The notes under the pieces: model-generated
What the model saw: only the letters and a program-made list of their open reading frames with translations
Told to the model about the DNA's origin: nothing
Databases searched by the model: none
Virus record (IMG/VR): IMGVR_UViG_2585427734_000005
Source of the DNA: a virus
Lineage: Duplodnaviria > Heunggongvirae > Uroviricota > Caudoviricetes
Strand: one strand, 5' to 3'
DNA: 23,325 bases
Translations under genes and position numbers: made by a program
Shown here: positions 1 through 23,325 of the stretch, one piece after another
Layout of the letters: every line of letters starts with the position of its first letter
Position numbering within the stretch: position 1 is the first letter of the stretch

Positions 1-1236
1 CTACGATAACCGCGCATTCAACATGGCTATCTGTTCGTCGTTCATGTCATCAATCCACATACCGTAAATTTCATACACCATCTGCGCAGTTTCATGCCCC
101 ATTTGGCTGGCTATAAATGCCGGGTTCGCTCCTGCCGTCAACAGCCAGCAGGCAAAAGTATGCCGCGTATGGTACGGATTACGGCGGCGAATACCAGCAC
201 GTTTTACTGCTGCATTCCACCTTGCCCCCAAACTGCTTACCGAGTAATAAGGTTTTTGTTTTCCGTTACACACCCTGGGCATGAAAACAAAATGCAGTTT
301 TTGCTTTTCGGTTCTGCCGTACTCCCGATGATAAAAGGTGATTTCGCTTTTGCGATGATGCCCGGTCAGTTTGTATTGCTCCTTCAGTGCTTCAAGAGCA
401 GGCTGCAGTAGTGTTACTGTTCGGATCCCGGCATTTGTTTTTGGGGGGCCGAACATATCAAGTATCGTCAGGTTTCTTCTGACATTCACTATTCCCTTTT
501 CGAGATCCACATCCTCCCACGCCAGAGCTGCCAGTTCCCCGTGACGAAGTCCTGAGTAAACGGCAAATTTCCACAAGTTCTGGCTCTGTCCTTTTTCACT
601 TTCCATTAATGCATTGAATTCTGTTTTAGATAACGGATCAGGCTTTATTCTGTTTCGCTGTAATTTTTTTACTCCTTCAAATGGTTTGGTTGATATAAAT
701 CCCGACTGATACGCAAAACGCAACAGCGAACAGAGCAGGGCGATATAGTTATCAACTGTGCGCACGGTTCTTCCTTTTTTGTTGGATCTTGGATTATCCA
801 GGTAAAGCGTTTCTCCATGCAGCAGTTCATTCCGGTAGTTTAAGATATCGCTATAACGAATATGTGATATCGGGGTACTTTCACAAATTATTATTCTGAG
901 TGTTTTTAATTGTGATTTCGTTTTCTTCATTGTGTTTGTTGTTAACTCTGTCTCTTTAATTTTTGTCCAGATATCACAAAGCTCTCCGAACGTTTTTATG
1001 ACTCTCGTTGTCACCATTTTTGCCCCAGTGCTGGACTGGGGAAAACGTCTTAAATACTCAAATTCACCGGAGTTTATTTCATGAACTATCAGCGCTCTTA
1101 AATTTCCGGCCTTTTTAATATTACTGTTTGTAATCTCCCAGCCTTTTAATGTTTCCCGACATCGTTTTCCTCGAAACATGAACCAGATGCGAATGTATCT
1201 ACCTCTAATCTCGACACCTGTTGGTAATTTAGACAT
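1..1236 (-). CDS. intR: Prophage tyrosine integrase (Rac IntR-like), 411 aa
   Basis: Complete minus-strand ORF with ATG at 1234-1236 and stop at the window edge (1-3). The protein matches the Rac prophage integrase as I recall it, and the C-terminal region (HTRHTFACWLL...YEIYG) fits a tyrosine recombinase catalytic domain. Confidence 0.9.
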   Translation of the reverse strand: MSKLPTGVEIRGRYIRIWFMFRGKRCRETLKGWEITNSNIKKAGNLRALIVHEINSGEFEYLRRFPQSSTGAKMVTTRVIKTFGELCDIWTKIKETELTTNTMKKTKSQLKTLRIIICESTPISHIRYSDILNYRNELLHGETLYLDNPRSNKKGRTVRTVDNYIALLCSLLRFAYQSGFISTKPFEGVKKLQRNRIKPDPLSKTEFNALMESEKGQSQNLWKFAVYSGLRHGELAALAWEDVDLEKGIVNVRRNLTILDMFGPPKTNAGIRTVTLLQPALEALKEQYKLTGHHRKSEITFYHREYGRTEKQKLHFVFMPRVCNGKQKPYYSVSSLGARWNAAVKRAGIRRRNPYHTRHTFACWLLTAGANPAFIASQMGHETAQMVYEIYGMWIDDMNDEQIAMLNARLS

Positions 1237-1237
1237 A

Positions 1238-1453
1238 TCATGAGTCTTTGATAAACTGATTTATCTTTGGATAGTTGTACCAGATAATCCCTCGTTTGCT
1301 GTCTGGCTTACCTAAAGGAGATACTCGTTTGAAGTGGAAGCCCTCCACCCAACAGTTCTGGCGGTATGCTTCAATTTGTCTGGCCCCCAGACCAGTGCGA
1401 AGCATCAGGCCGTATTCAACCATCCACTCTTCATTAAAGATTACTTGTGCCAT
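1238..1453 (-). CDS. xisR: Excisionase-like small protein (YdaQ/XisR-like), 71 aa from the first ATG
   Basis: Minus-strand ORF immediately upstream of the integrase start. The listed 79-aa ORF begins at a TTG; the first ATG is at 1451-1453, preceded by GAGGTGA at a 5-nt spacing, and gives [15 protein letters not shown]... (71 aa). Confidence 0.6.
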
Positions 1454-1531
1454 CGCATCACCTCTGGCAGGCGCCAATGTTAGACTGAAATTGACGCCCG
1501 ATGTTGATTATTAATAATCAGCTATGAAGTT

Positions 1532-1741
1532 TTAATTTGAATACAATGCAATTCTCGAGGACTGAAGTTTCTCGCAATTAAAATTTATCAGTTTTACTTT
1601 CTGCTCTCTGGAAACGCCTGCTTCTTTTTTACCTGAGAGCATTTTTTCGCATTCTGATTTCGTTAGTTTAGATTTTGAATATCTTGTCCAGTTAGTAGGA
1701 GTGCCACCTTCCTTTTCAATAGTGGCGGTAATTTTATACAT
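1532..1741 (-). CDS. ydaC: Small Rac-prophage protein YdaC-like (69 aa from internal ATG; 73 or 93 aa with upstream starts)
   Basis: Minus-strand ORF 1532-1813. The ATG at 1739-1741 is preceded by GGAGGTG (3-nt spacing) and lies 2 nt downstream of the ralR stop (1734-1736). Start choice is ambiguous. Confidence 0.5.
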   Translation of the reverse strand: MYKITATIEKEGGTPTNWTRYSKSKLTKSECEKMLSGKKEAGVSREQKVKLINFNCEKLQSSRIALYSN

Positions 1742-1928
1742 GAACACCTCCATTATTATTTCCAGTGGTTCGTTTATTCCATCTTTCGAGTGCTTCTTTT
1801 TCACTTCCACCATAACCGGTTCGGGATTCGCATCCGTTACACTTCGCTCGGTAATATCCTGAAATGGCTTTCACCGTTACTGATGGGCAACCACAAAATG
1901 GACATGGTTTAATATTGTCATATCTCAT
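1734..1928 (-). CDS. ralR: Restriction alleviation protein RalR/Lar, 64 aa
   Basis: Translation from the ATG at 1926-1928 gives MRYDNIKPCPFCGCPSVTVKAISGYYRAKCNGCESRTGYGGSEKEALERWNKRTTGNNNGGVHV, a Cys4 zinc-ribbon protein matching Rac RalR from memory. Two in-frame upstream ATGs exist (ORF runs to 1967). Confidence 0.85.
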   Translation of the reverse strand: MRYDNIKPCPFCGCPSVTVKAISGYYRAKCNGCESRTGYGGSEKEALERWNKRTTGNNNGGVHV

Positions 1929-1984
1929 AATTTTTCTCATAAAAAATATTTCAAGTTGGCGGTGCATTACCCCGCCAGGCTGAA

Positions 1985-2794
1985 TTATTCCTCTGAATTA
2001 TCGATTACACTGTATTCCCCGGTTAATACAGAGGAATCTGCAGGATCGATTGTCAGTGGTTCCTTTTCATCCATTGATACTGCACGCTGGATCTCAATTG
2101 ATACGGGCAAATATTTGAACAGGCGACGAATAGCCGTTTTCTTTGCCATTTCTTCCCAGTGAGTTACCCACGGCCCGTTATTACCAGCTTTACTCAGGCT
2201 GCGCACCAGCTCAATCTGTTTGCGCGTCATAACTTCAAACTGAGTACCTCCGTCTTTCAGTCTTGCGACAGCATAGACGTGGGTAACCGGGGCATCTTCG
2301 TTTTCTCCCGGGCGGTGTATTAACTTTTCATCAAGGCCAAATTCGAAGCTAAACTCGTCACCTTCACGGACAACACGGGCTGACAGGCTGGCGATTTGAC
2401 CAGAACGGCGAGCCAGATCAATCATGCCGCGATAGCCAATGATTAGCTGAACGTTCTTTTTACCGCTCTTTTCGTTTTTATTACCAAAAGGCAGTAAATA
2501 TGCATGACCGAGGGCGCTACCTGGCTCAAGTCCGAGCTGTGAACACTGTACGATCGCACTGACAAAACTCATAGTGTCACAGTTTCCTAACGCCGGAACT
2601 TTACGAATTTCTGTGGTGGCGATACGGATCATACGTTCAGCCGTCATATGGCGTGGAAGAGCTGCTGCCAGTTGCTCTTTCATTGATGGCTGGTTAATAA
2701 AACTAATCACGTCGCTATTTTTAACTGCTGCTGGTGCACGGTTTCCCTGAGTTTTTTGCAGATCGGCTTTTGCGATTGGTGGTTGCTTAGTCAT
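1985..2794 (-). CDS. recT: Recombinase RecT (single-strand annealing protein), 269 aa
   Basis: Translation from the ATG at 2792-2794 (AAGGAA SD upstream) gives [55 protein letters not shown]..., matching RecT. It overlaps the recE stop by 8 nt, as in the known recET operon. Confidence 0.95.
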
Positions 2795-4172
2795 TTGCAT
2801 ATTCCTTAGCCCAGCGGGGCAGTGATAATGTCTTAATAGCTGGCCATTCATCGGTATTCAGGCAGTCAGACAGGGTTCGCAGATTGCGGTGATATTCCTG
2901 TTGACCTGCCAGTTTTGCTTCTTCGCCCATCATGAAAATTTCAACCGGATAACGTCCGCATTCAATAGTTGTGCTGGCAACCAGAAAAACGAAAGTTGGC
3001 TGCACTCCAAACTGTGCTTCATAACCGTCACTGTAGAATGCATCCTGAACGTGATAGCGGTAGTCGTAATAAGCGGTTTTGAATCGTTGAATATCCGCCG
3101 TAGTTTTCACGTCCATGATCCAGTGAAATTCAGGGATAATTTTGTCCGGACGGCACCGACACAAAATTCCTGTTTCAGGATCTTCCCAGTAAATTGATGA
3201 TTCAGCGTGTCCGGCGCTTTCAACAAGCCATTGCCCCAGCGGCAAAGCCATAACGCTTTGATACATGAGTTCAATTTTCCGGCCTTCTTCCGCAGTGATA
3301 ACCGTTTTTCCTGTGCTTGCGCATTCCATCAGAAACGCTTTCTCTTCTTCTTTTCCGGCGTTTGTACGGCGGTTAAATTCAGGTGCTACGATAAAGCGGT
3401 TACTGAATTCTTCCGGTTCAAGTACCCGGCAGTGGAAAGCAGTTCCTAAATCGAGCGTTTTTGTCTTTGTGGTGTCCACGGGGGCATTTTTACGCCACAA
3501 ATATAGTGCCGGAGTATCAGCAATGTCATCGAGCTGAGACTTACTGATACCGGGACCCGCGTGGTAATTCTCATTCGAAATTCCGTAATAAATACCTGGC
3601 TCTATGTCTTCTACGATTACGGGATCTGCGACTTCGCCAGTTTCATCACTGCAATCGCGATGCGGATCGCTGCCAGCATTCTCATTGTGCGGATGTTCAG
3701 CGCCTTCCATTTCCTCCGGATCATTTTCCTTAGCTTCAACCTGACTCTCTTCATCGAATGTTTCCTGGTATGTTGCGTCGCCCATCACCGCACCACAGTC
3801 AGGGCAGTTATCCCCGCCAGTCTGGCCGCAGGCATTGCAGGCTATTTCCGGTTCCTGTTGCACTACTGGCTCAGGTTGATTCATATCCGGGCTGGTTTTT
3901 TCCGTTTCTGGCTGGTTCTGGTACACACAATCGCGAGTCTGGATCCCCTTTACCCATTTCGGATCGTTCGGGTCGCTAATTCCGTCAACAAATTCATCAC
4001 GTGATGCAGCAAGCAATTTATCGGCATCGACAGGATTTTTTGATGGAATGTTTTTCCGGGCTTTATGGAGTTCTGCCCGCAGTTCCTGATATTTCGCATC
4101 AACAGAATTTACCTGTGACTGAGCATCCAGCGGCTGCGTGTCCTGATGATGTTCAGTTGCGTCCGGTTCCAT
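2787..4172 (-). CDS. recE: recE 3' portion: ORF for the C-terminal 461 aa of exonuclease VIII (contains the nuclease domain)
   Basis: Minus-strand ORF starting at ATG 4170-4172, preceded by GGGAGAGG at an 8-nt spacing. The protein ([15 protein letters not shown]...[10 protein letters not shown]) matches the RecE C-terminal region. The frame upstream of the ATG reads ...[23 protein letters not shown], which is also RecE-like. Confidence 0.7.
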
Positions 4173-4984
4173 TGTTTCAGCCTCTCCCTGTTCAACTGCC
4201 GTTGTTCCAGATGGTTGCGGTTTTTCTTCATCATCCTGTTTCCGCCGCCAGCATTAGCACCGGAAGCCGTGCGAGTGATGTGTGAAACACGATTACCCTT
4301 CATCCACTCTTTTGTCAGCAGTCCTCGATCGGTGTAGTCAGCGTTCAGGTATGCTTCGAAAAAAGCAGTTATCAGTCCCAGGTTTGAATTACCAGGATTA
4401 GGGAAAACTTTGTCAGTGTCACGAACCAGTTTGTGGAGTTCGCGAATTTCCAGCGGGTCGAGCAGGCTGGTTTTGTGGGAAACAGCCAGGGCAGTAACAG
4501 CCGGTAGTTCTTCAGCCCGAGCAATGTGTAATGCCTGGAGTCCGTCGCGTGAAACGTGCGTTACCGGTTTTTCGCTGCCGTGTTGAGCAAGCCAACGAAT
4601 GGGCAGTTCCTGGCCAGAAATTGGGAGTAGCATATTCTCCTCAATCTCAGTCATGTCTTCGCCGTTGACGTTGGTATTGCCTTGATAGTGAGCGTTGTCT
4701 GGTGCTGCTCCCGGTTTTAGTTCCCATGTCATGGAGTCTTTGCTGAGTTGATAGCGTTCACTCCAGGTAAAATCGATCTCACCTTCAGCGGGCAGGTCAT
4801 TAACGACAGGAAAATTCGTGGCAACAGCTTTAAAATAGCTGCTCAGTTTTTTACCTGACTTAACGATCAGGTAGTCCAGAGTGGCACAGGTCGATTCAAA
4901 ATCGTTGCTTGCCCACAGGACGACGTCAGGTTCACCGGATGATTTTTTCGCTTTCCGTAACAGGAAGAGTGGTTTTGTGCTCAT
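4109..4984 (-). pseudogene. recE: recE 5' fragment: RecE N-terminal ~249 aa, then a frameshifted 42-codon tail
   Basis: ORF from ATG 4982-4984 gives [30 protein letters not shown]...[10 protein letters not shown] (RecE N-terminus), then runs out of frame relative to the downstream RecE ORF. The whole recE span (2787-4984) is 2198 nt against 2601 nt for the 866-codon K-12 gene. Confidence 0.7.
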
Positions 4985-5085
4985 TGTTTTTTAACCTCAA
5001 CTCAGATTAAAATTCGTTTTGTTCAGTGAATGATCTTGCCGGATACACACTGTTCATAGCCTGCGCCATACGCAGGCTATTTCTT

Positions 5086-5361
5086 TCAGATTTCACCTTT
5101 TAATTTCATTGCAATTAGAGTTGCCAGAAATTCGGCTTTTTTTTCTGCGGGCAGATTCTTTCCGATATGCACCAGGCACATTTTTTTGACACCTTCATCA
5201 AGTGTTTTTACGTTGCCTGATGGACCATCGATATCAACCACAGTGAATGGGGCTTCTTTATTTTCTGTTTTAATTACGTAGCCAATGCGCTTTCCTTCCA
5301 GATTCACCTCGTGAACAATGTCATCGGTAGTTACAACAGTGGCTTCATAATTGGTAATCAT
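5086..5361 (-). CDS. racC: RacC-like protein, 91 aa
   Basis: ATG at 5359-5361 with AAGGAG at a 6-nt spacing. Product MITNYEATVVTTDDIVHEVNLEGKRIGYVIKTENKEAPF... matches RacC from memory. Confidence 0.85.
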   Translation of the reverse strand: MITNYEATVVTTDDIVHEVNLEGKRIGYVIKTENKEAPFTVVDIDGPSGNVKTLDEGVKKMCLVHIGKNLPAEKKAEFLATLIAMKLKGEI

Positions 5362-5435
5362 GTTTTTCTCCTTAATTAAGGTTGAGCGAATACCTGCCAT
5401 TTCTGGCATAAATTCAGTTTCGAATAGTCAATTAA

Positions 5436-5606
5436 TTAAAGTTCATGTGCCATCTGGTCTTTTTCGGCACAAGCTTCACTGCAATATTTTCTCGGTTCGT
5501 CTTTTGATAAAATCCCGTGCATGAAGTGAAGCATTCTTTCAATAGCTTTGCTTTCTTCAACGTCTTTTTTGCAAAGGTGGTAAGCACATTTTATTTTCTT
5601 AGTCAT
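5436..5606 (-). CDS. ydaE: Small Cys-rich protein YdaE-like, 56 aa
   Basis: Translated by hand as [56 protein letters not shown]. Its ATG (5604-5606) overlaps the kilR stop by one base (TGATG), suggesting translational coupling. Not in the supplied ORF track (under 60 aa). Confidence 0.65.
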   Translation of the reverse strand: MTKKIKCAYHLCKKDVEESKAIERMLHFMHGILSKDEPRKYCSEACAEKDQMAHEL

Positions 5607-5827
5607 CACCATGACTCCGCCTTTACAGGTAAACCATCACGACCGAGGAAGACTTTAATCATGCGGTCAGTAATGCATGTTTTTGTGGTCAGGTTACGAA
5701 TATATAGTTTTCGCTTTTTAATATTGTTTGCCGAGGCAATATATGTCCGGCCTTCATGAAGAACATAATCGCCAGGAGTCACACACTGACGTGGTATTTC
5801 ATCAGTTCCGAAGTGATGTGCAATCAT
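5606..5827 (-). CDS. kilR: Killing protein KilR (cell-division inhibitor), 73 aa
   Basis: ATG at 5825-5827 preceded by GGAGA at a 6-nt spacing. Product [73 protein letters not shown] matches KilR from memory. Confidence 0.85.
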
Positions 5828-6268
5828 AATTATCTCCATTTTTACAAATGAACTTTGTTGATGCGGTGCCTGGTGCCTCCAGGTGACTGCAACCAGTTAA
5901 CAATTACAGTCGGCTTTCCCACCCAAACCAATAAGGACTAACATGACTTTTAACTGTGCCACGTGCGCTTAGCCGCATTCACCGCATCACAAAATTCACT
6001 TTAAAAAGGGCGGACATCAGCCGAACTTCAAGAAAAAAACTGATGCCGCCAGGACTACACACAGCAATGTCGTTATTTACAACCGGAGGCGCACTCCCAC
6101 CATTTAAATTTAACAGACAAGACCGACTCTTTATGGATATCGGAAATGCGCCTTCGTGTTGTGCCCGGTTTTATTTCACCACCTCCGGGCTTCGGTGGTC
6201 TCGGCTATACCCCTACAGCGAGAGCTTGTGTTAACATTTCAATACCCTTACAGTTGAGAGTTATTGAT

Positions 6269-6757
6269 ATGTTGGATGTATTTCCTCCATTGTTGAAACT
6301 TTTTGCTAACGAGCCACTCGAAAGACTTATGTATACGATTATCATTTTTGGTCTCACTCTCTGGCTGATACCGAAAGAGTTTACTGTCGCATTCAATGCT
6401 TATACTGAAATACCTTGGCTCTTTCAGATTATCGTTTTTGCCTTTTCTTTCGTGGTCGCCATTTCCTTCTCAAGATTGCGAGCACATATTCAAAAGCATT
6501 ATTCATTACTGCCAGAGCAACGAGTATTGCTTCGTTTATCTGAGAAAGAAATCGCTGTATTTAAAGATTTCCTTAAAACAGGAAATCTTATTATCACTTC
6601 TCCTTGCCGTAACCCGGTTATGAAAAAATTAGAACGGAAGGGCATCATTCAACATCAGAGTGATAGCGCAAACTGTTCTTATTATCTCGTCACCGAAAAA
6701 TACTCCCATTTTATGAAGTTATTCTGGAACAGCAGGAGTAGACGTTTTAATCGTTAG
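6269..6757 (+). CDS. sieB: Superinfection exclusion protein SieB, 162 aa
   Basis: ATG at 6269 (GAGAG upstream). Product MLDVFPPLLKLFANEPLERLMYTIIIFGLTLWLIPKEF... has hydrophobic N-terminal segments and matches SieB. The listed ORF extends upstream to 6146 but lacks an ATG with an RBS there. Confidence 0.85.
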   Translation: MLDVFPPLLKLFANEPLERLMYTIIIFGLTLWLIPKEFTVAFNAYTEIPWLFQIIVFAFSFVVAISFSRLRAHIQKHYSLLPEQRVLLRLSEKEIAVFKDFLKTGNLIITSPCRNPVMKKLERKGIIQHQSDSANCSYYLVTEKYSHFMKLFWNSRSRRFNR

Positions 6758-6909
6758 CTTACTGTGTGCTTCTCCAACCATCGGCGCGCACCAGTTTCGG
6801 TTTTAAATGTTTTGCTTTTGGTATACGTCATGGCAGTGAACGTTCCATCCTGGTTGGGGAACACGCCGCACACCAGGGATTCGTTGTTGCCGAGGTCGAT
6901 TTTTTGCAT
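6754..6909 (-). CDS. ydaF: Small protein YdaF-like, 51 aa
   Basis: Hand translation from ATG 6907-6909 gives MQKIDLGNNESLVCGVFPNQDGTFTAMTYTKSKTFKTETGARRWLEKHTVS. Its 3' end overlaps the sieB stop convergently. Not in the ORF track (under 60 aa). Confidence 0.65.
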   Translation of the reverse strand: MQKIDLGNNESLVCGVFPNQDGTFTAMTYTKSKTFKTETGARRWLEKHTVS

Positions 6910-6919
6910 TTTGCGAATC

Positions 6920-7054
6920 TCACATCTTGTTGCTACGTATAGCGACTTCTGCCTGCCAGAGATCCCAGTCGTTGCTGCGTAAAGCCTGCACAGCCTGGTT
7001 GTAAGTGATACCGCAACAATCCATCAAATACTGAACTACTTCGTAATGCACCAT
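6920..7054 (-). CDS. ydaG: Small protein YdaG-like, 44 aa
   Basis: Hand translation from ATG 7052-7054 (GGGGAGAGA upstream) gives MVHYEVVQYLMDCCGITYNQAVQALRSNDWDLWQAEVAIRSNKM. It is the first gene downstream of the putative leftward promoter. Confidence 0.65.
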   Translation of the reverse strand: MVHYEVVQYLMDCCGITYNQAVQALRSNDWDLWQAEVAIRSNKM

Positions 7055-7225
7055 CTTATCTCTCCCCTTAACGCCGGGTGGCGGAACTAACTGCTGCACT
7101 GCAAAATTTGAATCCCGCCGTCATGTTCTTACGCCTCGGGCTGGCTACTTAACCCCTGACCACTGCCTGGTAACTCGAAGTATTGCCCTGCATTCTGTGG
7201 GGCGGGGGGGGTTGGTATGAAAAGA

Positions 7226-7266
7226 AGGATACCCATAGGTATTTAAAAAGTAAATACCCATGGGTA
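7226..7266 (-). promoter_or_regulatory. Putative leftward early promoter (pL-like) overlapped by two operator-like dyads
   Basis: On the minus strand: -35 TTTACT (plus 7249-7254), 17-bp spacer, -10 TATCCT (plus 7226-7231). Overlapped by ATACCCATAGGTAT (7229-7242) and the perfect palindrome TACCCATGGGTA (7255-7266). Lies between the repressor 3' end and ydaG. Confidence 0.4.
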
Positions 7267-7308
7267 ACTTTTTGCGGTGTCTTAACTGGTGACTAGTTGT
7301 TTGGTGAG

Positions 7309-7728
7309 CTATGATGCGTTTTGTGCTTTCTTTTTACGGATTTCTTCGTAGATCATATTGTAATACTGTTTTTTCTCTTCAAGAGTTTTTAATAAGTTAT
7401 CCGCTTCACTTTCTGGCAGTTCGTCTAAGAGATCTAAAAAAATACGTTGTCGTGGCGTTAGAACCCTTGTTTCATAACTGGAGGCTGTGTTCGTTGATGA
7501 TGAAACGATACCATCCATCCATCCCCGGGGTAACCCAAAGGACTCTTCGATAATCTCCACCATATCATCAGCGATCCGTTTTTTTCCCTTTTTCCCCTCT
7601 GGGTACAACATTCTTGATACATAAGAAGGCTCGCGCCCGATCTTTCTGGCCACGTTAACCGCTTTACCATCGCATTTCTCATCACGAATTTTGATGAGTT
7701 GCTGTCGTCTAAATTCATATTTGTCCAT
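7309..7728 (-). CDS. Prophage repressor (RacR-like), 139 aa
   Basis: Minus-strand ORF divergent from the Cro-like gene. Position and orientation match racR in Rac, and the N-terminal segment (AVNVARKIGREPSYVSRM) looks like a helix-turn-helix. The ATG at 7726-7728 has no SD and sits about 7 nt after a TATTAT -10, suggesting a leaderless mRNA. Confidence 0.6.
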   Translation of the reverse strand: MDKYEFRRQQLIKIRDEKCDGKAVNVARKIGREPSYVSRMLYPEGKKGKKRIADDMVEIIEESFGLPRGWMDGIVSSSTNTASSYETRVLTPRQRIFLDLLDELPESEADNLLKTLEEKKQYYNMIYEEIRKKKAQNAS

Positions 7729-7757
7729 AGGTAAATAATAGATGCGATTACTGCAAG

Positions 7758-7828
7758 GTAAACAACCTGTGGGTATTGACTTTTGTTTACCTGTGGGTAT
7801 TCTTTGCTGTGTTTACTAAGGAGTAGCT
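7758..7828 (+). promoter_or_regulatory. Divergent promoter/operator region (pR-like rightward promoter; candidate leaderless repressor promoter on the opposite strand)
   Basis: Rightward: -35 TTGACT (7776-7781), 16-bp spacer, -10 TATTCT (7798-7803), SD AAGGAG (7818-7823), ATG 7829. Two copies of CCTGTGGGTAT (7766-7776, 7790-7800) overlap these elements. Leftward -10 TATTAT (plus 7735-7740) and -35 GTTTAC (plus 7758-7763) lie just left of this span. Confidence 0.45.
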
Positions 7829-8110
7829 ATGGAAGAATTAAGAATATTTCTCAATTCTCTTTCGTCAGATGAACAGCGTATGTTTGCATGCGAGTGTGGT
7901 ACCAGCATCGGTTATCTAAGAAAGGCATTGAGTAAAGGTCAAGTGTTAGGGGCATCGTTATGTGTCCTTATTGAGGGAGCCAGTAATGGTGAAGTTACAC
8001 GTCAGCAACTAAGGCCTTTTGATTGGATGAATATTTGGCCCGAGCTGGAAGATACCAAAATGTTAACACAACCACTTTCTAGGAGCTTGATTCATGAAAA
8101 TCAAGCATGA
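7829..8110 (+). CDS. Cro/YdaS-like small DNA-binding regulator, 93 aa
   Basis: ATG with AAGGAG SD, divergent from the repressor. The motif ...FACECGTSIGYLRKALSKG...RQQLRPFDW... resembles the YdaS/Cro-like family. Its 3' end overlaps the next gene. Confidence 0.6.
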   Translation: MEELRIFLNSLSSDEQRMFACECGTSIGYLRKALSKGQVLGASLCVLIEGASNGEVTRQQLRPFDWMNIWPELEDTKMLTQPLSRSLIHENQA

Positions 8111-8519
8111 ACACATCCGCATGGCGATGAATGCCTGGGCGCATCCGGACGGTGAAAAAGTTCCGGCAGCTGAAATAACCAGGGCTTATTTTGAACTGGG
8201 TATGACGTTCCCAGAACTGTATGACGACAGCCATCCGGAAGCCCTGGCTCGCAATACCCAGAAAATTTTCCGCTGGGTAGAGAAAGACACCCCTGATGCA
8301 GTTGAAAAAATTCAGGCGTTGTTACCAGCTATCGAAAAAGCAATGCCACCTCTGCTGGTGGCCCGAATGCGCAGCCATAGCTCAGCCTATTTTCGGGAAC
8401 TAGTGGAGACGCGGGAACGACTGGTGAGAGACGCTGATGATTTTGTCGCAGTGGCGATCGCTGGTTTCAACCAGATGAATCGTGGTGGCCCTGCAGGAAA
8501 TATTGTGGCTGTGCATTGA
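8094..8519 (+). CDS. YdaT-like protein (CII-like regulator or toxin domain family), 141 aa
   Basis: Starts MKIKHEHI..., as I recall for Rac YdaT, and has a similar length. The ATG at 8094 overlaps the upstream gene (AGGAGC SD at a 7-nt spacing). Confidence 0.6.
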   Translation: MKIKHEHIRMAMNAWAHPDGEKVPAAEITRAYFELGMTFPELYDDSHPEALARNTQKIFRWVEKDTPDAVEKIQALLPAIEKAMPPLLVARMRSHSSAYFRELVETRERLVRDADDFVAVAIAGFNQMNRGGPAGNIVAVH

Positions 8520-8590
8520 CTCGCAATATTCATACCGGATCACTTCCGGCAATTTGTGAGTAAAAAGATTCGGTATCAAAAGAGGTGAGT

Positions 8591-9661
8591 ATGGCTAACG
8601 CCTGGCTCAGATTATGGCATGACATGCCAAATGACCCTAAGTGGCGAACAATTGCCAGGGTGTCAGGACAGCCAATTGCAACAGTGATGGCAGTGTATAT
8701 CCACCTCCTGGTGAGCGCGTCACGAAATGTCACGCGAGGTCACATTGATGTCACGACAGAAGATTTGGCAAGTGCGCTCGACGTGACAGAAGAGGTAATT
8801 GATTCAATTTTGCAGACGATGCAGGGGCGGGGACTTGATGGTGATTTAATCACTGGATGGGAAAAACGCCAGGTGCTTAAAGAGGACAACGGCAATATTT
8901 CGCAAACCGCAAAATCTCCTGCAGAGCGCAAGAGGGCGCAGCGAGAGAGGGAAAGAAAGCGGGAACAAAATGGCGATTGTCACGGCGCGTCACGAAATGT
9001 CACGCACATGTCACGACGAGTCACGACAGATAAAGATACAGATAAAGATACAGATCAAGAAGATCAAAACACTATGGTCCATGGCGTAAAAAACGCCACG
9101 AACCAGGCAGGGGATGTTCAGACCGTCAATCTTGGTCAGCCAGCAGGCACGACACCGGAAGCCGATTCAGCGTATGCGCTGAAAGCCGATTCGGGCGCTG
9201 TGCAGCAGGTGATGACCGCAAGGGCGGAGCAATCACACCAACTGCAGCAGCCTGAAGCCGATTCCGCCATTCAGCGGGAAGCCGATCGGGTAGTCCCGGA
9301 AAACACCGGGCAGTCTGTGGGACGAGTGGATTATCCGGATGTGTTCGAACAGGTCTGGCGGGAGTACCCGTTGCGTGCTGGGGCAAACCCGAAGAAATCC
9401 GCTTTCAGTGCCTGGAAGGCCAGATTACGCGAGGGGGTGCCACCAGAGGCCATGCTGGATGGCGTGAGGCGTTACGCAAGATACTTGGCGGCTACCGGGA
9501 AAACGGGAACGGAATTTGTTCAGCGAGCGACGACGTTTTTTGGACCGGACCGGAATTTTGAGAACCCCTGGTTGCTCCCGGTAAGCGGCACGAACAACCA
9601 GCGTTGTGTGAATCATATTTCTGAACCGGATAACGAAATTCCGCCGGGCTTCAGGGGGTAA
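8591..9661 (+). CDS. Replisome organizer / replication initiator (lambda O-like, YdaU-like), 356 aa
   Basis: ATG at 8591 preceded by AAGAGGTGA. The N-terminus (MANAWLRLWHDMPNDPKWRTIARV) fits the phage replisome-organizer N-terminal pattern. The gene carries iteron arrays and an AT-rich tract that encode a low-complexity linker (SRNVT..., DKDTDKDTDQEDQ). Confidence 0.65.
   Translation: MANAWLRLWHDMPNDPKWRTIARVSGQPIATVMAVYIHLLVSASRNVTRGHIDVTTEDLASALDVTEEVIDSILQTMQGRGLDGDLITGWEKRQVLKEDNGNISQTAKSPAERKRAQRERERKREQNGDCHGASRNVTHMSRRVTTDKDTDKDTDQEDQNTMVHGVKNATNQAGDVQTVNLGQPAGTTPEADSAYALKADSGAVQQVMTARAEQSHQLQQPEADSAIQREADRVVPENTGQSVGRVDYPDVFEQVWREYPLRAGANPKKSAFSAWKARLREGVPPEAMLDGVRRYARYLAATGKTGTEFVQRATTFFGPDRNFENPWLLPVSGTNNQRCVNHISEPDNEIPPGFRG
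8719..8755. repeat. Iteron array 1: four GTCACR repeats at about 10-bp spacing
   Basis: GTCACG at 8719, 8729 and 8750 and GTCACA at 8739, inside the replisome-organizer ORF. Confidence 0.6.
8979..9072. repeat. Iteron array 2 (five GTCACG repeats at about 10-bp spacing) plus adjacent AT-rich tract: putative replication origin
   Basis: GTCACG at 8979, 8989, 8999, 9010 and 9020, followed by GATAAAGATACA x2 and an A/T-rich tract (9031-9072). This mirrors the iteron plus AT-rich layout of ori-lambda inside O. Confidence 0.55.
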
Positions 9662-9701
9662 GTGTTAATTTCTGGTCATGAGGTAATTTTCAGGAGGGCT
9701 T

Positions 9702-10124
9702 GTGGCAAAAGTTTTTACACAAGAAGAGCGGGAAAAAATTAAAGGGCAGGTTCTTGAACTCGTACGCCAGAGTGGGCGCGAGACGTTACGACAACTGGAA
9801 GCTAAAACTGGGGCAACAAGATATCTGATGAGCGTTCTGGCCAGAGAGCTGGTTGCCAGTGGCGATGTATACAATTCTGGCTACGGGTTATTCCCGTCTG
9901 AACAGGCTCGTAAAGACTGGCAAAATGCCCGCAAAAAATTATCGAGGGCAAAGCTGAAGAAACCGGTTGTGGTTGATCCGGACCTTATCTGGTCATTACC
10001 TGACGGAGAAATACGTCGCTACGACAGTCGCCTAAACATAATCTGTCGCGAGTGCCGGAAGAGCGAAGTTATGCAGCGCATATTGTCGTTTTATCAGGGG
10101 GATGTTCGGTATTTATTGAAGTGA
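9702..10124 (+). CDS. Hypothetical phage protein, 140 aa (possible DNA-binding protein)
   Basis: ORF starting at GTG 9702, 4 nt after AGGAGG (9692-9697). Basic and Cys-containing (CRECRK) C-terminal region. No homolog recognised from memory. Confidence 0.45.
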   Translation: MAKVFTQEEREKIKGQVLELVRQSGRETLRQLEAKTGATRYLMSVLARELVASGDVYNSGYGLFPSEQARKDWQNARKKLSRAKLKKPVVVDPDLIWSLPDGEIRRYDSRLNIICRECRKSEVMQRILSFYQGDVRYLLK

Positions 10125-10192
10125 CGAGATTAAAGTGCATTAGTTCAGATGCAAATTGACATTTTGTGGCACAGGGTAGAGCTAGCGTGGTT

Positions 10193-10218
10193 GTCCGCTT
10201 TGTGCCAAGAGCAGACGC
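10193..10218. repeat. Hairpin repeat copy A (GTCCGCT-N10-AGCAGAC)
   Basis: 7-bp stem with one mismatch and a 10-nt loop TTGTGCCAAG, in the intergenic region upstream of the BCCT transporter gene. One of three related copies. Confidence 0.5.
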
Positions 10219-10458
10219 TGGTAATTCGTGCCTAATATACTTCACTTAACTTATATCCCAGCTTTGATACAGATCATACAAATTAAATGCCCCAGTAATT
10301 GGCAGGCTGAGTAACTTAAAACTCCTTAGAATATAGGATGATTTGTATCGGCACTCATTCCACCATGCATTCCGATTAACCCCGCATAGCCAGTTGAACT
10401 TTGCTACTCTGTGAGAGGTAGTACCTTCTATCCAGTGCGGATTTAATTAATGGAATAA

Positions 10459-12462
10459 ATGATTATGAGTGAAAATGATACAACCCCAAAGAAGTCTACA
10501 AGCCAGATTAACAAAGCGGTATTCTTTACATCTGCTTTGCTAATTTTCCTTCTTGTCGCCTTTGCCGCCGTATTCCCGGATGTCGCCGACAAAAATTTTA
10601 AACTACTTCAGCAACAAATCTTCACGAATGCCAGCTGGTTCTACATACTTGCTGTGGCCCTGATTTTACTGAGCGTCACGTTCCTTGGACTCTCACGTTA
10701 CGGTGATATAAAGCTGGGCCCAGACCATGCGCAGCCTGATTTCAGCTACCACTCCTGGTTCGCGATGCTTTTTTCGGCAGGGATGGGGATCGGCCTGATG
10801 TTCTTTGGCGTTGCCGAACCTGTGATGCATTATCTTTCGCCACCTGTCGGCACTCCAGAGACCGTTGCGGCAGCGAAGGAAGCCATGCGCCTGACGTTCT
10901 TCCACTGGGGTCTGCACGCATGGGCAATTTATGCCATCGTGGCGCTGATTCTGGCCTTTTTCAGTTACCGTCACGGTCTGCCTTTAACGCTGCGTTCTGC
11001 GCTCTATCCCATTATCGGCGATCGCATTTACGGGCCTATAGGCCACGCGGTTGATATCTTCGCCGTGATAGGCACTGTCTTTGGCGTTGCAACATCGCTG
11101 GGTTACGGTGTATTGCAGGTGAATGCCGGTTTGAACCATCTTTTCGGCGTGCCCATCAATGAAACGGTACAGGTCATTTTGATCGTGGTCATCACGGGGT
11201 TAGCGACGATTTCGGTGGTGTCCGGCCTGGACAAGGGAATACGCATCCTGTCTGAGCTTAATCTGGGCCTGGCGGTGTTGCTCCTGGCGCTGGTCTTGTG
11301 CCTGGGTCCCACTGTGCTTCTGCTGAAGTCATTTGTGGAAAATACGGGTGGTTATTTGTCGGAACTGGTGAGTAAAACGTTCAACCTTTACGCGTATGAA
11401 CCCAAGTCGAGCAACTGGCTGGGGGGCTGGACATTATTATACTGGGGATGGTGGCTTTCATGGTCGCCGTTTGTAGGTATGTTCATTGCACGCGTTTCCC
11501 GCGGCAGGACAATTCGTGAGTTCGTGACTGGCGTGTTGTTTGTTCCCGCCGGCTTTACGCTCATGTGGATGACGGTGTTTGGAAACAGCGCCATCTATCT
11601 CATCATGAACCAGGGCGCCACTGACCTCGCCAATACCGTTCAGCAGGATGTTGCGCTTGCCCTGTTTAATTTCCTGGAGCATTTCCCGTTCTCTTCCGTG
11701 CTGTCATTCATTGCAATGGCGATGGTCATCGTCTTCTTTGTAACGTCTGCTGATTCGGGGGCAATGGTTGTGGATACTCTGGCATCAGGTGGGGTGGCAA
11801 ACACGCCCGTCTGGCAGCGAATTTTCTGGGCATCGCTCATGGGCGTTGTTGCTATTGCCCTGCTGATCGCAGGGGGGCTGAGTGCGTTGCAAACCGTAAC
11901 GATAGCGAGTGCATTGCCCTTCTCAGTTATCTTATTAATATCCATATACGGACTGTTAAAAGCCCTGCGTCGGGATTTGACCAAGCGTGAAAGCCTTAGC
12001 ATGGCGACTATTGCTCCTACGGCTGCACGTAACCCAATTCCCTGGCAGAGAAGGTTACGCAATATCGCGTATTTGCCGAAGCGCTCTCTTGTGAAACGTT
12101 TTATGGACGACATTATCCACCCCGCCATGACGCTGGTTCAGGAGGAACTTAACAAGCAGGGAACGATAAGCCACATCAGTGACGCCGCCGAGGATCGTAT
12201 TCGCCTTGAAGTCGATTTGGGCAACGAGCTGAATTATATATATGAAGTGAGGCTTCGCGGGTATAACTCACCGACCTTCGCGCTCGCTGCGCTGGATAAT
12301 GATGAGCAGCAGAGTGAACAACATCGATATTATCGCGCTGAAGTCTATCTCAAAGAGGGCGGCCAAAATTATGATGTAATGGGCTGGAATCAGGAACAGC
12401 TGATTAATGACATACTGGACCAGTACGAAAAACACCTGCACTTCCTGCATCTGGTTCGTTAA
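10459..12462 (+). CDS. betU: BCCT-family osmolyte transporter (BetT/BetU-like), 667 aa
   Basis: Strong similarity throughout to E. coli BetT as recalled (for example WxxWWxxWSPFVGMFIARVSRGRTIREF, SADSG, ...DILDQYEKHLHFLHL). The 667-aa length and position in a Rac-like prophage suggest the BetU variant; the gene symbol is less certain than the family call. Confidence 0.85.
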   Translation: MIMSENDTTPKKSTSQINKAVFFTSALLIFLLVAFAAVFPDVADKNFKLLQQQIFTNASWFYILAVALILLSVTFLGLSRYGDIKLGPDHAQPDFSYHSWFAMLFSAGMGIGLMFFGVAEPVMHYLSPPVGTPETVAAAKEAMRLTFFHWGLHAWAIYAIVALILAFFSYRHGLPLTLRSALYPIIGDRIYGPIGHAVDIFAVIGTVFGVATSLGYGVLQVNAGLNHLFGVPINETVQVILIVVITGLATISVVSGLDKGIRILSELNLGLAVLLLALVLCLGPTVLLLKSFVENTGGYLSELVSKTFNLYAYEPKSSNWLGGWTLLYWGWWLSWSPFVGMFIARVSRGRTIREFVTGVLFVPAGFTLMWMTVFGNSAIYLIMNQGATDLANTVQQDVALALFNFLEHFPFSSVLSFIAMAMVIVFFVTSADSGAMVVDTLASGGVANTPVWQRIFWASLMGVVAIALLIAGGLSALQTVTIASALPFSVILLISIYGLLKALRRDLTKRESLSMATIAPTAARNPIPWQRRLRNIAYLPKRSLVKRFMDDIIHPAMTLVQEELNKQGTISHISDAAEDRIRLEVDLGNELNYIYEVRLRGYNSPTFALAALDNDEQQSEQHRYYRAEVYLKEGGQNYDVMGWNQEQLINDILDQYEKHLHFLHLVR

Positions 12463-12469
12463 CAGCAAC

Positions 12470-12498
12470 ATGCCGCCACAGAGGCGGCATTTATTTAT
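12470..12498 (+). terminator. Rho-independent terminator downstream of the BCCT transporter gene
   Basis: Perfect 8-bp stem ATGCCGCC/GGCGGCAT with loop ACAGA, followed by TTATTTAT, 8 nt after the stop codon. Confidence 0.6.
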
Positions 12499-12525
12499 CC
12501 CGGCTGCAATATGAGGGAATGCAGA

Positions 12526-13803
12526 ATGATTTCACGCTGGAAATGGATGCTGAAGCAGACATTTAAAAAACTATGGTTCAGGGCAACGTTATTCGCAATT
12601 GTCGCAATAATAACGGCCCTTTTATCAATTCTTTTTAAATCAATGATACCTGAGTCGGTTTCCGTGAAGGTTGGTGCGGAAGCAGTCGATAACATTCTGA
12701 ACATACTGGCATCGAGTATGCTGGCAGTGACCACATTTTCGCTGAGCATCATGGTCACAGCCTACGGTTCAGCCACTACTAATGTGACTCCCAGAGCTAC
12801 TCGTTTAGTTGTTGAAGACGTCACCACACAAAATGTACTGGCCACCTTCATCGGTTCTTTTCTCTTCAGTCTGGTAGGGATTATTGCTCTCAATATGGGA
12901 GCTTATGGAGAAAGGGGGAGAGTCATTTTATTCATTGTAACACTGGTTGTCATTGCCTTAATCCTCATCACATTGCTTCGCTGGATACAGCATTTGACCT
13001 CTCTGGGGAGGGTTGGTGAGACAACGGCAAAAGTAGAACAGGCGGCCATCGAAACATTTATTGCGAGAGCAAGAAATCCCTGTCTCGGCGGATATCCATG
13101 GCTTGAGAACAATGAACAGCCGAAAGGAACGGTTGCAGTTTATCCGAAAAAGATTGGCTATGTTGAATATGTTGATATGGTGAAACTCAGCAAGCTGCTG
13201 ACCAATGATCCCCGTCATGTATACCTCGTGGCGCAGCCGGGCAGTTTCATACATCCGTCCACGCCAGTTTTGTACCTGAGTCAGGGCCAGGAGTCATCAA
13301 TCAGCACCGATTTACTTGAGACGATTATTGTCTCGGATGTACGTTCATTTGCTCAGGACCCCCGATTTTGTCTTAGCGTCATGGCCGAAATAGCCTGCCG
13401 AGCCCTTTCCCCCGCAGTGAACGATCCTGGAACCGCCATTGATGTCATTGGCAGAGGTGTACGTATACTTTCCGCTTACGCGCAGAATAAATCTGATGAA
13501 ATAGAAGTGAAATATCCTTCTGTACATGTTGCACCACTTCAGAATAACGATCTACTTGAAGACTTTTTCTCACCTGTTGCGCGCGATGGTGCCAGTATGA
13601 GGGAAATTCAGATAAGGGTACTTAAAGGACTGTCGATGCTGAGTAAGGGTTGGCCTGGAATTTTTGCTGAAGCCGCACAAACCCTAGCATTTGAAACATT
13701 AGAGCATGCTACTCGTGCTGACCATATAGATTCTGACAGATATCTAATAAAATCAATTTATTATAATTTATTTAGTGGCGAAGATTCTAATAAAAAACCA
13801 TAG
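12526..13803 (+). CDS. Hypothetical membrane protein, 425 aa (N-terminal transmembrane segments plus large soluble domain; possibly DUF2254-like)
   Basis: ATG at 12526 preceded by GAGGGAA at a 6-nt spacing (an alternative ATG at 12511 has no SD). Hydrophobic N-terminal half and a long C-terminal domain. The family assignment is a tentative recollection. Confidence 0.6.
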   Translation: MISRWKWMLKQTFKKLWFRATLFAIVAIITALLSILFKSMIPESVSVKVGAEAVDNILNILASSMLAVTTFSLSIMVTAYGSATTNVTPRATRLVVEDVTTQNVLATFIGSFLFSLVGIIALNMGAYGERGRVILFIVTLVVIALILITLLRWIQHLTSLGRVGETTAKVEQAAIETFIARARNPCLGGYPWLENNEQPKGTVAVYPKKIGYVEYVDMVKLSKLLTNDPRHVYLVAQPGSFIHPSTPVLYLSQGQESSISTDLLETIIVSDVRSFAQDPRFCLSVMAEIACRALSPAVNDPGTAIDVIGRGVRILSAYAQNKSDEIEVKYPSVHVAPLQNNDLLEDFFSPVARDGASMREIQIRVLKGLSMLSKGWPGIFAEAAQTLAFETLEHATRADHIDSDRYLIKSIYYNLFSGEDSNKKP

Positions 13804-13863
13804 TTGCGGAGCAAGCGATACGGTTGTTGGCAAGTCAAGGGCAAAGCATTCGCGTGAGAGTGG

Positions 13864-13889
13864 GCGTCTGCTTTGTGCCAGAAGCGGAC
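13864..13889. repeat. Hairpin repeat copy B (GCGTCTGCT-N10-AGCGGAC)
   Basis: 7-bp stem with one G-U-compatible mismatch and loop TTGTGCCAGA (nearly identical to the copy A loop), between the convergent membrane-protein and LysR genes. Confidence 0.5.
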
Positions 13890-13933
13890 ATACGTAACTT
13901 ATGATACGCATCGCCAATCATCCGTTTCAAACA

Positions 13934-14815
13934 TCAACGCGGAAACGTTTTAAGAATGTAATCCCGAACATAGGCGGTTCGGCTGTTATTAGCCGTCCTT
14001 TTGTTCCAGACCAGATAAAGATGATTAGTCGGAGCGAGGTCTGCAGGTGTCACTGAAATCAGGCGACCACTTTTCAGGTCATTGTCACAGTGATAATCCG
14101 GCAGCACTGTCCACCCGTGGCCGTCACAGACCAAGTCGCGGATAATACGTAAATCCGGAATGGTGAATGTAGCCTGCATCTCAGGGGCTCTCTGAAACAT
14201 GGAGGCCCAGAGCGCTCTAATCAGTGGCAACTCTTCGTCATAAGCAATCAGCGGTAATGAGGCAAGCGTTTCAGCACCAGGTTCTGATCCGATGATCTCT
14301 GACATGGCGGGAGCATGAACAAGGAGCATGCGTTCAGTCAGTAGATGTGCATAGCCGTACAGACGGTCATCAGGCATAGATGTGGTAACAGCGAGATCGG
14401 CGCTCCCGTCATGCAAAAGGGAATAAATACGTTGCTTATTGCCGGTATGAAAGCGTAGGCGATACCCCTCCTTCATTAGTGGAGCCATTACTGTCCCAAG
14501 CCGGGAATGAATAAAATCTGGCGGTCCTGCCAGATTAATTGTTCCCCCGCGTACAGAGCCTGACCGGAAAGAGGACAGCTTTTCTTCCAGACCATCAATG
14601 AAGGGTGAAACTGAGCGGGCAAGCTCATCCGCAGCTTCGGTTGCCGTCACGCCTCTGGCCTGCCTGATAAACAGACGCTTACCAACCAGAGTCTCAAGAG
14701 ACTGGATATGCTGTGACGCCGCGGGCTGAGTGATGCCCAGTAGTTCTGCCGCCTTTGAAAAGGAGCCAGAGCGATAGGCCTCAAGAAACGTTCGCAGATG
14801 GCTCAGATGGCTCAT
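13934..14815 (-). CDS. LysR-family transcriptional regulator, 293 aa
   Basis: N-terminal HTH typical of LysR-type regulators (MSHLSHLRTFLEAYRSGSFSKAAELLGITQPAASQHIQSLE) with a C-terminal substrate-binding-like domain. The ATG overlaps the upstream gene's stop (ATGA). Confidence 0.9.
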   Translation of the reverse strand: MSHLSHLRTFLEAYRSGSFSKAAELLGITQPAASQHIQSLETLVGKRLFIRQARGVTATEAADELARSVSPFIDGLEEKLSSFRSGSVRGGTINLAGPPDFIHSRLGTVMAPLMKEGYRLRFHTGNKQRIYSLLHDGSADLAVTTSMPDDRLYGYAHLLTERMLLVHAPAMSEIIGSEPGAETLASLPLIAYDEELPLIRALWASMFQRAPEMQATFTIPDLRIIRDLVCDGHGWTVLPDYHCDNDLKSGRLISVTPADLAPTNHLYLVWNKRTANNSRTAYVRDYILKTFPR

Positions 14816-15504
14816 AGTGAAGCGCCTCGCTGATGAAGTTTATCGTTACAGGGAGCCTCATGCAGAGCAAGGGCCAGTTCACTCACGTAATCATCCCGTA
14901 TTCCCAACGCACCCAGAGTGGCCTGCAGTTTCCATACATAATCTGCATTCGTGCCAATGTCTCCACGGGCAGATGCGATGCTCAACGCTACGGTCGCTGT
15001 AAGATTGTCCTGTTCATAATGCGGATGCAGTCTGTCTGATACGAAAGCCAGCGCCTGAATTTCCTCACCGTTTCCTAGCGAAACGTCTGCCCAGACCGGA
15101 CGGTAAAGACCGGTTATCATCTCGCGCGTCCAGACAATTTCCAGCTCATTAATAAGAGTCGATTCCGGCAGTCTGAACGCAATACCTTCGGTAATTCCAC
15201 CTTCGTCGAGCGATAACATCCTGCCGGGGACATCAGGAGTCGCTCGTCCGGATATCAAACGAATGCAGAAACTGCGCTGCCATCCTTTCAGACGGGCCCG
15301 TTGCATTTCTTCAATCGCCAGCACGGGATTCCACATCAATGACCCGTAGGCAAATATCCAGACAGGAGCACCCGTCGGGCGCTCCTCCAGAGTAGAGTTC
15401 ATTGATGCGCGTATTTTTTCAGCGTCCCAGAGCATATTCGCCGGGAGCAGCGCTTCATGCACCCTGACAAATGTGCCATTAAGCATATTTTCACGGGTAA
15501 GCAT
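14812..15504 (-). CDS. ChaC-like gamma-glutamylcyclotransferase family protein, 230 aa
   Basis: Contains the ChaC/GGCT hallmark VWIFAYGSLMWNP and overall similarity to E. coli ChaC as recalled. GGGAGGT SD upstream of the ATG at 15502-15504. Confidence 0.85.
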   Translation of the reverse strand: MLTRENMLNGTFVRVHEALLPANMLWDAEKIRASMNSTLEERPTGAPVWIFAYGSLMWNPVLAIEEMQRARLKGWQRSFCIRLISGRATPDVPGRMLSLDEGGITEGIAFRLPESTLINELEIVWTREMITGLYRPVWADVSLGNGEEIQALAFVSDRLHPHYEQDNLTATVALSIASARGDIGTNADYVWKLQATLGALGIRDDYVSELALALHEAPCNDKLHQRGASL

Positions 15505-15515
15505 ATAACCTCCCT

Positions 15516-16716
15516 TTACTGGCCTACGATTTTAACCTGTTGAAATTTACGACTGTGGCTGCGACGGATTTGTGCAAGCAGCAACAGCAGGCCGAGCAGA
15601 GAAACAATCGCACCGCTGATACCGGTATACACGATACCGGCGTGGCTTATAGTAATGCTGCCCAGTACTGATCCCAGCGCTATACCTGAGTTGAAGCCCG
15701 CAATATTCAGGCCGGCAGCAACACCATGCGCATGAGGAGCATGTTGCTCAGCGACACCAATCAGACGGGCCTGCAGTGCCGGCACTGCGGCAAATGTCAC
15801 CATACCCAGCAGCGCAACCACAATGCCCATGCTCACCGGTGAGGATGACAGCAGCCACATACCAAGCACGACAACAACAATGCCGCTAATGATGAGTATA
15901 TTGGCACGATTAACCCCCATGCTGTCGGTAAGTTTCCCACCAAGAATATTACCTACCGCAGCTGTAATACCGTAAACCAGCATAAACAGACTCACCGTTG
16001 CTCCGGTAACCCCTGTCACCTGCGTCAGAATAGGTGCGATAAAGGTGTAAGCCGTAAACGAGCCTGCATACGCCAGCACCGTAACCAGCGCGCCGGCCAG
16101 CAACTTACGGTTAAACAGCATGCCGATATTCTGCATTGCTGAGTCACTATGTTCACCGGGCACGCTGCGTACGGGATCTTTCATACCGAACAACAGTCCA
16201 AGGAATCCGAACGCGCCAAAAGCGGCAATAGCGCCGAGAACTGGACGCCATGAGACCCCCCCCCCCCAACCATGTACTCAGCGGTACGCCGATTGCCATC
16301 GCCAGAGTAAAGCCACCAAATACCACAGCCACCGCTCTGCCTGCTTTACCCGGTCCAGCAAGACGAGCTGCGGTACTGGATGCCGCAGCCAGAAACAGGC
16401 CGTGTCCCAGACCAGCAATGAACCGCGCTAACAGGAGCTGAGGTAATGTGGCTGCAAACGCGGCCGCCAGACTACCGGCAGTAAACACAACGGCAGTTGT
16501 AAGCATTACATTTTTCCGGCTCCAGCTTGCTGTCAGCGCAGACAGTACGGGTGCCGCGAACGTTGCCCCCAGTGCATAGGTTGTAACCGCTGCCCCGGTC
16601 TGCTCCACACCCACACACAACCCCTGAGCCATAACGTCTGTCAGCCCAATGGGGACAAATTCCGCGAGTCCGAGCGCAAAGGCACTGATAGTAAACACAT
16701 AAATAACAAATGGCAT
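15516..16716 (-). pseudogene. MFS transporter (DHA1/YdhP-AraJ-like), split into two ORFs by a frameshift at a C12/G12 homopolymer
   Basis: N-terminal ORF 16153-16716 (AGGAG SD, 12 nt after a TM-rich start MPFVIYVFTISAFALGLAEF...) and C-terminal ORF 15516-16193 are both MFS-like with multiple TM helices. The frames switch at the 12-C run at 16256-16267. Confidence 0.8.
16256..16267. repeat. Homopolymeric tract C12 (G12 on the coding strand) at the MFS frameshift site
   Basis: Twelve consecutive C residues counted directly in the sequence. Confidence 0.9.
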
Positions 16717-16932
16717 GACTGGCTCCTGATTTAAGTAAGGAGTGCAGTCTGATTTAGAAAAACAGATAAATAAAATAATGTAAACTTCAGGCGGGATAAA
16801 ATTATTTATATCTAAGGCAAAGATTCAATATTCCCACAGCACACAGAAGTTTTCTGTCTTCAGGGAGAGGAGCTTCGAAAGTTCAGACGAAAAATTCCTG
16901 CGGCCCCTTTAAGAGTCAGTTGGCCGGGTTTG

Positions 16933-16956
16933 GTCCGCTCCTCGCTCAAAGCGGAC
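16933..16956. repeat. Hairpin repeat copy C (GTCCGCT-N10-AGCGGAC)
   Basis: Perfect 7-bp inverted repeat with a 10-nt loop CCTCGCTCAA, in the intergenic region between the MFS start and the hok locus. Confidence 0.5.
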
Positions 16957-17135
16957 TAGAAGGTTAGCTTGCGTCGGACTTGGCGTATTTAAAGAAGTGC
17001 TGGTGGTGACTGGTTGTTGTGTTCCATTTCTACAGAACAAAATCACAGAAACTATACCCAATAGTTATATTGAATCAATGATGAGACAGCCTCATATTTA
17101 TCAGAACTGGTGTACGTCCAATACAGGAGGTTGTC

Positions 17136-17225
17136 GTGCTGGTTCTCAAATGTGCGCTAGCTATTGCGGCTGTAATGGCAATTTATTGTCTTGCTGTTGT
17201 TCTTATGGATCGCCTTTCTGATTGA
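17136..17225 (+). CDS. Candidate small hydrophobic peptide, 29 aa (MLVLKCALAIAAVMAIYCLAVVLMDRLSD)
   Basis: GTG start 5 nt downstream of a GGAGG SD (17126-17130). Single predicted TM helix with a charged C-terminus. It overlaps, in another frame, the Cys-rich 74-aa ORF from the track, which has no SD. Confidence 0.3.
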   Translation: MLVLKCALAIAAVMAIYCLAVVLMDRLSD

Positions 17226-17309
17226 TTTTATATTGGCGAGGTGACGGGAGTTAAGTAGAATTGCTGCGGGTGCTTGAGGCTATCTGCCTCAGGCATGAAC
17301 ACCAAAGGC

Positions 17310-17388
17310 AGATAGAGAAAAGCCCCAGTTAACATTACGCGTCCTGCAAGACGCTTAACATTAATCTGAGGCTCAATCTATGAACGGC
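17310..17388 (-). ncRNA. Putative Sok-like antisense RNA of the hok locus
   Basis: Minus-strand promoter: -35 TTGCCT (plus 17418-17423), 17-bp spacer, -10 TAACCT (plus 17395-17400), same layout as the R1 Sok promoter as recalled. The transcript would be antisense to the hok leader and end at a GCGTC/GACGC hairpin followed by a U-rich run. Boundaries are approximate. Confidence 0.35.
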
Positions 17389-17436
17389 AAATCTAGGTTA
17401 GCCTCTTACGTGCCGAAAGGCAAGGAGAAGCAGGCT

Positions 17437-17592
17437 ATGAAGCAGCAAAAGGCGATGTTAATCGCCCTGATCGTCATCTGTTTAACCGTTATAGTGACGG
17501 TACTGGTAACGAGGAAAGACCTCTGCGAGGTACGAATCCGAACCGACCAGACGGAGGTCGCTGTCTTCACAGCTTACGAACTTGGGGAGTAA
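17437..17592 (+). CDS. hokD: Hok-family type I toxin (HokD/RelF-like), 51 aa
   Basis: MKQQKAMLIALIVICLTVIVTVLVTRKDLCEVRIRTDQTEVAVFTAYELGE is near-identical to HokD/RelF as recalled. AAGGAG SD at 17422-17427, an upstream in-frame mok-like ORF from 17380, and a 3' hairpin GCGGGGA-GAAA-TCCCCGC (17601-17618). Confidence 0.8.
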   Translation: MKQQKAMLIALIVICLTVIVTVLVTRKDLCEVRIRTDQTEVAVFTAYELGE

Positions 17593-18055
17593 GAGGACCA
17601 GCGGGGAGAAATCCCCGCAACCTCTGATGTATTATGCATCCTCAACGCAGCCACAGTTAACCTGATTGGCGGGGTTACTTCATCTGTAAATATTTTTTTA
17701 AAAATAATGCCCACGCACAGCATAAAACAAAAAGTATTACAGATAAAAAAGGAACGTAATGTGCAGATTTGTTGTTTTCCATATTTACTCACCTTAATAT
17801 GATTAACCCTGATAGGGTTGTTATTTCAGCGGTTTTCAAATGAGATATTATGGTGATCTGACAAATTTGCATAACATTAAAATTTAATTTGTTTAACCGC
17901 TTTTAATAATAAGCGTTGTTTGTATCCCAGCAATCTGTTGTTTGGTTTTTATTCCATTAAGGTGGGGGCTTTACACTGGAACCAGTTTATTTATACTTTA
18001 TACGTCAGCCTGAACAACTGGCATCTGCTGCACTGCGCCATCGAGAGATTGAGAA

Positions 18056-18655
18056 ATGGCGCATATACAACTGGTCAAACAAACTTCTTCTGGTTTACTT
18101 CTCCCGGCGACGCCGGAGAGTTGCGATTTTCTGCATCAAATCAAAATAGGTGAGTGGATACACGTAGACTTTAAGCGTGTGCGTAACTACGCATTCCACA
18201 AGCGTTTTTTCAAACTCCTGCAACTGGGATTCGATTACTGGACTCCGGTCGGTGGGGCGATCACGCCTCGCGAACGAGAACTGCTGTCTGGTTTCGTTGA
18301 TTACCTGTGCGAATCAGTTGGTCGGGAACACACGCCAGCCCTGAGTGATGCCGCAGAGCAATACCTTAACACCGTTGCGACTCGTAGAACCCGGGATACG
18401 GCGTTGCTAAAGTCGTTTGAGGCTTTCCGCGAGTGGGTAACCATTCAGGCCGGATTTTACACCGAGCATATTTATCCGGACGGTAGCCGTGGGCGTCGGG
18501 CAAAATCCATCGCTTTTGCGAATATGGACGAAGTCGAGTTTCAGCAGGTTTATAAATCTGTACTGAATGTGCTGTGGAACTGGATTCTGTTCCGTAAATT
18601 CTCCTCTCAGGAGGAAGTTGAAAATGTGGCCGCACAACTACTGGAGTTTGCGTAA
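18056..18655 (+). CDS. Phage protein (DUF1367-like; position equivalent to Qin ydfU N-terminal part), 199 aa
   Basis: ORF with ATG at 18056, translationally coupled to the next gene (TAATG at 18653-18657). The family call comes from recalled gene order in lambdoid prophages (DUF1367, YbcO, Q) and is not confirmed by sequence. Confidence 0.5.
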   Translation: MAHIQLVKQTSSGLLLPATPESCDFLHQIKIGEWIHVDFKRVRNYAFHKRFFKLLQLGFDYWTPVGGAITPRERELLSGFVDYLCESVGREHTPALSDAAEQYLNTVATRRTRDTALLKSFEAFREWVTIQAGFYTEHIYPDGSRGRRAKSIAFANMDEVEFQQVYKSVLNVLWNWILFRKFSSQEEVENVAAQLLEFA

Positions 18656-19122
18656 TGGTGAATTTACGTAAAGCGGCTAAAGGCCAGATGTGCCAGATCA
18701 GAATCCCTGGCTACTGCAATCACAATCCCGAAACCTCTGTGCTGGCGCATTACAGGCTGGCGGGGACGTGCGGAACAGCGACAAAACCACACGATATGCA
18801 GGCGGCGATAGCCTGTAGCTCATGCCACGATCTAATCGACGGGCGGGTAAAAACCAGCGATTACACCAAAGAAGAATTGCGCCTGATGCATGCTGAAGGG
18901 GTTTTCGCACACAAGAAATCTGGAGAAAGAAAGGTCATTTATGATTTACCCAACGAATACAGGAAAAAGCGGAGAACACCTTCGCCTCACCACGCTGGAA
19001 AGTGTCTGGATTCAGGGAAAACTACGTATGTGGGGGCGCTGGTCGTATATTGGCGGTGGCAGGTCAGGGAATATGTTCAATCAGTTGTTGGCATCCAAAA
19101 AACTGACGAAAACAGCCATTAA
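18655..19122 (+). CDS. YbcO-like protein (DUF1364, Cys-rich putative nuclease), 155 aa ORF, about 60 aa longer than typical YbcO
   Basis: N-terminal 95 aa (MVNLRKAAKGQMCQIRIPGYCNHNPETSVLAHYRLAGTCGTATKPHDMQAAIACSSCHDLIDGR...) resembles DLP12 YbcO as recalled. The ORF then continues and overlaps the next gene by about 180 nt. Confidence 0.55.
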   Translation: MVNLRKAAKGQMCQIRIPGYCNHNPETSVLAHYRLAGTCGTATKPHDMQAAIACSSCHDLIDGRVKTSDYTKEELRLMHAEGVFAHKKSGERKVIYDLPNEYRKKRRTPSPHHAGKCLDSGKTTYVGALVVYWRWQVREYVQSVVGIQKTDENSH

Positions 19123-19483
19123 TGAAGCCCTGCGCAGAATGAAAAAAGCGGGAATAGAGAAAGCTGAGCTGGAAGCGTTTTTGCGAGAGATGATCAACGG
19201 CAAGCAAAAGAGCTGGCTGGCGCATTGTACTGATGCAGAGGCGTTATGTATTGATCGAGTCATAAGTGAGGTGCTGGCAGAGCATCCAGGATTGATTTGC
19301 ATTCTCCGGCAACGCTATGAAGGGCGGGGGATGACTAAGCGCAAAATGGCTGAATTGCTAAATGATGCACACCCAGAGTGGTGTTTTAGCACATGCGAAA
19401 AACGGATTGCTAATTGGTTAGCTGTTGCTGAGTATGCCCTATATATTCCCATGCGTGAATCATTTGCTGAGAAAATGGCTTGA
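18941..19483 (+). CDS. Putative late-gene antiterminator (Q-like), about 180 aa
   Basis: Positioned directly upstream of the terminator and the moron/lysis region. It has a ...LESVW...WGRWSY... segment reminiscent of the LERWGAW motif of Q21/QuuD-type antiterminators. The start is uncertain (ATG 18941 with a weak SD; the ORF opens at 18890). Confidence 0.45.
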   Translation: MIYPTNTGKSGEHLRLTTLESVWIQGKLRMWGRWSYIGGGRSGNMFNQLLASKKLTKTAINEALRRMKKAGIEKAELEAFLREMINGKQKSWLAHCTDAEALCIDRVISEVLAEHPGLICILRQRYEGRGMTKRKMAELLNDAHPEWCFSTCEKRIANWLAVAEYALYIPMRESFAEKMA

Positions 19484-19563
19484 TTTCTTACGTATAAACT
19501 GCTTCAATTTTGCTATGCTTCGTAAAGCTGTATCGCGAGGCGGATTGCAGACATGGACATCGT

Positions 19564-19590
19564 AAAAAAACCGCTTAATGCGGTTTTTTT
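19564..19590. terminator. Intrinsic (bidirectional) terminator downstream of the Q-like gene
   Basis: AAAAAAACCGC-TTAAT-GCGGTTTTTTT: GC stem flanked by an A7 run on one side and a T7 run on the other. Confidence 0.7.
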
Positions 19591-20527
19591 ACGTCAGGAA
19601 AGCAGGGGAGAATGCTGCTAGTTGGGCAACTGGTCTTTCTGCTCCAAATTATAACAGAGACCAGTTATAGTTTCGGTGCTGTGTTTTTTTTACAATATTG
19701 TGATAACACATTGCTGGCGGGAGTTTTGATATTTCTTGGCAGGGGCTGATGATGCGTTATCCTGATGTCGTCAACTCATATAAAATGAGATGAGAGATCA
19801 TTGCAGGGTGGTTTGTAATTCGCTGTTTAGCGGGACAATATGTTGTCTGATACAAGACACCCGACGCCTCAGATTACTATAATAAAGATGAAGCATCCTT
19901 TGTATTGACCAACCACCTGTTTAGGCGGTTCTTTTTGGGCTGGTTTATTGTATGCAAAATGATTATTAAAAAGGTTGTGTTAATAACAAAATCCGAAATA
20001 ATATGCCTGCATATTTTTATCTTGCTTATATTCTGCATATTGTGCATAGCAGGCTCATCCCTGCAATCAAAACTGTATGATGAGTATTTTTTGTTTTCCT
20101 TTTTTCCAGTCATCTGATGATGACCTGCTTCTTTTTAATCCGGATCGACATCAGTTTTTTAAGATAATTCCTGCGAGTTATATGCATAAATGCCACAAAC
20201 TCCGCATTTTATGTGGTTGGGAGTTGCCGGGCGCGCAGTGAGTTTGCTAAGAAAACTCCTGCATGGTGAATCCCCCTGTGCGGTGGGGTGATACCATTAA
20301 CCTTTTCTGTCGCCGACAGGTATCACGAACATTTTGTTCACCGGGAGGCACCCGGCACCATGCACTTCAATAGATTCTCTCCACATTATGGATATTCTTT
20401 CAGAATATCCCACGCAGACTTTGTGTAAATGTTAACAAATGTGCGTTTTATTTGATCTGATTCGCTGTTTGAGCGTCCAAAACAACGGTATATATAATCC
20501 TTTACTATATGACATATGTGAGGAAAA

Positions 20528-20956
20528 ATGGGTTTTCGTAGCGCATCAATTCCTACGTTGATTATTAGTGGGATTATTATCGGGTGCACTGATGCTGTAT
20601 CGACAAATTATCATGACCGTACATCATATTACTCCGATAAAGCAATAGAGACACAGTATGTGAGTTCATCTGAACGTACTTCTGATGTTAGTGAGGATAT
20701 CCGTCTGTATGCCCATCAAATCAAGAGCGCCATCGAAAAACAGTTCGGGGATGCGAGTAAGTATTCAGGAAAAGAGTGTACACTGAGAATGCATATGGCC
20801 CCGAATGGCCTTCTACTGGAGGTTAAAAGAGAAAGTGGAGACCTCGATTTATGTCGTGAAGCGATGAATGCGATAAAGAATGCTGATATACCTGCCCCCC
20901 CTTCGCCGGAAGTATATAAAGTATTTCAAAATGGGGTGCTGGATTTTAAACCCTGA
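20528..20956 (+). CDS. Lipoprotein with TolA domain-III-like C-terminal domain, 142 aa
   Basis: Signal peptide with lipobox IIGC and Thr at +2; SD GAGG 5 nt upstream. C-terminal region YAHQIKSAIEKQFGDASKYSGKECTLRMHMAPNGLLLEVKRESGDLDLCREAMNAIKNADIPAPPSPEVYKVFQNGVLDFKP parallels the TolA C-terminus (...YAGQIKSAIESKFYDASSYAGKTCTLRIKLAPDGMLLDIKPEGGDPALCQAALAAAKLAKIPKPPSQAVYEVFKNAPLDFKP) as recalled. Confidence 0.8.
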   Translation: MGFRSASIPTLIISGIIIGCTDAVSTNYHDRTSYYSDKAIETQYVSSSERTSDVSEDIRLYAHQIKSAIEKQFGDASKYSGKECTLRMHMAPNGLLLEVKRESGDLDLCREAMNAIKNADIPAPPSPEVYKVFQNGVLDFKP

Positions 20957-21106
20957 TATTTATTGTTTTGTAATAAACGGTTTCGGCTTAGGTTTGTTCT
21001 GACACAGCTACGGCACTGAGCTAAATTTAGCGGATAGTCAGCTCTGAGCCAGTGGCGGACGTAACAACTACTATTGCTGAGATTTTAATGGATTGAGGAG
21101 CAAGAA

Positions 21107-21502
21107 GTGGGATTAAAGAAAATCGTTATGTTGACTTTTTGGGTCGGTTTTGTTGCGGGATGCACACCTTTACACCCTTCAGATTGCCACAAAACTACTG
21201 CTACAGGTAGTTGCAGTTCAGGACGCTGGGATGATCAGGATGAATGGGGGGCGCAAGCGCGGGGAATCAGAGCTGCAATTAATGCCAAACTTGATGAGCC
21301 GCATAACTGGAAAGGGAAAAAATGCAGGTTGCATATGGAATTCTCTCAGGATGGCACGGCGTTAAAAATATCTACCAGTAACGGTGATAAAGCCTATTGC
21401 GAAGCGATAAAGTCCGCAGCTCATAAAGCCAAATTTCCGGCCTTCAACAATCCGGAAGTCTACAGAGATTTTCAGAAATCTGGCTTTGACATGCGAGGTT
21501 AG
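21107..21502 (+). CDS. Second lipoprotein with TolA domain-III-like C-terminal domain (divergent paralog), 131 aa
   Basis: GTG start 6 nt after GAGGAG; signal peptide with lipobox VAGC and Thr at +2. The C-terminal region (GKKCRLHMEFSQDGTALKIS...YCEAIKSAAHKAKFPAFNNPEVYRDFQ) shares the TolA-III-like pattern of the upstream paralog. Confidence 0.7.
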   Translation: MGLKKIVMLTFWVGFVAGCTPLHPSDCHKTTATGSCSSGRWDDQDEWGAQARGIRAAINAKLDEPHNWKGKKCRLHMEFSQDGTALKISTSNGDKAYCEAIKSAAHKAKFPAFNNPEVYRDFQKSGFDMRG

Positions 21503-21627
21503 CTCTTCAATTACTATATCTCATTCATAGCAAACTGACAGATTTGATGATGTTCTATATACGAAACCTGTGATGTCAAGTCTGAGCTAATACAAATAAA
21601 CATAATATCAGAGAAATACATTTTATT

Positions 21628-21653
21628 AGCTCGCTACGGCGAGCTTTTTATAT
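21628..21653. terminator. Intrinsic terminator-like hairpin between the second TolA-like gene and the holin gene
   Basis: Perfect 7-bp stem AGCTCGC/GCGAGCT with loop TACG, followed by TTTTTATATT and preceded by an A/T-rich run. Confidence 0.5.
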
Positions 21654-21753
21654 TGCATCGTCTCCAGCATATATATCAATTAAGGCTCTGATTGATGTGT
21701 CTGAAAGCCTACACATAATAACTATGCCATCCGTTCCGTGCGGAGGTGAGGCT

Positions 21754-21969
21754 ATGAAATCCATGGACAAAATTTCAACAGGCATTGCCTACGGCACCTC
21801 CGCAGGCAGTGCTGGCTACTGGTTTTTACAGTTGCTCGATAGAGTAACTCCGTCACAGTGGGCTGCAATCGGTGTGCTGGGTAGTCTGGTATTTGGCCTG
21901 CTGACGTACCTGACAAACCTTTATTTCAAGATTAAAGAAGATAAGCGCAAGGCTGCGAGAGGTGAATAA
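21754..21969 (+). CDS. Holin (phage 21 S21-type pinholin, EssD/EssQ-like), 71 aa
   Basis: [71 protein letters not shown] with the dual-start motif M-K-S-M, two TM segments and a charged C-terminus. GGAGGTGA SD; stop overlaps the endolysin start (TAATG). Confidence 0.9.
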
Positions 21970-22466
21970 TGCCTCCATCATTACGAAAAGTCGTTGCTGC
22001 TGCTATTGGTGGCGGAGCAATTGCTATAGCATCAGTGTTAATCACTGGCCCAAGTGGTAACGATGGTCTGGAAGGTGTCAGCTACATACCATACAAAGAT
22101 ATTGTTGGTGTATGGACTGTATGTCACGGGCATACAGGAAAAGACATCATGCTCGGTAAAACGTATACCAAAGCAGAATGCAAAACACTCTTGAATAAAG
22201 ACCTTGCCACGGTCGCCAGACAAATTAACCCGTACATCAAAGTCGATATACCGGAAACAACGCGCGGCGCTCTTTACTCATTCGTTTACAACGTGGGTGC
22301 TGGCAATTTCAGAACATCGACGCTTCTTCGCAAAATAAACCAGGGCGATATCAAAGGCGCATGTGATCAGCTACGTCGCTGGACATATGCTGGCGGTAAG
22401 CAATGGAAAGGTCTCATGACTCGTCGTGAGATTGAGCGTGAAATCTGTTTGTGGGGTCAGCAATGA
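21969..22466 (+). CDS. SAR endolysin (phage 21 R21-type lysozyme, glycoside hydrolase family 24), 165 aa
   Basis: N-terminal signal-anchor-release segment ([18 protein letters not shown]) followed by a T4-lysozyme-like domain; near-identical to R21/RrrD as recalled. Confidence 0.9.
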
Positions 22467-22927
22467 ACAGAGTAACCGCGATTATCTCCGCTCTGGTTAT
22501 CTGCATCGTCGTCTGCCTGTCATGGGGTGTTAATCATTACCGTGATAACGCCATCGCCTACAAAGAACAGCGCGACAAAAATGCCAGAGAACTGAAGCTG
22601 GCGAACGCGGCAATTACTGACATGCAGATGCGTCAGCGTGATGTTGCTGCGCTCGATGCAAAATACACGAAGGAGTTAGCTGATGCGAAAGCTGAAAATG
22701 ATGTTCTGCGTGATGATGTTGCCGCTGGTCGTCGTCGGTTGCACATCAAAGCAGTCTGTCAGTCAGTGCGTGAAGCCACCACCGCCTCCGGCGTGGATAA
22801 TGCAGCCTCCCCCCGACTGGCAGACACCGCTGAACGGGATTATTTCCCCCTCCGGGAACGACTGGTAATGATGCAGGCCCAACTTGAAGGTGCTCAGCAA
22901 TACATAACCGAGCAGTGTTTAAAGTAA
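22463..22927 (+). CDS. Rz (inner-membrane spanin), 154 aa
   Basis: ATG overlaps the endolysin stop (ATGA). N-terminal TM segment followed by a coiled-coil-like periplasmic domain; matches RzpD/RzpQ-type Rz as recalled. Confidence 0.9.
22683..22868 (+). CDS. Rz1 (outer-membrane lipoprotein spanin), 61 aa, embedded in the +1 frame of Rz
   Basis: Lipobox VVGC and a proline-rich mature region ([22 protein letters not shown]), fully nested within Rz. Confidence 0.85.
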
Positions 22928-23037
22928 AATCTTAACTACAATATGATTCATTTTGATGATTGTTTCATAAGGAACAGTGAAGTAAGATCTAAGAGGAGTT
23001 AAATTTTATACAGTATAATCATAATATTGCAGCAAGT

Positions 23038-23325
23038 AGACTGGCCCCATGAATCTCCAGACAACCAATATCACTTAAATAAGTGATAGTCTTAATACTA
23101 GTTTTTAGACTAGTCATTGGAGAGCAGATGATTGATGTCTTAGGACCGGAGAAACGCAGACGGCGTACTACACAGGAAAAGATCGCTATTGTTCAGCAGA
23201 GTTTTGAACCGGGAATGACGGTCTCCCTTGTTGCCCGGCAACACGGTGTGGCAGCCAGCCAGTTATTTCTCTGGCGCAAGCAATACCAGGAGGGAAGTCT
23301 TACTGCTGTGGCCGCAGGAGAGCAG
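23038..23325 (+). mobile_element. IS2 insertion sequence, left end (continues beyond the window)
   Basis: Sequence from TAGACTGGCCCC... matches the IS2 left terminal inverted repeat as recalled, followed about 90 bp later by the insC start. Confidence 0.85.
23128..23325 (+). CDS. insC: IS2 transposase OrfA (InsC), N-terminal 66 codons (partial at window edge)
   Basis: [66 protein letters not shown] matches IS2 InsC. GGAGAGC SD upstream. Truncated by the window end. Confidence 0.9.

Follow-up and report, generated by a model that had tools for sequence, protein, structure and literature searches.

A 403-nt out-of-frame deletion in recE of a Rac-type prophage that spares the nuclease domain and recT

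The recE gene lying next to recT in a Rac-type prophage (IMG/VR record IMGVR_UViG_2585427734_000005; the whole stretch of 23,325 nt that was analysed is hereafter called the window) is shorter than its known counterparts, and the question that it raises is whether this allele is simply a decayed gene or still encodes a truncated exonuclease VIII able to work with RecT. That the C-terminal domain of RecE is sufficient is textbook knowledge in recombineering; the original prediction for this locus proposed an internal out-of-frame deletion of about 0.4 kb in recE and, as its possible outcome, a functional truncated RecE/RecT pair. On the evidence collected here, the allele is probably a pseudogene in a Rac-type cryptic prophage, and the nuclease capacity that it retains is most likely latent and not expressed.

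The left arm of the prophage, which is integrated beside ttcA, lies at the start of the window; on the minus strand the genes follow one another in the order intR, xisR, rcbA, ralR, recT, recE, racC, ydaE, and kilR, and sieB comes next on the plus strand, an arrangement matching the annotation beside ttcA in E. coli ET881, SW071610, and SE11. The first 10,984 bases of the window are 100% identical to contig JOSQ01000092.1 of the E. coli draft isolate 8-415-05_S1 (GCA_000713775.1). The same prophage shows other signs of decay: an MFS transporter gene is split, and an IS2-like end lies at 23037. The features discussed below are collected in Table 1.

Table 1: Features of the recT-recE region, with positions in the window.
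Feature	Position	Strand	Remarks
intR	1-1236	minus	
recT	1985-2794	minus	269 aa, intact; product identical to that of SE11 and ET881 (WP_000166319.1)
recE (exodeoxyribonuclease VIII) remnant	2787-4984	minus	2198 nt instead of 2601 nt; frameshifted pseudogene
ORF2	2787-4172	minus	461 aa = RecE 406-866, native frame to native stop; ATG 4170-4172
PD-(D/E)XK exonuclease domain (RecE 605-866)	2790-3575	minus	phmmer match to PDB 3h4r_A, E = 4e-181
ORF1	4109-4984	minus	291 aa = RecE 1-249 plus 42 out-of-frame residues ending ...SHR, stop
Shine-Dalgarno-like (SD-like) element GGGAGAGG	4181-4188	minus	8 nt upstream of ATG 4172-4170
Deletion junction	4238-4241	minus	AAAC microhomology (4 nt) at both ends of the missing 403 nt

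The deletion and its carriers

In both SE11 and K-12 strains, intact recE measures 2601 nt, so that the shortening proposed originally against the K-12 gene holds for both. Aligned base by base, SE11 recE and the remnant share their first 747 nt and their last 1455 nt without a mismatch, which add up to 2202 nt, that is, the 2198 nt of the remnant plus 4; what had been put at about 0.4 kb measures precisely 403 nt (gene nt 744-1146 or 748-1150, codons ~249-383), and this gap is the sole difference within the gene, the rest of which is 100% identical to SE11. Since 403 = 3 x 134 + 1 is no multiple of 3, the reading frame shifts. The alignment thus consists of one clean gap with a broken frame, and displays neither a single intact frame nor a sequencing indel.

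When the recE span was compared by megablast with 5426 complete E. coli genomes, most close relatives aligned as two pieces spanning 2601 nt, and ET881 and SW071610 aligned as a single piece of 2198 nt. The same two genomes (2 of 5426) were matched by a 48-nt probe centred on the junction, which intact alleles cannot match through the 28-nt seed; ET881 comes from frog faeces in China and SW071610 from wastewater in the Galapagos, and in both the corresponding span carries the PGAP/RefSeq label "exodeoxyribonuclease VIII, frameshifted". The exact 291-residue product of ORF1, with its unique frameshift tail, occurs on 78 contigs (NCBI, JGI, ENA, and Logan), and the index of public assemblies contains it in 95 blocks, drawn from isolates and gut metagenomes, including a metagenome of the human gut. 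That the real gene is intact and the gap an artefact of assembly or sequencing has a negligible probability: nothing speaks for it beyond the general possibility raised with the original prediction, the two independent complete genomes, two draft isolates, and numerous Logan and ENA assemblies all show the identical junction, and a gap of 403 nt is unlike a homopolymer-type error. The deletion is therefore real, and independent assemblies agree that the frame is disrupted where orthologues at this locus are intact, as is expected of a pseudogene.

Over alignments of 2-12 kb, every retrieved carrier showed 99.93-100% identity to the window, the number of SNPs being 0-6 across as much as 12 kb; this near-identity points most probably to one deletion event in one lineage. 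As to how it arose, we infer that a single event of illegitimate recombination or replication slippage between the two AAAC tetranucleotides removed 403 bp of a gene that was silent; the event would have happened once, and the allele, fixed by drift or by hitch-hiking, would now belong to a single E. coli lineage that has been sampled widely. It may be asked whether the loss was instead selected, the deletion being favoured by the removal of a function of the N-terminal and middle module of RecE (a role in linear-linear recombination, or a toxic activity) with recT spared. The allele is found in many samples from several continents, and the deleted segment lies in a part of the protein which is 84-94% conserved among mosaic relatives, which implies that this segment has a separate function; the spread, however, is just as well explained by hitch-hiking in a successful clone, only the two complete genomes mentioned above carry the allele, and a silent recE offers no phenotype to select, so that selection of this kind seems very improbable.

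Coding capacity on the two sides of the junction

Translation from the native recE start would end after 291 residues as a consequence of the frame shift: the N-terminal frame follows RecE up to residue 249, about where the original prediction placed the break, and then runs through the 42 out-of-frame residues to a stop codon at 4109-4111. The N-terminal Exonuc_VIII domain (PF06630) is complete in ORF1 (residues 2-178, window 4451-4981, E = 5e-99), with the consequence that it now resides on a polypeptide separate from the nuclease. On the other side, the frame opened by the internal ATG continues to the native C-terminus, again as predicted, and the 1.4 kb at the 3' end of the gene that were spared by the deletion encode an acidic linker, a Cys4 motif, and a complete nuclease domain. 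Indeed, residues 200-461 of ORF2 align with residues 4-265 of chain 3h4r_A (262 residues), differing at the first aligned residue and at one Pro/Leu position; Pfam PF12684 (PDDEXK-like) is recognized at residues 210-445 (E = 1e-28), and the nuclease motif positions D748 and D759-x-K761 are present, within RPD at 746-748 and MDVK at 758-761. Because the sequence of ORF2 matches a solved structure (3H4R), the completeness of the PD-(D/E)XK domain, catalytic motif included, is settled, and the stand-alone 3' ORF does hold the whole exonuclease domain. Neither ORF amounts to a full-length RecE read in a single frame from end to end: against the NCBIfam equivalog NF007259, whose full-length cut-off is 1269 bits and to which SE11 RecE scores 1827 bits, ORF2 reaches 1046 bits (model positions 417-877) and ORF1 441 bits (model positions 1-277), both below the cut-off.

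The functional autonomy of the C-terminal part of RecE has been documented in different experimental settings. The nuclease domain 564-866 substitutes genetically for full-length RecE (PMC11611040), E588, consisting of the C-terminal 279 residues of RecE, retains exonuclease activity (PMC11257833), and RecE from residue 588 together with RecT, once put in lambda, equalled Red in phage crosses (PMC3945230); enhanced linear-linear recombination is a property of full-length RecE (PMC11611040, citing Fu et al. 2012), which the product of ORF2, even when made, would not have. The premise of the original prediction, that is, the sufficiency of the C-terminal part for activity with RecT, is thus sound. 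The active fragments published so far (564-866, 588-866, and the crystallised domain) all fall within ORF2, whose product, if produced, would very probably be an active exonuclease. A tblastn search retrieved homologues in 780 phage records, almost all of which match only residues ~190-460 of ORF2; this restriction indicates that the nuclease domain is an autonomous and widely conserved unit.

Immediately downstream of the recE remnant lies an intact annealase gene of the RecT family (Pfam PF03837, E = 1e-55), the integrity of recT having been correctly foreseen; its ATG and the end of recE overlap by 8 nt (ATGACTAA). The 3' part of recE and recT being untouched, the locus would keep a latent capacity to encode an active truncated exonuclease VIII plus RecT.

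Initiation at Met406 and expression of the operon

Whether this capacity is ever used depends, in the first place, on initiation within recE. We consider it unlikely that, upon transcription of the early-left operon (by prophage derepression or an sbcA-like event), ribosomes start at Met406 by means of GGGAGAGG, or at a later in-frame Met, and so make RecE 406-866, a 5'-3' exonuclease that cooperates with RecT in linear-plus-circular recombination. Somewhat less likely still is a natural split RecE, in which the truncated exonuclease starting at Met406 and the 291-residue N-terminal fragment are both made. In favour of these possibilities are the inclusion of all published active fragments in ORF2, the autonomy in nature of the domain shared with the phage homologues, and the properties of the start site itself: the SD-like element is found where it had been reported, 8 nt before the internal ATG, its pairing with the 3' end of the 16S rRNA is predicted at -8.2 kcal/mol, as compared to -6.7 kcal/mol at the native recE start and -6.0 kcal/mol at recT, and the intact recT gene has an SD of its own.

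Other properties of the same site argue in the opposite direction. Values of -7 kcal/mol or better are found at 3 of the 42 ATGs in recE, and the match of GGGAGAGG is therefore within chance expectation. The intact allele already contains the element. Four diverged RecE-family alleles have ATG or GTG at the aligned codon, but upstream of it they read GGCAACGG, GGCAACGA, GGCAACAA, and GGCAGCGC; because these four do not keep the SD-like bases, the idea of a natural internal start conserved at Met406 was discarded. As for accessibility, the predicted mean unpaired probability of the ribosome-binding region is 0.41 at the internal site, lower than that of the native recE start (0.62) and of the recT start (0.52), and the idea that the deletion opened the internal site was likewise rejected, the intact context giving 0.45, a slightly higher value. 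Moreover, ORF1 and ORF2 overlap by 64 nt, which implies that a ribosome translating ORF1 would pass over the internal start and terminate 64 nt past it. Taken from the sequence, the internal start at Met406 appears most likely to be fortuitous.

Transcription was considered along similar lines. In a crude consensus scan of the minus strand, no sigma-70-like hexamer pair turned up near 4172-4300, the counts of promoter-like sites being below the shuffle mean; a promoter created by the junction was on this basis dismissed. No clear rut-like tract, C-rich and G-poor, follows the premature stop in 100-nt windows. From 4242 to 5954 the window does not differ by a single base from SE11, whose recE is intact; this region runs from the 5' end of recE through the spacer between racC and recE, racC, ydaE, and kilR to 130 nt past kilR. 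No sbcA-like activating change thus accompanies the deletion, and an upstream change of that type was excluded up to position 5954. The deletion being out of frame, no gene fusion is made either; the hallmarks of an sbcA-type activated recET that were looked for, namely, an altered sequence within 4242-5954, a fusion, and, in the crude scan, a promoter-like pair at the junction, are all lacking. All of this weighs against a split gene in use. In MG1655, recET is reported to be completely repressed, even on lambda infection, unless rare sbcA mutations occur or the genes are incorporated into lambda (PMC3945230), an observation to be read as one on K-12, whose immunity region differs from that of this prophage.

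ORF2 is intact and identical in all four carriers checked (4/4), as a functional gene would be; the carriers are too alike (0-6 SNPs over up to 12 kb), however, for this intactness to carry information on selection.

Of the functional RecE/RecT pair envisaged originally, the coding part has stood, with a complete nuclease domain, an intact recT, and published fragments that are active; the part concerning expression has not, given the unconserved SD-like element, the lack of a promoter-like site near the junction, the SE11-identical upstream sequence, and the reported silence of recET in K-12 in the absence of sbcA mutations.

Meaning of the allele and comparison with known systems

Counting against a plain pseudogene are the intact 3' ORF, an internal ATG with a better anti-SD match, the SD of recT, and the activity of shorter fragments with RecT, in view of which an active nuclease may be made at a low level or on induction. 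The reading of the allele as a pseudogene is nonetheless the one preferred here, and in it the latent capacity most likely goes unused: the operon would be transcriptionally silent, like that of other Rac prophages, the internal start would be fortuitous, and ribosomes in the first frame would cross it.

The lesion is an ordinary frameshifting deletion in a well-known Rac gene, already annotated in RefSeq, and does not represent a new kind of feature; the RefSeq call of a "frameshifted" pseudogene is correct and requires no change, and a literature search found no paper describing this particular recE allele. The finding is of little importance overall and matters mainly as an example of decay in a cryptic prophage, which happened to spare the module used in recombineering. 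Were ORF2 expressed, its carriers would own a natural RecE(406-866)/RecT pair, the counterpart of the engineered truncated-RecE/RecT combinations; with a split RecE the lineage would keep RecT-dependent linear-plus-circular recombination and lose the linear-linear activity of the full-length protein. Such an expressed allele would also be a natural test of what the N-terminal two-thirds of RecE contribute, a question that engineered truncations already address.

The closest known system is the Rac recE of K-12 and SE11 (UniProt P15032), with which the present allele shares the locus (ttcA-intR-xisR-rcbA-ralR-recT-recE-racC-ydaE-kilR-sieB), 100% nucleotide identity to SE11 recE outside the gap, and an identical RecT; it differs in the 403 missing nucleotides, in the broken frame, and in that neither ORF attains the NCBIfam full-length cut-off. 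The engineered fragments RecE588 and RecE564 (564-866) and the 3H4R fragment are all contained within ORF2 with the same sequence, whereas ORF2 itself starts at residue 406, carries ~180-200 extra linker residues, and is devoid of an engineered promoter or ribosome-binding site.

Classical frameshift and fusion alleles of K-12 recE offer a further term of comparison. According to Chu, Templin and Clark in 1989, a large N-terminal part of RecE is reportedly dispensable for exonuclease VIII provided that the C-terminal part is expressed, and activity is said to have required in-frame fusion to an expressed upstream gene together with sbcA-type activation; in the present allele, by contrast, there is no fusion and no activating change.

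Two other strains resemble the window in having lost the 5' or middle part of recE while keeping recT and the nuclease part at the 3' end. Strain 2017-01-4CC has an IS1A element abutting recE nt 1123; in INSC1002, possibly a laboratory construct, only 276 nt and 831 nt of the gene are retained. PGAP marks the nuclease remnants of both as partial pseudogenes, and their breakpoints and mechanisms (IS1-associated in the former) differ from those described here, so that they represent independent events.

Finally, short stand-alone exonucleases of the RecE-like PD-(D/E)XK type, encoded by Mycobacterium, Gordonia, Vibrio, and other phages, are homologous to ORF2 over residues ~190-460 only; these are 27-50% identical to it and, unlike the present remnant, are intact genes with starts of their own and not the remains of a longer gene.

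Candidate internal start and further truncations of recE

Downstream of the start of the 461-aa ORF that encodes the C-terminal part of RecE, a second in-frame ATG, corresponding to Met560 of the intact 866-aa protein, is preceded by a GGAGG element (see the table); the spacing between this element and the start codon is probably too short. The product begun at Met560, if made, would be nearly identical to the published nuclease fragment comprising residues 564-866. The nuclease part of recE is retained, together with recT, also in two further truncations of the gene, found in strains 2017-01-4CC (L018) and INSC1002 (L019).

Features of the window and of the comparison loci
Feature	Sequence	Coordinates	Strand	Remarks
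In-frame ATG, RecE Met560	window	3710-3727	minus	GGAGG 2 nt upstream; duplex -9.5 kcal/mol
C-x2-C-x8-C-x2-C motif	window	3795-3839	minus	RecE residues 517-531, within the acidic linker
Palindrome ATAGCCTGCG...CGCAGGCTAT	window	5056-5080		racC-recE spacer; 10-bp stem
Non-phage cargo block	window	10459-16716		inside the prophage, between replication-region genes and hokD
MFS transporter gene	window	15516-16716	minus	broken into ORFs 15516-16193 and 16153-16716, which overlap
RecE-family gene	L014	1318-3762		RecE N-terminal/middle module and Rv2179c-like 3'-5' exoribonuclease domain (PF16473)
RecE-family gene	L015	1247-3295		RecE N-terminal/middle module without any nuclease domain; adjoins gam-bet-exo
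RecE-family gene	L016	1310-3751		protein as long as that of L014; annotated as 'exonuclease'
Truncated recE	L018	2249-4479		bounded by IS1A at recE nt 1123
Truncated recE	L019	3001-4100		reduced to 276 nt + 831 nt

Immunity region, cargo and decay of the prophage

The immunity region (window 7309-7728, on the minus strand, and 7829-8519) is unlike that of both SE11, the reference strain with an intact recE, and the Rac prophage of K-12; the place taken in SE11 by other helix-turn-helix proteins is occupied by the 139-aa protein WP_000362155.1 and by a YdaS/YdaT pair. Given this difference from K-12 Rac, the control of the early-left operon, which holds recE and recT, may be different from that in K-12. 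The palindrome lying between racC and recE scores as terminator-like on the plus strand only.

The non-phage cargo of the prophage comprises a BCCT transporter, a DUF2254 protein, a LysR regulator, a gamma-glutamylcyclotransferase and an MFS transporter; since the gene of the latter is split, and is annotated as 'frameshifted' in the complete genome of SW071610, it is a second pseudogene of the same region. In SW071610 and ET881, the nearest relatives, the match to the window ends at position 23036 and the sequence goes on to trkG; by eye, we take the remaining segment (23037-23325) for part of an IS2-like element of the IS3 family, namely its left end and its first ORF.

Contig ends, the Cys4 motif and mosaic RecE-family genes

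Many short contigs carrying the deletion allele (L008-L013, from metagenome and Logan assemblies) break off within recE at almost one position (window about 3750-3851), probably because the assembly graph collapses at this point on RecE-family paralogues present in those genomes. The four-cysteine motif of the RecE linker is kept across five mosaic RecE-family proteins that are otherwise divergent at both ends, and it resembles a zinc-ribbon or zinc-knuckle. In other prophages (L014, L015 and L016) the N-terminal and middle module of RecE is fused to different C-termini; both DnaQ-like nucleases and nuclease-less 'RecE-2' proteins have already been mentioned for lambdoid Rec modules in a 2025 paper (PMC12315714).

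Follow-up and report, generated by a model that had tools for sequence, protein, structure and literature searches.

The replication origin of phage lambda, ori-lambda, consists of iterons, which are 19-bp imperfect inverted repeats, together with an AT-rich tract, and is located centrally within gene O (PMC7466680). In SPP1, the AB boxes and the unwinding element of the origin oriL are embedded in gene 38 (PMC5737612). The Rac prophage of Escherichia coli K-12 is cryptic and has been reported to carry an active origin, oriJ (PMC3945230). Here we describe a locus in a 23,325-nt stretch of Caudoviricetes DNA (IMG/VR record IMGVR_UViG_2585427734_000005; the whole stretch is referred to as the window), in which positions 8717-9105 very probably constitute the replication origin of a Rac-type lambdoid prophage, located inside the gene of its own initiator (Table 1). 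Judged from the sequence, the repeats almost certainly mark this origin, and the layout is the textbook one, namely an origin within the gene of the protein presumed to bind it. A putative prophage origin in the replisome-organizer gene had been proposed from a first reading of the sequence (the original prediction), and this proposal now has strong sequence and comparative support from the codon phases of the repeats, their frozen synonymous sites and the recurrence of the layout, A-rich tract included, in 45 of 57 distant homologous loci.

Table 1. Positions of the putative origin, its initiator gene and the neighboring features in the window.
Feature	Position	Strand	Remarks
Promoter-like site	7776-7803		Consensus match only; upstream of the cro/YdaS-like gene
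cro/YdaS-like gene	7829-8110	+	Upstream of the initiator gene; identity by family matches
cII/YdaT-like gene	8094-8519	+	Upstream of the initiator gene; identity by family matches
Initiator gene ("phage replisome organizer", 356 aa)	8591-9661	+	ORF; ATG at 8591 fits the MANxWLRLW start of the homologues
N-terminal winged-helix domain (aa 1-95)	8591-8875	+	Presumed iteron-binding
Iteron array 1 (four nnGTCACRnn)	8717-8757	+	Cores at 8719, 8729, 8739, 8750; the third is GTCACA
Lone inverted iteron copy	8782-8787	-	32 nt 3' of array 1
Iteron array 2 (five copies)	8977-9027	+	Cores at 8979, 8989, 8999, 9010, 9020
A-rich, purine-rich tract	9026-9074	+	Presumed DNA unwinding element; (ACAGATAAAGAT) 2.9 times plus CAAGAAGATCAAAACAC
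Inverted repeat/hairpin	9075-9105	.	GGTC-cat-GGCGT-aaaaa-ACGCC-acg-AACC; directly 3' of the A-rich tract
C-terminal helical domain (aa 244-356)	9320-9661	+	DnaT-like tail VNHISEPDNEIPPGFRG
DUF977/Ren-like gene	9702-10124	+	Directly 3' of the initiator gene; PF06163, E 2e-28; phrog_142 "Ren-like exclusion protein"
BCCT transporter gene	10459-12462		Next after the DUF977 gene

Nine GTCACR motifs in two clusters with 10- to 11-bp spacing had been predicted, and all nine are found on the plus strand where they had been placed, with core spacings of 10, 10 and 11 in array 1 and of 10, 10, 11 and 10 in array 2. As the cores lie one helical turn apart, bound proteins would be aligned along a single face of the helix in both arrays. 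The clustering is pronounced, since 10 of the window's 26 GTCACR sites fall in 314 bp where the density in the remainder of the window predicts 0.22 (Poisson P ~6e-14; ~4e-12 once corrected for scanning), and no second cluster of the motif is found elsewhere in the 23-kb window. The tenth site is the lone inverted copy, which had not been described in the original prediction. The two arrays, of which array 1 lies within the coding region of the DNA-binding domain, are linked by a 39-nt repeat family (64-72% identity). Strict helical phasing between the arrays was also considered and was rejected, as the inter-array distance, 260 bp here, varies between 197 and 281 bp among homologues. Array 1 may have another role, for instance in autoregulation or looping.

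In the encoded protein, array 1 corresponds to residues 46-55, a loop that connects two helices of the winged helix (AF2 secondary structure), while array 2 is located at the start of a disordered linker (residues 128-243, pLDDT < 50 in the AF2 model). The peptides read out by the original prediction are indeed encoded there, namely ASRNVTRGH..VTT (aa 43-56), ASRNVTHMSRRVTT (aa 133-146) and the acidic linker peptide DKDTDKDTDQEDQ (aa 147-159). The protein segments overlain by the DNA elements, a disordered linker and a surface loop, are ones in which change is tolerated. The cores occupy codon phases 3, 1, 2 and 1 in array 1 and 2, 3, 1, 3 and 1 in array 2, and by using all three frames the same motif encodes differing residues (SR, VT, GH, CH). 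When the gene was recoded by synonymous resampling or by codon permutation, nine copies were reached in 0 of 5000 cases by either procedure (mean copies 1.5 and 2.5, respectively; maximum 7). Over 21 diverged homologues of the GTCACG class, the third-codon-position entropy of the array-1 cores is 0.10 bit compared with 1.40 elsewhere (p 3.5e-6), and the inverted copy gives 0.67 bit against the background of 1.40, a value from two positions only. In array 2 of Pseudomonas phage 5371, the DNA motif is unchanged while the encoded peptide is different. By these patterns, the repeats are under selection at the level of the DNA and not of the protein.

Directly 3' of the second cluster, the original prediction had placed a short repeat and an A/T-rich stretch, which the analysis bears out: ACAGATAAAGAT is repeated in tandem 2.9 times at 9026-9060, the GC content at 9025-9074 is 0.30, and the 40-mer at 9030-9069 (72% AT, 70% purine) is the least stable of the gene and within the top 0.94% of the whole window. 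The tract contains two GATC sites, at 9053 and 9062. In most homologous loci, a (GATAAA)n, (GATACA)n or (GAGAAG)n tract is found 3' of array 2. In lambda, a palindrome is located 3' of the AT-rich tract. A hairpin at the corresponding place of the window, which went unmentioned in the original prediction, has a DNA folding energy of -8.7 kcal/mol (z -3.5) and encodes the conserved linker peptide NTMVHGVK. The Shigella phage 75/02 Stx retains this hairpin with one base pair of the stem changed on both sides, so that pairing is kept. Of 42 loci, 22 have a stem of at least 6 bp located 3' of the last iteron, compared with 22.5% of controls (p 1.2e-6).

A scan of viral contigs with the N-domain returned only sequences of ~99% identity and hence no divergence, while an alignment-based N-domain scan of genome contigs provided a diverse set of homologues. 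With an array defined as a run of at least three identical 5-mers at 10/11 bp within the first 600 nt of the gene, 45 of 57 homologous loci, which belong to gamma-, beta- and alpha-proteobacteria and to Acidobacteria, carry at least one run at the corresponding place of the gene, and 33 of these 45 have two runs; among 710 control windows, one run was found in six and two runs in none. The remaining 12 homologues are without detectable arrays. Across all loci, the iterons are mostly spaced by 10 nt (153 cases), followed by 11 (47) and 9 nt (14). Depending on the lineage, the core is GTCACG, GTAACG or CGAACGC, with arrays 1 and 2 sharing the core within each locus, and switches of the core occur inside one host group, the hosts ranging from Escherichia and Pseudomonas to Sphingomonas and Acidobacteria. 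Within the GTCACG class, at least 11 loci contain a reverse-complement copy at an equal offset in the gene, as does the Pseudomonas phage. All 46 iteron-bearing loci encode the N-domain, whereas the window's repressor, cro, cII, C-domain and DUF977 are found in 3, 7, 3, 2 and 2 of them, respectively. Of the proteins and domains of the window, it is only the initiator N-domain that travels with the repeats in the loci compared, and the two vary together across Proteobacteria.

In the initiator, a disordered linker connects an N-terminal winged helix to a C-terminal DnaT-like domain. It is matched by phrog_3729 ("replication initiation protein") with an E-value of 2e-256 and weakly by PHROG "replisome organizer" families (E 6e-6 and 6e-5), and its protein cluster is named "phage replisome organizer" by NCBI; the match to TIGR01714 (phage_rep_org_N) has an E-value of 0.0084 and, with 16.3 bits, remains far under the cut-off of 49.8. 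The best structural match of the N-domain, using a predicted model, is the N-terminal winged helix of DnaD, while a Foldseek search of the PDB with the full-length model gave nothing significant. In Pfam-A, the lambda O families are not matched, the sole match at E <=0.01 being a sub-threshold Crp-like HTH, and a sequence search of the PDB returned no lambda O chain. The segment at the position of the canonical winged-helix recognition helix, aa 67-77 (EEVIDSILQTM), is acidic. With the C-domain alone, a protein search yielded mostly fragments and a shallow alignment; in a comparison by hhalign, the C-domain profile aligned with residues 107-179 of E. coli DnaT (probability 94.6%, E 7e-8). The C-terminal tail matches the DnaT chains 6aep, 2ru8 and 9zbt in the PDB and positions 156-179 of the NCBIfam DnaT model NF002770. 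The DnaT DNA-binding domain PF17948 gives no match to the initiator itself and is found in sister proteins that share the N-domain (e.g., P0204, E 1.4e-17).

The cro/YdaS-like and cII/YdaT-like genes belong to the same rightward operon as the initiator gene, and transcription through them would run into the origin. Scans for promoters and terminators gave sites no commoner than in shuffled sequence, neither a DnaA box nor an IHF consensus was found in 8400-9700, and no Rfam family matches in 8300-9800, hence a structured RNA is not indicated there. The prophage is integrated at the Rac site, adjoining ttcA, with a cargo island (the BCCT transporter and others) 3' of the early genes, and many E. 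coli genomes match the stretch at 99.9% identity. The original prediction was correct in that no helicase-loader gene follows the initiator, the next genes being those for the DUF977/Ren-like protein and the BCCT transporter; nor does a helicase gene follow. Its suggestion that the replication module may be incomplete is not upheld, as a loader gene is also missing after the corresponding gene in other phage records and the C-domain is DnaT-like. In the partial phage genome record vB_EcoS-689R5, for which a literature search found no descriptive paper, a 98.6% identical gene is followed, after the same 40-nt gap, by a DUF977-like gene and no loader, and in phage mEp460, the annotation of which calls phage SfV genes similar, no loader gene follows a replication protein with a homologous C-domain. 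These phage records with no loader gene after the replication gene, together with a C-domain that aligns with DnaT including the IPPGFRG tail, make a single-gene module that would rely on host loading factors plausible.

Initiation at such an origin would start with binding of the N-terminal winged-helix domain to the 6-bp GTCACG cores. The resulting protein assembly would then stress and melt the A-rich tract, with the hairpin as its boundary. Subsequently, the DnaT-like C-domain may engage the exposed single strand, the host DnaB-DnaC machinery (possibly PriA), or both, and if it engages the host restart or loading machinery, a phage-encoded loader would be unnecessary.

Other readings of the repeats have to be weighed against this one. 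Iterons of plasmids serve initiation as well as control, and the arrays could likewise be initiator sites mainly for autoregulation or copy control (by roadblock, looping or handcuffing), with replication starting elsewhere in the prophage. The presence of two arrays 260 bp apart, with array 1 embedded in the sequence coding for the DNA-binding domain and the inverted copy 3' of it, would suit this explanation, as does the double role known from plasmids. However, array 2 always has the least stable, A-rich tract directly 3' of it and in most cases a hairpin as well, a grammar that fits an unwinding site and not an operator, the 23-kb window has no other motif cluster, and control and initiation are not mutually exclusive, so that a mainly regulatory role is quite unlikely. 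It is more improbable still that the repeats are bound by another factor, such as a host protein, the cII/YdaT-like activator, the repressor or the DUF977 protein. While the acidic character of the putative recognition helix could speak for such a factor, the neighboring phage genes accompany the iterons in only 2 to 7 of 46 loci and the N-domain in all 46, a single host factor is hardly expected to read three cores across varied hosts with switches inside one host group, and DnaA-box and IHF consensus sequences are missing from 8400-9700.

The repeats could also stem from a repeated peptide (SRNVT) or from an ancient duplication within the gene, and have no role as DNA, given that ASRNVT occurs twice in the protein and that the 39-nt repeat family joins the arrays. 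Such an explanation is extremely improbable in view of the three reading frames used, the failure of all recodings (0/5000 and 0/5000) to reach nine copies, the nearly invariant synonymous sites, the peptides of array 2 that vary among homologues over a constant DNA core, and the location of both peptide stretches in a loop or a disordered linker. The element may, on the other hand, be an origin by its sequence and an inactive relic of a defective prophage, as the integration at the Rac site by ttcA, the cargo island after the early genes and the annotation of Rac as a cryptic prophage in the K-12 record could indicate. Yet the gene and all parts of the origin are intact, with 99.9% identity to many E. 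coli genomes, the product shares 98.6% identity with its counterpart in the phage record vB_EcoS-689R5, and Rac of K-12, also cryptic, has been reported to retain an active oriJ (PMC3945230). A relic is thus very unlikely, and the question bears on activity in the present host, where the origin may never fire, rather than on the nature of the element.

Array 1 encodes the one protein loop (aa 43-56, winged helix) that differs between the iteron classes, and it is conceivable, albeit rather unlikely, that origin and reader are coupled self-referentially, with the loop helping to read the 5' half of the iteron. If this were true, a change in the DNA of array 1 would alter binding site and reading loop together, and array 2 would follow by conversion. 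Such a built-in specificity switch for phage origins would allow escape from interference by a co-resident prophage and would explain the GTCACG, GTAACG and CGAACGC lineages on otherwise very similar N-domains. No residues separating the iteron classes were found outside the loop encoded by array 1, hence the evidence for co-evolution of reader and site is not independent of the coding overlap.

Literature searches for GTCACG iterons, oriJ coordinates and Gram-negative replisome-organizer origins found no description of the present origin. DNA similar to the initiator gene is nevertheless widespread, being detected in 2923 of 5426 complete E. coli genomes, with most of the gene in 1647. Relatives of the N-domain occur in E. 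coli O157 and those of the C-domain in Stx-converting phages, and according to a survey nothing is known about the replication proteins of non-lambdoid Stx phages (PMC8951638). A defined pair of origin and initiator would provide a concrete site at which induction and replication of the prophage can be mapped, a candidate single-gene phage replicon for vectors, and a testable phage initiator in which a DnaT-like domain replaces a dedicated loader, which bears on how DnaT-type domains recruit DnaB-DnaC. With three iteron classes on one protein scaffold, a natural series for the change of origin specificity is also available.

Among the known systems, the comparison with Rac oriJ suggested by the original prediction holds for the arrangement of the elements and fails for the N-domain, the repeats and the loader gene. 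Both prophages occupy the same site and share the order repressor, ydaS-like, ydaT-like, initiator and DUF977 gene, and ydaU contains TGTTCA-type repeats, followed by aataaagatacagataaagatc with two GATC sites and then by a C7/G6 hairpin, hence the same grammar. oriJ is presumed here to be these ydaU repeats; the literature found gives no oriJ coordinates. In contrast to the window's initiator, YdaU has an unrelated N-domain (DUF1376), other repeats and the DnaC-like YdaV encoded next to it; the initiator has no DUF1376 match, and no ydaV-like gene is present in the window. In BLASTP, only a 19-residue tail and the low-complexity linker of the two proteins align, the tail PD..IPPGFRG being common to both, and the final 17-24 residues of the initiator (VN..SEPD..IPPGFRG) are almost the same as in E. 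coli DnaT.

The predicted likeness to ori-lambda stands for the layout, with an origin in the middle of the initiator gene, putative initiator-binding repeats and then an AT-rich tract. The DNA elements likewise code for a linker that joins a presumed origin-binding domain at the N-terminus to a putative recruitment domain at the C-terminus, and the gene is expressed from a rightward early operon after analogues of cro and cII. It does not extend to membership in the lambda O family, for which Pfam gives no match and against which the DnaD-like N-domain and the 6-bp direct cores speak. While lambda has four to six 19-bp imperfect inverted repeats, the cores here are direct and 10-11 bp apart; there are two arrays, one within the coding region of the DNA-binding domain, an arrangement with a distance of 260 bp that the lambda model does not require; and a DnaT-like C-terminus is found in place of a P gene. 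The putative origin would resemble that of lambda by function and not by family. With SPP1, it shares repeats bound by the organizer (G38P in SPP1; predicted binding here) and an unwinding element within the organizer's own gene, as well as an N-domain fold akin to the N-terminal domain of DnaD, as in Gram-positive organizers. SPP1 additionally has the loader G39P, the helicase G40P and a second site, oriR, whereas the window has neither such genes nor a second cluster. By analogy, the locus is best read as an origin that would work like ori-lambda or SPP1 oriL.

The sequence of the initiator gene in this Rac-type E. coli prophage, which adjoins ttcA, gives good support for an iteron origin lying inside the gene, together with an unwinding tract and hairpin. 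Within 314 bp lie 10 of the 26 GTCACR sites of the window, versus 0.22 expected (P ~6e-14, or ~4e-12 once corrected for scanning). The original prediction of two clusters was correct at all nine plus-strand positions, and a tenth, inverted copy was added to them (see table). On its minus strand, array 2 contains a promoter-like sequence, GTGACA-16 nt-GACAAT (9003-8976); it is recognised purely by its fit to the consensus, and promoter-like matches around array 2 show no excess over shuffled sequence.

The gene product matches phrog_3729 ("replication initiation protein") over its full length and is named "phage replisome organizer" by NCBI, and initiator-gene-like DNA was identified in 2923 of 5426 complete E. 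coli genomes. The cargo island encodes, besides its BCCT transporter, a DUF2254 gene, a LysR regulator, a gamma-glutamylcyclotransferase and an MFS transporter; it is located after the early genes, at the trkG position of K-12 Rac, with hokD and nin-region genes on its 3' side.

Features of the initiator region and its prophage setting
Feature	Position	Strand	Remark
Genes ahead of the repressor			in order: intR, xisR, ralR, recT, recE, racC, kilR, sieB
Repressor gene	7309-7728	minus	
cro/YdaS-like gene	7829-8110		
cII/YdaT-like gene	8094-8519		
Initiator gene	8591-9661		356 aa
Array 1 GTCACR sites	8719, 8729, 8739, 8750	plus	
Inverted GTCACR copy	8782-8787		
Array 2 GTCACR sites	8979, 8989, 8999, 9010, 9020	plus	
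DnaT-like tail	9590-9658		also K-12 Rac (L142) ydaU C-terminus; mEp460 (L144) 3033-3851
DUF977/Ren-like gene	9702-10124		directly after initiator gene
Cargo island	10459-20300		first gene BCCT transporter

As the arrays are embedded in coding sequence, they could reflect a repeated peptide or a repeated DNA site, and several lines of evidence place the signal in the DNA, not in the protein. The first base of the motif falls on codon position 3, 1, 2 and 1 in the copies of array 1 and on 2, 3, 1, 3 and 1 in those of array 2, so that SR, VT, GH or CH is encoded. When the gene was resampled with synonymous codons or its own codons were permuted (5000 runs each), the mean number of copies was 1.5 and 2.5, respectively, with a maximum of 7, and nine copies were reached in neither null model. 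Among 21 homologues of the GTCACG class, which share roughly 55-70% protein identity, third codon positions are frozen in the array-1 cores (entropy 0.10 bit versus 1.40 elsewhere in the domain; p 3.5e-6). Likewise, array 2 encodes DDVTQCHAESRNVT in Pseudomonas phage 5371 and DCHGASRNVTHMSRRVT in the window, with identical DNA motif and 10-bp spacing. The loop tripeptide E-R-G (window 8717-8757; homologous positions in loci L084-L141) is kept even in array-less homologues, and since GAA-CGC-GG spells the core of the CGAACGC class, this iteron coincides with the codons of the conserved tripeptide. Copy gain in array 1 is frame-preserving: Escherichia albertii (L085, +129 to +186) has six copies versus four, the extra 21 nt being two units (10 + 11), and a matching 7-aa insertion, TCHGVSR, is found in some E. 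coli variants (P0162, P0181).

The A-rich tract begins directly at the end of array 2 with 2.9 copies of ACAGATAAAGAT, has a GC content of 0.30 and contains the least stable 40-mer of the gene (9030-9069, within the top 1% of the window), which bears out the AT-rich stretch predicted 3' of the second cluster. It is followed by an inverted repeat that the original prediction lacked, GGTC..GGCGT-aaaaa-ACGCC..AACC at 9075-9105 (-8.7 kcal/mol, z -3.5). This hairpin is kept in Shigella phage 75/02 Stx despite an unrelated N-domain, and one stem base pair is changed there on both sides, so that pairing is preserved. The linker peptide NT(M/L)VHG(E/V)K (window 9075-9105; ~3510-3545 in L143, the Shigella phage locus) is common to initiators with unrelated N-domains (P0196, P0198, P0250, P0252 and that of Shigella phage 75/02) and falls in a predicted disordered region; because the hairpin encodes it, its conservation probably reflects a DNA-level constraint. 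Two GATC (Dam) sites lie inside the A-rich tract (9053-9065), and one or two occur in the corresponding tract of 7 of 10 other enterobacterial sequences examined, including K-12 ydaU, which hints at Dam/SeqA control.

When one genome of each species was scanned with an alignment, 58 loci were recovered from γ-, β- and α-proteobacteria and Acidobacteria, and 57 of them were analysed for runs of at least three identical 5-mers at 10 or 11 nt steps within the gene's first 600 nt. At least one run was found in 45 of the 57 loci, and 33 carry two runs sharing one 5-mer (~+120 to +180 and ~+345 to +450), whereas 710 control windows drawn from these loci gave one run in six cases and two runs in none; arrays were not detected in 12 of the 57 homologues. 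Over all loci, spacings of 10 nt (n=153) exceed those of 11 nt (n=47) and 9 nt (n=14). The core is lineage-specific (GTCACG, GTAACG or CGAACGC) and the same in both arrays of each locus, the 3' half ACG(C) being common to all classes. A (GATAAA)n, (GATACA)n or (GAGAAG)n tract follows array 2 in nearly all loci, and 22 of 42 loci have a perfect stem of at least 6 bp no more than 110 nt past their last iteron, versus 22.5% of controls (p 1.2e-6). What the analysis establishes is selection at the DNA level, linkage of the repeats with the N-domain and a grammar that recurs. Two fragments, one 99% identical with a Staphylococcus saprophyticus label (P0020) and one of 29 aa at a contig end of a Collinsella MAG (L139), probably represent E. 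coli DNA that was mis-binned or came in as contamination.

The N-domain is present in 46 of 46 iteron-bearing loci, in which relatives of the repressor (3), cro (7), cII (3), the C-domain (2) and DUF977 (2) are found; judged by this sequence comparison, it is the only part of a window protein that travels with the repeats. An acidic helix occupies its recognition position. With the array-1 loop masked, N-domain similarity is 0.64 between iteron classes and 0.64-0.71 within them, and the sole class-discriminating column, aa 48, lies inside the array-1-encoded loop, so that co-evolution of reader and site is inseparable from coding overlap. In the homologues P0043, P0061, P0063, P0074, P0102 and P0114 (also at locus L141), the same N-domain is fused to an HNH endonuclease replacing linker and C-domain, and P0074 retains the ASRNVTRGH loop; such fusions may act as nucleases with iteron-type sites as their targets.

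The C-terminal half is exchanged freely among relatives: the window's version is a helical domain that ends in a DnaT-like tail, E. coli O157 relatives have a Pfam DnaT domain, and Pseudomonas phage 5371 has an unrelated domain, after which comes a Toprim + DnaB-type primase-helicase. The C-domain profile aligns with residues 107-179 of E. coli DnaT (hhalign probability 94.6%, E 7e-8), and the tail VNHISEPDNEIPPGFRG is a near-copy of the DnaT C-terminus. This ending, S.PD..IPPGFRG, is shared with K-12 YdaU and the mEp460 replication protein (IPAGFRG), the three having unrelated N-domains, and looks like a portable docking motif for host machinery. In DnaT itself, the C-terminal domain assembles into filaments on single-stranded DNA and also docks onto PriA (PMC13377028), so the DnaT-like C-domain can reasonably be inferred to recruit host loading factors. 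The suggestion that the module is incomplete for want of a loader gene was not supported, since loader-less modules exist in two phages: the deposited partial genome of vB_EcoS-689R5 carries a 98.6% identical gene with all ten motifs, the identical 40-nt gap and then a DUF977-like gene, and the mEp460 replication protein, with a C-domain 51% identical to that of the window, has no loader gene after it (phage SfV genes are called similar in the mEp460 annotation). Shigella phage 75/02 Stx combines a related C-domain with a DnaC-like gene, hence both arrangements exist.

In the proposed mechanism, N-domains would bind the cores of both arrays, lined up on one helix face, and the nucleoprotein complex would melt the adjacent A-rich tract, after which the C-terminal domain would engage the single strand, the host loading factors or both. 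We infer binding, melting and firing by analogy with ori-lambda, where iterons and an AT-rich tract lie mid gene O (PMC7466680), and SPP1 oriL, where AB boxes and an unwinding element are embedded in gene 38 (PMC5737612); the window's element would work alike. The predicted ori-lambda layout thus holds for iterons and AT-rich tract within an initiator gene, but membership of the lambda O family was rejected because there is no lambda O homology, the iteron type differs and a P gene is missing. Sequence ties the element only weakly to the TIGR01714 organizers, yet the fold is consistent with such a tie. No published description of the window's origin was found, and the oriJ literature found gives no oriJ coordinates. 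The K-12 Rac module differs in having ydaU, with an unrelated DUF1376 N-domain, and the DnaC-like ydaV. Its ydaU (L142 4472-4665) follows the same grammar as the window, TGTTCA-type repeats, then aataaagatacagataaagatc (aataaagatacagataaagatctaaaaacagatc in this stretch), then a C-rich hairpin (C7...G6), and is a candidate for the position of oriJ.

Follow-up and report, generated by a model that had tools for sequence, protein, structure and literature searches.

Two hairpin-bounded cassettes, one of them carrying betU, lie in an accessory slot of a Rac-type prophage

The analysed window, the whole stretch of 23,325 nucleotides from IMG/VR virus record IMGVR_UViG_2585427734_000005 (Caudoviricetes), is a Rac-type lambdoid prophage. 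Its left arm was 99.6-99.8% identical to K-12 Rac, and in sister and near-identical genomes the whole element lies between ttcA, its integration site, and uspF/ompN. Matches of K-12 Rac to the window were restricted to positions 1-7219 and 22483-23036. The features of the locus are given in Table 1. All open reading frames listed in the preliminary description, which had been made from the sequence alone, were found in place by Pfam. A variable accessory slot separates DUF977, a gene of the replication module, from the sok/hokD-nin region; sok and hokD are the first backbone genes to its right.

Table 1. Features of the accessory slot, its flanks and the right end of the window.
Feature	Position	Strand	Evidence and remarks
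DUF977 gene	9702-10124	+	Pfam PF06163; last conserved replication-module gene before the variable slot
Hairpin H1	10193-10216	+	GTCCGC-TTTGTGCCAAGA-GCAGAC; left junction of betU cassette
Cassette-borne betU upstream region	10217-10464	+	Presumed promoter and 5' UTR
betU	10465-12462	+	BCCT-family glycine betaine/proline betaine transporter, 665 aa; ORF opens at 10459
Intrinsic-terminator-like hairpin	12470-12490	+	ATGCCGCC-ACAGA-GGCGGCAT, then T-rich tail
DUF2254 membrane-protein gene	12526-13803 (ORF from 12511)	+	Pfam PF10011, 310 bits; 425 aa from annotated ATG
Hairpin H2	13866-13889	+	GTCTGC-TTTGTGCCAGAA-GCGGAC; junction between betU cassette (to its left) and second cassette (to its right); hybrid
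LysR-family regulator gene	13934-14815	-	Pfam HTH_1 and LysR_substrate
ChaC-like gamma-glutamylcyclotransferase (GGCT) gene	14812-15504	-	Pfam PF04752, 122 bits
MFS transporter pseudogene (Cmx/AraJ-like, DHA1 type)	15516-16716	-	Pfam MFS_1 at 15516-16193 and 16153-16716; NCBIfam
Hairpin H3	16933-16956	-	GTCCGC-TCCTCGCTCAAA-GCGGAC; right end of second cassette and of slot
sok antisense RNA and hokD toxin gene	17268-17592	+	Rfam RF01794, 111.7 bits; hokD annotated in sister genomes
Rz/Rz1 lysis genes and spacer	22451-23036	+	Spacer precedes trkG in sister prophages and K-12
Start of IS3-family (IS2-like) element	23037-23325	+	Translation, alignment, RefSeq naming in H31/H36

The island of non-phage genes had been placed at 10125-16716. 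Compared with a lambdoid prophage without it (UTI89, L006), homology extended up to 10216 and resumed at 16942; the DNA is indeed foreign, while its limits had to be corrected to 10217-16941/16956. GC content was 0.48 in the betU cassette, 0.52 in the second cassette and 0.445-0.458 in the phage backbone. As proposed earlier, the genes are cargo within the prophage and are flanked by phage genes, with DUF977 to the left and sok/hokD, DUF1367, a Q-like gene and the lysis genes to the right. That the prophage merely adjoins ordinary core-chromosome genes has practically no probability; nothing was found in its favour, and it is refuted by these flanks, by the sister genomes, in which the prophage terminates at ttcA and close to uspF, by the presence of the full island in just 297 of 5,426 genomes, and by its occurrence also in a Qin-site prophage of O169:H41.

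About 25 IMG/VR contigs, as well as phage mEp460, have the same DUF977 gene ahead of the slot. Repeated recruitment of osmoregulatory transporters to this position, as suggested before, was not borne out: at least 12 other prophages share the left flank, and the genes that they hold in the slot are mostly for anti-phage defence or of unknown function. Behind this flank and its hairpin, unrelated cargos numbered at least 12, among them CBASS, Tmn, PD-T7-1, PDC-S15, PDC-S39, an AbiH-like gene and NUDIX+HAD. The slot is a general accessory hotspot, a cargo-swapping site in lambda-like prophages. Ordinary homologous recombination in the backbone genes on either side is another way in which its contents can be exchanged.

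Cassette A (about 10217-13865) comprises betU with its own upstream region and terminator, plus the DUF2254 membrane-protein gene. The betU product matched Pfam BCCT over its full length (661.7 bits, with NCBIfam support), had BCCT relatives in the PDB at E=7e-193, and carries the signature GWTLLYWGWW at residues 321-330. The earlier assignment to a BetU-like member of the BCCT family was confirmed by the Pfam match and by 97.9% amino acid identity to the fec-linked allele of UPEC genomes; the main gene of the island almost certainly encodes the betaine transporter BetU already described in 2004. betU was present in 1,959 of 5,426 complete E. coli genomes, and the copy in the window is a second allele, 93% identical in DNA to the common fec-linked one. 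About 70 plasmids carry the betU-DUF2254 pair (the Tn6062 gene pair), at 99.8% identity over exactly positions 10192-13891 of the window. On the IncY plasmid pPO125, the left neighbour of the cassette is a relB-ydfV fragment of a lambdoid prophage, joined inside the hairpin, suggesting that the plasmid copy came from prophage DNA.

BetU function, substrate specificity and osmotic activation are taken here from the literature. BetU is named a glycine betaine/proline betaine uptake system (PMC3139670), found in only some E. coli strains (Ly et al., 2004, J Bacteriol 186:296, as cited in PMC3139670 and PMC13300293), and is cited as a betaine importer (PMC13300293); the two-gene fragment of Tn6062 enables cells to grow in 0.8 M NaCl (PMC3139670). 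Based on 97.9-99.8% identity, we infer that the copy in the window would work like the BetU described there, taking up glycine betaine and proline betaine at high osmolality, which would offer the lysogen an extra route of osmoprotectant uptake. The proposal that betU has its own terminator agrees with a hairpin and T-run directly after its stop codon. For the DUF2254 protein, four N-terminal TM segments and a soluble domain of ~265 aa were estimated; its AF2 model (pLDDT 78.8) gave no informative fold match, and no sequence relative was found in the PDB.

The distance from the DUF977 stop (10124) to the betU start is 334-340 bp, in agreement with the untranslated leader of roughly 330 bp described before; it is not a single regulatory unit, as it contains the cassette junction. 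The leader is composed of phage backbone (10125-10192), the junction hairpin (10193-10216) and a part that travels with betU (10217-10458), which is 90-94% conserved in Citrobacter, Raoultella and the fec-linked E. coli allele. Conservation of the upstream region starts at 10197 in C. braakii, at 10221 in Raoultella and at 10192 in the plasmids, and in the fec-linked allele the region is cut at 10356 by IS600. Neither a sigma-70-like or consensus promoter nor an Rfam element was found in the leader.

Cassette B (about 13890-16932) carries the MFS-GGCT-LysR genes. The families assigned to this cluster were correct, while the MFS transporter proved to be encoded by a single gene, whose reading frame is broken by a +1 shift within a homopolymer tract at 16256-16267, C12 when read on the + strand; RefSeq also flags the gene as frameshifted in sister genomes. 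Where the tract totals 11 the gene is intact and encodes 394-399 aa, as in K. pneumoniae plasmid L209, E. coli ET665 and O169:H41. Overlapping start and stop codons were seen for GGCT and LysR (ATGA, 14812-14815, 4 nt), suggesting translational coupling, but not for MFS and GGCT, which are 11 nt apart. Among PDB entries, GGCT matched the glutathione-specific GGCT 2 at E=5e-8, and the LysR-family regulator had no equivalog-level NCBIfam match. Judged by family membership, cassette B probably forms a unit that exports or imports a gamma-glutamyl compound and cleaves it, with LysR as the regulator; in the window it is crippled by the MFS frameshift. On a Klebsiella IncF plasmid, cassette B spans precisely 13892-16957 and is bordered by the same types of hairpin; in E. 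coli, no prophage with cassette B and without cassette A was found.

The preliminary description had also proposed that the island fills the slot in which K-12 Rac carries trkG, and that this slot preferentially and repeatedly captures osmoregulatory transporters. BetU and TrkG both contribute to osmoadaptation and belong to the same prophage lineage, and in K-12 trkG lies within 500 bp after ydaW, all of which would favour a shared slot. However, island and trkG occur together in all four Rac-type carriers (MB19, SW071610, NT1F31 and ET665), where trkG directly follows the lysis gene Rz, about 6-10 kb downstream of the island. By alignment, the ydaW-rzpR junction of K-12 is a deletion endpoint inside Rz, so that the juxtaposition in K-12 reflects this deletion. 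The DUF977 gene occupies the position of ydaW but is not homologous to it (no BLASTP match between K-12 YdaW and the DUF977 protein), the replication module of K-12 is unrelated to that of the window, and K-12 has no equivalent of the post-DUF977 slot. Moreover, the other occupants are mostly defence or unknown genes, not transporters, and trkG has no flanking hairpin. A shared slot, already refuted by synteny, is therefore highly improbable. The actual trkG slot is 22451-23036, and the IS3-family element at the window end lies ~29 bp upstream of the position of the trkG ATG in relatives; trkG is a separate cargo gene of the same prophage lineage, located after Rz. From the original interpretation, the foreign cargo and the BetU-like BCCT transporter are retained, and the trkG slot, the repeated osmoregulatory recruitment and the unitary leader are abandoned.

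The island (10217-16956) consists of two independent cassettes bounded by three 24-bp palindromic elements, with the consensus GTCCGC-TTTGTGCCANNA-GCGGAC among IMG/VR hits. The copies in the window vary from it at single positions, H3 having a loop variant, and four copies of the family were observed in the window versus 0.36 expected. In other copies, stem complementarity was often imperfect. H1 is a hybrid, its left arm belonging to the phage backbone and its right arm to the cassette, and the empty site of UTI89 is a perfect palindrome, GTCCGC-TTTGTGCCAATA-GCGGAC. On their outer sides, H1 and H2 have the same arms as the empty site, their inner arms are perfectly complementary, and swapping the halves restores two strong hairpins: DNA folding gave -9.3 kcal/mol for the empty site and -11.5 kcal/mol for the reconstructed cassette junction, versus -2.9 (H1, z +0.6) and -5.2 kcal/mol for the actual hybrids. 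H3, an inverted member of the family, had a folding energy of -7.2 kcal/mol (z -2.4). At H2, plasmid betU copies end at 13891 and the Klebsiella cassette B starts at 13892; at H3, UTI89 homology resumes inside the loop, at 16942, and the Klebsiella cassette extends to 16957. Both cassettes recur in other places, each with these boundaries. Around the betU cassette, 3-4 different left flanks and 6 right ones were found, with the join inside the hairpin in every case, and IMG/VR contig L176 has the order H1-betU-DUF2254-H2, a different 2.2-kb cassette, H3.

The hybrid junctions and recurring boundaries point to recombination within the hairpin loops. Most likely, the island was assembled by recombination between the 24-bp hairpins with crossover in the conserved loop, which might be carried out by phage recombinases acting on short homology (RecET is encoded in the prophage) or by a site-specific recombinase. 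Imperfect stems fit frequent loop crossovers, and equally a sequence motif with another function. The hairpin model predicts a cassette junction ...GGGCGTCTGCTTTGTGCCAAGAGCAGACGCTGG...; neither 5,426 E. coli genomes nor IMG/VR yielded a circular or tandem junction, no recombinase was linked to the cassettes, and no prior description of such a hairpin cassette system was found in the literature.

A dedicated system acting in trans, similar to an integron integrase or Xer/dif, for which the hairpins are sites and which excises and inserts cassettes as circles, is unlikely. The geometry would suit a core-type recombination site: the 26 bp can be divided 12-2-12 or 10-6-10, the centre is conserved and the arms are inverted. 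The hybrids appear reciprocal and their folding agrees with this, the same cassettes on phage, plasmid and chromosome are always cut in the loop, and on contig L162 three sites at intervals of 1.4-1.5 kb set off accessory units of one gene each. On the other hand, no candidate recombinase co-occurs, circular junctions were absent from the genomes and IMG/VR as stated, and the arms vary at central positions. The two outer hairpins of the slot are mutually inverted, so that inversion would be expected rather than excision. To our knowledge, and by inspection of the consensus sequences, the hairpins resemble neither attC core sites nor dif/cer or gix/hix.

More doubtful still is that the hairpins are regulatory or terminator-like and unrelated to movement, the island having arrived by IS-mediated or illegitimate recombination and the boundary match being a by-product. 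IS600, IS911 and IS30 surround betU at the fec-linked locus, an ISEsa1 fragment adjoins the island in MB19 and ET665, short intergenic palindromes are common, and Tn6062 was described as a composite transposon (PMC3139670). Yet, in the window, neither cassette is abutted by IS sequence, hairpin loops contain three independent boundaries and the arms are reciprocally swapped, the same boundaries recur across four genera and three replicon types, and a terminator scan did not class the hairpins as terminators. We regard as probable the joint reading of a Rac-type prophage whose DUF977-to-sok/hokD slot holds two hairpin-bounded cassettes with BetU as cargo, trkG being separate.

Among known systems, the BetU of uropathogenic E. 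coli, as cited from Ly, Henderson, Lu, Culham and Wood (2004), is of the same BCCT family and 665 aa long; fec-linked betU adjoins fecABCDE among IS elements, whereas the allele of the window lies in a prophage slot. Tn6062 (Ins1056) of IncHI1 PST6 plasmids of Salmonella Typhi has the same pair of betU and membrane-protein genes (PMC3139670), but the cassette in the window is without flanking IS copies. In K-12 Rac, trkG is likewise foreign transporter cargo of the same lineage, with a role in K+ uptake and osmoadaptation; it differs in sitting after Rz and before the packaging genes, in lacking hairpin boundaries and in coexisting with the island.

The PeSL cassettes of T4-type phages likewise have short conserved stem-loops flanking non-essential genes in hyperplastic regions, and PeSL-PeSL recombination shuffles modules and can yield mini-circles (Arbiol et al., 2010, PMC2839356). 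PeSLs combine a strong early promoter with a terminator stem-loop in lytic phages, whereas the palindromes described here, 24 bp long and conserved in the loop, belong to temperate lambdoid phages and showed no promoter/terminator signature, and their cassettes are also found on plasmids and chromosomes. Integron gene cassettes (attC) are likewise promoter-poor units bounded by imperfect palindromes with hybrid sites at the junctions; the elements here have no integrase, attI or GTTRRRY core and are far shorter than attC, so that the resemblance is one of logic only. Prophage accessory and defence hotspots of P2/P4 (PMC9122126) and of an E. coli pangenome screen (bioRxiv 10.1101/2022.05.12.491691), papers in which flanking palindromes are not mentioned, likewise occupy a fixed position between conserved phage genes and hold many alternative cargos, largely defence systems. 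The slot described here differs from them in being lambdoid, extending from the DUF977 replication-module gene to hok/nin, and in its metabolic and transport cargo.

The window holds four members (H1 to H4) of one family of 24-bp palindromes, against 0.36 expected in shuffled sequences. Their consensus is GTCCGC-TTTGTGCCANNA-GCGGAC, often followed by TTGCT, and palindromes of this family mark the boundaries of accessory cassettes in lambdoid prophages. Three of the four delimit an island of two cassettes, the first carrying betU and a DUF2254 gene, the second (cassette B) an MFS, a ChaC-like gamma-glutamylcyclotransferase (GGCT) and a LysR gene. Every island gene named in the preliminary description was present according to the ORF listing and Pfam. 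It had also described an overlapping MFS, ChaC-like and LysR cluster; the overlap of the GGCT and LysR genes was found, but it is restricted to that pair, and the MFS gene consists of two ORFs. The backbone surrounding the island is that of a lambdoid prophage (ORF listing, Pfam, Rfam). On the left the order is intR, xis, ralR, recT, recE, racC, kilR, sieB, immunity region, YdaT-like gene, a gene for a 358-aa "replisome organizer" and the DUF977 gene; on the right it is sok/hokD (Rfam), DUF1367, YbcO/DUF1364-like, Q-like, two genes with a TolA C-terminal domain, lysis S, R and Rz/Rz1. In an Rfam scan of 9600-18100 sok was the single match, with none in the betU leader or the hairpins.

Features of the island and of the adjoining right backbone, in window coordinates
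Feature	Position	Strand	Sequence or evidence	Remark
H1	10193-10216		GTCCGC/TTTGTGCCAAGA/GCAGAC	left end of betU cassette
betU (BCCT transporter)	10459/10465-12462	+	PF02028, 661.7 bits	
Terminator-like hairpin	12470-12490		sequence scan	after betU
DUF2254 membrane protein	12526-13803	+	ORF listing, Pfam	
H2	13866-13889		GTCTGC/TTTGTGCCAGAA/GCGGAC	between both cassettes
LysR regulator	13934-14815	-	ORF listing, Pfam	
ChaC-like GGCT	14812-15504	-	PF04752	
MFS gene	15516-16716	-	ORF listing, Pfam	split into two ORFs
MFS homopolymer	16256-16267			C12 on + strand
H3	16933-16956		GTCCGC/TCCTCGCTCAAA/GCGGAC	right slot boundary; inverted, loop differs
YbcO/DUF1364-like gene	18655-19122			155-aa ORF
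TolA C-terminal-domain gene	20528-20956			
H4	21037-21060		GTCAGC/TCTGAGCCAGTG/GCGGAC	between TolA-like genes
TolA C-terminal-domain gene	21107-21502			
IS3-family (IS2-like) element	23037-23325			closes window

The transporter is BetU, a protein already characterised. It covers positions 1-485 of the 485 of the BCCT profile PF02028 and scored 542.7 bits with TIGR00842 (cutoff 407.55). The BCCT PROSITE pattern for TM8 is [GSDN]-W-T-[LIVM]-x-[FY]-W-x-W-W, and GWTLLYWGWW at BetU residues 321-330 fits this tryptophan-rich signature. Solved BCCT structures were matched as well (8ybq at E = 7e-193 over residues 6-665, BetP 2wit at E = 2e-97 and CaiT at E = 6e-49). The amino acid identity was 97.9% to the fec-linked allele of UPEC132 and TL-14, which in UPEC and numerous further strains lies beside fecABCDE, surrounded by IS elements. 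While the model NF007399, of "subfamily" type, scored 751.7 bits (cutoff 695), the betaine_BCCT equivalog NF047988 stayed at 593.5, under its cutoff of 650. Some betU copies are called "choline BCCT transporter BetT" by PGAP; as this label derives from a subfamily-level, non-equivalog model, it is no evidence for choline transport. BetU was first obtained from pyelonephritis isolates as an importer of glycine betaine and proline betaine (Ly et al., 2004, as relayed in PMC3139670 and PMC13300293), and the account of that work in PMC3139670 describes it as osmoprotective and as taking up these two compounds, not choline. BetU therefore very probably provides the lysogen with an additional osmoprotectant uptake system. 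A promoter scan of the + strand upstream of betU reported no sigma-70-like site.

Among 5,426 complete E. coli genomes, betU was present in 1,959 and the complete 6.6-kb island in 297; the allele of the window (at least 99% identity) accounted for 407 records and the fec-linked allele (about 93%) for 1,554. Orthologues in Serratia and Cedecea (93-94% amino acid identity) have only the gene and its terminator in common with the window, without hairpins or a DUF2254 gene, which argues that the cassette form is a derived, mobile version. The DUF2254 gene beside betU is missing or truncated in C. braakii, Raoultella and UPEC132, so that BetU can probably work without it; neither structure prediction nor fold searches pointed to a function for DUF2254.

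In cassette B, the GGCT matched PF04752 with 122.3 bits (cutoff 21) and showed weak similarity to human CHAC2 (PDB, E = 5e-8); judged by family membership, the cassette may handle a gamma-glutamyl compound. It also occurs on a K. pneumoniae IncF plasmid at 92.3% identity, spanning exactly 13892-16957 and bounded on either side by hairpins of the same types. The homopolymer tract in the MFS gene totals 10, 11, 11, 12, 12 and 13 nt in six loci of otherwise near-identical prophages; the gene is in frame only with a total of 11, and in the window an A-to-C change leaves the tract uninterrupted. These length differences could reflect slipped-strand on/off switching of MFS, or they could be homopolymer sequencing errors.

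Window positions 1-7219 matched K-12 Rac (intR-xisR-ralR-recT-recE-racC-kilR-sieB) at 99.6-99.8% identity, a 400-bp recE deletion aside; no match to K-12 Rac DNA was obtained for 7220-22482, and 22483-23036 matched once more. The recE deletion (about 4238-4241; ORFs 2787-4172 and 4109-4984) is internal with respect to both K-12 and MB19, has 4-bp microhomology at its junction and frameshifts exonuclease VIII, recT being intact. Near-identical prophages lie between ttcA and uspF/ompN in MB19, SW071610, NT1F31 and ET665 (the window itself begins at the intR stop). All four of these Rac-type carriers contain both cargos: the island follows the DUF977 gene, and trkG directly follows Rz. The island had been proposed to lie where K-12 Rac carries trkG; the two positions are not equivalent, and the K-12 layout results from a deletion. 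In a three-way alignment of K-12, the window and SW071610, K-12 homology begins 32 nt inside Rz and extends to the trkG start. The IS element of the window breaks this Rz-trkG homology about 29 bp short of the point at which the relatives have the trkG ATG. Should trkG follow beyond the window, the insertion at 23037 could change its expression. No similarity between K-12 YdaW and the DUF977 protein was detected by BLASTP, and the racR-ydaS-ydaT-ydaU-ydaV-ydaW module of K-12 type is absent from the window, where 7220-22482 had no DNA match. Together with the alignment, the lack of YdaW-DUF977 similarity indicates that the replication module of K-12 Rac is another one and that a deletion there fuses ydaW to an Rz remnant (rzpR). 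The gene trkG is a second, separate cargo gene: betU and trkG are independent cargo of one prophage lineage, to whose layout K-12 Rac, a deletion derivative, is a misleading guide.

The module at 7220-10124 (139-aa repressor, Cro-like, YdaT-like, 358-aa replisome organizer and DUF977 proteins) is unrelated to that of K-12 Rac; its proteins are identical to those of the prophage at the Qin site of an O169:H41 strain. The immunity/replication module of the window is a mosaic replacement common to both prophages. The Qin-site prophage (ynfC/rspB...ydfJ) carries the island as well, with iss and not trkG after Rz, so that the island travels with the immunity/replication module and not with Rac as such.

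Homology between the window and a lambdoid prophage of UTI89 stops at 10216 and resumes at 16942; in that prophage the interval holds two unrelated genes. At least 12 unrelated cargos were found after the same DUF977 flank in IMG/VR contigs and phage mEp460. According to PADLOC and Pfam, they include a CBASS cyclase with 2TM effector, Tmn, PD-T7-1, PDC-S15, PDC-S39, an AbiH-like protein, NUDIX plus HAD hydrolases and, as a weak hit under the cutoff, a HEPN/RES N-terminal domain; osmoregulatory transporters were absent from the other cargos thus identified. The slot is a general accessory hotspot. The preliminary description was right in seeing genuine cargo within a prophage and a BCCT/BetU-like transporter, but its comparison with K-12 trkG and its idea of a slot that repeatedly recruits osmoregulatory transporters have to be given up.

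Further differences concern the right backbone. MB19 and ET665 contain an extra 3.3 kb at window position 17423-17438 (27315-30614 of the MB19 Rac locus), between cassette B and hokD, that is absent from the window and consists of an ISEsa1 fragment, ydfW, flxA, ydfV and relBE; the sequences overlap by 16 bp where they join, which suggests that short homology mediated a deletion or an insertion. Annotations mark the YbcO/DUF1364-like gene as frameshifted in two relatives, MB19 and SW071610, and as intact, with 291 bp, in NT1F31 and ET665, a further sign of decay of the prophage copies. The two TolA-like genes are cargo placed after the Q-like gene and before the lysis cassette, where Stx phages carry their stx genes; their products may hinder the Tol-dependent entry of phages or colicins.

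The empty site of UTI89 is a perfect palindrome, GTCCGC/TTTGTGCCAATA/GCGGAC. The left arm of the backbone is retained in H1 and the right arm in H2; of the inner arms, GCAGACG is exactly complementary to CGTCTGC. DNA folding gave -9.3 kcal/mol (z -4.4) for the UTI89 empty site and -11.5 kcal/mol (z -3.9) for a reconstructed junction of the H2 left half and the H1 right half, compared with -2.9 kcal/mol (z +0.6) for the actual H1 and -5.2 kcal/mol (z -0.8) for the actual H2. Weak hybrids that become strong once their halves are swapped are what a reciprocal exchange between two well-folding hairpins would be expected to leave if it crossed over in the loop. The betU cassette has three to four kinds of left flank (DUF977 backbone, a relB-ydfV fragment on plasmid pPO125, Raoultella/Klebsiella-type and C. 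braakii) and six different right flanks, all junctions falling inside the hairpin. One IMG/VR contig (L176) reads H1-betU-DUF2254-H2, then a different 2.2-kb cassette, then H3. In another (L162) three hairpins at 983, 2392 and 3939, 1.4-1.5 kb apart, divide a cassette for a TIR-like protein, recognised by eye, from one for a GNAT-like protein. A single copy lies immediately before the relBE promoter in K-12 Qin (15982-16005 of its locus), and the UTI89 prophage locus has copies at 6069-6092 and 8285-8308; trkG has no flanking copy. The island was thus, in all likelihood, built by joins inside hairpin loops.

In the proposed mechanism, single accessory units (defence systems, relBE, TolA-like cargo genes, betU, the GGCT module) would move among lambdoid prophages, plasmids and chromosomes via hairpin-hairpin loop crossovers. 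The simplest explanation for such joins is short-homology recombination by a phage single-strand-annealing recombinase such as prophage RecET. The prophage encodes RecET, though disrupted in this copy, and enzymes of this kind act on short or diverged homology according to PMC2327257; shuffling of this type would parallel that mediated by PeSLs in T4-type phages (PMC2839356). A dedicated site-specific recombinase acting on the hairpins is also possible; the geometry of the sites fits, but no candidate enzyme was found. We regard it as a tentative and rather doubtful proposal that the palindromes are the recombination sites of an apparently undescribed cassette-exchange system of temperate enterobacterial phages, which would explain both the loading of the DUF977-hok hotspot and the arrival of betU on plasmids, including Tn6062 carriers. 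The predicted excision products are a circle junction GTGAGAGTGGGCGTCTGCTTTGTGCCAAGAGCAGACGCTGGTAATTCG and a restored empty site GTGGTTGTCCGCTTTGTGCCA..AGCGGACA; the E. coli genomes and IMG/VR assemblies searched contained no circular or tandem cassette junction.

Several other origins were considered and rejected. A simple transposon with a 9-bp target duplication does not account for the sites, as the "duplication" is identical in sequence from one independent insertion to the next. ARAGORN found no tRNA gene abutting the C. braakii cassette. The right arm (CAATAGCGGACA) partly resembles the IS600 terminal repeat in some copies only, which was treated as coincidence. On inspection against consensus sequences, we rejected reading the hairpin as a sigma-54 promoter, a LexA or CRP box, nut/boxB, gix/hix, dif/cer, attC or a REP element.

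Taken alone, the island contributes little: BetU is characterised, about one E. coli genome in three has it, and cargo slots of prophages are well known. The betU finding is known and ordinary. What merits further work is the bounding of cassettes by palindromes, for which we found no description: within the limited literature accessible, and in Rfam, the family was not described, a string search returned unrelated primers only, and nothing relevant appeared on lambdoid hotspots with palindromes. If the palindromes are real recombination sites, they would allow the loading and exchange of accessory and defence genes in lambdoid prophages to be traced at the sequence level, and would serve as a simple marker of cassette boundaries in prophage hotspots.

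The arrangement follows a logic similar to that of integrons, but the palindrome system has no linked integrase. The R''/R' core of attC is GTTRRRY; IntI, attI and the attC core are absent here, the hairpins lack GTTRRRY and the sole integrase gene of the window is intR at 1-1236. PeSLs combine a strong sigma-70 promoter with a terminator stem-loop, neither of which was reported by the scan at H1-H3, where the loops have 10-12 nt and no T-run. As to gene content, the two CDSs of Tn6062 on IncHI1 PST6 plasmids are the betU-DUF2254 pair also found in the window, and cloned together they allowed growth of S. Typhi in 0.8 M NaCl (PMC3139670). Tn6062 is a composite transposon, whereas the cassette of the window has no adjoining IS and is neighboured by the DUF977 gene and cassette B. 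The pair occurs on about 70 plasmids at 99.8% identity across exactly window positions 10192-13891 (3,700 bp). On the IncY plasmid pPO125, an inverted relB-ydfV fragment of lambdoid prophage DNA (3497-4023, corresponding to 30427-29901 of the MB19 Rac locus at 99.2% identity) lies to the left of the betU cassette, and the join falls inside the hairpin. This prophage-type flank suggests that the plasmid (Tn6062-type) copies of betU derive from a prophage, possibly by inversion between oppositely oriented hairpins. The plasmid-borne betU pair, which has been tied to the success of the IncHI1 PST6 typhoid plasmids, has prophage-derived flanks.

Follow-up and report, generated by a model that had tools for sequence, protein, structure and literature searches.

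The stretch of DNA analysed here, referred to as the window (23,325 nucleotides), is a Rac-like (lambdoid) E. coli prophage that carries intR, recET, ralR/RalA, DUF977 and hok/sok. The prophage IntR is the only tyrosine recombinase annotated in the window and its flanks. A slot between the DUF977 replication-region gene and hok/sok holds a 6.7-kb island, which is composed of two independently acquired cassettes. Cassette 1 (10208-13880, plus strand) encodes a BCCT transporter (10459-12462) and a DUF2254 membrane protein (12511-13803), as annotated by RefSeq in identical DNA, and its ends are the 3′ half of one hairpin site (site A) and the 5′ half of a second (site B). Cassette 2 (13881-16941, minus strand) encodes, again by RefSeq annotation, a LysR-type regulator (13934-14815), a gamma-glutamylcyclotransferase (GGCT; 14812-15504) and a frameshifted MFS transporter (15516-16716). 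The cargo of the window consists of transport and metabolic genes, with no known defence genes among them.

Sequence of the hairpin sites

Three exact matches to the pattern GTCYGCTN10AGCRGAC are present in the window, at 10193-10216 (site A), 13866-13889 (site B) and 16933-16956 (site C), and allowing one mismatch adds no further match there. Not one of 100 dinucleotide-preserving shuffles contained the pattern, which bears out the statement of the preliminary description that three structured repeats of this kind are improbable by chance. The coordinates given there are exact for site C, but the end of A (10218) and the start of B (13864) each take in two flanking bases. Every site is 24 bp long, and an asymmetric centre of 10 nt lies between its two inverted arms of 7 bp, GTCYGCT and AGCRGAC. 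Two classes are distinguished by their loops, type 1 (TTGTGCCA) and type 2 (TTGAGCGA). With a slash between the halves, site A (plus strand, type 1) reads GTCCGCT-TTGTGCCA/AG-AGCAGAC and joins the backbone on the DUF977 gene side to cassette 1, while site B (plus strand, type 1), a direct repeat of A, reads GTCTGCT-TTGTGCCA/GA-AGCGGAC and joins cassette 1 to cassette 2. The near-identity of their loops reported earlier is evident (TTGTGCCAAG in A, TTGTGCCAGA in B), as is the placing of the stem mismatch on opposite arms, since at position 4/21 A has a C.A mismatch and B a T.G pair. Site C (minus strand, type 2) reads GTCCGCT-TTGAGCGA/GG-AGCGGAC and connects the backbone, on its hok/sok side, with cassette 2; its minus-strand form, GTCCGCT-TTGAGCGAGG-AGCGGAC, has a loop related to those of A and B, and GTCYGCTTTGNGCNNNNAGCRGAC is a consensus that covers all three sites when C is read on this strand.

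A fourth, degenerate copy (GTCAGCTCTGAGCCAGTGGCGGAC) lies at 21037-21060 on the plus strand, with three mismatches to the pattern where 0.01 matches were expected. It reads GTCAGCT-CTGAGCCAGT-GGCGGAC, is preceded by a leader CTGACA..GGCAC and lies upstream of an accessory gene with a TolA C-terminal domain, whose homology to pO157-type plasmids starts 17 nt past the site. When the window was scanned with a covariance model of the family (145 members), A, B, C and this degenerate site were the only ones found (E values of 5e-11, 1e-11, 5e-9 and 0.3, respectively).

Sites A and C lie within a 37-nt inverted repeat, I1, which brackets the island and is 76% complementary. The backbone leader of site A (10156-10192, plus strand; TTGACA ... 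TGGCACAGGG ... AGCTAGCGTGGTT), which is kept in all Rac-type left flanks, belongs to this repeat, as does, on the right, the backbone flank of site C (16957-16969, minus strand; TAGAAGGTTAGCT), the inverted counterpart of the AGCTAGCGTGGTT left of site A. Several further structures were considered and rejected. Stem covariation was ruled out, as positions 4 and 21 assort independently among 94 distinct sites (CG 45, TG 32, CA 11 and TA 6), and the 4 bp flanking the sites pair only slightly above shuffles. A long (~120-bp) palindrome with the site as its tip was discarded, because the flanks on the two sides of a site match each other's complement no better than flanks paired at random. The TGGCACA 16 nt upstream of A complements the loop TGTGCCA, but the same leader precedes a type-2 loop in locus L038 and a leader complement to the loop is absent in most backbones. 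Lastly, a conserved cargo-side motif, RTTGCTAAC..GGGAGCAGGTCA, is followed by no consistent ORF and was dismissed as the ribosome-binding site of a shared first gene.

Junctions and cargo turnover

The suggestion that the hairpins could be boundaries of inserted cassettes proved well founded. In comparisons with relatives that lack the island or carry other cargo, homology is interrupted within the hairpins, with BLAST breakpoints clustered at 10207-10217, 13888-13891 and 16932-16942, and each cassette is found alone elsewhere. Alignment of the island boundaries against island-less genomes showed that the left site is retained and that homology is regained inside site C. At site A, the island-less loci L002 and L004, like many IMG/VR loci, cease to match the window at 10207-10217, and at site C homology with relatives restarts at 16932-16942, within the site. 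No fewer than 14 different cargos follow the upstream flank of site A and no fewer than 10 adjoin the backbone flank of site C, and the upstream flank of site B is followed by three different sequences in viral-contig loci and by a fourth in Enterobacter.

Both cassettes of the window occur in other combinations. Cassette 1 is followed by different cargo in L012, L036, L065 and L112, where homology stops at 13888-13891; its nearest relatives are in an Enterobacter prophage, and in a prophage of Enterobacter asburiae cassette 1 has the same site B and precedes a DUF2971 cassette. L114 carries the MFS end of cassette 2 (15322-16957) with 100% identity, directly next to a backbone flank of P2 type. 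Transfer is also seen for a 984-bp cassette present with 99.9% identity in L035, a Rac-like slot, and in L063, a P2-like one, although the outer flanks of the two slots are unrelated (28-30% identity); identity begins and ends within both sites, and the homology available on the type-2 side is at most 15 nt. The 269-aa protein of this cassette appeared HNH-like by eye, an assignment that was dropped as it has no Pfam or PADLOC match. Other slots carry TIR-TPR, SIR2, GmrSD, reverse transcriptase and radical SAM proteins, which are typical hotspot content, and the site is also present at other hotspots with defence genes. Neither the fetched loci nor IMG/VR contained an empty slot, with a type-1 half abutting an inverted type-2 half, and the ancestral junction of backbone and cassette 2 was absent from 5426 E. 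coli genomes.

Linkage of half-sites and pairing of site classes

The two parts of a site have separate associations. Among the 94 distinct sites, which were collected by exact pattern and many of which come from loci related by descent, the first 15 nt track the phage backbone and the last 9 nt track the cargo. Positions 4, 11 and 14 track the upstream flank (agreement 0.91, 1.00 and 0.91 vs a background of ~0.45), whereas positions 16, 17 and 21 are independent of it (0.42, 0.33 and 0.63, equal to background) and go with the downstream flank. Nucleotides 9-15 are identical among sites of one class, and a crossover can therefore be placed only to this interval.

The orientation and class of the sites follow a rule. 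Facing pairs consist of one type-1 and one type-2 site in 57 of 60 cases, and when slot types with different outer flanks are counted, 23 of 25 have a type-1 site and an inverted type-2 site around the cargo; facing sites of one class were found in none of the 60 pairs or 25 slot types. Arrays of two cassettes occur in two orders. The order type 1, cassette, type 1, cassette, inverted type 2 is seen in independent contexts (the window, L010 and L115), and in L026, L031 and L051 each of the two cassettes has its own type-1 site and inverted type-2 site. Swapping the 3′ halves of A and B restores two perfect palindromes, which gives the two sites the look of reciprocal hybrids. From the independent frequencies at positions 4 and 21, the chance expectation of this pattern is roughly 4%.

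Interpretation

It is somewhat more probable than not, in our view, that each hairpin is one copy of a conserved recombination joint of 24 bp, which forms the border of exchangeable accessory-gene cassettes in temperate enterobacterial phages. The comparative data show where the joint lies, that the structure is modular, that cassettes have moved between unrelated phages, that type 1 is paired with type 2 by rule and that the sites are homologous to the P2 Z/fun repeats. The action of a dedicated site-specific enzyme, perhaps on a single-stranded, folded form of the site, is our inference. In such a scheme the backbone would keep two facing landing halves, one of type 1 (GTCYGCTTTGTGCCA) and one, inverted, of type 2 (GTCYGCTTTGAGCGA), and the cassette would supply the other halves (NN-AGCRGAC). 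Two sites with loops of one class would exchange by crossing over centrally, in nt 9-15. Replacement of a cassette would take two such crossovers, one at each end, and addition would take one crossover with a circular cassette bearing a single site, which would leave two directly repeated hybrid sites; A and B around the BCCT and DUF2254 genes match the arrangement that would be expected from such an addition.

More tentatively, P2-like phages, Rac/lambdoid prophages, plasmids and other proteobacterial elements may share an undescribed system of cassette exchange, of a kind with integrons or pdif modules, for which the palindrome would be the site of crossover. Its two non-cross-recombining classes, with TTGTGCCA and TTGAGCGA centres, would stand head to head, its putative enzyme might be the host's own, working on a folded single strand, and it could be the missing mechanism behind antiviral hotspots. 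Among the ORFs around 120 genome loci and those flanking the phage loci, no gene for a recombinase recurs consistently with the sites. All-against-all clustering of the ORFs of the genome loci gave only a paralogous family of substrate-binding proteins, and the ORFs flanking the phage loci are backbone-specific.

The lack of a linked recombinase counts against the main reading, as do the missing empty slot and the missing ancestral junction of backbone and cassette 2. The first of these is also in line with a rival that is possible though not favoured, in which the sites are the same joints, with no dedicated enzyme. The hairpin would then be kept for another function, for example as a stem-loop on transcripts entering the cargo, and shuffling would be a by-product of short-homology recombination at islands of 15-24 nt, through phage annealing proteins of the RecT/Red-beta type or RecA, a process already proposed for the PeSL units of T4-type phages described below. 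The window prophage encodes both RecT and RecE, and since the crossover is resolvable only to nt 9-15, short-homology recombination would leave the same footprint as a site-specific crossover. In 71 sites vs 19 the strand directed into the cargo has the better fold of the two (p = 3e-11), which points to a single-stranded, possibly RNA, form, and many backbones have a -35-like hexamer, TTGACA or CTGACA, some ~37-45 nt upstream. The accompanying -10 elements and spacing, however, are poor and not conserved, and the sites of the window fold with modest z-scores (-1.3 to -2.9). RNA stability elements, as proposed earlier, are conceivable; the strand bias is in their favour, but the folding itself is modest. 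Rfam gave no match at the sites at the gathering score, none across 10100-17100 at E <= 10, and none in 18 related loci. The sites also occur in P2-like phages, plasmids and chromosomes in which no RecET genes were seen, the homology of at most 15 nt on the type-2 side is very short for annealing-type recombination, and the strict pairing of type 1 with type 2 in the slot types is not demanded by a short-homology model.

It is improbable that the site is a selfish or structural REP/MITE-like palindrome that spreads alone and lies at module borders only by chance, in intergenic DNA. Such a view draws on the Alphaproteobacteria (Pseudolabrys, Xanthobacteraceae and Bradyrhizobium), where near-identical 24-mers are abundant, with several co-oriented copies per few kb that are often composite double hairpins beside paralogous substrate-binding-protein genes. 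These related hairpins are high-copy and variable in loop length, and resemble a REP-type structural element more than a recombinase site. In E. coli, the REP/MITE-like family proposed in the preliminary description does not hold. Type-1 sites are present in 3716 of 5426 genomes, at a median of one and a maximum of six places per genome, on prophages and plasmids (231 places on plasmids), a number below the tens to hundreds of dispersed chromosomal copies of a REP/BIME. The flanks show no target duplication or longer palindrome, the palindrome score beyond the 24-bp core being equal to that of the control, which does not fit a MITE copied intact with terminal inverted repeats and a target-site duplication. 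Site halves with different histories, one of the backbone and one of the cargo, are also not expected of a repeat inserted intact.

Still less credence is given to intrinsic terminators or insulators that halt transcription at cassette borders. Site B does lie between convergent genes and the stems are G+C-rich, but a T-run is absent after all three copies, the better-folding strand reads into the cargo and not out of it, and a terminator scan that lists a classic terminator at 12470-12490 omits the hairpins. Operators for the island LysR-type regulator, or for another shared regulator as put forward in the preliminary description, are the least plausible, as the dyad symmetry of the sites, their position upstream of two transcription units and the LysR gene in the island are outweighed by a T-N10-A geometry (T-N11-A for LysR) with half-sites 17 bp apart centre to centre, by the position of site B at the 3′ ends of two genes, and by the presence of this site, in elements of P2-like, Rac-like and other kinds, beside hundreds of unrelated cargos that lack a LysR gene.

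If the sites are recombination joints, they would provide a sequence tag for cargo slots and for accessory and defence genes in several unrelated prophage lineages, and would account for identical cassettes moving between phages that share no other homology. The mechanism of exchange at phage hotspots of antiviral systems has been stated to be unknown (Rousset et al. 2022), and the sites suggest a testable mechanism for the hotspot turnover left open by this recent work on P2/P4 defence hotspots. The strict two-class pairing resembles engineered cassette exchange, and may be exploitable if the enzyme is found.

Relation to known systems

Among the systems that the joint reading brings to mind, the REP/BIME share intergenic imperfect palindromes and, through the Alphaproteobacteria, numerous and composite relatives, but the window-type site occurs about once per E. 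coli genome, on mobile elements only, lacks the REP consensus and has halves with separate histories. PeSL (promoter-early stem-loop) units of T4-type phages, for which Arbiol and colleagues reportedly proposed module shuffling in 2010, are likewise said to be conserved stem-loop units flanking variable accessory ORFs in hyperplastic regions. They differ in belonging to virulent phages, in sequence and in a presumed homologous recombination between units, and the promoter role they have is putative at most for the sites of the window.

Integron attC sites are similar in being short imperfect palindromes between promoter-less or single-operon cassettes, in co-oriented arrays and with one strand that folds better, and a circle with a single site would integrate at a resident site to give hybrid sites. 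The three sites of the window, however, contain no R′′/R′ core motifs (RYYYAAC/GTTRRRY), and the locus has no IntI gene or attI site. Moreover, attC is variable in sequence whereas the window-type site is highly conserved, and the joint is in the centre of the palindrome here and at the base of the stem in attC, with the end sites inverted in the present case. Acinetobacter plasmids carry pdif modules in which, as in recombinase-mediated cassette exchange with heterospecific lox/FRT sites, two inverted, non-identical versions of a short palindromic site bracket the cargo; the modules occur in many backbones with junctions inside the sites. The present site nevertheless has no similarity to dif (11-6-11, compared with 7-10-7 here), and no XerC/D, Cre or other enzyme is implicated at the sites of the window.

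The nearest counterpart is the Z/fun locus of P2-like coliphages (GenBank AJ512683, AJ512677), around which, in P2, the hairpin repeat was first noted (Nilsson et al. 2004); a review's summary attributes to this study (Nilsson, Karlsson & Haggard-Ljungquist 2004, Mol Biol Evol 21:1) site-specific recombination at the repeats. Literature searched by sequence string and topic contained no description of the site beyond citations of this study, and the family is known but little studied. P2 itself has this site, and in P2-EC58 it lies within the left and right inverted repeats annotated for the Z region. The left core of P2-EC58 is GTCCGCTCTGTGCCATGAGCGGAC and the right core, on the other strand, is GTCTGCTTTGAGCGAAAAACAGAC; A and B differ from the left core, and C from the right, at few of the 24 positions, and a P2-type backbone was reached by BLAST of a flank recovered with the window motif. 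The leaders of site A and of the left inverted repeat are homologous (TGGCACAGRGTARAGC), that of P2-EC58 reading CTGACA..TGGCACAGAGTAAAGCCTAA..GTCCGCTCTGTGCCA. The sites of the window belong to the P2 Z/fun site family, in another phage lineage and slot. The P2 slot lies between genes G and FI, whereas that of the window is in a Rac-like prophage, holds two cassettes with an internal site and differs in its transport and metabolic cargo. Both have a fixed position in the backbone and inverted repeats around horizontally acquired genes, with type 1 on one side, inverted type 2 on the other and variable foreign genes between, and P2-like and Rac-type slots have actual cassettes in common.

Setting of the hairpins

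The window is a Rac-like E. coli prophage with intR, xisR, ralR and its RalA RNA (1557-1735), recT, recE (exodeoxyribonuclease VIII, 2787-4984), kilR and sieB; its later part runs from a replisome-organizer gene and a DUF977 gene through the island to hok/sok and the late genes. Cassette 1 of the island, on the plus strand, encodes a BCCT transporter and a DUF2254 protein; cassette 2, on the minus strand, encodes a LysR regulator, a gamma-glutamylcyclotransferase and an MFS transporter (15516-16716). Both recE and the MFS gene are frameshifted, each read as two overlapping ORFs, and are annotated by RefSeq as frameshifted pseudogenes in identical DNA. The RalA RNA, the sok antisense RNA adjoining hokD (17268-17442) and STnc100 (20231-20417) match Rfam above the gathering score. 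The whole island is present in about 296 of 5426 complete E. coli genomes, and its cargo gave no PADLOC hit. Elsewhere in the window, a 22-nt inverted repeat (91% complementary) joins 5865-5886 (GGTGCCTGGTGCCTCCAGGTGA), close to the kilR/sieB region, to 20338-20359 (TCACCGGGAGGCACCCGGCACC), within the STnc100 match, and could represent sRNA-target or regulatory pairing. GTCACG repeat clusters within the replisome-organizer gene (8719-9027; a 39-nt family in three copies) resemble origin iterons, which would belong to the prophage's replication module.

The hairpin motif GTCYGCT-N10-AGCRGAC, reported three times in the preliminary description, has exact matches at 10193-10216 (site A), 13866-13889 (site B) and 16933-16956 (site C), with loops and stem mismatches as described there; that three copies are unlikely by chance is borne out by 100 dinucleotide-preserving shuffles, which gave no match. 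On the minus strand, copy C reads GTCCGCT-TTGAGCGAGG-AGCGGAC, so that all three copies conform to GTCYGCTTTGNGCNNNNAGCRGAC. The island is bracketed by a 37-nt inverted repeat whose cores are sites A and C. A pattern scan of the window found a degenerate fourth copy at 21037-21060, and a covariance model of 145 family members recovered A, B, C and this copy, and no others. The fourth copy has the leader CTGACA..GGCAC; its neighbours are, on one side, a truncated tolA-like gene and, on the other, an accessory gene with a TolA C-terminal domain. For the latter, pO157-type plasmid homology begins 17 nt past the site, and in pO157 the gene lies directly after nikB.

Sites as cassette joints

Comparison with relatives supports the proposal that the hairpins are boundaries of inserted cassettes. 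Relatives with the same flanks and no island were retrieved using both flanks joined as the query. In strain A20, the left flank extends across site A, which is perfect there; 230 bases of unrelated DNA come next, and homology restarts at CGCTCAAAGCGGAC, within the site C loop; strain RM13745 shows the same break pattern around a different 0.8-kb cargo. A motif scan of viral contigs gave at least 120 stretches. In these, the site's first 15 nt group with the upstream flank into conserved families, and free variation begins at the last two loop bases and takes in the 3' arm and all downstream DNA. The Rac-type left site precedes at least 14 different cargos, and the hok-side site adjoins at least 10. 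BLAST breakpoints between the island and these loci fall at 10207-10217, 13888-13891 and 16932-16942. Cassette 1 is followed by other cargo in four comparison loci (L012, L036, L065, L112), and in another (L114) the MFS end of cassette 2, 100% identical, lies beside a different backbone. Therefore, the 6.7-kb island consists of two cassettes with site B as the joint between them. No empty slot was seen among the fetched loci or in IMG/VR, nor was an ancestral junction of backbone and cassette 2 in the 5426 E. coli genomes.

Joint mapping over 94 distinct sites, drawn from both viral and E. coli loci, places the change of flank within the site itself. Among 422 site pairs with the same upstream and different downstream DNA, taken from loci that are in many cases kin by descent and were gathered by exact pattern, so that invariant columns are partly built in, agreement at site positions 4, 11 and 14 was 0.91, 1.00 and 0.91 against a background of about 0.45, and at positions 16, 17 and 21 it was 0.42, 0.33 and 0.63 against 0.42, 0.37 and 0.71. 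These last positions track the downstream flank (six such pairs only). A 984-bp cassette is 99.9% identical between a Rac-type slot (L035) and a P2-type slot (L063), whose outer flanks share 28-30% identity, the random level. The identity starts past position 8 of the type-1 site and stops ahead of position 4 of the type-2 site, which places the crossover within nt 9-15, dyad centre included. This cassette encodes a 269-aa protein (L035 10769-11578, minus strand) with CxxC...DH...CxxC motifs, HNH-like by eye, that has no match in Pfam or PADLOC.

Loop classes and mechanism

By their loops, the sites divide into two classes, here called type 1 (TTGTGCCA) and type 2 (TTGAGCGA). Facing sites across cargo combine one of each in 57 of 60 distinct pairs and never belong to the same class; grouped by outer flanks, the 60 pairs represent 25 slot types, 23 combining both classes and two having an atypical loop. 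Arrays take the form t1>A t1>B <t2 in the window and two other loci (L010, L115), or t1>A<t2, a spacer of about 18 nt and t1>B<t2 (L026, L031, L051), where t1 and t2 are the classes and > and < the site orientation. We infer that type 1 and type 2 do not recombine with each other, much as heterospecific lox sites would behave. In the window, sites A and B are direct repeats, and exchanging their 3' halves abolishes both mismatches (C.A in A, T.G in B). Such a hybrid pattern would be expected after one crossover joining a circle that carries a single site to a resident site, and an excised cassette 1 circle would show the junction GTCTGCTTTGTGCCA+AGAGCAGAC; as a trace of crossover the mismatches are only suggestive, the chance expectation being roughly 4%.

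These features fit crossover sites for cassette exchange. We favour a dedicated site-specific reaction on three grounds: a sharp joint, strong conservation of the site among unrelated elements, and classes that are always paired head to head. Short-homology recombination could also yield the same joints, with the hairpin kept for another purpose, since same-class sites do not differ in the stretch by which the two could be told apart. For the dedicated reaction, no enzyme was found at the sites examined. At 71 of 94 phage sites the cargo-reading strand is the better-folding one, and at 19 the complement is (p = 3e-11 with RNA and 2e-6 with DNA parameters). The difference comes from positions 16, 17 and 21, which are G-rich and form G.T or G.U pairs, and it hints at a single-stranded form of the site.

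A genome-wide search of the kind suggested in the preliminary description, using the type-1 site, locates it in 3716 of 5426 E. coli genomes; the median is one place per genome, none has more than six, and 231 places are on plasmids. The REP/MITE-like family proposed there fails for REP in E. coli on this low copy number, and the shared regulator fails as a LysR operator, since the spacing is wrong and the sites accompany many cargos without a LysR gene; a terminator is dismissed by the absence of a T-tract after every copy, and a known RNA family by the absence of an Rfam match.

Range of the site

Backbone genes adjoining the sites include UmuC-like, SRAP and P2 gpA genes, and cargos include TIR-TPR, SIR2, GmrSD, reverse transcriptase and radical SAM proteins. 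Some cargos (L022, L040, L098, L011, L019, L017, L248 and others) open with about 50 further conserved nt, consisting of RTTGCTAAC, some 20 nt and GGGAGCAGGTCA, from which no consistent ORF starts. In the Qin prophage of K-12 W3110 (L248), a slightly degenerate site pair (3506-3529, 4497-4520) flanks ydfV-flxA beside relBE-hokD; the annotated ydfV ORF spans the left site. The closest DUF2254/BCCT relatives outside E. coli lie in an e14-like Enterobacter asburiae prophage, where the site-B equivalent leads into a DUF2971 cassette with a type-2 site at its far end. Upstream of BCCT in Enterobacter hormaechei (L253, ~4690-4715), a variant hairpin, GTCTTCT-TTTTGTTAGA-AGAAGAT, occupies the site A position; two adjacent stem pairs are altered on both sides and the palindrome is kept.

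A scan of one genome per species, whose listed matches are a lower bound, found near-identical 24-mers in many Alphaproteobacteria, Nitrosomonadaceae, Pseudomonas, Serratia, Pantoea, Klebsiella and Citrobacter, often as several co-oriented copies per few kb or as composite double hairpins. Among the matches listed, sites were co-oriented within the locus in 12 of 12 multi-site loci, a substrate-binding-protein paralogue was the most frequent neighbour and no recurrent recombinase lay beside the sites. The alphaproteobacterial loci (L128-L247, e.g. L139, L175, L191) carry a high-copy composite repeat, ATGTCCGCTTTACCCCCGAAAGCGGACAT, about 17 nt and ATGTCYGCTTTGKGCCAANAGCGGACAT, often just past the 3' end of a paralogous substrate-binding-protein gene (28 loci among the matches listed).

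Relation to the P2 Z/fun repeats

A second backbone family (…AATCTGACA-GTCTGCTTTGAGCGA) corresponds to P2-like phages, where the site lies between the FI tail-sheath gene, with the pF promoter, and the Z/fun locus. In the GenBank entries for P2-EC58 and P2-EC31, the Z-region ORF is flanked by features labelled 'left inverted repeat' and 'right inverted repeat', which contain GTCCGCTCTGTGCCATGAGCGGAC and, on the opposite strand, GTCTGCTTTGAGCGAAAAACAGAC; P2 itself has diverged copies. These entries accompany a paper by Nilsson, Karlsson and Haggard-Ljungquist (2004), whose content a review sums up as site-specific recombination at the repeats. The gpA context may match the second P2 hotspot. 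The variable loci of P2 and P4 were shown to be defence hotspots by Rousset et al. (2022); in their account the mechanism of exchange is unknown, and the repeats go unmentioned. The fixed joint, the two-class pairing and the cassettes common to phage families make the mechanism underlying the sites directly testable. Since the P2 repeats contain the same site, the hairpins of the window are members of an already known, little-studied family, the P2 Z/fun repeats, now in a Rac-like phage lineage.

Follow-up and report, generated by a model that had tools for sequence, protein, structure and literature searches.

The window, that is, the whole stretch of 23,325 nt that was analysed, was 100% identical to NCBI JOSQ01000092.1, and the C12 run described below is therefore present in the deposited assembly. 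JOSQ is E. coli 8_415_05_S1_C2 (ST226, phylogroup A; host, a Tanzanian infant; PMC6222053), assembled as a draft with MaSuRCA 2.3.2 from 100-bp HiSeq 2000 reads (PMC6222053). The window holds a Rac-like prophage at the site ttcA, with intR, xisR, rcbA, ralR, recT, recE, racC, kilR and sieB, followed by hokD and lysis genes. A cargo block (10465-16716) lies between the replication and late regions and comprises a BetT-like BCCT transporter, a DUF2254 gene and, on the minus strand, genes for a LysR-family regulator, a ChaC-like gamma-glutamylcyclotransferase and a major facilitator superfamily (MFS) protein. The features at the locus were:

15516 to 16716, minus strand: MFS gene (DHA1-like, 12-TM type) with a +1 frameshift; repaired product of 399 aa, identical to P0136
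16256 to 16267, minus strand: C12 on the plus strand, G12 on the coding strand, within the MFS gene at about codons 151-154
16153 to 16716, minus strand: N-terminal fragment of 187 aa, starting at ATG 16716 and ending in WLGGGGLMASSSRRYCRFWRVRIPWTVVRYERSRTQRAR before the stop
15516 to 16229, minus strand: C-terminal MFS fragment, which keeps the original frame; 237 aa as called in the source assembly
14812 to 15504, minus strand: gamma-glutamylcyclotransferase/ChaC-like gene (PF04752), 11 nt past the MFS stop
13934 to 14815, minus strand: LysR-family regulator, with a 4-nt overlap with the ChaC-like gene
16801 to 16828, minus strand: candidate sigma-70-like promoter (TTGAAT-16-AATAAT), weak and a consensus match only, about 85 nt upstream of the MFS start

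The cargo block recurs beside uspF/ompN without the right prophage arm (locus L012), and several strains have IS insertions in it (L019, L020, L085, L087). A literature search on this Rac cargo island or its poly-G tract found nothing relevant. The type I toxin gene at 17380-17592 is of the hokD type and has an upstream, mok-like frame overlapping it; it is on the strand opposite to the MFS gene, some 700 nt away from the MFS start. The gene recE (exodeoxyribonuclease VIII; 2787-4984, minus strand) falls into two ORFs, one of 461 and one of 291 aa, and is a further decayed gene of this prophage lineage. MB19 and 30EVA1 have it intact (2601 nt), whereas ET881 and SW071610 have a version about 400 nt shorter with the annotation 'frameshifted'. 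The DUF1364/YbcO gene (18652-18941) has a frameshift near 18901 at a short run (GGGG-TTTT, compared with GGGGTTTTT in CP181453.1) and is annotated as frameshifted in MB19, ET881 and SW071610 too, being a second run-associated pseudogene common to the clade. Collinearity with the closest Rac-like prophages stops at 23036. The last 289 nt (23037-23325) correspond to a portion of a transposase gene (HTH_23/HTH_28/rve_3 type) of locus L019, and an IS element was apparently inserted after the lysis genes.

The MFS protein is, by its sequence, a member of the major facilitator superfamily of the DHA1-like 12-TM type, and Pfam PF07690 (MFS_1) and PF00083 (Sugar_tr) are on record for both the MFS fragments and intact homologues. 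Its best NCBIfam match was Cmx/CmrA (206 bits, 8.5e-61; cut-off 400), and matches to AraJ and NepI were likewise below their cut-offs. Assignment of a substrate through NCBIfam was dropped, every match being below its equivalog cut-off.

The homopolymer reported by an earlier reading of the sequence only was confirmed at its exact coordinates (16256-16267, CCCCCCCCCCCC; G12 on the coding strand) and was the sole mononucleotide run of at least 9 nt in the window. Mononucleotide runs in E. coli K-12 number 216 at 8 nt, 19 at 9 nt and one at 10 nt, with none longer (bioRxiv 10.1101/346874), and by this measure a C12 run is exceptional and no chance feature. The frame opened by ATG 16716 encoded the first 150 transporter residues, read ...STWLGGGG over the run, and then continued out of frame to the stop at 16153; the remainder of the transporter, from VSWRPVLG... 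as far as its stop (15516), lay in a different frame. The claim that the run frameshifts the first gene of the MFS/ChaC-like/LysR cluster thus held, the two halves being in different frames. The same reading had proposed to look for the tract length that restores the frame, and this was 11 nt, which gave back the 399-aa MFS protein; 14 nt gave a 400-aa protein, and tracts of 9, 10, 12 or 13 nt led to truncation at 177-187 aa.

Tract alleles were counted in 305 complete-genome E. coli records with the locus, by exact matches to synthetic 80-82-nt queries (plus strand):

CCA+C8: 262 of 305 records, in frame
CCA+C7: 13 of 305 records, out of frame
CCA+C9: 10 of 305 records, out of frame
Uninterrupted C11: 7 of 305 records, in frame
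CCA+C10: 1 of 305 records, out of frame
CCA+C6: at least 1 of 305 records, out of frame
Uninterrupted C12: 0 of 305 records, out of frame

On the coding strand the common allele is G8-T-GG (TTG GGG GGG GTG GTC), which encodes LGGVV in the conserved context LGGVVSWR. A pure homopolymer, as assumed by the sequence-only reading, is therefore not the native tract of the gene, the wild type being interrupted in 262 of the 305 complete-genome loci. A simple slip from C11 to C12 was ruled out, since the wild type is CCA+C8 and the nearest relatives have CCA+C9.

The residues LGG-V-(V/I/M)-SWR were kept in orthologues at 68-96% identity. The codons used for them in Enterobacter, Pantoea, Klebsiella, Silvania, Pseudomonas and Cupriavidus are CTG GGT GGC GTx. 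No homopolymer was found in the orthologues of 13 other taxa (including one metagenome bin; 70-96% identity), which encode LGG(V/T)(V/M/I)SWR with a longest G run of 3-6; G8 occurred only in the E. coli/Shigella allele. Because the orthologues encode the same residues without a run, the homopolymer is a chance result of the codons used by the E. coli/Shigella allele and is not conserved. Orthologues without any homopolymer here had been named beforehand as an observation against the initial proposal, and outside E. coli/Shigella (CTG GGT GGC GTx) this was the observation made.

The genomes closest to the window over 23 kb (99.9% identity) were MB19, SW071610, ET881 and 20AR0354. Their tracts were CCA+C9 in MB19, CCA+C10 in SW071610 and CCA+C6 in ET881, all three out of frame, and 20AR0354 matched as a 12-nt, split-gene allele. 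MB19 aligned with the window over 23 kb with no gaps. C12 and CCA+C9 are synonymous and encode the same 187-aa product, which was found exactly on 842 public contigs; among the matches listed from outside this sequencing project, 9 of 10 had CCA+C9 and 1 of 10 had C12. The 12-nt allele occurred in many unrelated projects, including the complete chromosomes CP026202, AP027764, AP025209 and CP195949, among others. A 12-nt length common to independent genomes indicates an inherited +1 allele (G8 to G9) and not a length error, and the suggestion of a homopolymer-length error in the assembly was not borne out.

It is highly improbable that the isolate has an in-frame 11-nt tract and that the extra base came from sequencing or assembly. 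JOSQ is a draft from 100-bp reads with other consensus-level anomalies beside runs, as such an error would lead one to expect, but these anomalies are substitutions and not indels. The sister colony JORZ (8_415_05_S1_C1, from the same stool) also has 12 nt, its tract being identical to that of the window. Independent genomes are out of frame as well, with 12 and 13 nt on an identical haplotype, and ET881, one SNP from the window haplotype, has 9 nt and is out of frame. The spread of the truncated product over its 842 contigs, from many projects and platforms, also argues against a length error. Assembly length error was rejected as the main explanation on the strength of the sister colony and the same-haplotype independent genomes, which are out of frame.

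Predicted products of other tract lengths were found on public contigs for -2 (n = 53), -1 (n = 164) and +2 (n = 42), and the in-frame +3 product, with an extra Gly, on 4 public contigs. When 50 loci were sorted into haplotypes over 4.2 kb, the window's own haplotype carried runs of 6, 8 (10 loci), 9, 10 and 11 nt; at least five haplotypes included the +1 allele and at least four the -1 allele. Multiple lengths on an identical haplotype indicate that slippage has been recurrent and in both directions, and that the tract changes faster than any flanking site. The proposal of a slipped-strand site was thus upheld, with tract lengths from -2 to +3 in public assemblies and several of them on one haplotype. 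The in-frame G11 allele (P0031; L079-L083; WLGGGVVSWRP) shares its haplotype with the G9 and G10 frameshift alleles, and the frame was apparently regained once, by stepwise slippage (8, 9, 10, 11). The copy in Shigella flexneri SFBU0723 (CP182557.1, L030; 99% identity) has G7-T-GG, a -1 frameshift in the same run.

The purity of the run depends on one base, and a second, shorter run in the window had a similar origin:

16258, no strand assigned: base that makes the run uninterrupted; C in the window, A in MB19, ET881 and SW071610
7204 to 7211, plus strand: G8 run, with T>G at 7208

CCA+C9 becomes C12 through the change 16258 A>C. The relatives have T at this position on the coding strand, the middle base of a Val codon (GTG), and this Val is conserved in orthologues. 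The G8 run at 7204-7211, also pointed out in the sequence-only reading, is present in the window but was created by 7208 T>G, and the sister colony and the three closest complete genomes have GGGGTGGG there. Relative to the three closest complete genomes (MB19, ET881 and SW071610), the window had 11 private substitutions (1971 A>C, 6284 A>C, 7208 T>G, 7976 C>G, 8832 T>G, 12120 A>C, 16258 A>C, 17674 T>G, 17698 A>T, 20553 T>C and 22847 A>C). In all 11, the new base was identical to a neighbouring base. Eight of the 11 were A:T>C:G changes, and 6 of these 8 were at A-CCC sites, which make up 106 of the 12,435 A:T sites (0.85%; binomial P ~1e-11). The 3-mer preceding the change on the G strand was GGG in six of the A:T>C:G changes, CGG in one and GAG in one. 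All five private changes in intact annotated genes altered the protein (SieB T6P, YdaS-like R50G, hypothetical protein V81G, BCCT Q552H and Rz T130P), one of them being also silent in the overlapping rzoD frame. BCCT Q552H was sought in other public assemblies and found in none.

JORZ differed from the window at 8 positions in 21 kb, far more than would be expected for co-resident colonies of one clone, and 6 of the 8 were of the run-adjacent A:T>C:G type. JORZ has 8832, 16258 and 17674 in common with the window, is without six others, and has two changes of its own of the same type. As a side observation, the private changes suggest consensus errors, or an odd mutator, across the whole of the JOSQ and JORZ assemblies. 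JORQ (6_537_08_S3_C3; ST192, phylogroup B1), an unrelated strain from the same project, has both C12 and G at 8832, and its nearest relative outside the project, AP027764, has CCA+C9. All 3 assemblies of the project, from two unrelated STs, had C12, compared with 1 of the 16 +1 alleles outside it. V81G (8832 T>G) was found on four public contigs, three of which belong to this project.

The T at the interruption was probably read as G, as a HiSeq 'substitute G after GGG' error in the MaSuRCA consensus. HiSeq substitution errors follow GGG, CGG and AGG motifs, ddGTP being preferentially incorporated (PMC4787001); the GGG/CGG context of the changes fits this error profile, and the changes track the project and not phylogeny. 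Against an artefact, Illumina assemblies rarely have a consensus error rate as high as the 1 per 2 kb or so implied here, and JORQ had no other run-adjacent A:T>C:G change over the approximately 8.7 kb compared with AP027764, a stretch that does not include its T>G at 8832. C12 also occurs on a third haplotype in the independent complete genome CP181453.1, next to a CCA+C9 neighbour, and uninterrupted C10, C11 and C13 alleles are known in other projects. These points would suit a genuine transient-misalignment substitution at an A-then-C9 hotspot, which is possible although unlikely; in E. coli, A-C3+ sites are a real hotspot of A:T>C:G change by transient misalignment (PMC13250602; bioRxiv 10.1101/346874). 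The frame is broken under either reading of 16258. The purity of the 12-nt run, as described in the sequence-only reading, hangs on 16258 A>C, which is probably an artefact and is one of a set of T>G/A>C changes in GGG context found across the assembly.

There is a smaller chance that 16258 A>C and the other private A:T>C:G changes are real and come from a hypermutator lineage, whether mutT-like, oxidised-dGTP/Pol IV-like or with more transient misalignment. The share of A:T>C:G (8 of 11 private changes) and the three changes common to two colonies that also have their own are as in a diversifying mutator clone, the A-C3+ hotspot is real in E. coli (PMC13250602), and Pol IV using oxidised dGTP produces A>C changes in P. 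aeruginosa where a C follows on the 3' side (PMC12318082). However, E. coli mutT prefers a 3' A (5'-AA-3', 44% of events), whereas in the A:T>C:G changes of the window a 3' A was found in 0 of 8 and a 3' C in 8 of 8 (P ~0.01). The branches are unequal, with 8 private changes in the window (23 kb) and 2 in the sister (21 kb); about 6% of A-CCC sites would be mutated, yet transitions were only 1 of 11; and the same rare changes recurred in an unrelated strain of the same sequencing project. A mutT mutator was disfavoured by this sequence context and by the recurrence that tracks the project.

A genuine contingency locus, in which reversible slippage would switch the MFS/ChaC-like/LysR cluster ON and OFF within populations, is very unlikely. 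All length states from -2 to +3 exist, several of them on one haplotype; the shared haplotype of in-frame G11 (extra Gly) with G9 and G10 fits stepwise frame restoration; at least 8% of the complete-genome loci are OFF; and the run opens an operon-like cluster. In common with contingency loci, the length of an intragenic tract sets the frame, and length polymorphism arises independently in close backgrounds. The repeat was not maintained across orthologues, in other genera and in all 13 other taxa (G run 3-6), which argues against such a locus, as does the retention of G8 in 86% of loci. What would be switched is an inner-membrane transporter whose prophage is decaying, with the pseudogenes recE and DUF1364 nearby, and the two same-stool colonies have an identical tract. 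Moreover, G8-G9 runs are ordinary indel hotspots in mismatch-repair-proficient E. coli (bioRxiv 10.1101/346874; PMC13250602). Strains 30EVA1 and 30EVA2, compared for within-patient switching, had differing prophage structures and are different strains. The phase-variable switch put forward in the sequence-only reading was thus not supported, with the same tract in two colonies from one stool and orthologues without the run. The run appears instead to be a mutational hotspot that gives ON and OFF alleles on evolutionary time-scales and not an evolved fast phase-variation switch.

To our knowledge, homopolymer contingency loci are generally thought to be absent from E. coli. The chance is slight that the G-run is a true if slow switch of a three-gene cargo cluster (G8 ON, G9 and G10 OFF, G11 with an extra Gly ON). 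If it were, run-fusing T>G changes (to G11 or G12) would speed switching further.

Compared with known systems, the locus is like an ordinary (Streisinger) slippage hotspot in having a G/C run of at least 8 nt in an ORF, +1, -1, +2 and -2 alleles on identical haplotypes and a truncated product. Nothing essential differs, although the run is unusually long for E. coli G/C and lies in horizontally acquired prophage cargo. Mutation-accumulation lines of E. coli show indel and substitution rates that increase with run length (bioRxiv 10.1101/346874). As in the poly-G/C contingency loci of Neisseria, Haemophilus, Campylobacter and Helicobacter, intragenic poly-G length toggles the frame, here with ON lengths of 8 and 11 and OFF lengths of 6, 7, 9 and 10; unlike those loci, the MFS run is absent in orthologues, is ON in 86%, has a target that is not a surface or restriction-modification gene, and sits in a host with mismatch repair.

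The fusion of the run resembles Illumina GGG-motif errors and transient-misalignment substitutions alike, the two having one sequence signature in common. With Illumina GGG/CGG-motif errors (Schirmer et al. 2016, PMC4787001) it shares the HiSeq platform, T read as G after GGG or CGG, discordance between replicate colonies and recurrence at the same sites in an unrelated strain of the same project; the difference is that errors here would reach the consensus, at about 1 per 2 kb, far above the usual. As in transient misalignment (dislocation) at A-C3+ sites (PMC13250602), a base beside a C run takes the base of the run, A-C9 at 16258 being an extreme case, but by a rough estimate measured rates are too low for at least 6 changes between same-stool colonies.

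Taken together, the locus is likely to be a slippage pseudogene in which the perfect homopolymer is secondary and probably artefactual. The ancestral E. coli allele was G8 followed by T-GG (encoding LGGVV), replication slippage altered G8 repeatedly, and the lineage of the window inherited the +1 allele (G9-T-GG, 12 nt). This allele truncates the transporter at 187 of its 399 residues. The stop at 16153 lies 650 nt upstream of the co-oriented ChaC-like and LysR genes, and truncation probably reduces the expression of these two downstream genes via polarity.

The 12-nt homopolymer and the G8 run at 7204-7211 came down to single T>G/A>C changes beside G/C runs that tracked one project, and such features in 2014-era HiSeq/MaSuRCA drafts should be compared with relatives before a biological reading is made. 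In the window, a prophage cargo gene has probably become a pseudogene through ordinary slippage, and a base call that is probably an artefact makes the allele look more striking than it is. The G8 run of the MFS gene opens no new question and may be of use as a population-level slippage marker. Underneath the fused tract, this run is a clean natural mononucleotide indel hotspot: in an accessory transporter cluster carried by Rac-like prophages, ON and OFF alleles recur.

Follow-up and report, generated by a model that had tools for sequence, protein, structure and literature searches.

Group A colicins enter by way of TolA domain III (TolA-III), and so do the filamentous phages that are used in phage display and are relevant to cholera-toxin transfer. 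Why should a prophage carry two genes for short lipoproteins that end in this domain? The question is raised by a stretch of 23,325 nucleotides from a Caudoviricetes virus record (IMGVR_UViG_2585427734_000005), called the window below. An earlier note on this DNA had described two tandem prophage lipoproteins mimicking TolA-III at positions 20528 to 21502. It had suggested that they are decoys for Tol-dependent phages and colicins, or modulators of Tol-Pal function. Both open reading frames, here ORF1 and ORF2, are present at exactly these coordinates.

The prophage locus

The window is a Rac-type E. coli prophage that retains the Q-to-lysis region lost from the Rac prophage of K-12. K-12 Rac has neither this region nor ORF1 and ORF2, and the absence of the genes from K-12 is a likely reason why they have been little studied. 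The features of the locus are as follows.

18890 to 19483, + strand: Q-like late-gene regulator (DUF1133); Pfam PF06576, 3.5e-107; RefSeq DUF1133 family, start at about 18942
19564 to 19590, + strand: hairpin, candidate tR'-type terminator; AAAAAAACCGC-TTAAT-GCGGTTTTTTT with A-run and T-run flanks, read by eye from the sequence
20231 to 20417, + strand: STnc100-family structured RNA element; Rfam RF02076, 86.6 bits (gathering score 47), E 3.9e-18
20469 to 20498, + strand: sigma-70 promoter-like site; TTGAGC, 18 nt, TATAAT; consensus scan, 10 of 12 matches
20528 to 20956, + strand: ORF1, predicted lipoprotein of 142 aa; ATG start
21107 to 21502, + strand: ORF2, predicted lipoprotein of 131 aa; GTG start
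21628 to 21655, + strand: terminator-like hairpin between ORF2 and the holin gene; AGCTCGC-TACG-GCGAGCT at 21628-21645, then a T-run; consensus scan only
21754 to 21969, + strand: P21-type holin (essD-like); Pfam PF04971, 4.5e-35; essD in RefSeq; longest ORF from 21697
21969 to 22466, + strand: phage lysozyme (rrrD-like); Pfam PF00959, 1.8e-45
22451 to 22927, + strand: Rz spanin; Pfam PF03245, 8.9e-53
22683 to 22868, + strand: Rz1 lipoprotein gene, embedded in Rz; Pfam PF06085, 2e-19

The pair thus lies where the earlier note had placed it, between the Q-like DUF1133 gene on the 5′ side and the P21-type holin, lysozyme, Rz and Rz1 genes on the 3′ side, with a promoter-like site before it and a terminator-like hairpin after it. 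The Q-like gene also scored 26.0 bits with PF06530 (Phage_antitermQ; E 9.1e-06), a weak match that lies at the gathering cut-off. Directly 3′ of this gene, the hairpin at 19564 to 19590, which is absent from the consensus-scan list, is a candidate for a terminator that late transcription would have to read through. The STnc100-family element is about 110 nt upstream of ORF1, and other prophages also have an element of this RNA family beside their ORF1-type genes. The sigma-70-like site, 30 nt before the ORF1 start, is a candidate promoter by consensus match only; it is also kept in an ORF1 locus of 90% identity (L025).

The suggestion that the pair is a moron was borne out in its layout within the Q-S slot, while the promoter and terminator signals come from consensus scans only. 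Presence of the genes varies among related prophages, and other prophages hold ORF1 alone or with other cargo. In one locus (L012), the ORF1-type gene adjoins a nanS-p-like esterase gene.

Gene starts and lipoprotein signals

As had been noted earlier, ORF1 and ORF2 are each preceded by a separate Shine-Dalgarno sequence, GAGGA at 20520-20524 for ORF1 and GAGGAG at 21095-21100 for ORF2. RefSeq starts ORF2 at 21128 (WP_001348108). The upstream GTG start is backed by alignment, in which the plasmid and Klebsiella copies have ATG in the same column.

In ORF1, residues 1-20 are the signal peptide with lipobox IIGC, residues 21-54 a disordered tether and residues 55-142 the TolA-III domain. In ORF2, residues 1-19 are the signal peptide with lipobox VAGC, residues 20-45 a tether with a conserved Cys-x8-Cys and residues 46-131 the domain. 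The signal peptide of ORF1 is MGFRSASIPTLIISGIIIGC, followed by TDA, with the lipobox cysteine at position 20; that of ORF2 is MGLKKIVMLTFWVGFVAGC, followed by TPL, with the cysteine at position 19. We took as a lipoprotein signal an n-region with positive charge and a hydrophobic core, together with a lipobox [LVI][ASTVI][GAS]C whose cysteine is at position 15-35. Both proteins pass this PROSITE PS00013-type rule and have K/R within the first seven residues. The residue at +2 is Thr and not Asp in both, in agreement with the earlier reading of the two lipoboxes.

The Gly-Cys of the lipobox is conserved across the ORF1 and ORF2 lineages. Among short homologues, 54 of 104 pass the rule, compared with 3 of 54 long TolA proteins, and none of the 54 short homologues that pass has Asp at +2. 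Since Asp at +2 is absent, both proteins are predicted to be anchored in the outer membrane.

Both proteins end in a homologous copy of TolA-III

The claim that the C-terminal domains follow TolA-III is supported far beyond chance by profile, sequence and structure searches for both ORFs. The Pfam TolA C-terminal profile (PF06519, gathering cut-off 25 bits) matched ORF1 with 82.6 bits (2.4e-23) and ORF2 with 54.6 bits (1.3e-14). With phmmer against the TolA-III sequences in PDB, ORF1 gave 5.5e-28 with about 60% identity over 88 residues, and ORF2 gave 5e-09 with about 31% identity. AlphaFold2 modelled both domains with a pLDDT of about 90. The top Foldseek matches of both models were all E. 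coli TolA-III, with rmsd values of 0.6-1.8 Å among the crystal structures (ORF1 against 2x9a_B, 0.6 Å and TM 0.94; ORF2 against 3qdp, 1.1 Å and TM 0.92). In these models, both proteins have the alpha1-beta1-beta2-alpha2-alpha3-beta3 order of the TolA-III fold.

The signatures of the family are also kept. Both TolA cysteines (C363/C388) are invariant in an alignment of 21 sequences (C84/C109 in ORF1, C73/C98 in ORF2) and probably form a disulfide. The aromatic-x-G-K loop is nearly invariant (YSGK in ORF1, WKGK in ORF2, YAGK in TolA), as is the equivalent of TolA D418. The beta3 edge is retained with no prolines in between (VLDFKP in ORF1, GFDMRG in ORF2). The alpha3-beta3 C-terminal segment is the part of ORF1 best conserved with TolA (15 of 22 residues), and the match of VFQNGVLDFKP to TolA VFKNAPLDFKP quoted in the earlier note is exact.

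TolA-III is the sole folded part of either protein. In Pfam, no domain other than TolA/TonB_2 scored above threshold in ORF1 or ORF2; ORF2 additionally had a sub-threshold But2 match. The TolA equivalog profiles matched both proteins solely through the last 90-100 profile positions. Scores with NCBIfam NF007065 were 107.8 for ORF1 and 53.7 for ORF2, both below the cut-off of 213; with TIGR02794, ORF1 reached 75.6 against a cut-off of 59.45, through the C-terminal stretch only (profile positions 265-362). ORF1 and ORF2 are not TolA orthologues, as the full-length TolA architecture is absent. The domain itself is a homologous copy of TolA-III and not a convergent mimic.

Both genes are under purifying selection

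RefSeq annotates only 20696-20956 of ORF1, as a 'tolA pseudogene' ('incomplete; missing N-terminus'). This label raises the alternative that the ORFs are decaying and without function, being what is left of a captured tolA 3′ end. The state of the prophage would suit such a view: it is a grounded, partly degraded element whose sieB gene has an internal stop and whose YbcO-like gene has a frameshift. However, both ORFs are complete, and each has a Shine-Dalgarno sequence and a canonical lipoprotein signal. None of the 79 IMG/VR copies has an internal stop, and homologues down to 64% identity retain the reading frame, the lipobox and the cysteines. Domain dN/dS values of the two genes are mostly 0.06-0.34, well below 1. 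Of the six pairwise comparisons for ORF1, five gave 0.09-0.34 and the remaining one, with a near-identical copy (P0023), gave 0.86. For ORF2, they were 0.06-0.15 in comparisons with Rac or pO157-like copies and reached 0.32 among the Citrobacter, Serratia and Klebsiella copies. Both genes are under purifying selection, and therefore the pseudogene label on ORF1 is an artefact.

A recent capture of host tolA was also ruled out. At 60% identity to E. coli TolA-III, ORF1 is not a recent broken copy, and it is no nearer to any full-length TolA representative than to that of E. coli. Decay is thus contradicted by the selection analysis, and we consider it very improbable.

Two separate lineages

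Of 5426 complete E. coli genomes, 774 (about 14%) contain the pair with at least 99% identity. Among viral contigs, the survey of other prophages proposed earlier gave 35 IMG/VR loci with both genes, 28 with ORF1 only and 16 with ORF2 only. Each gene is commonly found alone, which excludes an obligate two-gene system. ORF1 and ORF2 belong to separate lineages whose genes are usually found singly, and they are not a dedicated pair. In a neighbour-joining tree of the domain, which resolves too little to count the origins of the lipoprotein form, the ORF2 type forms a deep, separate clade.

The two lineages also differ in where they reside. ORF1-type genes are confined to lambdoid prophages of E. 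coli and Shigella and always occupy the Q-holin slot. The ORF2 lineage is not restricted to prophages, contrary to the earlier description, and also occurs on chromosomes, conjugative plasmids and pO157-like plasmids. ORF2-type genes are single-gene inserts in the chromosomes of at least five other Enterobacterales genera, at a different site in each genus. The Serratia insert adjoins GmrSD and HEPN genes, the Kosakonia insert adjoins DinI and HsdR remnants, and the sites in Enterobacter and Klebsiella are stable. The copies in Citrobacter and Serratia differ by a synonymous divergence of as little as 0.15, which suggests recent horizontal transfer. Other copies are found near toxB on pO157-like virulence plasmids and directly after the relaxase gene on IncK2/Z plasmids. 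The nikB-trbC site of the latter also holds resistance genes and IS elements and hence seems to be a cargo hotspot, not a part of the transfer operon. Short TolA-domain lipoproteins fall into at least 54 clusters and constitute a large, mobile family.

Using the TolA contacts with colicin A (PMC3365938) mapped onto our alignment, we found four contact side chains changed in ORF2 (K368 to E, D377 to K, K379 to S and K396 to H). In addition, its tether is the most constrained part of the protein, with a dN/dS of 0-0.10 and the conserved pattern CxPLHPSxCHKTTATGSCSSGRWDDQDEW. A resemblance of this tether (SSGRWDDQDEWG) to the colicin TolB box (DGSGW...W) was set aside as speculation: the essential Asp and Ser positions are unmatched, and W47 lies inside helix 1 of the domain, which counts against a TolB-box reading.

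An alternative reading is that the TolA-III fold has been re-purposed, especially in the ORF2 lineage, for another partner, which might be a host factor, a different envelope protein or a part of a pilus or conjugation apparatus. In that case the function would lie outside Tol-dependent import, for example in plasmid transfer, exclusion or virulence. The identity of only about 31% to TolA-III with its altered surface residues, the tether being more constrained than the domain, the deep clade and the positions beside the relaxase gene and near toxB are all consistent with such a change. However, the nikB-trbC site behaves as a hotspot for cargo, ORF2 retains the beta3 edge and the disulfide cysteines, and ORF1, with 60% identity to TolA-III, is hard to fit. 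We therefore regard re-purposing as rather unlikely.

Possible function of the tethered domain

The architecture, fold, lipobox, selection, mobility and moron-like context of the genes were directly established, while their localisation, ligand binding and phenotype are inferred. ORF1 and ORF2 are most plausibly outer-membrane-tethered interceptors, or decoys, of Tol-dependent colicins and filamentous phage, a reading that we hold with slightly less than even confidence. From the outer-membrane anchor, a tether of 25-35 residues would hold a TolA-III domain, putatively stabilised by its disulfide, in the periplasm. This domain cannot be energised by TolQR, because it lacks the TolA membrane anchor and the long helical domain II. 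Its free beta3 edge strand would capture the TolA-binding epitopes of invaders by beta-strand addition. The targets would be group A colicins and related bacteriocins, and the g3p-N1 domains of Ff, If1 and IKe-type filamentous phages. The TolB N-terminus exposed by enzymatic colicins may be a further ligand. Import would thereby lose its connection to the energised TolQRA machine, which would make the lysogen, or the host of the plasmid, tolerant. As the tandem copies come from different lineages and have different surfaces, the two probably cover more ligands than one would.

Several earlier results are in line with interception. In work of Levengood-Freyermuth et al. in J Bacteriol in 1993, periplasmic TolA-III reportedly gave tolerance to group A colicins. 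Periplasmic g3p-N1 sequesters TolA, which results in tolerance to colicin A and a 4-log fall in phage uptake (PMC10424213). The backbone of TolA at D418 and K420 binds TolB, ColN and g3p, and at the beta3 site beta-propensity counts more than sequence (PMC4339652). Un-energised TolA is compact and near the inner membrane according to a review (PMC8928145), and therefore a copy tethered to the outer membrane would meet incoming ligands first. The accessory, defence-like gene context (the Q-holin slot, single-gene inserts and plasmid sites) was also counted in favour of decoys; as to the IncK2/Z plasmids, I-complex pili are receptors for the TolA-dependent phage If1. The retained fold, cysteines and beta3 edge, the low dN/dS values, the intact reading frames and the signs of recent transfer were counted on the same side.

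Of the earlier decoy interpretation, the domain, the signal and the context stood, but ORF2 has lost side chains with which TolA binds colicin A, and its constrained Cys-x8-Cys tether is not accounted for by decoys. The low identity of ORF2 to TolA-III and these apparently lost contacts count against decoys, as does the lack of a K368 equivalent in ORF1, since TolA K368 is the partner of the essential Tyr58 of ColA (PMC3365938). A constrained tether module is not required by a simple decoy either. When free in the periplasm, TolA-III has a dominant-negative effect on envelope integrity, and a decoy should therefore carry a cost. The lack of a match to any PADLOC defence model was also weighed against decoys. 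Finally, a late-operon position immediately ahead of the lysis genes would suit a role in lytic growth equally well.

The last point leads to the main rival explanation, in which the proteins modulate Tol-Pal. At the outer membrane, the tethered domain would bind the N-terminus of host TolB, and possibly Pal or CpoB, without delivering force, and the mobilisation of Pal would be dampened. Outer-membrane stability might be altered, vesiculation might increase, or expression from the late promoter might weaken the envelope and aid the holin-endolysin-spanin cassette. The beta3 strand, through which TolA binds TolB, is in the best-conserved segment of ORF1, and TolA beta3 mutants that do not bind TolB have a full tol phenotype (PMC4339652). 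The near-invariance of the aromatic-x-G-K loop points the same way. As the pair follows the Q-like gene directly and precedes the holin gene, it would be read by late transcription, but the terminator-like hairpin parts it from the lysis genes, and spanins already handle the outer membrane at lysis. Strong purifying selection at the stable Enterobacter and Klebsiella sites fits a physiological role, yet a leaky envelope is costly and the genes are kept on plasmids, on chromosomes and in grounded prophages without a lytic cycle such as this Rac. Moreover, the affinity between TolA and TolB is weak, about 40 uM (PMC4339652), so a modulator would need high expression. In our opinion, Tol-Pal modulation is possible but unlikely.

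The interceptor reading can be extended to the whole family. ORF1 and ORF2 might belong to a mobile innate-immunity module of Enterobacterales, so far unrecognised and made of outer-membrane-tethered TolA-III co-receptor decoys that would stop Tol-dependent bacteriocins and filamentous phages at the inner face of the outer membrane. Its lineages, the ORF1 type, the ORF2 type and dozens more, would be tuned to different invaders, tandem copies would stack specificities, and the Cys-x8-Cys tether of ORF2 would serve as a second binding module. This wider proposal is more doubtful than interception itself, and we put it forward tentatively.

If true, a natural, mobile and tethered TolA-III would represent a novel type of defence at the envelope, in which a co-receptor is imitated by a decoy and no receptor is masked. 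Decoys could help to explain differences in sensitivity to colicins and Ff phages among wild E. coli strains, and would have consequences for bacteriocin-based therapeutics and phage-display hosts. The presence of relatives on pO157-like plasmids and IncK2/Z resistance plasmids adds to their relevance. If the proteins are Tol-Pal modulators instead, they would be a natural tool to probe TolB-Pal dynamics and vesiculation.

Comparison with known systems

The earlier statement that no such system has been characterised agrees with our searches. No match to ORF1 or ORF2 was found in PADLOC-DB at E <= 1, and NCBIfam and PHROGs gave no characterised system of this kind; the PHROG match, PHROG 5772, is labelled 'unknown function'. 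Our full-text literature search found no paper characterising these TolA-domain lipoproteins. Papers on O157 that name tolA refer to the host gene and not to this family. The sole mention found was a row in a table of a UPEC genome comparison, 'TolA protein, hypothetical protein, 1,355 bp'.

Compared with other morons between Q and S in lambdoid phages (stx, tRNA genes, nanS-p and csp genes), ORF1 and ORF2 have the same slot, similar promoter-like and terminator-like signals and a similarly variable presence. They differ in the cargo, for which no phenotype is known.

With E. coli TolA-III (about residues 334-421; PDB 1TOL, 2X9A, 3QDP and 3QDR), the two proteins share PF06519, the alpha/beta fold, the disulfide cysteines, the aromatic-x-G-K loop and the beta3 edge, and their models superpose on it at 0.6-1.3 Å. 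Unlike TolA, they have no N-terminal transmembrane anchor and no domain II, and hence no coupling to TolQR and the proton motive force. Their lipoprotein signal is predicted to put the domain on the opposite, outer membrane, and their genes reside on mobile elements instead of in the tol-pal operon.

Llp of T5, Cor of phi80, N15 and HK022, and TraT of F are likewise small accessory outer-membrane lipoproteins of phages or plasmids, thought or known to block the entry of competitors. Llp and Cor act on FhuA, an outer-membrane receptor that they bind and plug. In contrast, ORF1 and ORF2 are copies of a periplasmic co-receptor domain, and we propose that they would titrate the invader or TolB rather than mask a receptor.

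The sequestration of TolA by g3p (PMC10424213), dominant-negative periplasmic TolA-III and colicin T-domains concern the same network, in which a soluble periplasmic competitor acts on the TolA-III interface. However, those cases involve a phage's own entry protein or laboratory constructs, whereas the TolA-III described here is naturally encoded, membrane-tethered and carried by unrelated mobile elements.

Two predicted lipoproteins with a TolA-III domain

ORF1 and ORF2 were recovered exactly where the earlier note had placed them (20528-20956 and 21107-21502), and each has its own Shine-Dalgarno sequence, as that note had read. The lipoprotein signals also stood, since both N-termini pass a PROSITE-type lipoprotein rule. 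Both proteins have Thr at +2 and thus no Lol-avoidance signal. [quoted passage not shown] AlphaFold2 confidence was confined to this domain (pLDDT about 90 in both), with disorder predicted for residues 1-53 of ORF1 and 1-39 of ORF2. The models superposed on E. coli TolA-III at 0.6-1.3 Å, and both disulfide cysteines are invariant in the alignment with relatives. The proposed likeness to TolA-III was thus confirmed by Pfam, phmmer and the models, but "mimic" was the wrong word: the domain is a homologous copy of TolA-III, not convergent mimicry.

The GTG start of ORF2 is backed by our alignment A4. Copies from Enterobacter, Citrobacter and Serratia have GTG and plasmid and Klebsiella copies have ATG in the same column, and conservation sets in about 40 nt upstream of the start. 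Therefore, the shorter RefSeq call (ATG at 21128) and the longer plasmid calls are probably both off. The RefSeq feature (21128-21502, coordinates transferred from NZ_CP033250.1) starts 21 nt 3′ of the comparatively supported GTG, and plasmid copies are annotated with a start 36 nt too early. For ORF1, the RefSeq/PGAP feature (20696-20956, also from NZ_CP033250.1) is a pseudogene, "tolA, incomplete, missing N-terminus". These start and pseudogene calls conceal the lipoprotein signals of both ORFs in public annotation.

Selection on ORF1 and ORF2

We rejected the truncated tolA pseudogene as an artefact of naming by a TolA equivalog model, which matches ORF1 via its last 100 positions only. Both ORFs are under purifying selection. 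No internal stops were found in the 79 copies recovered from IMG/VR, and non-function is essentially excluded.

Pairwise Nei-Gojobori dN/dS estimates (tether: disordered stretch between lipobox and domain)
ORF1 domain: 0.09-0.34; 0.86 in one near-identical pair
ORF1 tether: 0.2-0.6
ORF2 domain: 0.06-0.15; reaching 0.32 between the most similar copies
ORF2 tether: 0-0.10 over five genera

Within ORF2, constraint is stronger on the tether than on the domain, which suggests another reading, quite improbable on the whole, in which the domain would be a scaffold with a different, acquired partner, mainly in ORF2.

The tether, TPLHPSDCHKTTATGSCSSGRWDDQDEW (21164-21241, residues 20-45), is the most constrained part of ORF2. 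It includes a Cys-x8-Cys motif common to the whole ORF2 clade. Its SGRW...W stretch is faintly like colicin TolB boxes, with mismatches at the essential positions.

Wider family and two lineages

Searched with a profile, 1.84 billion cluster representatives yielded at least 581 clusters at E ≤ 0.001, and 96 of the best 150 of these 581 were 170 aa or shorter. With ORF1, ORF2 and six relatives from earlier homology searches, these 96 made up a comparison set of short proteins (n = 104). The strict lipoprotein rule was passed by 54 of the 104, compared with 3 of 54 long TolA proteins; none of the short proteins that passed had Asp at +2. Named members came from Erwinia, Klebsiella, Enterobacter, Serratia, Dryocola, Scandinavium, Hafnia and Kosakonia, with generic "TolA" names throughout. 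The Kosakonia member lies downstream of icd, adjoining DinI and HsdR remnants. In a tree that is only rough, ORF2 and its relatives form a deep separate clade, all with Cys-x8-Cys after the lipobox, and ORF1 falls among TolA-like short lipoproteins. Neither a described family nor an entry in a defence database turned up for these proteins, and a search of mainly open-access literature yielded no paper on them.

The earlier note had described a tandem pair. The genes do lie side by side in the window, but they do not form one system: the lineages are separate, and ORF1-type genes occur without ORF2 in other prophages. Among the matches listed, E. coli and Shigella were the sole hosts of ORF1-type genes, which invariably lay in a lambdoid prophage, with a Q gene (lambda-type Antiterm or DUF1133) on one side and the holin on the other. 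Variants of 90% and 65% identity occur alone (loci L010-L013 and L024-L027). ORF1-type genes accompany ORF2 in the window, in phage mEp460 and in locus L028. The pair is present at ≥99% identity in at least 774 of 5426 complete E. coli genomes and, among the matches listed, in one deposited phage, mEp460. The ORF1-type protein of L028 (P0023, 311-739) is a mosaic allele, with the signal and tether of the 65% type and the domain of the Rac type. Its dS against ORF1 of the window is 1.37 and 0.81 (signal/tether) and 0.08 (domain). At the sequence level, this mosaic indicates recombination at the tether-domain boundary.

ORF2-type proteins are 78-89% identical in Citrobacter, Enterobacter, Serratia, Klebsiella and Raoultella. 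Their genes are single-gene inserts whose neighbourhood differs from genus to genus, and they are found on about 600 plasmids or more among the matches listed. The dS between the Citrobacter and Serratia copies is only 0.15, which implies recent horizontal transfer.

Positions of ORF2-type genes
Enterobacter: flanked by genes for a glutathione peroxidase and a RidA-family protein
Citrobacter: a lactonase-like gene on one side, the ars operon on the other
Serratia: nrdDG on one side, GmrSD plus HEPN genes on the other
Klebsiella oxytoca: flanked by genes for a TetR regulator and an acetyltransferase
Prophage remnant: at its edge, beside umuDC
IncK2/Z conjugative plasmids: directly 3′ of the relaxase
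pO157-like IncF plasmids: between an IS3 element and toxB

The IncK2/Z plasmid p2-S1-CAM-02-A (L023, 5728-8429) also encodes a peptidase-domain ABC transporter of the type that exports microcins and colicin V, some 1.9 kb away from the ORF2-type gene.

Rac prophage setting and regulatory context

The window comes from an E. coli chromosome and holds a non-K-12 form of the Rac prophage, inserted at ttcA (intR, xisR, rcbA, ralR, recT, recE, kilR, sieB and a racR-like immunity region). A cargo island is followed by hokD/sok, DUF1367, YbcO-like, Q-like DUF1133, ORF1 and ORF2, P21-type holin, lysozyme, Rz/Rz1 and trkG. In K-12 MG1655, Rac runs from ydaW to the rzpR pseudogene and trkG, and this whole stretch, ORF1 and ORF2 included, is absent; the lack of the two genes from the usual laboratory strain is probably why no study of them was made there.

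Features of the window
About 10459-16716: cargo island (~6 kb) between Rac replication genes and hokD, not in K-12 Rac; BCCT transporter, DUF2254, LysR regulator, gamma-glutamylcyclotransferase, MFS transporter
17268-17442: sok antitoxin RNA (Rfam RF01794, 111.7 bits) with the hokD toxin gene, just 5′ of the nin-like genes; an ordinary hok/sok module
18655-19122: YbcO-like (YbcO/DUF1364-like) gene, 1-nt deletion at about 18902-18906 relative to strain ECCHD184
19564-19590: A-run/hairpin/T-run structure 3′ of the Q-like gene
20231-20417: STnc100 element (Rfam)
30 nt 5′ of ORF1: sigma-70-like site (TTGAGC, 18 nt, TATAAT), consensus match, kept in the 90% variant
3′ of ORF2: GC-rich hairpin and T-run, consensus match

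The deletion frameshifts the YbcO-like C-terminus. Rather than stopping at 96 aa, the ORF extends to 155 aa and overlaps the Q-like gene, which may upset translational coupling to that gene.

By consensus matches, the 65% variant has a different upstream region and hairpin terminator of its own. Considering the promoter-like site, the hairpins and the STnc100 context, all consensus matches, the ORF1/ORF2 unit looks like a moron that could be expressed from a promoter of its own as well as through Q-modified late transcription.

In lambdoid prophages, the region from Q to the holin repeatedly carries STnc100 "sRNA" elements. Three bracket the ORF1-type gene in loci L024/L025 (5704-5877, 6599-6803 and 6854-7061), and another lies in locus L001 (5828-6018). 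These elements may act as structured leaders in the transcripts of late-region morons, or else be repeats mediating cargo exchange at the slot.

A possible decoy at the outer membrane

TolB, colicin N and g3p-N1 all attach to TolA-III through beta-strand addition to its C-terminal beta3. Proline at D418 or K420 abolishes these interactions, and random mutagenesis showed that beta-propensity outweighs sequence at this site (PMC4339652). The beta3 equivalents are VLDFKP in ORF1 and GFDMRG in ORF2, both recorded as free of proline. In the alignment with relatives, the residue at the D418 position hardly varies. Colicin A contacts the opposite edge (L375-P380 plus K368, K379 and K396; PMC3365938). 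ORF1 retains two of the three contact lysines, with His at K368; ORF2 lacks all colicin A-contact side chains. Periplasmic TolA-III reportedly gave tolerance to group A colicins, but with leaky cells (Levengood-Freyermuth et al. in 1993). When periplasmic g3p-N1 sequesters TolA, cells tolerate colicin A and phage uptake falls by 4 logs (PMC10424213), and un-energised TolA is thought to be compact and near the inner membrane (PMC8928145).

Beta3 binding, the position of TolA, the g3p-N1 precedent and the reported TolA-III tolerance together suggest interception. We tentatively favour, with some doubt, that ORF1 and ORF2 might be TolA-III held at the outer membrane to intercept Tol-dependent invaders. 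An un-energisable copy tethered at the inner face of this membrane would meet colicin translocation domains, g3p-N1 or the colicin-exposed TolB N-terminus ahead of the real TolA, and import of the captured colicin or phage would be aborted. As the main rival, rather unlikely in our judgement, the TolA-III interface would be used on the host's own TolB and would tune Tol-Pal. This would bear on vesiculation, on weakening of the envelope during lysis or, in genera with a chromosomal copy, on some physiological role.

Comparison with known systems

TolA proper shares TolA-III with ORF1 and ORF2, but its anchor and domain II are absent from them, so they are not TolA orthologues. They sit in the stx slot of lambdoid phages. 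Llp, Cor and TraT are likewise small outer-membrane lipoproteins encoded by mobile elements (the location of ORF1 and ORF2 being predicted), but have no domain in common with them, and interception by ORF1 and ORF2 would titrate rather than mask a receptor. Such interception would be the sequestration of TolA by g3p in mirror image.
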